A stretch of 32,000 nt of DNA from Candidatus Brocadia sp. (GCA_021650915.1 CP091279.1:2430001-2462000); one strand, 5' to 3'. Counted from the first letter of the stretch, positions 1 to 32,000 are shown. Made by a program: numbers and translations. The notes: generated by a model not told the origin, from the sequence alone.

Positions 1-1338
1 TCAAACACTATGAATCGAGCTGTCACCCATGAATAACGCCTTTGCCTCATCTACAATCTGAGTAGTTATTTCCTGATAACCCTTCTCTTGCGCAAACTCT
101 TCAATTTTTTTCTTCACTACGCCTCTAACAAAAGAAGGAATCCTCTCGGTTTGTATTTGTGCTTCCTGCGTCCAAACAGGAATTTGTCTTTTTATCTGAT
201 GCTTGTCGGAAATTTTTTGATCGCTTTTCACTACCCTTGCGAAACCATCTGCGCTATGCGGAGACTCAAGGGTATTCGTTACCGACGCATATTTTTTTTC
301 GTTTAATGGTCTGTGGAACTCCAAGAATCCATTTGGTTCATTTACCTCAGCCTCTGCATTTCCACCGGTCAGCAGCACATTACATGGCGCCAATCTCAGG
401 AGATTTTCTGTTGTGCTGCCAAGATCTAAGCCATTGGTATTATGAATCCCGGTACGTCCCACGATCACGGTAGAAGGGTTTTCTTTTTGAAGAAACCGCA
501 GTATTTTGTCATAAGGTTTGCCCTCCATGAGGACCGTGTCAAGCTCAACGCCAGCATCACTGGCCATTCTGGCTGCCCGATCAAGGTGGTTCTGGTATAT
601 TTTGGCCAATCCTTTATCAATAATCTCCTCATGAAGCGTTTCCTGCTCCTTAAACCGGAAAATCTGACCCGCTTCCTGAGAAAGCACATTTGCAATACTT
701 TCAAAAGCAACACGGTGATAATGGGGATCAAATACAGAAACCGCGACAAGTTTTACATTGAACGACTTCGCAAACTGGATAGCGGAAGCAAACCCGGCAA
801 AGGAAGCTAAACTACCATCTACCGCGACCACCACCTTCCCATCAAAACCGTTATTCTTTACGACAAGAACATCGGTTTTAATACGCCGGACAACCCGTTC
901 GCAAACACTTCCAATCATTTGTTCATTAACGGCAGCCAAACCAAGCACTCCTAAAATCACCAGATCGTACCGGTTTCTCTGGACTTCGTTTATGATTTCA
1001 TGATAATTTTTTCCCTCTAACAGGAGCTGCTCATGAGGAACTGCCATTTCCATGCATTTTTGTTTAAATACGTTCAGATACGATTCCGAAATCAACTTGA
1101 GCCCCAAATTGATCAGCGAACTATGAAGATCTCGCTGGTGTTGCAAAACATTCTCGTCCTGGTACTGAGGCGGCAATCCCTTTTCCATATCGCGGAAACG
1201 CCGTTGGTGCAAGGCGGCGTCATAGACATGGCACCCCACTAGCAGGGAACCATATTTTTGAGAAAGGGCAACCCCTGCATCGATGCAAAAATTGGAGTAA
1301 CAAGAATTGTCAACGGCAACAAATATTTTTTTATACAT
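1..1338 (-). CDS. Tandem universal stress protein (UspA-like) domains with a C-terminal PCP-reductase-like (ChlB/BchB C-terminal type) domain
   Basis: Complete 445-aa ORF with its stop at 1-3. It has two USP-type repeats (KKIFVAVDNS...DLVILGVLG...VCERVVRRIKTDVLVV and KVVVAVDGS...VIVGRTG...GSTTENLLRLAPCNVLL). The last ~55 aa (PVWTQEAQIQTERIPSFVRGVVKKKIEEFAQEKGYQEITTQIVDEAKA) fit the W-T-x-EA...IP-x-FVRG...ITxxxVxEAK pattern of the protochlorophyllide reductase B C-terminal domain family. It lies 22 bp downstream of the preceding cytochrome gene. Confidence 0.8.
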   Translation of the reverse strand: MYKKIFVAVDNSCYSNFCIDAGVALSQKYGSLLVGCHVYDAALHQRRFRDMEKGLPPQYQDENVLQHQRDLHSSLINLGLKLISESYLNVFKQKCMEMAVPHEQLLLEGKNYHEIINEVQRNRYDLVILGVLGLAAVNEQMIGSVCERVVRRIKTDVLVVKNNGFDGKVVVAVDGSLASFAGFASAIQFAKSFNVKLVAVSVFDPHYHRVAFESIANVLSQEAGQIFRFKEQETLHEEIIDKGLAKIYQNHLDRAARMASDAGVELDTVLMEGKPYDKILRFLQKENPSTVIVGRTGIHNTNGLDLGSTTENLLRLAPCNVLLTGGNAEAEVNEPNGFLEFHRPLNEKKYASVTNTLESPHSADGFARVVKSDQKISDKHQIKRQIPVWTQEAQIQTERIPSFVRGVVKKKIEEFAQEKGYQEITTQIVDEAKALFMGDSSIHSV

Positions 1339-1360
1339 AGAAACCTTTTGTTAAAAAAAC

Positions 1361-1930
1361 TTACCCCTTTGGTGATTCATTTCTCAATTTCTTCCATTCG
1401 CTGATCGCACCGCTGGCCAGTGCAATGGTGATTACAGCGATGAAGCCCCAGCGCATCACAGCTTTAACCGGGCTTTCTTTTTCATCGACCGATACGGGTC
1501 CTTTTGCCACAGCAACCGGAGCCGCAGATTCCTGTGTTGCAAGTCCTCGTATATACGCAACCAGCTCCTTGATCTTTTTATCCGTGAGCGTCTTCCCCCA
1601 TGGTGGGCAAAGATTTGACTTATCAACAGACTTCGAACCATCGGTGATAGACTTTATCAGCTGATCATCAGTCCTTTTTTTCATATAGTCGAGATCGGTA
1701 AAGTTTCTCGGTTTTGGTTTCAGATCAATGGTAAAAAACGTTCCATCCCCTTTTCCCTTTAAACCATGACATGGGGAGCAATAATAGTCAAAGGTTTTTT
1801 TCGGTGACAGTAAAAATATCTGATCTCGCGGGGAAACTTCAGCACCGTTTGCCGTTGCAAACCAACCAATTACCCCAAACACAAGAGCTGTGTTTACAGC
1901 AAATTTTTTCCAGCACATAAAATATCCCAT
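1361..1930 (-). CDS. Monoheme c-type cytochrome with signal peptide and C-terminal TM anchor
   Basis: 189-aa ORF with one CXXCH (CSPCHG), an N-terminal hydrophobic signal (AVNTALVFGVIGWFATANGA) and a C-terminal helix (WGFIAVITIALASGAI). Its ATG overlaps the TAA of the upstream gene (TAATG at 1928-1932), which suggests translational coupling. Confidence 0.8.
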   Translation of the reverse strand: MGYFMCWKKFAVNTALVFGVIGWFATANGAEVSPRDQIFLLSPKKTFDYYCSPCHGLKGKGDGTFFTIDLKPKPRNFTDLDYMKKRTDDQLIKSITDGSKSVDKSNLCPPWGKTLTDKKIKELVAYIRGLATQESAAPVAVAKGPVSVDEKESPVKAVMRWGFIAVITIALASGAISEWKKLRNESPKG

Positions 1931-3411
1931 TATGTTCCCTCTTTCTTCTTCACATGATCCACCAAGAAACCTACCAACTGCTTTAATTCCTCATCTGACA
2001 AACCAAAGTTTGGCTCCACTCCCTGCGGATTTACCTGCTGCGGATTCTTTAAATGATGCAAGATGTAAGCGGGCTGCAGCCGGTCGCCAACTGTCGCAAG
2101 ATTAGGGCCGACAACACCACCACCCTTGGTAATATTCTCAGCATGACACGTATTACACCCCTTCTCATAAAACAACTTTTCACCTGCTGCAATGATTTCC
2201 GCAGTAGGAGGACCATCTTTAAAGGGATCGGGCAGAGGTTCTTTGGTAAGCAACGACTTTTCGATGTATTCAGTGGCAGCCTTTGCCTCATCTTCAGTCA
2301 AATTAAATTTTGGCATCTGCTGGCTCAAAGGACGAATAATGTCTGGCGCCTGCAAAAACTCTCCCTCCCAGTTCATCTTGATTTTACTGCCGGCAAACGT
2401 CAGGTTTGGCGCATACGTGCCGCCTTTTTCCTGTATCCGATGACATGCCAGGCACCGGATTTCATACAAAAGCTTTTCAAATCCGGACAGTCCTTCACGC
2501 TTTCTTTCAATAACCGGCATTAACTCAGAAATTCCTTTTATATCATGACAAACAAAACACCGGGCCTTTTCAACAACGCTCCTTCCTTTTTCGATAAGAG
2601 CGGCATCATTTCGCAGGCCAGAAAATTCCTTTTCTGTCAAAACCGGAGTCTCAACCTTTGGCTGGGCGGTCCCTTCCTCTTCATCTTTTTCTTCAGGAAT
2701 AAACTGCGTATCGCGCATAATAAACTCAACAAGCCATCTGACGTCCTGATCCGTGAACCGATACTGAGCCATCATGGTATCCGGAAAATGGCTCTTCGTG
2801 TTACCAAGCCAGGCATGCAACCAGTTTCTGTTAATTTTCGTTGTAATCTCCCCAAGATCTGGCCCGACACCGACATTTCCACCAACCCCTTTTATCGGGT
2901 GACAGATCGTGCAGCGGGCACGCCCCCATACACCTTTGCCGGCATTAAAAACCTTTTCCATCTTATCATACTCGTCTTCTGAGAGAGCATCTTCCTTCTT
3001 CAGTAAAAACTCATCCCATGCTACCTGAGGCACATCCTTTTCAGCAATGCTACCCAGGAAAACGATAACCGCCTTGATCTCGTCAAAATCGAGTCCCAGA
3101 TTTGGCATCTTTGCATTTTGCACTACCGTCTTTGGATTCGCAATCCACCGTGACAACCATTCGACATTTGCCTTATAAATAACATTAACCAGCGGAGGGC
3201 CGTTCTTAACCCTTTTGTAAGGATCTTCCAGCTCAAAGGGCAGGGCAGACCACTGCTCAGGCATCCGGTATTTTTTATCCAACTCCAGAAACATGCTGTC
3301 GATCTTTCTTTCCTGACCGAAGGAAGCATGGAGGCATGCCGCAAAAGGCAAGCAAACTAAAATTAGTGTCAACCATCTTTTCTGTAAGTTCACGATAGAC
3401 CTTAACCTCAT
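1930..3411 (-). CDS. Tetraheme c-type cytochrome (four class-I-like cytochrome c modules)
   Basis: Four CXXCH motifs (CTICH, CFVCH, CLACH, CNTCH). I moved the start from 3492 to the ATG at 3411 (MRLRSIVNLQKRWLTLILVCLPFAAC..., a signal peptide). That ATG is preceded by AAGGAG plus a 6-nt spacer, and the longer call would overlap the upstream gene by 58 bp. Confidence 0.85.
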   Translation of the reverse strand: MRLRSIVNLQKRWLTLILVCLPFAACLHASFGQERKIDSMFLELDKKYRMPEQWSALPFELEDPYKRVKNGPPLVNVIYKANVEWLSRWIANPKTVVQNAKMPNLGLDFDEIKAVIVFLGSIAEKDVPQVAWDEFLLKKEDALSEDEYDKMEKVFNAGKGVWGRARCTICHPIKGVGGNVGVGPDLGEITTKINRNWLHAWLGNTKSHFPDTMMAQYRFTDQDVRWLVEFIMRDTQFIPEEKDEEEGTAQPKVETPVLTEKEFSGLRNDAALIEKGRSVVEKARCFVCHDIKGISELMPVIERKREGLSGFEKLLYEIRCLACHRIQEKGGTYAPNLTFAGSKIKMNWEGEFLQAPDIIRPLSQQMPKFNLTEDEAKAATEYIEKSLLTKEPLPDPFKDGPPTAEIIAAGEKLFYEKGCNTCHAENITKGGGVVGPNLATVGDRLQPAYILHHLKNPQQVNPQGVEPNFGLSDEELKQLVGFLVDHVKKKEGT

Positions 3412-3434
3412 CAAAAACTCCTTAACATGATATA

Positions 3435-5033
3435 TTATTCTTGTTCTTCTTCCATTTTTGGCGGAAACCTGCGTAACCTGGCTATAAACCACATCTCAAC
3501 GCTTGCACCCATAACAATAGCAACCAGAACGTATACGAAGACTGTTTTGGGTACGGGTTTTTCAAGAGAGACATAATACCAGGACGATACTGATTTTTGG
3601 CCGCCCACATCACTATTCGAGCCATCCCAGATTGCAAAAGCCACGGGAATGAGCCTGCCAACCTCAAATTGAATATCCCCCTTTACATCCTCTGTGGTCA
3701 AAGTCCTTTTGAGCACCGTCTTCCACCTTCCGTTTTGATAAACACCTTTTCCCGTGATATTCTGGCTTTCCGGAGGTTGCACGGTGATATTTTTAAAACC
3801 CTTGGCGTTCAATTCAGTCGCCACCCCAGGCTCTGATTCCGGCGCTTCAGCAATCGCACCAAATCCTTCCTGCCAGTGCGCTTTCCAACTCCATAAATTT
3901 ACGGAACCGCTTGAATCCCCCATGGCAAAATACGGCTTTTTCAGCGACTCAGGAATTTTTGCGGGAAATTGCAGAGAGATGGCATCTCTAAAAACCTCCT
4001 CTTGCCTGTTAGTAGCGTCATCCCACTCCAGCAAAAAGGCGATTTCATCGTTGTTATAGAAAGCTCTTACCATGACTGCATCAACAGAAGGAGTCCAGTG
4101 GCGCGGACTTACCAGTATCTGCCCTGCCAAGGGGATCTCTACGGCTGTTGCTTTACTCCAGTTTTCATCCAATGGCTCCGAAGGCAATTGTTCGCCTTCA
4201 AACAACTTCACTTTTACAACAACATCCGACGCCATATCCTTTGCTATGCTCTTAACATAGTGGGCAACATGCCAGCGATCTTCGTCAGATAGTTTTTCTA
4301 AATATGAACCCATGGGAGTTTCATTGAATCCCGTTGATATCGTCCGATAAATATCTTCAATGGCATTCCCGCCTTTAAAATTCCAACCCTTCGTCAAATC
4401 CCTGGCCCGGTAAGGCATATTCCATTCTGTTTGCAGGGCAACCGTGAGCGGCCCATTCCCTCTGCCATCATCCCCATGACACTCAAAGCATTTCATCTCC
4501 TTGAATAATTCACGGCCTCGCTCTATGCTTTCCGGCGTCGATGGAACACTTCCCACGGGAATCACTCTCGGTGAAGCATCTTTTGTAAACTGATCATTAA
4601 ACGTCTTTACATAATACAGCGCCTGCCATCGCTCCGTCTCGCTAATCGTACTCCAGAAAGGCATCGCCGTTCCTTCTATTCCGCTCGTAATAATTCTAAA
4701 CAGATCCTCATCCGTCGGAACTGAACCAAACGCCGTAGACCGCACTTTGTACTCGTTCCTCGTGAAGTTCCTCGGTTTCGGAAACATTGTTACCGCGGCA
4801 GGGCCATCGCCTTTTCCCTCAATACCATGACAATACCAACACCTCTTTTCGTAAACCTTTTTCCCGGCAGCAACAGATTCCGGAGTCTCAGATAATTTTT
4901 GAGGCACTTCGCGTTTATAGGTCCTGAACAAATTCGAAGACTGGGCCGTCACCTCATTGTGCATCAAAAAGGTGCTGCCACAGACACCAACGAATATCAA
5001 ACTTATCAATCCTTTATTCAAAGCTTTTCTCAT
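3435..5033 (-). CDS. Diheme cytochrome c fused to an EB_dh-type (ethylbenzene dehydrogenase gamma / NarC/NxrC-like) heme-b domain, with a C-terminal TM anchor
   Basis: 532 aa with a signal peptide and two CXXCH (CWYCHG, CFECHG). The C-terminal half carries EB_dh-like motifs (ISLQFPAKIPESLKKPYFAMGDSSGSVNLWSWKA and IPVAFAIWDGSNSDVGGQKSVSSWYYVSL; the Met and Lys are candidate heme-b ligands). A terminal helix follows (VFVYVLVAIVMGASVEMWFIA). Confidence 0.85.
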   Translation of the reverse strand: MRKALNKGLISLIFVGVCGSTFLMHNEVTAQSSNLFRTYKREVPQKLSETPESVAAGKKVYEKRCWYCHGIEGKGDGPAAVTMFPKPRNFTRNEYKVRSTAFGSVPTDEDLFRIITSGIEGTAMPFWSTISETERWQALYYVKTFNDQFTKDASPRVIPVGSVPSTPESIERGRELFKEMKCFECHGDDGRGNGPLTVALQTEWNMPYRARDLTKGWNFKGGNAIEDIYRTISTGFNETPMGSYLEKLSDEDRWHVAHYVKSIAKDMASDVVVKVKLFEGEQLPSEPLDENWSKATAVEIPLAGQILVSPRHWTPSVDAVMVRAFYNNDEIAFLLEWDDATNRQEEVFRDAISLQFPAKIPESLKKPYFAMGDSSGSVNLWSWKAHWQEGFGAIAEAPESEPGVATELNAKGFKNITVQPPESQNITGKGVYQNGRWKTVLKRTLTTEDVKGDIQFEVGRLIPVAFAIWDGSNSDVGGQKSVSSWYYVSLEKPVPKTVFVYVLVAIVMGASVEMWFIARLRRFPPKMEEEQE

Positions 5034-5102
5034 ATTCGCACTTGACTTCTTCCCTTGCTGTTTTTAAATTAAATCCAAAACACACGTAAGCCCCAATGCA
5101 AT

Positions 5103-5876
5103 TTACTCGAGCTTTTCCCGTTGCCGGGGCATAACACCTGCCGTATCGTACTCACCCATAATAATCTTCCATATTTCATCATCTTTCAAATCGTCTTTCC
5201 ATGATGGCATCGCTGAGTCCCACGGCGTGGATTCAGATGGCAGACCAGGGCCACCTTCCTTGATACGCCAAAAGAGATAATTGTCCACTACCGTGGCTAT
5301 GGTGCCAGGGTCCTGAAAATTAATCGGTCTCAGACGAAAAGAATTGGCAAACGGCCCGTTACCATCCGCCTTTGAACCATGACACGGACGACAGTAGGTC
5401 TGGAAAAGTATCTTCCCTTCTTCAACGCATTTTCTTTGCGTCTCTCCATCTGTTTGCCTGAACGGATTTTCAAGCTTTTCAAATTCCTGCGGTAACGTCG
5501 GATGCTGAATCCTCAGTTCTACCGGCGAGGCAGCGCCTGGAATCGCCCATGTATACACAAACCATCCAACGAGCACGGGAAAACCAACAAAGAGAATTTT
5601 TTGAAGGAAGGATTTTATCATGGGACCGCGATCAGGAAGTAAAAAACTTAAAAAATCCACAAATTTTTGATTGCTGGTGGTTGCATACACCAATCCTGCC
5701 AACACCCCCATGATCATATACCACATCATTAACGTGCTCGGCGTTGGCATAAGATGATCCTTCGCCATCAGTATCTGAAAAATTTTTGGTGCCGCATATT
5801 TAAGGAACAGATACAAACAGCCTACCGCTGTAATTACCCATATTAACAAAAATGCACTGCGCTTTTTAGCCATCAT
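5103..5876 (-). CDS. Membrane-bound monoheme cytochrome c (about 3-4 N-terminal TM helices plus a C-terminal cytochrome c domain)
   Basis: 257 aa with hydrophobic segments (AFLLIWVITAVGCLYLF, MMWYMIMGVLAGLVYA, ILFVGFPVLVGWFVYTWAI) followed by one CXXCH (CRPCHGSKADGNGP). Confidence 0.8.
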   Translation of the reverse strand: MMAKKRSAFLLIWVITAVGCLYLFLKYAAPKIFQILMAKDHLMPTPSTLMMWYMIMGVLAGLVYATTSNQKFVDFLSFLLPDRGPMIKSFLQKILFVGFPVLVGWFVYTWAIPGAASPVELRIQHPTLPQEFEKLENPFRQTDGETQRKCVEEGKILFQTYCRPCHGSKADGNGPFANSFRLRPINFQDPGTIATVVDNYLFWRIKEGGPGLPSESTPWDSAMPSWKDDLKDDEIWKIIMGEYDTAGVMPRQREKLE

Positions 5877-5922
5877 ACGCTCCTAACTTTTGTTTCTCTC
5901 GCATAGACAACATTCTCATTTT

Positions 5923-6873
5923 CTATTTCAAACTCTGTAAAAAAGACACTATCCCGTAAAAATCTTTCACACTTAGCAGCTCGCCGATATTTCCCGGCAT
6001 GATTGACACTTCCTGCTTCTTCATTTCGGCAATATCTGATTTCGGAATAACAACCTCTTCAATCTCACCGCTTTCCTCTTTCAGCAATACGAGCTCTTCA
6101 TCTGTTTCACTTTTAATCAATCCATTATATGGTATACCGTCAGTGGTTATCACATACATCGTCTCATAACCCTTAACGATCTTAGCGCTTGGTTTCAGAA
6201 CAGATTCTACAAAATAGTCAGCCGTCTGGATTGCCCCAATGCCGGTAAGTTCCGGCCCCACCTTCTTTCCCCGTCCATTAACCACATGGCATTTACCGCA
6301 GGTAACCGGACGCGTTTCATCAAAAAACACCTTTTCCCCTTCTTTTGCATCAACCACCATTGGTGGCACCCATGGTTTTACCTTCTTTTTTGATGCCTCA
6401 GGAATCTTATCCTTGTATTTCATCAGCGCCCCCAAGTCAGGCTCTCCACCCAAGGTTTGCAGATACGCCAAAACAGCCAGTATCTTTTCACGTGACAACA
6501 TAATCGGAGGGTCGTATACCCGGGGCATAATTTTATCATACCCCTTTACAATATATTTGTCAGGGTCAACGATAGATTCAACAAGATAGTCCAATCCTGA
6601 CGGCAACCCCAATTCCTTCGCCCGCTCTTCCGCGCGGCTCGCCAAACCTTCCTGATCAGGACCCCTGGTAGCACTGCCACTGGTTCCAATCTTATGACAG
6701 GTGCTGCATTGCCCATCTCCCCAAAATATCTTCTCACCAGCCTCAGGACTCACTCCACCGGCGGACTCACCACCACCCGTACCGGAAAGCCCCGCCACAT
6801 ACATAGTGATATAGATATAAAATCCGATAACCGCAATTCCAAAAGCTGTAATTTTTAGCATGCTCTTATTCAT
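5923..6873 (-). CDS. Membrane-anchored diheme cytochrome c (planctomycete-type heme-binding domain)
   Basis: 316 aa with an N-terminal anchor helix (ITAFGIAVIGFYIYITMYVAGL) and two CXXCH (CSTCHKIG, CGKCHVVNGRGKKVGPELTGIG). The second module has the GPxLxxIG...ESVLKPSAKIVKGYE signature I associate with the Pirellula/Verrucomicrobium-type heme-binding domain. Confidence 0.8.
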   Translation of the reverse strand: MNKSMLKITAFGIAVIGFYIYITMYVAGLSGTGGGESAGGVSPEAGEKIFWGDGQCSTCHKIGTSGSATRGPDQEGLASRAEERAKELGLPSGLDYLVESIVDPDKYIVKGYDKIMPRVYDPPIMLSREKILAVLAYLQTLGGEPDLGALMKYKDKIPEASKKKVKPWVPPMVVDAKEGEKVFFDETRPVTCGKCHVVNGRGKKVGPELTGIGAIQTADYFVESVLKPSAKIVKGYETMYVITTDGIPYNGLIKSETDEELVLLKEESGEIEEVVIPKSDIAEMKKQEVSIMPGNIGELLSVKDFYGIVSFLQSLK

Positions 6874-7048
6874 AAGTTTTCCCAGGCCTTCATTCTACAC
6901 AGTGAAATTTAATCACACCTAACATACCAATTACCTCCATCACTATTTCAAATCCCGAAACCGCTCAACGCGATTTTCACGCCCCGTCTGCTCTCTTCGC
7001 ATTTTACTTACGTATGCTATTTCATATTCGTTTTAGTAAATCAATGCG

Positions 7049-9214
7049 TTATTCATAATGCTCCGGGTGTGGCTCCGTTAATTCAAACTCTTCCTTCAAT
7101 ACCCCTTTCTCTTTCTTATCACCTAAATTAGCCAGCCAGAATACGAATGCGACCAGCCCAAGAAAGAGCATAACAATCAATCCCACAACTCGACCCATGT
7201 ACGACAGTGCAGGTGTATACGCCCATTGAGAGGTATCCTGCAATACCCCATAGATATGCCAATCCATCCGGAGACCGGAGCGTATGAACCCCATTAATCC
7301 CATTAAAATAACAATAACCACGCACAGGAGGAGCAACGCATACTGAGATCTTACGGGCATCTTTCCCCAAACAATACCACCAACCAGCTTTGATTTCCGG
7401 AACATGAAAATATCGATGATAGCGTTCATAATAAGACAGCTCATGACGATCGACACCTGTGTTACCGACAAATATCGCAAGACCAGGTTGGCCTTTTGCA
7501 TCACCTGGAAACCGTAATACCAGAAATAGAGCACGGCAATACACGCCGTCACCGCAAACAACAACGCCTGCCCCAGCTTGCCTTTATTCTTGAAGGTCAG
7601 AAACGCCGCAAGACATACGGCAAACGACTGGATATAGAGCGACCGGACCAGCGGCTTCACAAAGACCTTGATATTTTCTTCCAACTCCACAAAATTGAGC
7701 GAAATCGCGTAGGAAACCAACATGAGGAGGCAAAAGATCAGGGCAGAAAAGATACCGATCTTCCCGACCTTGCCTTGTTCGGAGAACGGACATATCTCAC
7801 CCTTATTGCTCCGCCGGTAAATCAGAAAGGAAAAGAAGGTTGCCAAAATAATCAGGTTTACCACGGCATTCTTTGCCGCCATAACGCCGAAGTATTTGGA
7901 GAATGGATGATATTGCTCACCAATCATTGCCCGCTCTTCTCCGCTTAAAGGCAGATTATGCGGGGTGAGCCATACCGCAAAACACATAAAAATAATAAAA
8001 ATAAGATATTTAAAAAATTTCGTGTATCGCTCTGATCCCTTAATTCTTCCCATGCCAAGCCACAAATAATAGTTCGCCCCGATGAAGAGCATACCAATAA
8101 GAATGGCCTGAATAATAAAAGTCCACGAGAAAGCGCCACCCATCATAATATTTCCCATGACAGGGCTTGAGCTATAGACTTCCCGACCCAGCCAATATCC
8201 TGCGAAAGGCAAGGGGATCAATGCCCCGACACCAATGAAATTTCCAACATAACCCATCCAGTCATAATGCGCCTTTTCTTCATCTGTTTTTGCACCCAGG
8301 AATTTCACCGCAGCGTAGGCGCCAACCACAAACCCGCCAAAACAGACATTAGCAATGAGTCGATGGATATTCACAGGCATCCAGAGCGGATTATAGATCG
8401 CATGGTACAAACTCACGACCTTTCCTGTTGCCGGTACAATGCCAGACGGACTCATCATATACGTCGCCCAGGAATTTGTCAAAAACATCAATCCTGTTCC
8501 AAAGAGGTTGAGCATTACTCCCAGAAAGATGTGAAACCACTTTTTCGCTGCGGTTCCTTTTAATATTTCCCACGAATAGTAATACCCATACAACGTAAAC
8601 GCCTCGCCAAAGAACATCAGGGCATAAATATACATGGTTGACGAAAAAACGTTCGTCATGTGCCCCATGAACTCCGGATACAACCCATACAAACAGAAAC
8701 CAAGCAGACCACCAAGCGAAGCGGTTGTGGCGAAGGCGGCAGATAAAAGCTTGGTAAACTCCTTGGCCATCTTATCATATTTTATATCTCCGCCCTTGAA
8801 ACCTACGATCTCCACGATTACCGCAAAGATAGGAACACCCAGCACAAACGCGGCGAACATGAGATGCAACTCAGACACGATCCAAACGACCGTTCGGGAA
8901 TCCAATCCAAAAAATGTCCGGTACTGAACGGGAGGCAATTCTTCTTCCTCTGCTGCCGCAGCCGTCGCAGTTCCTTCTGCCGTCACCGGCTGACCTTCAG
9001 CCAATTGAGGCGCTCCGGATGATTGCCCTGCTTCGAACTGAGGGAGTTCTACGCCGGTTGCCGCCCCTTCGCCAGTCTTTGTCTGCTCACCAGACACGTC
9101 AGCGGCAAACAGACGTGGAGGAACCGAGAGAAAGGAACCAAGAGAAAGGAATAACAACAAAACAAAAAAAGCACTTCTTTTATTGAACTGCTGCACTATC
9201 TTCAAATTATTCAT
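7049..9214 (-). CDS. Cytochrome bd-like (CydA-like) polytopic membrane protein, ~15 TM helices, no adjacent CydB
   Basis: The N-terminal half aligns by eye to E. coli CydA. [44 protein letters not shown] matches [56 protein letters not shown] matches [32 protein letters not shown] matches KFVHTVASGYVTG, so both heme-ligand His positions are conserved. The C-terminal ~300 aa add about 8 more helices. The track start at 9220 is TTG; I prefer the ATG at 9214 ([10 protein letters not shown]...). Confidence 0.8.
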   Translation of the reverse strand: [721 protein letters not shown]

Positions 9215-9271
9215 TCGCAATGCGCCTTTTCAATCGAGTAAATTACACATTTCAGTAAAAATAGAATCACG

Positions 9272-10018
9272 CTATTTCTTAGCATATACAAAATCTACCG
9301 CCGCTTCTTCGTTTGATTTTACGGTTACATCCGCCGTTTTCTTCCCAAGCTTCTCCTGCCAAGCCTCGATTTTATAAGAACCCGCCGGCACATTTTCTAT
9401 CCTAAAACGTCCATTTTCATCCGTCACCGCGAAATACGGGTTGGCCTTCACAACGATAAAGGAACTCATCCATTTATGGACATCACACGTAATTTTTACC
9501 ACTTCAGGGAGATCAAATTTTTTCGTCATCTTCCCACCACCAGACACTCCTTCGTTGAAGCCCGGATTTTTTATTGACCAGGAGTGAAGATTATGCATCA
9601 CGTTATCGCTATTCAGCAAATCTACGCTTGCCCCGGTCGATACCGCCAGCACATGGGGCATGAACAGACACTCCTTCTGGTCTAAGGTGGCAGTCACAAC
9701 TTCAGCCTTCTTGCCTGCTGCAATCTCAACCAGGGAAACAACCGCATTTTTAATTCCTTTTGATTCTCCGTTAATCACCAATTCCTCGGACACCTTATTT
9801 TCGTGCCCGCATGTTTGTTCATCCTTATCAACCTTGAGCATCTTTCCTGCAGGAATATCCCCGTCAAACTTAACAACGCCGGCAATTGCTCCCCCATCCT
9901 TCACATCAATCTCTTTATAAGCCTCCGCTCCTATAGCAGGGTTGATCCACCCCGCACTACACATTACTCCGAGTACAAAACTACCGACAAAAGCTCCGTA
10001 TCGTAAACTTTTCACCAT
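9272..10018 (-). CDS. Secreted cupredoxin (type-1 blue copper) domain fused to a carboxypeptidase-regulatory-like beta-sandwich domain
   Basis: It has a signal peptide (FVGSFVLGVMCSAGWINPAIGA) and candidate T1Cu ligands: His in NVMHNLHSW and C-x2-H-x2-M in ITCDVHKWM, which is amicyanin-like spacing. The C-terminus (FAVTDENGRFRIENVPAGSYKIEAWQ) is typical of CarboxypepD_reg-like domains. The track start is 10030 (ATGGAGGTAATGATG); that GGAGG looks like the RBS for the Met at 10018-10021. Confidence 0.75.
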   Translation of the reverse strand: MVKSLRYGAFVGSFVLGVMCSAGWINPAIGAEAYKEIDVKDGGAIAGVVKFDGDIPAGKMLKVDKDEQTCGHENKVSEELVINGESKGIKNAVVSLVEIAAGKKAEVVTATLDQKECLFMPHVLAVSTGASVDLLNSDNVMHNLHSWSIKNPGFNEGVSGGGKMTKKFDLPEVVKITCDVHKWMSSFIVVKANPYFAVTDENGRFRIENVPAGSYKIEAWQEKLGKKTADVTVKSNEEAAVDFVYAKK

Positions 10019-10088
10019 CATTACCTCCATAATCAGCTTCTAAAAGAGAAAATACTTATCCACAGCATAATTAATTGTAAAGGTTTGC

Positions 10089-10117
10089 ATAATACCTTTG
10101 GAAAAAGAATTTGTCAA
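10089..10117 (-). promoter_or_regulatory. Sigma70-type promoter for the cupredoxin / bd-like / cytochrome c operon
   Basis: The minus strand reads TTGACA (10117-10112), a 17-nt spacer AATTCTTTTTCCAAAGG, then TATTAT (10094-10089). This sits about 60-70 nt upstream of the first start codon, inside a 494-bp AT-rich intergenic region. Confidence 0.45.
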
Positions 10118-10476
10118 CCGCAAAATTATCAGCCAAAATAAACGAGTTGACAGCAATCCCTGTCTCTGCTGAAAAAAAATTACTAACGCAACAAGGTTGT
10201 CAATATTCATTCCTTTTTAACTAAAAAATCTGAAAATTTTAAAAAAAAATGTAACTGTTGAAATTTCAAATTCTTAGTTTTTGCAAAACCAGAGAAAAAC
10301 AATACCCTTACCTCCCCCGGTGCATTGCAATAAAATTTCAATAATGAAATAATAGTTTCAATAAAGTATTCCAGAATTATTTACTCTTACTGAAATACCA
10401 TATCCTCTTTCATAAATTAACGGTCAGGGCTTTTTCATGATCTGCCTAAATGTAGAGGAAGTTCAAAGCTGCTTTT

Positions 10477-10503
10477 GTAGAACGACGAGACTCTTCGCGC
10501 TAC
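10477..10503. repeat. GTAG-headed imperfect hairpin (REP-like)
   Basis: GTAGAACGACGAGACTCTTCGCGCTAC, with arms complementary at about 10/13. It lies 22 bp downstream of the stop of the 10525-11625 gene and is related in design to the 16517 element. Confidence 0.5.
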
Positions 10504-10524
10504 GCTGGGAAAGCTGCCGAAGGC

Positions 10525-11625
10525 CTAGTTTAAGGTCCTTTTCAAGGTTTCAATGTCTTTGGGAGTGGTAAGCCTGCCGGAATTTACCACAACGTCCGGC
10601 TCCATCTTGAAGCGCCTGATCCACGAAGTTTCTGAAGAAGGCTTCCAATAGACCTTATACAGTCCCGGAGACATATTCATAAAGCGGTAAACGCCATCCT
10701 TATCGGTAATCACTTCATGCTCCAGCGCCCCTTCTATCGGACGATACCCCTTATTTAAGATCCCGACTTTTTCCAACATTTGCAGCTTCACCTGACAATC
10801 CGGAAGAGGTTTTCCGCTGTGCAATATCCTGCCTTCAACCCTGCCAAGATTTGGGTCATGGTCAACAGGTTTATCCTTCTTCACGACATCTTCGACACCT
10901 TCTTTTTCCTCCTCTTCCAGCGGTTCCATCGGTTCGTGCGCCGCCTGTTGGTTCATTTCGGACGTTTCGGCATCCGGTTCCAACGTCTCTTCATCCGTAA
11001 GGGCTTCTTCCAATCCGGAGGATTCTGTTTCAGGTTTCGACAATTCCCCTTCCACCGAAGGACTTTTTCTTTCCGCCTTTTTAACCCTGAGCCGGTAATT
11101 TTTCGCCACTGCTACGCCCTCCGACGAGGAAGTCCTTAGCCCATCGCGAATTCCCCCCTCCCTGGCATTCCCATCGGCCATTGGCTCAAACACCCTTCCT
11201 TCTTCCGGTTCCTTTGCCGCCCCACGCCCTTCCACGTCTCCCATTCTTAGACGGTTCACCATCTTATCCGAAACCGTATTCTTCATATCACCCTCCAGCG
11301 GGGACGACACGGCAAGCGAGGAAATCACAGAAGCAGGAATTTGCAACCGGACATAATCTTCCGCGATCTCTTTAATCTTGCATTCCATAGCAGTGTTCGT
11401 GATATTCAAAACAATTACATCGGGATACTCTTTGCTACTGAAAAACTCCATGTTCAAAGATTTTATGGAATGCCTTGTCAGGATAGCATTGACGCAATCC
11501 TTCCTGACACTGGTTATCTTAAGATCGATATCTGCACTACTATTCTTTAAAACGATGGTGTCCCCATACGCGGGAGAAAAGCATATCACAACCAGACACA
11601 ACACAAGAGCTGCATATTTTACCAT
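10525..11625 (-). CDS. Hypothetical secreted protein with an acidic low-complexity centre and a C-terminal CarboxypepD_reg-like domain
   Basis: The ORF runs to 11694, but the Met at 11625 starts a signal peptide (MVKYAALVLCLVVICFSPAYG). The centre is Glu/Pro/Thr-rich (ETESSGLEEALTDEETLEPDAETSE...EEEEKEGVED). The C-terminus reads GRVEGRILHSGKPLPDCQVKL...DKDGVYRFMNMSPGLYKVYW. Confidence 0.6.
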   Translation of the reverse strand: MVKYAALVLCLVVICFSPAYGDTIVLKNSSADIDLKITSVRKDCVNAILTRHSIKSLNMEFFSSKEYPDVIVLNITNTAMECKIKEIAEDYVRLQIPASVISSLAVSSPLEGDMKNTVSDKMVNRLRMGDVEGRGAAKEPEEGRVFEPMADGNAREGGIRDGLRTSSSEGVAVAKNYRLRVKKAERKSPSVEGELSKPETESSGLEEALTDEETLEPDAETSEMNQQAAHEPMEPLEEEEKEGVEDVVKKDKPVDHDPNLGRVEGRILHSGKPLPDCQVKLQMLEKVGILNKGYRPIEGALEHEVITDKDGVYRFMNMSPGLYKVYWKPSSETSWIRRFKMEPDVVVNSGRLTTPKDIETLKRTLN

Positions 11626-11728
11626 TAAACCTGTTCCCGAACAAAATGAACCGTATAAAATTTCCTGCTTCCTCTTGCTTTTCTTCAACTTCATGGGAAA
11701 AAGACCAGGCGTGGATTACAAGGGAGGG

Positions 11729-12577
11729 TCAACATTGGCGCTTCTGATGCTGCGCATCCTTGACTTCTTCACTCCGCAACGTAAACAAGGTAATTTCCGG
11801 CCGCGCTAAAAATCGCACCGGGAGACCGGAAATTCCAATGCCTTTGTTTACATACATCGTCGTGTTTCCCTTGTGAAACAGCCCCGCTATATAGCCAAAA
11901 CGAGAATACACCACGGGAGGTCCATACAAAGGGACACTTATCTGCCCGCCATGAGTATGGCCCGCCATCATAAAATGAATCTCCCTCGCCTCTGCCATCT
12001 CAATCGTATCTGGGTTGTGGGCTAATAAGAGTTTTGGTTTGTCATCGGTGCCTTTTAAAGTCCTGCGGAAATCCACCCGCCCTCTCCACAGATCATCTAC
12101 TCCGGCGATAAACAGATAATCGTTTTTCCGGTAAAGAGGGACATGCTCATTGATCAACACACGGATACCTGCCTTGGATAAGGCATGGAAAGTCTGGTCT
12201 TTATCGTCATGATTCCCCAGCACGGCAAAGACCCCTTCTTTTGCCCTGAGCGCAGACAATTCCTCTGCAACGGACGCAATAAATGCGCGGGAACGATACA
12301 CATAGTCCCCCGTCAACACAATGACGTCCGGACATAACGCGTTTGCCTTTTGAACGCATCTCCGGATAAAATCCCTGGGAACGTATTTGCAATGATGAAT
12401 ATCCGATAACTGGGCAATCGTCATCCCCTCAAACTGTTTTGGCAGGGCATGAATCTTTATCGGGACATGATTCGTTTCAACCCAGCGAGGTTCAAGCCAC
12501 CGGCTGTAACCCCCCAGAGTTACGAACCCAAATCCGTATCCCAGAGTGCCCAGCACAAACGTTCTCCGCGAAATCAT
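11729..12577 (-). CDS. Tat-signal metallophosphoesterase (calcineurin-like, YkuE-type)
   Basis: Twin-arginine N-terminus (MISRRTFVLGTLG) plus the metallophosphoesterase motif series SDIHH, LTGDYV, GNHD and GHTHGG. Confidence 0.85.
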   Translation of the reverse strand: MISRRTFVLGTLGYGFGFVTLGGYSRWLEPRWVETNHVPIKIHALPKQFEGMTIAQLSDIHHCKYVPRDFIRRCVQKANALCPDVIVLTGDYVYRSRAFIASVAEELSALRAKEGVFAVLGNHDDKDQTFHALSKAGIRVLINEHVPLYRKNDYLFIAGVDDLWRGRVDFRRTLKGTDDKPKLLLAHNPDTIEMAEAREIHFMMAGHTHGGQISVPLYGPPVVYSRFGYIAGLFHKGNTTMYVNKGIGISGLPVRFLARPEITLFTLRSEEVKDAQHQKRQC

Positions 12578-12620
12578 GCTTCACTCCACATTACGTTTTT
12601 CTGCAACCCTGCAGCGTCAA

Positions 12621-12845
12621 TCAGCGCTTGAGATCGCATGGCGATAAGCAATCCGAGCAGATACCTTCTTCCCATTCCTCGCTGACAAAAGCCAACCAGT
12701 CTTCCGGCGCATTACGGCATGACAAGCATATCCCCAGATCGCAAAGCCCTTCGACGGGATCGTTCGAATCCCTTATTGCCGTACCACAACAAGCGCATTG
12801 CCACGTAATCATATCGCTGCTTACATGGCCCCCGACATCGCACAT
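12621..12845 (-). CDS. Small Cys-rich protein (74 aa, 10 Cys), function unknown
   Basis: The ATG at 12845 is preceded by AAGGAGGAGGG plus a 4-nt spacer. The product is MCDVGGHVSSDMITWQCACCGTAIRD...GLCDLGICLSCRN...GICSDCLSPCDLKR. The track's longer start (12917) would overlap the CBS gene and has no RBS. Confidence 0.5.
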   Translation of the reverse strand: MCDVGGHVSSDMITWQCACCGTAIRDSNDPVEGLCDLGICLSCRNAPEDWLAFVSEEWEEGICSDCLSPCDLKR

Positions 12846-12873
12846 GGAACCCTCCTCCTTTTTTTCGAAAAAT

Positions 12874-13290
12874 TCACTTCTTCTTTTTGCTCTCGTCGAC
12901 AAAATATTGCAATACATCCGTCTCGGTAATTAAACCAACCAGCCTGGCTTTTTCCTTTACAACCGGCAGCGCCCCCACCTTCTTATCAATCATACTCTGG
13001 GCGGCCTCTTCAATGGTTGCTTCCGGGGAAATGGTCACCACATGCTTTGTCATCACTTCCGAAACCTTAATGGAATCCAGAAACTCGTTGTTTTCCTTCC
13101 AGTTCGTAAGAATGGAAGTTAATGACGCACGGTAAAGGTCTCTTTGTGTCAGGATGCCAACGATATGCTCTCCCTTCACCACGGGCAAATGCCGGATCCT
13201 TCCCAAATACATAATATCATTAGCAAAACCCAGTTTTGAATCATCATTCAGGGTTACCAGTTGTGTCTTCATCACCTCTTTTACAAGCAT
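12874..13290 (-). CDS. CBS-domain pair protein
   Basis: 138 aa with two CBS repeats (VKEVMKTQLVTLN...RHLPVV...IVGILTQRDL and VSEVMTKHVVTISPE...GALPVV...LVGLITETDVL). Confidence 0.85.
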   Translation of the reverse strand: MLVKEVMKTQLVTLNDDSKLGFANDIMYLGRIRHLPVVKGEHIVGILTQRDLYRASLTSILTNWKENNEFLDSIKVSEVMTKHVVTISPEATIEEAAQSMIDKKVGALPVVKEKARLVGLITETDVLQYFVDESKKKK

Positions 13291-14050
13291 CTTTTTCCTC
13301 CATTTCTATTGCACCTTGAAGCCTCGATTCCCATTCCTCTCCATAATGGTTTATGAGATTATTGTGTATCTTTTCCTCCCACCGGGAATACGCCTGACGT
13401 ATTGTGGCAATTGGCTGATGTTTTTCAGATATATACAAAATATTTTCTGTCTGTTTTTGTATGGGGATGAGGATGTATTCCCGCTCCCTGTTGCCTACCA
13501 ATAGCGTTGTACGGACGACACCCTTCGCCTCTAAAATCAGGCTTCTTGCTGCGGATGGGTCCTCATGAGCGCAGATACCGCGAATAGCATCGGCCTGGTC
13601 TGAAATTGCATAAAACGCCTTCCATTCCCTTTTGTAAACCAGTTTACGATATGCAGGTGGCGCGGTATATTCATTAAAGATGCAGGGACCACTGATGCTC
13701 TGATACAGCGATTCCCCTGCCCGGTCCGGATACCCCACACACTGGGTGGGTCGGGATTTGTAAATACTGCAGCGCAAGTCCATGATAAGATGACACCGGG
13801 CAGCGTCCGGAGCGATGGTGAAATTCAGAAACTTACAGGAATCGTACCATTCGTCTTTGTATCCCTCACTGGTCACCAGCAACTTGACATAAGGGTATCC
13901 AGTTCCTCTTTTCCATAAGGACTTGAAAAAACCGATGTGCTTATTCCCCGGCGGAATGACACAGGTGAAACAGCACATCCCATCAGAACATTCGCTCCTG
14001 GCAAAGGGTATGCTGTCGTGATTTTCCTGGATCCGGCCATGAGCGCTCAT
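13244..14050 (-). CDS. YkgJ-family (CxxCxxCC-type) zinc/iron-chelating Cys-cluster protein with a C-terminal extension
   Basis: N-terminal CSDGMCCFTC and the family-typical CKFLN...ARCHLIMDLRCSIYKSRPTQCVGYP. Its 3' end overlaps the CBS gene start by 47 bp. Confidence 0.6.
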   Translation of the reverse strand: MSAHGRIQENHDSIPFARSECSDGMCCFTCVIPPGNKHIGFFKSLWKRGTGYPYVKLLVTSEGYKDEWYDSCKFLNFTIAPDAARCHLIMDLRCSIYKSRPTQCVGYPDRAGESLYQSISGPCIFNEYTAPPAYRKLVYKREWKAFYAISDQADAIRGICAHEDPSAARSLILEAKGVVRTTLLVGNREREYILIPIQKQTENILYISEKHQPIATIRQAYSRWEEKIHNNLINHYGEEWESRLQGAIEMEEKDACKRGDEDTTGNPE

Positions 14051-14055
14051 AATCT

Positions 14056-14862
14056 CTATACGGCTATACGAGTTACCTTCTCACTAATCAGCTCGCTGGT
14101 AATCTTATATCCGCCGCTATTTTCATCGTAGTTTGGCATTCTCTTAATGATGCTTCTTGCACTCTCCTGCAAGTCTATCAGATTAATAATACCATTAATA
14201 TTGGTAATGAGCACCCGGCCAAGCTGATTTGAATAGGCGCCCACGAAGTCATAAATCCCGCCGATGATCGTCAGTTTGCCTTCCTTTACCCTTTCACCAT
14301 AATATTTTAATGCCTTTTCTATCTGATAGTCCACATTGGTTTGGCTCAGAAACGCAAGCTCTTTCATTTCGTTTTGAATCTTTTTTAAATCGGGAATCCC
14401 CCGTTCAATAGGAATCGTCAAAGGAAGCATCTCAGTCTTGATCTCGCGGCTGAGTGATGAATAATCCGTCTTCATGAGATGATCAACAGACTTCGACAGA
14501 TTAACAATCTCTTTCGACTGCGTTACACAGGCATGCGTGGCAAATTTTACCGCGCCGCAATCAGTATGCCCCAGCACCAGCATAACGGGAGTTTTGAGGA
14601 CAAAGAGCGAATATTCGATGGAGCCACGGTTGACAGCGAACTGATTCCCGGCATTTCGGATAATAAACACCTTGTTAAATATGTCTTTCCCTAAGATGTC
14701 GCCCTGCACCCGGGAATCAGAACAGGTCAGCAGGGTAATGTACGGATTCTGGTGCGTGGCATAGGCTAAAAACTTCGTTACTTCCGTATTCTTTACAAAC
14801 GCCTCATTATGTACCAGCAAGTGCCGAAAAATATTTCCAACTTCCATATCCGCCTCCCCCAA
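14056..14862 (-). CDS. Beta-class carbonic anhydrase-like protein
   Basis: Both beta-CA zinc-site signatures are present: LLTCSDSRVQG and IEYSLFVLKTPVMLVLGHTDCGAV. The C-terminal motif is NVDYQIEKAL...LTIIGGIYDFVG. At 268 aa it is longer than typical members, with an insert between the HxxC motif and the C-terminal strand. Confidence 0.7.
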   Translation of the reverse strand: MGEADMEVGNIFRHLLVHNEAFVKNTEVTKFLAYATHQNPYITLLTCSDSRVQGDILGKDIFNKVFIIRNAGNQFAVNRGSIEYSLFVLKTPVMLVLGHTDCGAVKFATHACVTQSKEIVNLSKSVDHLMKTDYSSLSREIKTEMLPLTIPIERGIPDLKKIQNEMKELAFLSQTNVDYQIEKALKYYGERVKEGKLTIIGGIYDFVGAYSNQLGRVLITNINGIINLIDLQESARSIIKRMPNYDENSGGYKITSELISEKVTRIAV

Positions 14863-14940
14863 ATAATCAGCCTGTTCATAAATAATAATCCTTTAAAGAA
14901 GTGAACTCTCCCTGTTTAATTGTTATCTAGCGTTTTTTCA

Positions 14941-14990
14941 TGCCTCCCTCGTTTCCCACGAGGGACTTGGCTGCCGCGTAGCCGCCCTAC
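14941..14990. repeat. GTAG-headed REP-like element abutting the glnA stop
   Basis: The minus strand reads GTAGGGCGGCTACGCGGCAGCCAAGTCCCTCGTGGGAAACGAGGGAGGCA. The TAG inside the GTAG head is the glnA stop codon (14987-14989). It contains the hairpin CCCTCG-N7-CGAGGG (14946-14964). Confidence 0.5.
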
Positions 14991-16333
14991 GTTGTCTCAA
15001 AGTATTTCTTATGCTCCCAATCGGTTACCTGTATCTGATATTCATCCCATTCCGCCATTTTCGCGTGAATATAGACATGATAGGTGTGCGAACCTAACGC
15101 AGTCTCCATCAGCTTGTTTTTCTTTAACTCTTCAATTGCCTCACCCAGCGAGTTCGGCAGGGTGGCAATATTCCGGTACGCCAGTTCATCTTTATTAAAT
15201 TCATAGACATTCTCTTCCACCGGGTTCGGCGGCACCAGGCCTCTTTTAATGCCATCAAGCCCCGCTTCGAGCATAACTGCAAGGGCGAGGTACGGATTAT
15301 TACTGGGGTCCGGGCATCTCAACTCCGCCCGCGTTGACTGTTCTCTCCCCTGAGAGTATCGCGGAATCCGTATCAGGGCAGACCGGTTTTTTTGCCCCCA
15401 GCAGATATAGACCGGCGCCTCATACCCCGGCACCAGTCTCTTGTAGGAATTTACGGTGGGCGACAGGATGGCGCTCATAGCGCGAACGTGCTGGAGTTGT
15501 CCGGCAACAAATTGCCTTGCCACCTTGCTCAGTTTATATTCATCCTTTTCATCAAAGAAGATATTCTTTTTTATGGTAATATCAAAAAGGCTCTGATGAC
15601 AATGCATCCCGCTGCCACACATCCCAAAAATGGGCTTCGGCATAAAGGTGGCATATAAATCGTGCTGATGCGCTATCGACTTTACCACCTGCTTAAACGT
15701 CAGGGCGTTTTCCGCCGTCTTCAGCGCCTCGGCGTATTTGAAGTCAATCTCATGCTGACCCGGGGCAACCTCATGATGGCTCATCTCGACGTTCAGGCCC
15801 ATCTTCTCCAACGTAAAAATAATATCCCTTCTCACATTCCCGGCAAGGTCTCTCGGCGAAAAGTCAAAATAACTTCCCACATCATGGGGAGTAGGCTCCA
15901 CCTGTCCGTTATTTTTTGGCTTAAACAGGAAAAACTCCAGCTCGGGGCCTACGTTATACTCAAAATTCATCGCCCGCGCATTTTTAATGGCCCGTTTCAG
16001 GATATACCGGGGGTCGCCTTCAAAAGGGGAACCATCGGGCATATAGACATCACAAAAGAGTCTTGCCGTTGGCTCTTCCGTCTCCCAGGGAAGCAGTGAA
16101 TAGGTGCTGGTATCAGGCTTGAGATACATGTCGCTCTCGCAAATCCGCGTAAACCCTTCGATTGACGAACCGTCGAACCAGATCCCCTTCTCAATGGATT
16201 CCGGGAATCTCTCTACCGGTATGGTAACGGCCTTGATATTTCCGTTGATATCGGTAAATTGCAGCTGAACAAGTTTCACATTGTCGTCTTTTGCCCGACT
16301 GATAATCGCTAAATCTGTATGCTCACTGGTCAT
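14987..16333 (-). CDS. glnA: Glutamine synthetase, type I
   Basis: 448 aa with full-length similarity to GSI by eye (VQLQFTDINGNIKAVTIP, FDGSSIEGF, GPELEFFLF, SHHEVAPGQHEIDF, MPKPIFGMCGSGMHCHQSLF, NSYKRLVPGYEAPVYICWGQKNRSALIRIP, RAELRCPDPSNNPYLA). Confidence 0.95.
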   Translation of the reverse strand: MTSEHTDLAIISRAKDDNVKLVQLQFTDINGNIKAVTIPVERFPESIEKGIWFDGSSIEGFTRICESDMYLKPDTSTYSLLPWETEEPTARLFCDVYMPDGSPFEGDPRYILKRAIKNARAMNFEYNVGPELEFFLFKPKNNGQVEPTPHDVGSYFDFSPRDLAGNVRRDIIFTLEKMGLNVEMSHHEVAPGQHEIDFKYAEALKTAENALTFKQVVKSIAHQHDLYATFMPKPIFGMCGSGMHCHQSLFDITIKKNIFFDEKDEYKLSKVARQFVAGQLQHVRAMSAILSPTVNSYKRLVPGYEAPVYICWGQKNRSALIRIPRYSQGREQSTRAELRCPDPSNNPYLALAVMLEAGLDGIKRGLVPPNPVEENVYEFNKDELAYRNIATLPNSLGEAIEELKKNKLMETALGSHTYHVYIHAKMAEWDEYQIQVTDWEHKKYFETT

Positions 16334-16454
16334 GAAATTTCACCTTTCTATAGCACGGTAACGTAAAAATGGAGACTCGGTAAGGCCTTGTAATTTTAAT
16401 CATATTGCTGTAAAAAAACAAGCATTTTATAACCAGGCTGTACACGGTTCATGC

Positions 16455-16483
16455 TTGACACGCTAAATAGGTCATGCTAAGAT
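16455..16483 (+). promoter_or_regulatory. Sigma70-type promoter for MOSC-mog
   Basis: TTGACA (16455-16460), a 17-nt spacer, then TAAGAT (16478-16483), about 105 nt upstream of the ATG at 16589. Confidence 0.4.
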
Positions 16484-16516
16484 CAATCTGATTAGGCCAC
16501 CGGCAACCTCCTCAAT

Positions 16517-16543
16517 GTAGAGCGACGAGCCTCGTCGCCCTAC
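16517..16543. repeat. GTAG-headed hairpin (REP-like)
   Basis: GTAGAGCGACGAGCCTCGTCGCCCTAC, with arms complementary at 12/13. It lies in the 5' leader between the predicted promoter and the MOSC start. Confidence 0.6.
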
Positions 16544-16588
16544 GGCCGCAACTTTGAAATTCCATAACAATAAATATTAGAAACGACC

Positions 16589-17050
16589 ATGGGAAAAATT
16601 GTAGCCGTCTGTATCAGTGAAAAAAAGGGCACCCAAAAGCGCGACGTCGGCGCCGGCAGGCTAATTGAGCATTTTGGCCTCGAAGGGGATGCCCACGCCG
16701 GAAAGTGGCACCGCCAGGTCAGCTTGCTTGCCCGGGAAAGCGCAGACATCATGCGTGAAAAAGGACTTAAGATCAAAGACGGCGACTTTGGGGAAAACAT
16801 CGTTACGGAAGGCATCGAACTCAAATCCCTCCCCATCGGCACCATCCTAAAAATTGGCAACGGCATAACCATTCGCGTAACCCAGATCGGCAAGCTGTGC
16901 CATGACCGCTGCGCTATCTACTATACGGCTGGCGACTGCATCATGCCCCGGGAGGGCATCTTTGGAGAGATCCTTACGGGCGGCACGATTCAAGCGGGCG
17001 ATGAAATTGAAATCCTCGAACAGGGTGCGGAAAGAGCAGCAAAGACATGA
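16589..17050 (+). CDS. MOSC domain-containing protein
   Basis: 153 aa with a MOSC-like pattern (GLEGDAHAGKWHRQVSLLA...GDFGENIVTEG...IGNGITIRVTQIGKLCHDRCAIY). Its TGA overlaps the mog ATG (ATGA at 17047-17050). Confidence 0.85.
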   Translation: MGKIVAVCISEKKGTQKRDVGAGRLIEHFGLEGDAHAGKWHRQVSLLARESADIMREKGLKIKDGDFGENIVTEGIELKSLPIGTILKIGNGITIRVTQIGKLCHDRCAIYYTAGDCIMPREGIFGEILTGGTIQAGDEIEILEQGAERAAKT

Positions 17051-17547
17051 TACGGGCAGCCATTCTGACACTCAGCGATAAAGGCTCACGGGGCGAACGC
17101 GAGGACAAGAGCGGCGAGGTGATCCGGAACATGCTTGCGGGCATCGACGCCACAATCACCACCTACGAAGTCATCCCTGACGAAAAGGACCTGATCACAA
17201 AAAAACTCCTCGAATTCGCCGACAGGGCAGACCTGATCGTCACCACGGGCGGAACGGGCGTCGGCCCCAGAGACGTTACCCCTGAGGCCACACGGGCAGT
17301 CATCGAAAAAGAATTGCCTGGTTTTAGTGAGGCGATGCGCATGGAGGGACTCAAACACACACCCAGGGCCATGGGGTCACGGGCAATTGCCGGGATATAC
17401 CGGCAGACCCTCATCATCAATCTCCCGGGCAGCCCAAAGGGCGTCGCCGAAAACCTGGCCGTCGTACTCCCCGTCATCCCCCACACCATCGGCCTCATCA
17501 AGGGCCAGGTGAGCGACTGCGCAAAAGACCGCGAGAAGCACGCGTAA
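17047..17547 (+). CDS. mog: Molybdopterin adenylyltransferase (MogA/MoaB family)
   Basis: 166 aa with LTLSDKGSRGEREDKSG, DLIVTTGGTGVGPRDVTPEAT, GFSEAMR and LIINLPGSPKG, which are characteristic MogA motifs. Confidence 0.9.
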   Translation: MIRAAILTLSDKGSRGEREDKSGEVIRNMLAGIDATITTYEVIPDEKDLITKKLLEFADRADLIVTTGGTGVGPRDVTPEATRAVIEKELPGFSEAMRMEGLKHTPRAMGSRAIAGIYRQTLIINLPGSPKGVAENLAVVLPVIPHTIGLIKGQVSDCAKDREKHA

Positions 17548-17570
17548 TCCAAAAACATACCTTTAAAGAG

Positions 17571-17657
17571 GGTGGATTAGGGCGCTGGTTTTTGCGCCGA
17601 ATTCACCAGCAACATCTTATAAACGAAAATGGTGGATGCGCTTTCGCTTAATCCACC
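17571..17657. repeat. Two GGTGGAT...ATCCACC hairpin repeats (REP-like family)
   Basis: GGTGGATTAGGGCGCTGGTTTTTGCGCCGAATTCACC (17571-17607) and GGTGGATGCGCTTTCGCTTAATCCACC (17631-17657). The same family recurs at 20780-20904. The design resembles enterobacterial REPs (GTAGG-CCGGATAAGGCG...CGCCGCATCCGG). Confidence 0.6.
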
Positions 17658-17700
17658 TTGATACTAAACTTAACATTTCTGCCGATGACACTCGGCGCAC

Positions 17701-17763
17701 CAACCATTCGTAACATTGAAAAACCGTTGGGTTCCATTTCGTTCAACCCAACCTACCCGGCTC
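17701..17763 (+). repeat. 63-bp direct repeat, copy A (contains a GTTGGGTT...AACCCAAC hairpin with a CCTAC tail)
   Basis: CAACCATTCGTAACATTGAAAAACCGTTGGGTTCCATTTCGTTCAACCCAACCTACCCGGCTC. About 87% identical to copy B (6 mismatches and 2 single-nt indels, by hand alignment). Confidence 0.75.
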
Positions 17764-17918
17764 AAATCCTTGAGCCGTTATTTAATTTTTAAGATGCGCC
17801 TCTCAGCCTCCTTCTATTCCCATAAAAATTTCTCTTGGTTTTCTGCCTTTTTCTATGCTATATTTTTGAAAAGGCATTTTCTCCGCATCTTTTTTACACA
17901 AGAAAGAAGATATCGCTT

Positions 17919-18158
17919 ATGGACAACCGTATAGAAGCGAATCCGGATATATGTCATGGTCAACCCTGTATAAAAGGGACACGGATTATGGTATATATCA
18001 TCATCGAACTTCTCGAATCTGGTTTAACACCCGATGACATTGTAAAGGATTATTATCCACAGATAACAAAAGACGACATAAAGCAATGTTTGCATTATGC
18101 CGCTTCACTTATTAAGGATCAGGAATATATTCCGTTTGAAGAGGCAACACAACATTGA
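17919..18158 (+). CDS. DUF433-family antitoxin-like protein
   Basis: 79 aa from the ATG at 17919 (MDNRIEANPDICHGQPCIKGTRIMVYIIIELLESGLTPDDIVKDYYPQITKDDIKQCLHYA). The PxICxGxPxIxGTRI and DIxxALxYA patterns are typical of DUF433. The track's earlier start (17835) adds a hydrophobic junk leader. Confidence 0.8.
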   Translation: MDNRIEANPDICHGQPCIKGTRIMVYIIIELLESGLTPDDIVKDYYPQITKDDIKQCLHYAASLIKDQEYIPFEEATQH

Positions 18159-18505
18159 GATTCCTTGCGGATGAGAATATATTTCCCTCTCTTGTATCGC
18201 ATCTTCTCAAATCCGGGCACGACATTAAAGCTATTCAGGAATTTTGCCTTCACGGGGCAACAGATGATACGATTGTTGATTTGGCAATAAAGGAAGAAAG
18301 AACTATCATAACCTTTGATAAACATTTTGGTGATATTCTCAGGTATCCTCCACAAAATTTATTTGGTACCATCCTTATACGGATTCACCCTCCTCTGTTA
18401 GAAGACATCCTTTTCGCAATAGATAACCTCTTTCAGGCCTACCATGCCAATACCTTCAAGGGAAGGCTTGTCGTGTTATCTAAACAGGGCTATAGAATAC
18501 GGTAG
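18155..18505 (+). CDS. DUF5615-family PIN-like putative toxin
   Basis: 116 aa (MRFLADENIFPSLVSHLLKSGHDIKAI...ATDDTIVDLAIKEERTIITFDKHFG). The TTG start overlaps the antitoxin TGA by 4 nt. DUF433 followed by DUF5615 is a recurrent type II TA-like pair. Confidence 0.75.
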   Translation: MRFLADENIFPSLVSHLLKSGHDIKAIQEFCLHGATDDTIVDLAIKEERTIITFDKHFGDILRYPPQNLFGTILIRIHPPLLEDILFAIDNLFQAYHANTFKGRLVVLSKQGYRIR

Positions 18506-18546
18506 TTGGGTAAATTGGGTGGTAGAGCGTAAGTGAAACCCAACAG

Positions 18547-18609
18547 CAACCATTCGTAACGTTGAAATTCGTTGGGTTTCATTTCATTCAATCCAACCTA
18601 CCCCGGCTC
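18547..18609 (+). repeat. 63-bp direct repeat, copy B
   Basis: CAACCATTCGTAACGTTGAAATTCGTTGGGTTTCATTTCATTCAATCCAACCTACCCCGGCTC, in the same orientation as copy A. The two copies bracket the 783-bp TA segment. Confidence 0.75.
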
Positions 18610-18623
18610 CTTATCACAGCAGC

Positions 18624-18644
18624 GTAGGGCGGTTTGAGACCTAC
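18624..18644. repeat. Short GTAG-headed element
   Basis: GTAGGGCGGTTTGAGACCTAC. It looks like a truncated relative of the GGGGC-AGGTTTGAAACCT-GCCCC-TAC element at 28267-28293. Confidence 0.35.
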
Positions 18645-18749
18645 TCCTAAAATCGATCTCGAAGGACATGCCTTCATCTTTTGTACAGCATCAAGCAAAT
18701 TATTTTTCCCCGTCCTCCGCACCGCTATTGCCTGTTCTTGGCGCCGTTG

Positions 18750-19343
18750 TTATTGATTTCTGCTCTGATTTGTTGCTCCGGATGCCTTTTCTATCTCTTT
18801 CAGCGCCGTTTGAAACTCGCTCGCCCACATCTGCGTCTCATTCTTTACCATTTCCCGTATTTTCAAGATAAATTCTTTGCATAACAAAAGGGCTTCTTTT
18901 GCCTGTTCCGGAGTGGAAACACTACCTGAATATGCAAGCCTGTTCTTCTCCCAGTCGAAACAAAAGGTTTCCAGTAACCGATCCAGTTCCATCTGGGTAA
19001 TCATGTACCTCACCCAACCACTGGTCAACCCTGCAAACCGGTCCAGTGCAATAAGAATAGCGGCAACTGCTATCGCTATGGTAGCCCACAGAGGATTGAG
19101 TCTTTCTGTAAGAAAGATCTGGCTCAACACGGGAATAACACCTGATACGCCGGTTACAATGATGGCGCTCATACGCAAACTATATCCCCATACCCTTTTA
19201 CTCCGGCGCTTCTCGTCGTACCACGTTATCGCCTTCCTGGTTTCCCGTACAACGTACTCATATAGCTTTTTCAACGAAACGTCCCATTCGTTTGAATTCC
19301 AGGACAACACAGGAAATGAATTTTCATCTTTGTTGTTTGACAT
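18750..19343 (-). CDS. SLATT/DUF4231-like two-TM protein (putative membrane effector)
   Basis: 197 aa from the ATG at 19343 (RBS AAGGAAG plus a 10-nt spacer). AITWYDEKRRSKRVWGYSLRMSAIIVTGVSGVIPVL then PLWATIAIAVAAILIALDRFAGLTSGWVRYMITQMELDRLLETF matches the DUF4231/SLATT layout I remember: WY-x-K...K/R, TM1, short loop, TM2, then a W-x-x-Y/R helix. The track start at 19385 is a TTG inside the ISL3 inverted repeat and is spurious. Confidence 0.65.
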   Translation of the reverse strand: MSNNKDENSFPVLSWNSNEWDVSLKKLYEYVVRETRKAITWYDEKRRSKRVWGYSLRMSAIIVTGVSGVIPVLSQIFLTERLNPLWATIAIAVAAILIALDRFAGLTSGWVRYMITQMELDRLLETFCFDWEKNRLAYSGSVSTPEQAKEALLLCKEFILKIREMVKNETQMWASEFQTALKEIEKASGATNQSRNQ

Positions 19344-19370
19344 GGAAAGCATTCTTCCTTTCTCTAAAAA

Positions 19371-20705
19371 GGGTTCTTCTCCCAATTAGTCAATAAGAAT
19401 TGAGAAGAAAATCCTTTAAATCATTGAAAAGAGTGGACATTTGGTGTTTCCTATAGATAGATATATACCGTTATAGAAACTATTTACAGGAGACCAGCAA
19501 TGTCCCCATTAAGTATATTACCATATTTTCCTTTTCAGCGGGTAAGAATTACGAAGCAAACTGTTTTTCCTGATGCTGAGATATCTCAGCTTACTGCCGT
19601 GCCCGATGAACGATTTCGCCCAATATGTCATGCGTGTGGCAGCAAAGCACAGCGCATTTACCGCCATGACAAACGATCTTTGCGGGATCTGAATCCTGGT
19701 TCAGTTCGCGTATGGATACATTGTTCGTATCGTAAGATAGCCTGTGAGCCATGCAATCGAATCGTAGTTGAAGACTTGGGTTTTTTTCAACCCTACAGTC
19801 GTGTTACGCATCGTTTAGCAGCGTATATTCACGAATTGTGTAAAGTGTTAGCCGTAACCGAAGTTGCAAAACATTTTGGAATTAACTGGAAAACCGTAAA
19901 AACCATCGATACGTTTTTTCTGGAACGACAATACGCGCAGACAGATTATCAGAATCTTCGCATACTGGCGGTAGACGAAATCTCTGTTAAGAAGGGACAG
20001 CGCTATTTGACCGTTGTTCTGGACTATCTGAGTGGCCGCGTAGTCTGGGTGGGAAAGGAAAGAACAAAAGAAACCCTGGGAACCTTCTTTGCGGGTATGA
20101 CAGAGGAACAAAGGCAGGCGCTTGAGGCCATTGCCATGGATATGTGGGATCCTTATATTCATGCAGTAAAAAAGCACGTGCCTCATGTTAAGATAGTCTT
20201 TGACCTGTTTCATGTGGTTTCAAGTTTTGGTAAAGTTATTGACAAGGTGAGAAATGCTGAATATCAAAAAGCATCGAAGAAGGATAAGGACATCATCAAG
20301 GGTTCAAAATATCTTTTGTTAAAAAACAAACGAAATATTCGCAGGAAAAAACACCGAGAACATCTCAAACAGCTCTTGTCGCTCAATGAAACCATAAATA
20401 CCGTTCTGATTCTTAAAGATAAACTCAAACATATTTGGACCTATACCTCACGGACGTGGGCGAGAAAAGCCATTGATGTAGCGAAAACACTAAACTATTC
20501 TGTCGTGAATAAGTTTGCAAATATGCTTACAAAATACCGCTACGGAATCTTGAATCACTGCGATTATAAAATTCATACCAGTAAACTCGAAGGGGTTAAT
20601 AATAAGATCAAAGTTATCAAAAGAAAAGCTTATGGATTTCATGACGAACGGTACTTTTCATTAAAAATTATACAAGCTTTTGCAAACTAATTGGGAGAAG
20701 AACCC
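19371..20705 (+). mobile_element. ISL3-family insertion sequence, 1335 bp, apparently intact
   Basis: Perfect 20-bp terminal inverted repeats: GGGTTCTTCTCCCAATTAGT (19371-19390) and ACTAATTGGGAGAAGAACCC (20686-20705). They enclose one uninterrupted transposase ORF. The flanking 8-mers (TCTAAAAA and TAAGAAGA) do not form a clean target-site duplication. Confidence 0.9.
19500..20690 (+). CDS. ISL3-family transposase
   Basis: 396 aa with an N-terminal zinc finger (CHACGSKAQRIYRHDKRSLRDL...CSYRKIACEPCNRIV), an HTH region and a DDE core (LAVDEISVKKGQRYLTVVLD, AIAMDMWDPY, SKLEGVNNKIKVIKRKAYGF). Confidence 0.95.
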   Translation: MSPLSILPYFPFQRVRITKQTVFPDAEISQLTAVPDERFRPICHACGSKAQRIYRHDKRSLRDLNPGSVRVWIHCSYRKIACEPCNRIVVEDLGFFQPYSRVTHRLAAYIHELCKVLAVTEVAKHFGINWKTVKTIDTFFLERQYAQTDYQNLRILAVDEISVKKGQRYLTVVLDYLSGRVVWVGKERTKETLGTFFAGMTEEQRQALEAIAMDMWDPYIHAVKKHVPHVKIVFDLFHVVSSFGKVIDKVRNAEYQKASKKDKDIIKGSKYLLLKNKRNIRRKKHREHLKQLLSLNETINTVLILKDKLKHIWTYTSRTWARKAIDVAKTLNYSVVNKFANMLTKYRYGILNHCDYKIHTSKLEGVNNKIKVIKRKAYGFHDERYFSLKIIQAFAN

Positions 20706-20779
20706 TAAGAAGATGTAACCGGCACAGTTAAATCACCATGACAACGCCCATCCTCACCCTCTGCACACGATAATTCTCT

Positions 20780-20904
20780 GTAGGGTGGATTAAGGCGATT
20801 GTCTTGTATCGCCGTATCCACCTTACCCTCAGTTGCGCATTTGTAATTTTATTTTGGTGGATTCGCTTCGCCCTTCGCAAACTCAGGACAGGCTTAATCC
20901 ACCC
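20780..20904. repeat. Two GGTGGAT...ATCCACC REP-like hairpins
   Basis: GTAGGGTGGATTAAGGCGATTGTCTTGTATCGCCGTATCCACCTTAC (20780-20826) and GGTGGATTCGCTTCGCCCTTCGCAAACTCAGGACAGGCTTAATCCACCC (20856-20904). They lie between the STAND gene stop and the ISL3 right end. Confidence 0.6.
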
Positions 20905-20924
20905 GCCTTTACAGGGTAAAAGAA

Positions 20925-22991
20925 TCAAAGTTTAAGAGTCCTGGCGCAACGAAATCCAACATCGCTGCGTCTGCCGAACGGTACGCCATGGTTACGACTT
21001 GTGCACTGATAGTCATAATCTCCACTGCCCCAGGAGCCGCCGCGCAAAACACGCATTTCAGCCTTATCATACCAACTATCTGTCCATTCCCATACATTTC
21101 CTACCACGTCCGAGATACCTTCTGGTGTGTCTCCTTTTTTGAAAATACCCACTGGTGAGGTTTTTTGCAGACCAATTTCCCAATTATTGCATCTCAGCTT
21201 GTCCCAGCCATTATCCCACGGATACACCCGCCTCTCAATACCAGATGCCACTACCTGCCATTCCTGCTCTGTAGGAAGACGATAGATGTACCTGTCGTCT
21301 TTGGTTAGCCAGTTGCAAAAGGCATACGCTTCGTACCATGAAATACCCACAACGGGAGAATTCGGACACTTCCATTTACGCTCATGCCAGTATCGAGGAA
21401 ATTTTTCTTGTTGTTGCTCAAGCCATTTCTGCCCGTGTGGGCTCCAATATTCGGGCTTTTCATATCCTTTAGCATCAACAAACTCCTTATACCACTGGTT
21501 GGTAACCGGATATTTGCATATTTCAAAGGGGGAAATATCAACCTTACCCAAGCCTTCTAAATCATATTCTCCCCCTTCAATTAGTACAAATTTTTTTAAA
21601 TCCCTAGGATCACCTAGCAAACCCAGAATTTCTCCAGCCTCAGTAAGTATTTTAGAGTCTTGTTCAAGTTTTTGCTCAAATATTGAACATAAGCATTCCT
21701 GCGCCAGCTTAACGACCTTTGAGTCTCTCATGTCTGGATGAATGTCCAATAAACAATTACAAGCCAATCGCCAATTTCGGAAAGGACTTGAATCATGGGA
21801 GCGTAACTTGTCTTCCACAATGCCAACAGCAATTGCGTTTGCAGTGTTGCTTAAATGACCAATGAACAATTCTATCATTTCTTTAAACCAGTCATTATCC
21901 CAATATTTTTCATTAATTACCTTAGCATGGTCACGTTCAAACATCGCTATTTTCCTTGCCATCAGGAATTCCTGAAAAGTCAGATGCCAGAAGCGATATT
22001 GCCCGCCCTCCAGTCTTAACAAGCCACAGTTTTGTTCTATTTTATCGAATTCATTTATCAGTCTAAGCTCGTGCTGCGTTTTTGTTTCGTCCTTTTCCCT
22101 TCCAAAAATAGTTTCCATGACTCTCAGGGCTAAGGCTTTATCAAATCCTATTTTACTTGCGTCGAAGTCCTTCCCCAGCTTTCCCTGTTTTGCAGTGTGC
22201 ACTTCATACGCCAACTCCATTAAAAACCTCAAAACTTCATTTGGATTGGAAAAACGCTTGTGGATGAGATTGCTTATGACTTTTTCGTAGAGGTCAGCCC
22301 GTTGTTCTGGCAATTTTTTGTCGTAATGATAGAGAACGCACGCTGCCGTAAGCATCAATGGGGTTGTAATTAATTCTTCCACATTCTGATGTTCCTTAAT
22401 TTCACTACACATCATGGAAGATGTTTTCCCTTTGGCTTGCAGTTCGCGGTCGAATTTGCACCATTTGTCGATGAAAAGTTCTACCTGGTTTAAGTTAAGA
22501 GGATTGATTTCCACCCGTTTTTCGCCGAACTGGTTATTGACTGCTGCGTCTATACCGTGGAGTCTGCCCGATAGCACCATTTTATTACAATGATAATCAG
22601 TTCTGAGGGTAGCCAACGATTCAACCACAATTTTCCTAAATTCTGGCTCAATTTCATCCAGCCCGTCAATTAAAAAAATTGCTCGTTTTTCTTTACAGTA
22701 TGCCTTGACAAGTTCGATGGTCAGCCCGTGTTTTGCCGCCTGAAAATAACCAGACAAGAGTTCTTCTGCCGTGCCGGTACCAGAAATAAGGTTTGCCGGT
22801 TTCTTTATCTGCGGCAGATCACGTAAAAACACCAATATCGGTAAAAAGCCATTTAAACCTGCTTTGTTTTTGTCATTTACTATAGAGCTGGCGCATAAGC
22901 GAAAAGATTCGTTGTAAATCAGGGAGAAGAGGCGATAGGACGGGGTAATAATTTTGTAAAGTCTACAAAAAGATATCAAGAACGGCAGCAT
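20925..22991 (-). pseudogene. C-terminal fragment of an IS-split STAND NTPase: NACHT (post-Walker A) - helical/HEAT-like - FGE/SUMF1-type domain
   Basis: FLPILVFLRDL, Walker B AIFLIDGLDEI, HEAT-like AGEILGLLGDPRD, and a complete FGE-sulfatase-type domain (ICKYPVTNQWYKEFV, VVGISWYEAYAFCNWL, YRLPTEQEWQ, GNVWEWT, RVLRGGSW, VGFRCAR). Residues 1-37 of the called ORF (22886-22991) are read-through of the IS left end. Gene-derived sequence runs 20925-22885. Confidence 0.85.
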
Positions 22992-24934
22992 GAAAAGGCT
23001 TGTTTTTCAGGGGAGATGAAAAAATATTTGAAGAAAAGAGGGGAAAAATTACAAAATAGTCGTGCCCATCTTGTATAATAAATCAGGCAAACTATTCGAA
23101 ATACCATACAAGGGAGGGCACAGTGAAATGATACCATTATTGAGGAACACAAGCCAGCAAAAACCATTATTCCATATCATTCATGAAGACGACAGATATT
23201 TGCTGAATACCGATGATGCGGAGTGGTTTCAGGTATTGTACCATTTTCGATACGAAAGATATGTGGGGTTTGGAGTAGACTATTATAATGCGCTGCATGA
23301 ATTTAACCAGAAGCAGGCCAGGGAGCGAGAAGAGCGAGGAGTTGAGGGGGAGAAAGATGCGAGGGAGACCAAGGAGGAAGCGCGGCAGAGATTGCTCTTT
23401 TCACGGGTAACCATGCAGGCAGAGGGTGAGAGAGGAGAAGGGGTTTTATTCGAGGTAAAAAGAGAAGATTTGTCGCTATCGGGGGTATCTCCGGAGAGTA
23501 TAGCGCCTGGCAAGGTGCCATTTCGATTTGGGGGGGAAAAAGCCGAAGTGTTTTTTTGCTTTGCTGAAGAGTTTTATCGGTGCAACGATAATGGGGTTTC
23601 CCGCCGAGCCGGAAAAGGTGTACCGGTTATTGAAGAGCAATCCCAGTTTTGCGCGGGTATGTGGATTTATTCCCAGACACGTCAGGGACGAGTATTGCAG
23701 TGAGCACATACCAAGCCTTCGGAAGCTGGAGCAGTTTGACCAGATCATGAAAGAAAGCGGGATATGGGCGAGGATAAAAGTGGAAGAGGTGAAAGCGAAC
23801 ATAACGAGTGGGATCATAAGAAAGGAAAATGAGTTGGTGGGAGACACGACCCATTATTACGCGTATTCGGGCTTTGAGACCGTAGTATATAAAGATGCGA
23901 GTGGCAAAGAGCAGAAGAAATCGCAGTCAAAGGTAACCAAGAGGTGTGGTTGCGAAGATAAGCAGGGGTGCAGTCATTCGTGGGGATTGAGTGATGATGG
24001 GGCGGGGACAATCGTAAAATCCGGGGGAAAGATGTATTGGGGTCACAAGGCAAGTGTGCTTGGGTATCCCCGTCAAGGGATACCCTTAGATGCGCGTGCG
24101 ATAAAGGATGCGGCGACCTTTGATGGAATGACCTTATACCCGCACGTGAAGGAAGTCTTTGAGATGTATCCGGAGATTCAACCGTCGGTAGAAAGGGTAT
24201 TGTATGATAGCGCAGGCGATAGTGATGAAATCAAGAAGAAATTCAGGGAGGATCTGGGTATAGAGGTAAAGGTGTCTTTCAATCCAAGAAGGAAAAAGGA
24301 GATCACGGAAGATTTGCCACGAGGAATAGACAAGATTACACCGTATGGTATTCCGGTGTGTAAGGCGGGATACGAGATGGAATATCAGGGGGATGAGATA
24401 CGAACATGAGAAGTTTATCTATCAAGCGCCAAAGGATTCAGACAATGCGCCGGTATGTCGCGCTTGTTATCATCGCGAGGATTGTTGCCCAAACGCTACC
24501 GGTGGCAGGATAATCAATATCTCGTTTGATCTCTTGCCACACATAGACCCCAAAGACCCTCCGATGGCGAAGAGGTACAAGGCCATCATGTCCCGTCGTC
24601 CTGCGGTGGAAAGGATGATAAAACGGTTGAAGTGTGACTTTGGGGATGATCGGCTCACGAAGCGGGGAAACGATTCGTTCCAGGCATACCTGGATAAAAC
24701 CATGATTGCGTTTCATGTCTTGTTAAGAAACTAAATCTGGTTTTCAGCGTAAAAGAGTCGTCGTGTGGAGGGATGGTACGTCTGGAATTCGGCTTATTTG
24801 GTCTGGTGTCCTCTGACGAATCGTTTTTCTCTCTCTCTTTGACCTCGCTTTTGAGTGAAATCCGTTTCTCTGTCAATGCACACATGATGCAGTTCCGCCT
24901 TTTCATGGCTTGTTTTTTAGTTTATGCGCAGGCT
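22886..24934 (+). mobile_element. IS4-superfamily insertion sequence (IS1634-like by size and TSD), 2049 bp, transposase frameshifted
   Basis: Flanked by a 6-bp direct repeat CTATAG (22880-22885 and 24935-24940). Imperfect terminal inverted repeats are AGCTGGCGCATAA (22886-22898) and TTATGCGCAGGCT (24922-24934), matching 11/13 and about 17/22 when extended. Excision plus one repeat copy equals 2055 bp and restores the host ORF in frame. Confidence 0.75.
23128..24734 (+). pseudogene. DDE transposase (DDE_Tnp_1/IS4-like) broken into three frames
   Basis: Frame 1 runs from the ATG at 23128 (RBS AAGGGAGGG). Frame 2 (23528-24409) carries LVGDTTHYYA, WGHKASV and LYDSAGDSDE. Frame 3 (24345-24734) carries RPAVERMIKRLKCDFG...RLTKRG...YLDKTMIAFHVL. 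Both junctions sit in G-runs (G7 at 23530-23536, G5 at 24388-24392). Deleting one G at each fuses the frames (...FRFGGKKPKCFFALLKSF..., ...EYQGMRYEHEKF...) into a protein of about 535 aa. Confidence 0.75.
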
Positions 24935-25865
24935 CTATAGTATAAGCCAGATACTTGAGTAAGGTTGTTTTACCAGAGCCTGCCTGCCCGCTTATTAACA
25001 AGTACTCATGCTCAGCTATAAGAGTTTCGATATCAACGGCAGATTGCCCTTTTTCTATCTCTTTTTGTTCTTGTTTTGTTTTTTTGCCTATCTGCTCGGT
25101 ATAGAAGGGAATAAACATTTCCGCCTTTGTTTTTTTATCCGGCGGTGCTGCATAGAGGGGAATAAATGTCTCCGGCAAGGTTAAACTAATCAGTCCCTTG
25201 TCCTTCGTGTCAACCAGTTTATCAATATCCATTTTTTCGCAACGCATGGATATCCAGTTTTTGTAGGTCGGAGGGATGATTAATGGTAGTTCCGTTTCAG
25301 GGATCAGTTTCGAAATTTTGCCATTGATTTTTTCCCACCCCTTTGCGCTTTCCGCAGTCCATTTTTCCAGATGATCCTTGATTTTCACGCAAAAGTCATC
25401 GGTTGTGGAAAATTCCTCAAACAACAGCAATTTTTCTTCTTCAATCTTGTCCTTTAAATCCAGCACCTTTGTCAGTTGGGGGTCTTCCTGTTCCTTCCTG
25501 GAGCGAATCTGTACCTCTTTGAAATAAGTCATAATATGAGGCTTCTTCAATGACTTCCAGGAATCATAGGCAAGGAGAAATTCTTCCAGGGTGCCCGATG
25601 CTTCTTTTCCCGTAGGAGAACCAAACCGTTTGTGAAATATGCACACAAAGATATCACACTCTTCTACAAGCCGGTTTATAAGCTCCTGTGGGCGGCCGGG
25701 AGACGGGAATGCATCTTCCCATCCTATGGCCTGAAATGAGATCCCGTAGGGTTTAAGGAGCGCGCTTTTATTTAAATCTTCACAGATTTCACGCACAACC
25801 GTTCGTTCTGCCGTCACGTCTCCGGGAGACGCGATAAAAACGCTGATTTCTTTTTTGTCTTTCAT
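24903..25865 (-). pseudogene. N-terminal fragment of the IS-split STAND NTPase: DUF4062-like domain, linker, NACHT Walker A
   Basis: ISVFIASPGDVTAERTVVREICEDL...ECDIFVCIFHKRFGSPTG fits the DUF4062 pattern (VFISS..D...ER...CD.yv.i...RyGs). The pre-NACHT region reads YKNWISMRCEKMDIDKL...LTLPETFIPLY, and Walker A is ISGQAGSGKTTLLKYLAYTI. The last 10 codons (EPAHKLKNKP-stop, 24903-24934) are IS sequence. The start is set at the ATG at 25865 because the track's TTG (25940) and the next ATG (25931) fall inside the predicted promoter. Confidence 0.8.
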
Positions 25866-25911
25866 TGTAATGGAGATTGATTGCGGCGTAGCCGCACCAA
25901 TGTTAAGGTGT

Positions 25912-25940
25912 AATGTACATCTTTTTTGCATACCTGTCAA
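25912..25940 (-). promoter_or_regulatory. Sigma70-type promoter for the STAND NTPase gene
   Basis: The minus strand reads TTGACA (25940-25935), a 17-nt spacer GGTATGCAAAAAAGATG, then TACATT (25917-25912). This is about 45 nt upstream of the ATG at 25865. Confidence 0.4.
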
Positions 25941-26059
25941 TCATCTGATTCCCGGAGAAAATCATTCCTTTCAAATATCTGACCGTACGAAAATTCCAAA
26001 TCCTGCAACCGTTTCATTTTTTGAAAAATTCCGGCAGTGTTTTCACTCTGCGAAACAAC

Positions 26060-26088
26060 TTGACATGGCGTTGCCAATTCCTTAATAT
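26060..26088 (+). promoter_or_regulatory. Sigma70-type promoter for the DUF423 gene
   Basis: TTGACA (26060-26065), a 17-nt spacer, then TAATAT (26083-26088), about 55 nt upstream of the ATG at 26145, which has the RBS AAAGGAAAG. Confidence 0.45.
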
Positions 26089-26144
26089 GTCGGCGTATTG
26101 ACGATTGTATTGATAAAGCAGAGTGCGAAAGGAAAGAATAGCGC

Positions 26145-26519
26145 ATGGACCGAATATTCTTTGTTATCGGCGCCCTGTCGGCAGGTGTTGGGGTGGCGGC
26201 AGGCGCCTTTGGCGCTCACGGACTGAAGAGCCGCCTGAGCCCGGAGATGTTTTCTGTTTTTGAAGTGGGTGTGCGCTATCAGATGTATCATGTCTTTGCG
26301 CTCATGGCAACTGCCTGGGCAAAGACAAGGTGGCCATCTTCACTCGTTGTCATAGGCGGATGGTTGTTCGTCGTCGGGATAGTCCTCTTCTCCGGCAGCC
26401 TTTATCTGCTGAGTCTGAGTGGGATGCACTGGCCTGGCATAGTCACGCCCCTGGGCGGAGTAGCCCTTCTGGCCGGCTGGGTTTGCCTGGGATGGGGTGT
26501 TTGGAGGCGTCATAAGTGA
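26145..26519 (+). CDS. DUF423 (YgdD/TMEM256-like) small membrane protein
   Basis: 124 aa with four hydrophobic helices and the family-typical GAFGAHGL motif followed by YQMYH. Confidence 0.85.
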   Translation: MDRIFFVIGALSAGVGVAAGAFGAHGLKSRLSPEMFSVFEVGVRYQMYHVFALMATAWAKTRWPSSLVVIGGWLFVVGIVLFSGSLYLLSLSGMHWPGIVTPLGGVALLAGWVCLGWGVWRRHK

Positions 26520-26575
26520 AGAGCGTGAATTCGTAGCGCGGCACTGCCGCAACCAATTCTCCGTTGTGAAAGCGG

Positions 26576-26690
26576 GAGATTGCTTCGGACAAGACCCTCG
26601 CAATGACACTGGCTATGTCTTTGATGACATACTGTCCGTTGTCATTGCGAGCACATTCGTTGTGCTCAGTGTAAACTCCGCGAAGCAATC
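26576..26690. repeat. Two inverted copies of a GTCATTGCGAG...CGAAGCAATC element
   Basis: The reverse complement of 26576-26607 is GTCATTGCGAGGGTCTTGTCCGAAGCAATCTC (short form). 26641-26690 is GTCATTGCGAGCACATTCGTTGTGCTCAGTGTAAACTCCGCGAAGCAATC (long form, with an internal 7-bp stem GAGCACA/TGTGCTC). The copies face each other 33 bp apart. The CGAAGCAATCTTG arm recurs in the terminator at 28180. Confidence 0.6.
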
Positions 26691-26785
26691 CTTCTCTTAT
26701 AAATAAACGGTACCTTCTGATAAGGGGTAAATAGGGTTGCGAAAAAACTTGCAAAAAAAGAAAGATTTTATACGGTAATACTATA

Positions 26786-26812
26786 GTGCGGACAAGCCGT
26801 GCTTGTCCGTAC
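26786..26812. repeat. Hairpin repeat GTGCGGACAAGC-CGT-GCTTGTCCGTAC
   Basis: Perfect 9-bp stem CGGACAAGC/GCTTGTCCG with a 3-nt loop. The reverse strand begins with GTAC. Confidence 0.5.
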
Positions 26813-26925
26813 CACCCTTATGGAATGGCTGTCATGGACCCCGGTAATGAATCACAAACTACGAACCTTGTGAGTATATCCACACACAACTCCCCTGCCT
26901 GAATGCGAGACTACACACCCCTTAC

Positions 26926-28155
26926 ATGCTCATAAAATCATTACTCATCTTTCTCCTTACCTATGTCATCATCTCTGCGCAGAAGATGAAATGGCATCAA
27001 CTGGACAGGCCATCGGGGGCATTGCTGGGCGCCGTCCTGATGGTACTCTCCGGCGTATTGACGCTGGATGAGGCGTACCGGGCAGTGGATTTTAATACCA
27101 TCTTGTTATTGCTGGGCATGATGATCCTCATTGGCTATCTGAAGATAGCGAATTGCTTTACCTATCTCTCGTATTTGCTGATCACCCACGCCAGAAACTC
27201 CTTTCTGTTGCTCTGTTTTGTATCCTTTTCCAGCGGCATCCTGTCTGCGCTGTTTGTCAACGACACCATCTGCCTCATGTTCACGCCCCTCCTGATCCTT
27301 GCCTTAAGCCAGACGAAGCTCAATCCCGTCCCGTATCTCATTGCGCTCGCAACCTCGTCCAATATAGGAAGCGTCGTTACCCTGACGGGTAATCCGCAAA
27401 ACATGCTCATCGGGGTTTTTTCGAAGATACCGTATCTGGATTTCGCCTGGCATCTCCTGCCCGTTGGCATAGCAAGCCTTATGGCCAACGTGCTTATCAT
27501 TTTCCTGCTCTTCAAAAAGGACATTACCTTTAAAAGGTTGGAACCGATTGTCCTGGCAAAACCAGCACTCGACAGAAAACTCACGGCAAAATCTCTCGCC
27601 GTGCTCTTCTGTATTCTCCTGGAATTTGTCTTTACGGGCAACCTCCCGTTATCGGCAATAACCGGCGGCCTTGCCCTGATTATCCTGTCAAGGACAAAGC
27701 CCCAACACGCCCTGGAAAAGGTGGACTGGACGCTGCTGCTCTTTTTCAGCGGGCTGTTTATTGTGGTAGGCGGCATCAATAAGGCCGGTTTTTTACCCCT
27801 GGCACATAATGCCTTTGAACCCTATCTGGGACAGACCGCATCAAGCCAGATTATCCATTTCAGCATCTTTTCTGTCCTCGCGTCCAACCTGGTCTCCAAT
27901 GTGCCCTTTGTCTTGTTGTCAGCAAACTGGATTGATACCTTTGCCGCCCCGAAAACAATGTGGTACGTGCTGGCCATGAGCAGCACGTTTGCCGGGAATC
28001 TTACCGTTATGGGCTCCGTGGCAAATATGATTGTGCTGGAGCTCTCAAAGGAACATGTTCATGTGGGATTCTGGGATTTTTTCAAGGTGGGATTTACCAC
28101 GACCGTCGTTTCCACGCTTCTTGGCATTACTTTCTTCATCCTCTTTATCCACTAA
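26926..28155 (+). CDS. ArsB/NhaD-superfamily anion/ion permease
   Basis: 409 aa with about 10-11 TM helices and permease motifs FVNDTICLMFTPL, ATSSNIGSVVTLTGNPQNMLIG and SNLVSNVPFVLL. Confidence 0.8.
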   Translation: MLIKSLLIFLLTYVIISAQKMKWHQLDRPSGALLGAVLMVLSGVLTLDEAYRAVDFNTILLLLGMMILIGYLKIANCFTYLSYLLITHARNSFLLLCFVSFSSGILSALFVNDTICLMFTPLLILALSQTKLNPVPYLIALATSSNIGSVVTLTGNPQNMLIGVFSKIPYLDFAWHLLPVGIASLMANVLIIFLLFKKDITFKRLEPIVLAKPALDRKLTAKSLAVLFCILLEFVFTGNLPLSAITGGLALIILSRTKPQHALEKVDWTLLLFFSGLFIVVGGINKAGFLPLAHNAFEPYLGQTASSQIIHFSIFSVLASNLVSNVPFVLLSANWIDTFAAPKTMWYVLAMSSTFAGNLTVMGSVANMIVLELSKEHVHVGFWDFFKVGFTTTVVSTLLGITFFILFIH

Positions 28156-28179
28156 TGCCTGGCAGCATCGTGAGCCAAG

Positions 28180-28229
28180 CGAAGCAATCTTGCCTTTTCC
28201 CGGTAAAAAGACAAGATTGCTTCGTTTTT
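28180..28229 (+). terminator. Rho-independent terminator downstream of the permease
   Basis: Perfect 13-bp stem CGAAGCAATCTTG (28180-28192) / CAAGATTGCTTCG (28212-28224), a 19-nt loop, then TTTTT (28225-28229). It starts 25 bp after the stop codon. Confidence 0.7.
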
Positions 28230-28266
28230 GAAAAATCCCAATAAAGGCGATGCTTGCCATCCGGGC

Positions 28267-28293
28267 GGGGGCCAGGTTTGAAACCTGCCCCTA
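28267..28293. repeat. GTAG-headed hairpin (reverse strand GTAGGGGCAGGTTTCAAACCTGGCCCC)
   Basis: GGGGCCAGGTTTGAAACCTGCCCCTAC, with near-perfect complementary arms around TTTGAAA. Confidence 0.55.
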
Positions 28294-28452
28294 CAAGACA
28301 ATGTTATCCATAGAGAGAATTTTTCAAAAAGCTAAATTGTTGCGAGACATTGAGCCGCCGGTTTGCAGACTTTTCTATCAGATTTTATGCAATTTATGAG
28401 TAAACAAGAACTCGTTGCGACATCGGAAAGCCATGAGATTCCCGTATCCTTT

Positions 28453-28875
28453 CTAAGCATTTTCCCGATCATGGTCATTTTCTTTGTCCTCTTCGTCATA
28501 GACATCGACGTCTTCTTCATCGTTATGGCCATCGTCATTATTGTCCCAGTGGTTATAATTTACATAATAGCCAGGCGAACTCCCCTTATTCTCAAGCCCA
28601 CCGCCCTGACACTGGTTATTAATACCGAGAAAGATGTTTTTATTGTCACAGAAGCCGGCACTTCCTATGACTTTCATGGTACTGGCGGTCTGAGTAGCAT
28701 CTGTCACCCGTATGTATCCGGCGTTCCTTTGGCCTGCAGTTTGGCCATCAATAATCGTTGCTGTTTTTAGAAAGATGTTACCAAACGTTAATCCAGCCAG
28801 GATGAATGATGTAATTATTAAAATCCTTCGCATGAATAAAGAAGTCCTGCCAAACAATAATAATTTTTGCCTCAT
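28453..28875 (-). CDS. Hypothetical exported protein with an Asp/Glu/Asn/His-rich tail
   Basis: 140 aa. The ATG at 28875 is preceded by AAAGGAG plus a 6-nt spacer. It has an N-terminal anchor or signal (MRRILIITSFILAGLTFGNIFL) and a C-terminal tail NHWDNNDDGHNDEEDVDVYDEEDKENDHDRENA. No family recognised. Confidence 0.5.
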   Translation of the reverse strand: MRQKLLLFGRTSLFMRRILIITSFILAGLTFGNIFLKTATIIDGQTAGQRNAGYIRVTDATQTASTMKVIGSAGFCDNKNIFLGINNQCQGGGLENKGSSPGYYVNYNHWDNNDDGHNDEEDVDVYDEEDKENDHDRENA

Positions 28876-29180
28876 TCGAAACTCCTTTGCGGAAAAATAT
28901 TACCGGTGAATAACTAAGATATTCATCCCAAGCGCCAAGAACATGCTGCCTCTGATCATACCCTTTCCTGAGAAAAATGCCTTTGAGGCATTATGTCATG
29001 CCTGAGAACAGAGAGAAACGTATCGCTGTCCCTTAACAAAGGCGCCGATGGGTTGATCAATCTTCTCCTTTGTTACTTTCGTTACAACACCGTTTTCGTC
29101 CGCGTTGTTCCACATCCCTTTTTTACGCATCATTACTTGCGCTTCTCTTTGACATAGTCCTGGAGAATCCTCTAAATTCA

Positions 29181-29209
29181 TTGACAAAGATCGTGCTCTT
29201 CAGTAAAAT
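29181..29209 (+). promoter_or_regulatory. Sigma70-type promoter for the 29260-31455 two-gene unit
   Basis: TTGACA (29181-29186), a 17-nt spacer, then TAAAAT (29204-29209), about 50 nt upstream of the ATG at 29260. Confidence 0.5.
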
Positions 29210-29259
29210 TTCTGTTCTGGAATTTTACCATAAAAACCCTTAACTGAGGAACCCCATAC

Positions 29260-29808
29260 ATGAAAAATTATCTTGCCAAATACCTGATTTTTGGCTCTAT
29301 CGTTACGCTTTTTTCCCTCTCTCTTTTTATGGGAAAATTAGCGCAAGGCCAGCATGCCGGCGGCGGAATTATTGATACGACCAAACAACCTGGCACATCA
29401 ACACCCAGTTTCCATCAGTCATTTGCCCCTTATGGCGGCACCATCCCAATCCCCTGGATCGATGAAAAACCCACTCCGCTCTCTATTAAAGTGACGGAAA
29501 CAATAACCTATGAAGTTCCCGTGGATGAAAAAAGATTCAATGAAAAGAAGTTAACCATTGAGGATCTTGAATTGAAGGAAGTGAAGGATAATACAGAAAT
29601 CAATTTTCATCAGGTTGATTGTCTTTTCTTCAAGACCATTAAACAAACACAGACGCGCACGGTAGAAAACCTTACTTGCGCCAGAGAAAGGGATGGCACA
29701 CAATATTGGTTGTCAGATGGCAAAAAATATGTTGAATGGGGCGCCTGGTCAAATTGGAAAGTTGAAAAAGAGGCCAAAGGCATTGAAATGGCGGAAAAAA
29801 ACCCTTAG
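29260..29808 (+). CDS. Hypothetical secreted protein
   Basis: 182 aa with RBS GAGGAA and signal peptide MKNYLAKYLIFGSIVTLFSLSLFMGKLAQG. No family recognised. Confidence 0.6.
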   Translation: MKNYLAKYLIFGSIVTLFSLSLFMGKLAQGQHAGGGIIDTTKQPGTSTPSFHQSFAPYGGTIPIPWIDEKPTPLSIKVTETITYEVPVDEKRFNEKKLTIEDLELKEVKDNTEINFHQVDCLFFKTIKQTQTRTVENLTCARERDGTQYWLSDGKKYVEWGAWSNWKVEKEAKGIEMAEKNP

Positions 29809-29862
29809 CTTTCCATGCTGTTTACTCTTCAACATAGTTTAATCATTAAAAGGAGGTCTTTG

Positions 29863-31455
29863 GTGAAGTTTGTATATCCCCTTATGCTATTGGTTGCATT
29901 ACCGACAATGCACCTTAATTTGCTTAACGCAGAGCCAACCAAAAAAGAGGCAAAAAATCTTTCTCATACCGATGAACCTTTGCCCAAAACAAAGGCAAAT
30001 GTTATAAAAAATAAGCTTTGCCCGGAATGTAGCAGGATATATCCTGGCGATGTAAACTTTTGCAGTATCGACGGCAAGGGGCTAGTAGATTTTACGGAAG
30101 AGGAACTTATCTGTCCAACCTGCAAACAAAAAGCAAACCCCGGAGAAAAATTCTGCAAAAAGGATGGGACACCACTGATCTCCAAATCTTTGCCTGATAA
30201 AACGACCTCTGTGCCTGACAAAAAGATAGAAATCAACCTTCCGCCAAATGCAACTCAGGAAGACAAGACGAAGGCCGCCATGTATCATTTCATGGAAGGA
30301 AACCGACTGCGCGAAGAAATGAATGATTTTGAAGGGGCTTTGGAGGAATACAGAAAAGCAGAGAAAATAAATCCGGAACTACCATCTCTCCATTTTCAGA
30401 TGGGAGGAATTTATTGGAAACTTGGAAAACAGAAGGAGGCATTAGCCCATCTCGACAAATGTAAGACAATATTGGAGGCACAACCGCCCGAAACGAAGTC
30501 AAGTGAAAGTTATCAAAAGACATTGCAGGATGTCAAAGTTTACATAAACAAATTAGAAAAAGGGTTAAAACCATCCGAAAAGAATCAACGCAAGGAGTTA
30601 ACGCAGGCTGAACGGGACGAAAGGATGAAAAAAGCCCTGTCTGAAAATCGGGGGAAATGGGGTGAAATGATAGTAATCCCTGCAGGAAAATTTACCATGG
30701 GCACAAAAGAAGATGAATTTATTCCTGAAGAAACACCACAGCATGAAGTGTATTTAGACACATACTATATCGATAAATACGAGGTCACCAACGCCCTGTA
30801 CTGGGAATTTTTGCAATATATCAAAAGCACCGGCGACCACAGCAAATGTTTCCCGGGTGAACCAAAAAACAAGGACCATACCCCTGGGACACCCCACACA
30901 GGATGGGATTATCCCTATTATGACTATCCTGATTACCCGGTAACCAGGGTGGATTGGTATGATGCCTATGCCTACGCAGCCTGGGCAGGCAAACGTTTGC
31001 CCACGGAAGCTGAATGGGAGAAGGCCGCCAGGGGAACTGATGGGCGCAGATTTCCCTGGGGCAATGTCTGGGACGCTAAACGAAGCAATGTCGGCCCTGA
31101 TGCGCCTTTGTCTGTTGGCAGTTTTGAATATGGGGCAAGCGTCTATGGATGCCTCGATTTAATCGGCAGCGTCTCAGAATGGTGCTACGACTGGTATCAT
31201 CCGGAATATTACCATACGAGCCCAAGCATGAATCCGAAAGGACCGGAAGCTAGCACTGGCATGCGAGTAATCAAAGGAGCGTCTTTGTTTGCACCCTATG
31301 CATATAAAATGCGCTGTGCGGTAAGAATATTTGGAAATGCTGAGGATCGAAACAAAAGCATTGGCTTCCGATGCGCGAAAGATTATACACCAGAAACCGA
31401 GAAAACGATTAAGGAAACCAGTAAACCGGAAGACAAGGGCAAGGCCGTACATTAA
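29863..31455 (+). CDS. Exported double-zinc-ribbon - TPR - FGE/SUMF1-type domain protein
   Basis: I prefer the GTG at 29863 (AAGGAGG plus a 6-nt spacer; MKFVYPLMLLVALPTMHLNLLNA signal) over the track ATG at 29815. It has two zinc ribbons (CPECSRIYPGDVNFCSIDG, CPTCKQKANPGEKFCKKDG) and a TPR-like segment (AMYHFMEGNRLREEMNDFEGALEEYRKAEKINPELPSLHFQMGGIY). The FGE-type domain carries IDKYEVTNALYWEF, PVTRVDWYDAYAYAAWAGKRLPTEAEWEKAARG, RFPWGN, SEWCYDWY, RVIKGAS and IGFRCAKD. Confidence 0.8.
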   Translation: MKFVYPLMLLVALPTMHLNLLNAEPTKKEAKNLSHTDEPLPKTKANVIKNKLCPECSRIYPGDVNFCSIDGKGLVDFTEEELICPTCKQKANPGEKFCKKDGTPLISKSLPDKTTSVPDKKIEINLPPNATQEDKTKAAMYHFMEGNRLREEMNDFEGALEEYRKAEKINPELPSLHFQMGGIYWKLGKQKEALAHLDKCKTILEAQPPETKSSESYQKTLQDVKVYINKLEKGLKPSEKNQRKELTQAERDERMKKALSENRGKWGEMIVIPAGKFTMGTKEDEFIPEETPQHEVYLDTYYIDKYEVTNALYWEFLQYIKSTGDHSKCFPGEPKNKDHTPGTPHTGWDYPYYDYPDYPVTRVDWYDAYAYAAWAGKRLPTEAEWEKAARGTDGRRFPWGNVWDAKRSNVGPDAPLSVGSFEYGASVYGCLDLIGSVSEWCYDWYHPEYYHTSPSMNPKGPEASTGMRVIKGASLFAPYAYKMRCAVRIFGNAEDRNKSIGFRCAKDYTPETEKTIKETSKPEDKGKAVH

Positions 31456-31480
31456 GAGCTATCATGTCTGTATTCCTAAT

Positions 31481-32000
31481 TTATCTATCAGGATTTGAAC
31501 CTTCATAATAGGTGGACAGGTGTTCTTCTTTGTAAATCCTGGCAAAGGCCGATTTGGCATGCTGGTAGGAATTGTAATCGTTCTGCGCGTTCACTCTGTC
31601 ACCCTTCAACTCATAGGCTTTACTCCGGCTTAAATAGGCATTGGCATAATCGTGGTCGAGGATAATCACCTTGGTAAATTCCTCTATAGCCTGATCAGCC
31701 ATTTTCTTTTTCAGATAAATAATACCTAAATTATAATGTGGAGCAACCAATTTTGAATTGGCCTCTACCGCCTTTTTGTATTCAACGATCGCCGTGTCCG
31801 TTTCGTCCATCTTATGATAAACATTGCCGAGATAATAATGAATCTTGGCAATGTTTGAACCCTGCGATAACGCCTTTCTCAGCGCTTCGATTGCATCGCT
31901 ATACTTTCCGTTTACAAAACAGGCAATTCCCAAATTCACATACGCGTCAGCATACATCGGATTTATTTCAAGCGCTCGCTTATACGCGGAAATTGATTCT
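31481..32000 (-). CDS. TPR-repeat protein, partial (N-terminus beyond the window)
   Basis: Consecutive 34-aa TPR units (ADAYVNLGIACFVNGKYSDAIEALRKAL, AKIHYYLGNVYHKMDETDTAIVEYKKAVEAN, APHYNLGIIYLKKKMADQAIEEF, ANAYLSRSKAYELKGDRVNA). The frame stays open upstream of the first Met (31957) to the window edge (…ISAYKRALEINPMYADAY…). Confidence 0.8.
   Translation of the reverse strand, partial: ESISAYKRALEINPMYADAYVNLGIACFVNGKYSDAIEALRKALSQGSNIAKIHYYLGNVYHKMDETDTAIVEYKKAVEANSKLVAPHYNLGIIYLKKKMADQAIEEFTKVIILDHDYANAYLSRSKAYELKGDRVNAQNDYNSYQHAKSAFARIYKEEHLSTYYEGSNPDR

Follow-up and report, generated by a model that had tools for sequence, protein, structure and literature searches.

The 32-kb window analysed here, a stretch of the genome of the anammox bacterium Ca. 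Brocadia fulgida, harbours the gene of an NLR-type immune sensor and that of a small membrane protein, both disrupted by insertion sequences (ISs; Table 1). This raises the question of whether the two genes form one defence module or are merely neighbours. The former had been proposed in a sequence-only reading of this DNA, and each of the elements that it listed was found at or near the place assigned to it. We favour a reading in which an NLR-like sensor-effector is assisted by the SLATT protein as a second effector. Such a functional coupling is plausible, with a probability of about one half.

Table 1. Features of the sensor-SLATT locus and its surroundings (window coordinates)
Feature	Coordinates	Strand	Content or basis
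STAND NTPase gene, 5' part, codons 1-310	24935..25865	-	DUF4062 head, linker, Walker A
STAND NTPase gene, 3' part, codons 311-961	20925..22885	-	NACHT remainder, helical region, FGE-sulfatase
Insertion sequence within the NTPase gene, 2049 bp	22886..24934	+	Junctions relative to intact P0001 and L001
REP/MITE-like palindromic element, 122 bp	20784..20905		Alignment with L001
ISL3-family insertion sequence, 1333 bp	19372..20704	+	Transposase 19500-20690
SLATT_2 two-transmembrane protein gene, 197 aa	18750..19343	-	Pfam, NCBIfam
Promoter-like site TTGACA-17-TACATT	25912..25940	-	About 45 nt upstream of the NTPase start codon
DUF433 + DUF5615 (PIN-like) toxin-antitoxin-like pair	17835..18505	+	Pfam

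Joining 25865..24935 to 22879..20925 restores an uninterrupted frame of 961 codons and a terminal stop. Its product differs at 15 of 961 residues from an intact protein of the same length encoded on another Brocadia contig (P0001), and the 961-aa NTPase proposed earlier is thus borne out. The protein has a tripartite layout, with an N-terminal effector, a central NTPase and a C-terminal sensor. Its head (residues 9-98) matches Pfam DUF4062 (PF13271; E 1.9e-11, 44.4 bits against a cut-off of 24.7), followed by NACHT (approximately residues 285-450) and an FGE-sulfatase domain (approximately 755-958; E 1.5e-42). P0001 carries precomputed matches to DUF4062, NACHT (PF05729) and FGE-sulfatase, and the profile matches agree with the domain calls of the sequence-only reading for these three domains. 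As for the HEAT region that it also described, the profile search gave no match in the window NTPase at E<=0.01. PF13646 is recorded for some distant homologues only. The Walker A motif GQAGSGKT (residues 293-300) is invariant in an alignment of 20 homologues, as is FLIDGLDE (residues 379-386) of the Walker B motif IFLIDGLDE, encoded in the 3' part of the gene. Judging by its P-loop motifs and layout, the protein belongs to the STAND/NACHT NLR-like proteins of the bNACHT/Avs type. Over its full length it does not match Avs2 models, to which it gave only weak local hits.

DUF4062, a TIR-like 'NIR' NADase described in 2026 preprints, is an NAD+-hydrolysing effector that needs a catalytic glutamate. 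The NLR-like proteins that carry it differ in their C-terminal sensors, and it serves as the effector of Avs2, Swarozyc, Vulcan, Vesta, Evangelion and TEP1 (10.64898/2026.05.01.722283, 10.64898/2026.09.04.749371, 10.64898/2026.06.25.731849). In the window NTPase, W49 and E95 (GTLEEF; the glutamate of GTxEE) are invariant and E50 nearly so across 16-20 homologues, these residues being matched by position and motif alone to the W-E motif and the catalytic glutamates (E97, E98, E103 or E108) of the published enzymes. The model of the head (pLDDT 82.6) has a three-layer alpha/beta fold, and the PDB structures that it resembles most are those of the CMP N-glycosidases MilB and BcmB. The head has no match to Pfam TIR, and its comparison with three ThsB TIR sequences published for type VII Thoeris gave nothing significant. 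The NTPase shares the effector-NTPase-sensor layout and the conserved glutamate with the NIR/DUF4062 proteins (PsAvs2-DUF4062, Swarozyc, Vulcan, Vesta, Evangelion, TEP1). In contrast, their sensors are of TPR, HEAT or WD40 type, whereas that of the window NTPase is of the FGE-sulfatase/C-type-lectin type; the gene of the latter protein is followed by a SLATT gene.

The published DUF4062 enzymes yield ADP-ribose and nicotinamide, and depletion of NAD+ suffices for defence; a second effector is thus not required, which counts against coupling. The NTPase might be a self-sufficient, single-gene NLR-like system for which NAD+ depletion is the whole effector step, and the SLATT_2 gene an unrelated neighbour brought there solely by clustering of conflict genes in small islets. 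We regard this as a real possibility, if not our preferred one. Indeed, the single-gene DUF4062 systems Avs2, Vulcan, Evangelion and Swarozyc defend alone. Furthermore, the PADLOC search called for by the sequence-only reading gave a match for one gene and none for the other. The N-terminal 170 residues of the NTPase match PDLC05050 (PDC-S60; E 2.4e-28), a family listed as a single-gene candidate that, unlike the window, has no SLATT partner; the alignment takes in only the head and some of the NTPase and leaves the C-terminal sensor uncovered. The SLATT protein has no PADLOC match, which also counts against coupling. Should there be no coupling, what remains is a known type of NLR-like gene, in no way unusual and inactivated by an IS, with an orphan SLATT gene next to it.

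Among the sensors recognised in defence STANDs are FGE-sulfatase-like domains (PMC13581612), and STAND-CLec proteins are targets of diversity-generating retroelements (DGRs; PMC10907252, PMC7159879). The end of the window FGE-sulfatase domain resembles a DGR variable region (VR; approximately 20941-21050) that closes with GGATTTCGTTGCGCCAG, a motif present in one copy in the 32-kb window. The flanks RGGSW ... GFRCARTL are kept and are shared at the nucleotide level with L004 and L083. The VR-like interior is hypervariable among paralogues but identical in all Brocadia orthologues, and there is thus no sign of current diversification. The usual conserved neighbour of NACHT-FGE homologues is a DGR, with a reverse transcriptase adjoining 19 of 83 homologue loci outside Brocadia. 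Two of these loci, L003 and L005, hold genuine targets of a DGR, together with bAvd, reverse transcriptase, template repeat (TR) and paired targets including KAP-NTPase-FGE, and 9/10, 13/14 and 21/21 of the mismatches in their TR/VR pairs fall on template adenines. On these sequence grounds, the window FGE domain is assigned to the C-type-lectin-fold sensors of the DGR-mutated type, in line with the sensing role proposed for it earlier. The NTPase thus shares NACHT and a C-terminal FGE/CLec domain with the DGR-diversified STAND-CLec 'antigen sensors' (Dore et al. 2024, RT clade 5D; FGS-domain systems of Kaur et al. 2020); unlike them, the 32-kb window contains no VR repeat, reverse transcriptase, Avd or template repeat.

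The identity of the 197-aa protein, for which a profile search had been suggested, is firm: it clears the cut-offs of both models of family 2 of the SMODS and SLOG-associating 2TM effectors, Pfam SLATT_2 (PF18183; E 2.7e-26, 93 bits against 25) and NCBIfam SLATT_2 (NF033633; E 1.8e-39, 135 bits against 40). It is 100% identical to P0088 of other Brocadia assemblies. Its hydropathy peaks (residues 57-78 and 85-104) indicate two hydrophobic helices, and the AF2 model (pLDDT 83.3) comprises four helices, at 17-77, 85-104, 108-136 and 145-196, in keeping with the SLATT_2 plan of two transmembrane helices with cytoplasmic helices on either side. A 211-aa reading of the gene with a TTG start was rejected as spurious, since this start falls inside the ISL3 repeat. 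Among the best 150 of 2204 family representatives, we found no SLATT_2 domain fused to a STAND, TIR or nucleotide-sensor domain, which speaks against coupling.

The sequence-only reading had left open that the two genes might not be neighbours without the ISs. They are: the IS-free Brocadia loci L001 and L087 have the intact NTPase-SLATT pair in identical synteny, and in Brocadia sp. UTAMX2 the pair has consecutive accessions (OQZ00584, OQZ00583). In addition, a paralogous Brocadia SLATT in L083 (82% identical) has a DUF4062-NACHT-FGE gene, likewise paralogous but decayed, 374 bp away, and the two paralogous pairs differ in gene order, which argues against the SLATT protein being an unrelated neighbour. 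With the ISs removed, the SLATT gene of the window lies approximately 240 bp downstream of the NTPase gene. In both Brocadia strains, the gap between the two genes holds a strong hairpin element, a feature that fits a self-sufficient NTPase. Together with the varying orientation of the pairs (same strand, convergent or divergent), it makes co-transcription doubtful.

Outside Brocadia, the enrichment of SLATT genes beside homologues of the NTPase that had been anticipated depends on the side from which it is counted. Starting from the NTPase, it is not seen: a SLATT_2 gene is present at one of 83 NACHT-FGE homologue loci (L005), and the other 82 are as expected of a self-sufficient NTPase. Most homologues with the full DUF4062-NACHT-FGE architecture outside Brocadia also lack a SLATT neighbour (L099-L102, L016 and copy 1 of L005), which counts against coupling. 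Starting from SLATT_2, the pairing is common, as 10-11 of 19 independent loci adjoin STAND or TIR proteins within 2.5 kb, and no STAND gene was found farther off in the flanks examined. L005 and L105 have a SLATT_2 gene within 170 bp of a Metallophos-NACHT(-FGE) gene; L086 has one equally close to the gene of a TIR protein, and L096 to that of a WD40 protein. The SLATT_2 gene is within 1.5 kb of TIR-NB-ARC-TPR (L091), nSTAND1-TPR (L098) and DUF4062-STAND-TPR (L112) genes. In PADLOC, the L005 relative with a Metallophos head corresponds to PDLC05051 (E 1.2e-34). The cases are spread across all three SLATT subclades, and distances of at most 170 bp to STAND/TIR genes recur in five unrelated lineages. 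Nearly all heads of the STAND/TIR partners are of nucleotide-acting types (DUF4062, TIR or calcineurin-like). These observations weigh against a self-sufficient NTPase. Nevertheless, approximately 8 of the 19 SLATT_2 loci have no STAND neighbour, many SLATT_2 genes thus being solitary, and this counts against coupling. In L112, an OLD-like ATPase and two STANDs are packed into a dense island, and the clustering of STAND genes in defence islands could create adjacency without a functional link.

In our preferred reading of a coupled pair, the C-terminal FGE-sulfatase domain would bind a probably viral ligand, upon which the NACHT module would oligomerise and switch on the DUF4062 ('NIR') NADase, leading to NAD+ consumption and abortion of the infection. 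The SLATT protein would most likely act at the membrane as a second effector alongside the sensor. By analogy with type VII Thoeris, in which a ThsB TIR protein and the SLATT protein ThsH are linked by a cADPR signal (10.64898/2025.12.03.692087), it might be switched on by the NAD+ product of the head, ADP-ribose or a related nucleotide. Both systems place a TIR-type NAD+-processing domain beside a stand-alone SLATT two-transmembrane protein, which in the window is encoded on the same strand, and L086 and L091 join true TIR proteins to the SLATT_2 clade of the window. However, the window head is a DUF4062 domain embedded in a 961-aa STAND protein, the known DUF4062 products are ADP-ribose and nicotinamide rather than cADPR, and a hairpin/REP element stands between the genes, whereas ThsB and ThsH form one operon. 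A ThsB component was not recognised in the window NTPase, whose head has neither a TIR match nor significant similarity to the three ThsB sequences compared.

SLATT genes are also known to accompany calcineurin, TIR and PNP effector domains (Kaur et al. 2020). The GAP1-N1 GTPase-centric systems of the same study resemble the pairs described here in that calcineurin-like and TIR heads occur beside SLATT; their core is a GAP1 GTPase, while that of the window is a NACHT/STAND protein with none of their other components. The proposal that the module was undescribed goes too far, since DUF4062 NADase heads, STAND-FGE sensors and the combination of TIR and SLATT had each been described before. What is modestly new, with both gene types already known, is the lead provided by the repeated pairing of STAND and SLATT across unrelated bacteria.

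It is tempting to speculate that this clade of SLATT_2 proteins is dedicated to a second, membrane-directed effector stage of NLR-like STAND sensors with NAD+- or nucleotide-acting heads (DUF4062/NIR, TIR or calcineurin-like). They would make up a 'STAND-gated Thoeris-like' two-gene system in which a receptor, DGR-hypermutated in some lineages, controls the making of a nucleotide signal by which a pore is opened, a generalisation that we consider possible but less likely than not. Alternatively, an oligomerised STAND protein might recruit or open SLATT at the membrane by direct contact, in the way that effector-associated adaptor domains tie STANDs to separate effectors, with no nucleotide signal involved. 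Some partners do lack a recognisable enzymatic head, namely nSTAND1-TPR (L098, with only about 58 residues ahead of the NTPase), the WD40 protein (L096) and BTAD-AAA_16-TPR (L110), and in SLATT the cytoplasmic N-terminal helix is conserved (W15, W41, Y42) and C-terminal helices are present, but no known nucleotide-sensor domain. This alternative appears improbable, as no adaptor domain common to the NTPase and SLATT was detected and most partners have NAD+- or nucleotide-acting heads. Moreover, the characterised SLATT effector ThsH answers to a small molecule, cADPR, and CBASS SLATT effectors are thought to answer to cyclic dinucleotides.

The module might also serve purposes other than antiviral defence, as a self/non-self or programmed-cell-death sensor in anammox aggregates, a role proposed for the DGR-diversified STANDs of multicellular bacteria. 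Most homologues belong to lineages that form aggregates or filaments (Brocadiaceae, Desulfobacteraceae, Chloroflexota, Acidobacteriota), viral contigs yielded no SLATT_2 homologue, and Kaur et al. and Dore et al. tie such systems to multicellularity. Yet these authors still propose invader sensing as the trigger of cell death, and all DUF4062 systems tested so far are antiphage, and we thus give this idea very little weight. Should the coupling of sensor and SLATT be true, NLR-like sensors, NIR/DUF4062 NADases and SLATT pore effectors, with ADP-ribose-type signals, would be joined in one pathway. Some DUF4062 domains would then signal rather than merely deplete NAD+, as only speculated in a 2026 NIR preprint. 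With a DGR-type sensor, the receptor of such a pathway would be mutable, a second messenger would carry its signal, and the executioner would act at the membrane.

With one IS in the sensor gene and the ISL3 element cutting off the SLATT gene, the module is non-functional in Ca. Brocadia fulgida. The 2049-bp IS is flanked by a 6-bp target duplication, CTATAG (22880-22885 and 24935-24940), and has imperfect terminal inverted repeats (AGCTGGCGCATAAGCG / AGCCTGCGCATAAACT). Its transposase is spread over three frames (23062-23703, 23528-24409 and 24345-24734), and this copy is thus probably decayed; the C-terminal ORF has weak matches to DDE_Tnp_1_6 and IS1182/ISNCY transposases. The ISL3 element encodes a transposase matching NF033550 (293 bits against an equivalog cut-off of 180), is bounded by perfect 21-nt inverted repeats and has landed 20 nt ahead of the start codon of the SLATT gene, thereby severing the gene from its upstream DNA. 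Its target duplication, reported missing in the sequence-only reading, is present: CTAAAAAG at 19364-19371 and CTAAGAAG at 20705-20712 are identical at 7 of 8 positions, and IS-free L001 has a single copy of the site. The view of a toxic module under negative selection is not supported; in both Brocadia pairs the NTPase is damaged and the SLATT ORF intact.

The hairpin region described after the NTPase gene exists, but the roughly 240 bp of REP-like hairpins amount to one palindromic element with terminal repeats GGGTGGATTAAG, which follows the stop codon of the NTPase gene and precedes the SLATT gene. It has a second copy at 17570-17658, and L001 has a 57-bp perfect palindrome at the matching spot; the folding z-scores are -4.2 and -11.9. 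The consensus promoter that had been proposed to drive the NTPase gene is present as a site with 10 of 12 consensus matches, but it is only a consensus match, as such sites are not enriched in the region (12 found, 14.3 expected from shuffles). Lastly, the toxin-antitoxin-like pair noticed next to the locus was recovered as DUF433 and DUF5615 genes (Pfam E 1.2e-23 and 2.2e-26). The pair and the SLATT gene are transcribed towards each other, and L001 shares this arrangement.

Once both insertion sequences are set aside, the STAND NTPase and the SLATT gene are direct neighbours, as the sequence-only reading had supposed. On two IS-free Brocadia contigs, L001 (JGI, 39.7 kb) and L087, the order is DUF423, NTPase (961 aa), SLATT_2 (167 bp on, same strand), DUF5615/DUF433, MogA, MOSC and GlnA, which is also that of the window, and in Brocadia sp. 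UTAMX2 the accessions of the two proteins are consecutive. The window belongs to the chromosome of Candidatus Brocadia fulgida; its SLATT protein and N-terminal NTPase fragment match KKO21076, KKO20907, KKO18772 and proteins of a Brocadia genome, either identically or as members of the same clusters.

The DUF4062 (E 1.9e-11) and FGE-sulfatase (E 1.5e-42) domains of the NTPase are found on separate ORFs, the former together with the Walker A motif. HEAT repeats, also claimed for this protein, were not detected in a domain search. Alignment with L001 fixed the limits of the second IS (2049 bp), which has a 6-bp duplication, CTATAG, at both ends, and bears out the view that a single IS inactivates the NTPase. 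With this IS taken out, the gene reads as 961 stop-free codons with 15 substitutions relative to P0001, the intact 961-aa protein of L001, in which KYLAYTI and VNDKNK adjoin across the break point; the gene is intact except for the IS. Ends placed at the direct repeat GGCTTGTTTTT (22998 and 24907) leave the NTPase frameshifted and were ruled out by alignment with P0001 and L001. The terminal repeats of the second IS are imperfect, and its transposase runs across three overlapping frames (213, 293 and 129 aa), of which only the last is recognisable (DDE_Tnp_1_6, with weak IS1182/ISNCY similarity); for two thirds of the transposase Pfam and NCBIfam have no matching model, and a blastn search against plasmids gave no match for the IS. 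It is probably a decayed copy, or else represents a poorly described IS family with the 6-bp palindromic target CTATAG.

The SLATT-like nature of the 197-aa protein was confirmed by SLATT_2 matches in both Pfam (E 2.7e-26) and NCBIfam (E 1.8e-39). Its ORF is unchanged, being 100% identical to P0088, the SLATT protein of other Brocadia assemblies. A listed 211-aa version has a TTG start within the ISL3 inverted repeat; the protein in fact starts at the ATG at 19343, or possibly at 19352, the start called in other assemblies (200 aa). ISL3 is bounded by perfect inverted repeats of 21 nt, its transposase is full-length (293 bits; cut-off 180), and the target duplication thought to be missing is in fact present, as 8 bp (CTAAAAAG / CTAAGAAG) flanking ISL3 and in single copy in L001. 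The insertion point is 20 nt before the start codon of SLATT, so that, as proposed, the upstream DNA is displaced, by 1.3 kb, with the ribosome-binding region kept. The structural model (pLDDT 83) has four helices, two of them hydrophobic; a Foldseek search of the PDB returned nothing below E 0.07 and generic long-helix bundles only, and the predicted fold resembles no solved structure. Among the longer SLATT_2 members in the best 150 of 2204 family representatives, we found no fusions to STAND, TIR or sensor domains; apart from unannotated extensions, the only additions were an FDX-ACB fragment and an EamA transporter region, each of which is probably a chimera of gene calling. No SLATT_2 was found in viral contigs, and a tblastn search of plasmids with SLATT gave just relatives of 20-24% identity, whose surroundings were uninformative.

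Without the two ISs, the gap between the two genes is about 240 bp, as had been noted, but its hairpin part is one 122-bp palindromic REP/MITE-like element (terminal repeats GGGTGGATTAAG / CTTAATCCACC) and not a series of hairpins. This element and its second copy in the window are both intergenic and directly follow a stop codon. At the equivalent place L001 has an unrelated 57-bp perfect palindrome; a strong hairpin thus separates NTPase and SLATT in both strains, which suggests that the site may be a hotspot for hairpin elements.

The expected enrichment of SLATT genes beside NTPase homologues depends on the side from which it is counted. Outside Brocadia, only one of 83 loci of NACHT-FGE homologues (L003-L082, L099, L100 and L102) has a SLATT_2 gene; this is L005, where the gene lies within a DGR (diversity-generating retroelement) locus. 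From the SLATT side, however, STAND or TIR neighbours were found at 10-11 of 19 independent SLATT_2-clade loci (see table). The positive loci occur in all three SLATT subclades, and every STAND gene in the fetched flanks is within about 2.5 kb of SLATT. At the 8 loci with no such neighbour, hidden STAND, TIR or Metallophos remnants were sought by tblastn and none was found. We infer from these gene neighbourhoods that the SLATT_2 clade is truly associated with STANDs bearing NAD+- or nucleotide-acting heads, although island clustering is a live alternative explanation.

Neighbours of SLATT_2 genes, followed by positions of features in the window and in homologue loci
Locus	Positions (strand)	Feature	Placement relative to SLATT_2 gene
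Window / L001		DUF4062-NACHT-FGE	same strand, 167-240 bp
L083 (SLATT paralogue 82% identical)		decayed paralogous DUF4062-NACHT-FGE	same strand, 374 bp downstream
L005		Metallophos-NACHT-FGE	convergent, SLATT_2 gene 26 bp after the feature
L105		Metallophos-STAND, 972 aa	convergent, 109 bp
L112		DUF4062-STAND-TPR; Metallophos-iREase-NACHT	1.5 kb divergent; 1.8 kb downstream
L091		TIR-NB-ARC-TPR (TIR matches ThsB, E 2e-60)	divergent, across an IS
L086		TIR protein	4-bp overlap with SLATT
L098		nSTAND1-TPR	upstream
L096		WD40-repeat protein	ends 13 bp upstream
L110		BTAD-AAA_16-TPR	1.3 kb away
L103 (ambiguous)		Metallophos-TPR	2.2 kb away
Window	1361-9220 (-)	cytochrome gene run	
Window	17570-17658	REP/MITE-like element, second copy	
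Window	18750-19343 (-)	SLATT ORF, 197 aa	
Window	18750-19385 (-)	listed SLATT ORF, 211 aa	
Window	19372-20704	ISL3	
Window	20784-20905	REP/MITE-like element	
Window	20925-22991 (-)	NTPase ORF with FGE-sulfatase	
Window	22886-24934	second IS	
Window	23062-24734 (+)	second-IS transposase	
Window	24903-25940 (-)	NTPase ORF with DUF4062	
Window	29815-31455 (+)	second FGE-sulfatase protein, 546 aa	
L083	8001-10711	second Brocadia SLATT_2 gene and pseudogene	
L112 (with L113)	1-10627	island	
L107	3772-4968	398-aa protein	same strand, ends 33 bp upstream
L003	204-7298	DGR cassette	
L005	2124-11178	DGR cassette	
L004	3183-9476	Metallophos-NACHT-FGE and KAP-NTPase-FGE	

The second Brocadia SLATT_2 gene, on L083, is followed by a heavily deleted pseudogene from another group of paralogues (P0031 type) that keeps residues 1-80, 391-434 and 574-993, from which gene callers give ORFs of 105, 154 and 286 aa. 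L112 and L113 form a dense defence-type island with an OLD-like TOPRIM/ABC ATPase, DUF4062-STAND-TPR, SLATT_2, IS fragments and Metallophos-iREase-NACHT followed by an unannotated 807-aa protein. The 398-aa protein of L107 has a Walker A motif (GVQGGGKS) and no Pfam match, and may be another kind of NTPase partner for SLATT_2.

The NTPase is laid out as effector, NTPase and sensor. DUF4062, since renamed NIR, has been shown to be a TIR-like NADase with a catalytic glutamate in three 2026 preprints (10.64898/2026.05.01.722283, 10.64898/2026.09.04.749371, 10.64898/2026.06.25.731849). Across 20 homologues of 29-52% identity, G48, W49 and the E95 of GTLEEF in the head of our protein never vary, and E50 hardly does. 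Residues 1-185 were modelled (pLDDT 82.6) as an alpha/beta domain of three layers, matched best in the PDB by the CMP N-glycosidases MilB and BcmB; a sequence search of PDB chains with the domain gave nothing at E<=1, and no similarity was found between the head and three type VII ThsB TIR sequences (preprint Table S1). By analogy with Avs, bNACHT and NIR proteins, a ligand would bind the lectin-fold FGE domain, the NACHT module would then oligomerise and the NIR head would hydrolyse NAD+.

Of the characterised systems, type VII Thoeris offers the closest analogue for SLATT: cADPR made by a TIR switches on its SLATT effector, ThsH (10.64898/2025.12.03.692087). In addition, SLATT genes beside calcineurin, TIR and PNP heads were noted by Kaur et al. 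(2020). On the strength of these parallels we favour, with a probability of about 50%, a role for SLATT as a nucleotide-gated membrane co-effector of the NTPase. Coupling is nevertheless counted against by the many NTPase homologues, the majority, that have no SLATT gene, by the varying orientation of the two genes, by the hairpin between them and by the known DUF4062 enzymes, whose products are ADP-ribose and nicotinamide and which are sufficient alone (2026 NIR/DUF4062 preprints). Mutual independence of the two proteins is a serious, if less probable, possibility; coupling by direct contact we consider improbable, and a non-antiviral role of the module is the least expected of all the readings.

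The FGE-sulfatase domain has a C-type-lectin (CLec) fold, which is known from DGR targets as their variable domain. 'Antigen sensors' of the STAND-CLec type, diversified by DGRs, have been described as a protein class (PMC10907252, PMC7159879), and FGE-like sensors are among the types listed for defence STANDs (PMC13581612). The DGR link of NTPase homologues is confirmed directly in L003 and L005, where bAvd, a reverse transcriptase (RT) and a template repeat are present and TR/VR mismatches fall on template adenines (9/10, 13/14 and 21/21). Of the 83 homologue loci, 19 have an RT gene in the fetched flanks and a further 6 have Avd alone. In the 32-kb window, RT, Avd and a template repeat were sought and none was found, and the VR-equivalent segment is the same in all Brocadia orthologues and hypervariable among paralogues, making the NTPase either an orphan or a remote DGR target. 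The two targets flanking the complete cassette of L003 are NACHT-FGE and KAP-NTPase-FGE; those of the complete L005 cassette are DUF4062-NACHT-FGE and Metallophos-NACHT-FGE, and there a 1-bp insertion in the VR of the DUF4062-headed target ends its ORF early. On L004, a Brocadiaceae contig, the 149-nt 3' ends of two genes are 82% identical with differences at scattered positions, and look like paired DGR variable regions; RT or a template repeat is absent from the fetched 14 kb.

The B. fulgida NTPase is inactivated, and the SLATT gene, though cut off from its upstream region, keeps an unchanged ORF; in L083 the NTPase has again decayed and the SLATT gene is intact. This pattern fits the rapid turnover typical of costly sensors, and not a reading of SLATT as the toxic part being purged. 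The module had also been put forward as undescribed. This does not apply to the NTPase, which belongs to known kinds as a NIR-headed NLR-like protein and a STAND-CLec sensor, but it stands for the recurrent SLATT_2-STAND adjacency, of which we found no description in the searchable literature, including the only three papers mentioning both SLATT and NACHT; the nearest published statement is the GTPase-system remark of Kaur et al. (2020).

The window also encodes a second FGE-sulfatase protein. A hydrophobic segment lies at its N-terminus, two CxxC...C motifs and TPR repeats are present, and its FGE domain (E 3.3e-57) is C-terminal; it has no nucleotide similarity to the VR of the NTPase, and its C-terminus runs beyond the GFRCA motif. 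Elsewhere in the window, a run of multihaem cytochrome c genes with an EB_dh-type haem protein and a cytochrome bd-like subunit is typical of anammox respiratory clusters and unrelated to the NTPase-SLATT pair.
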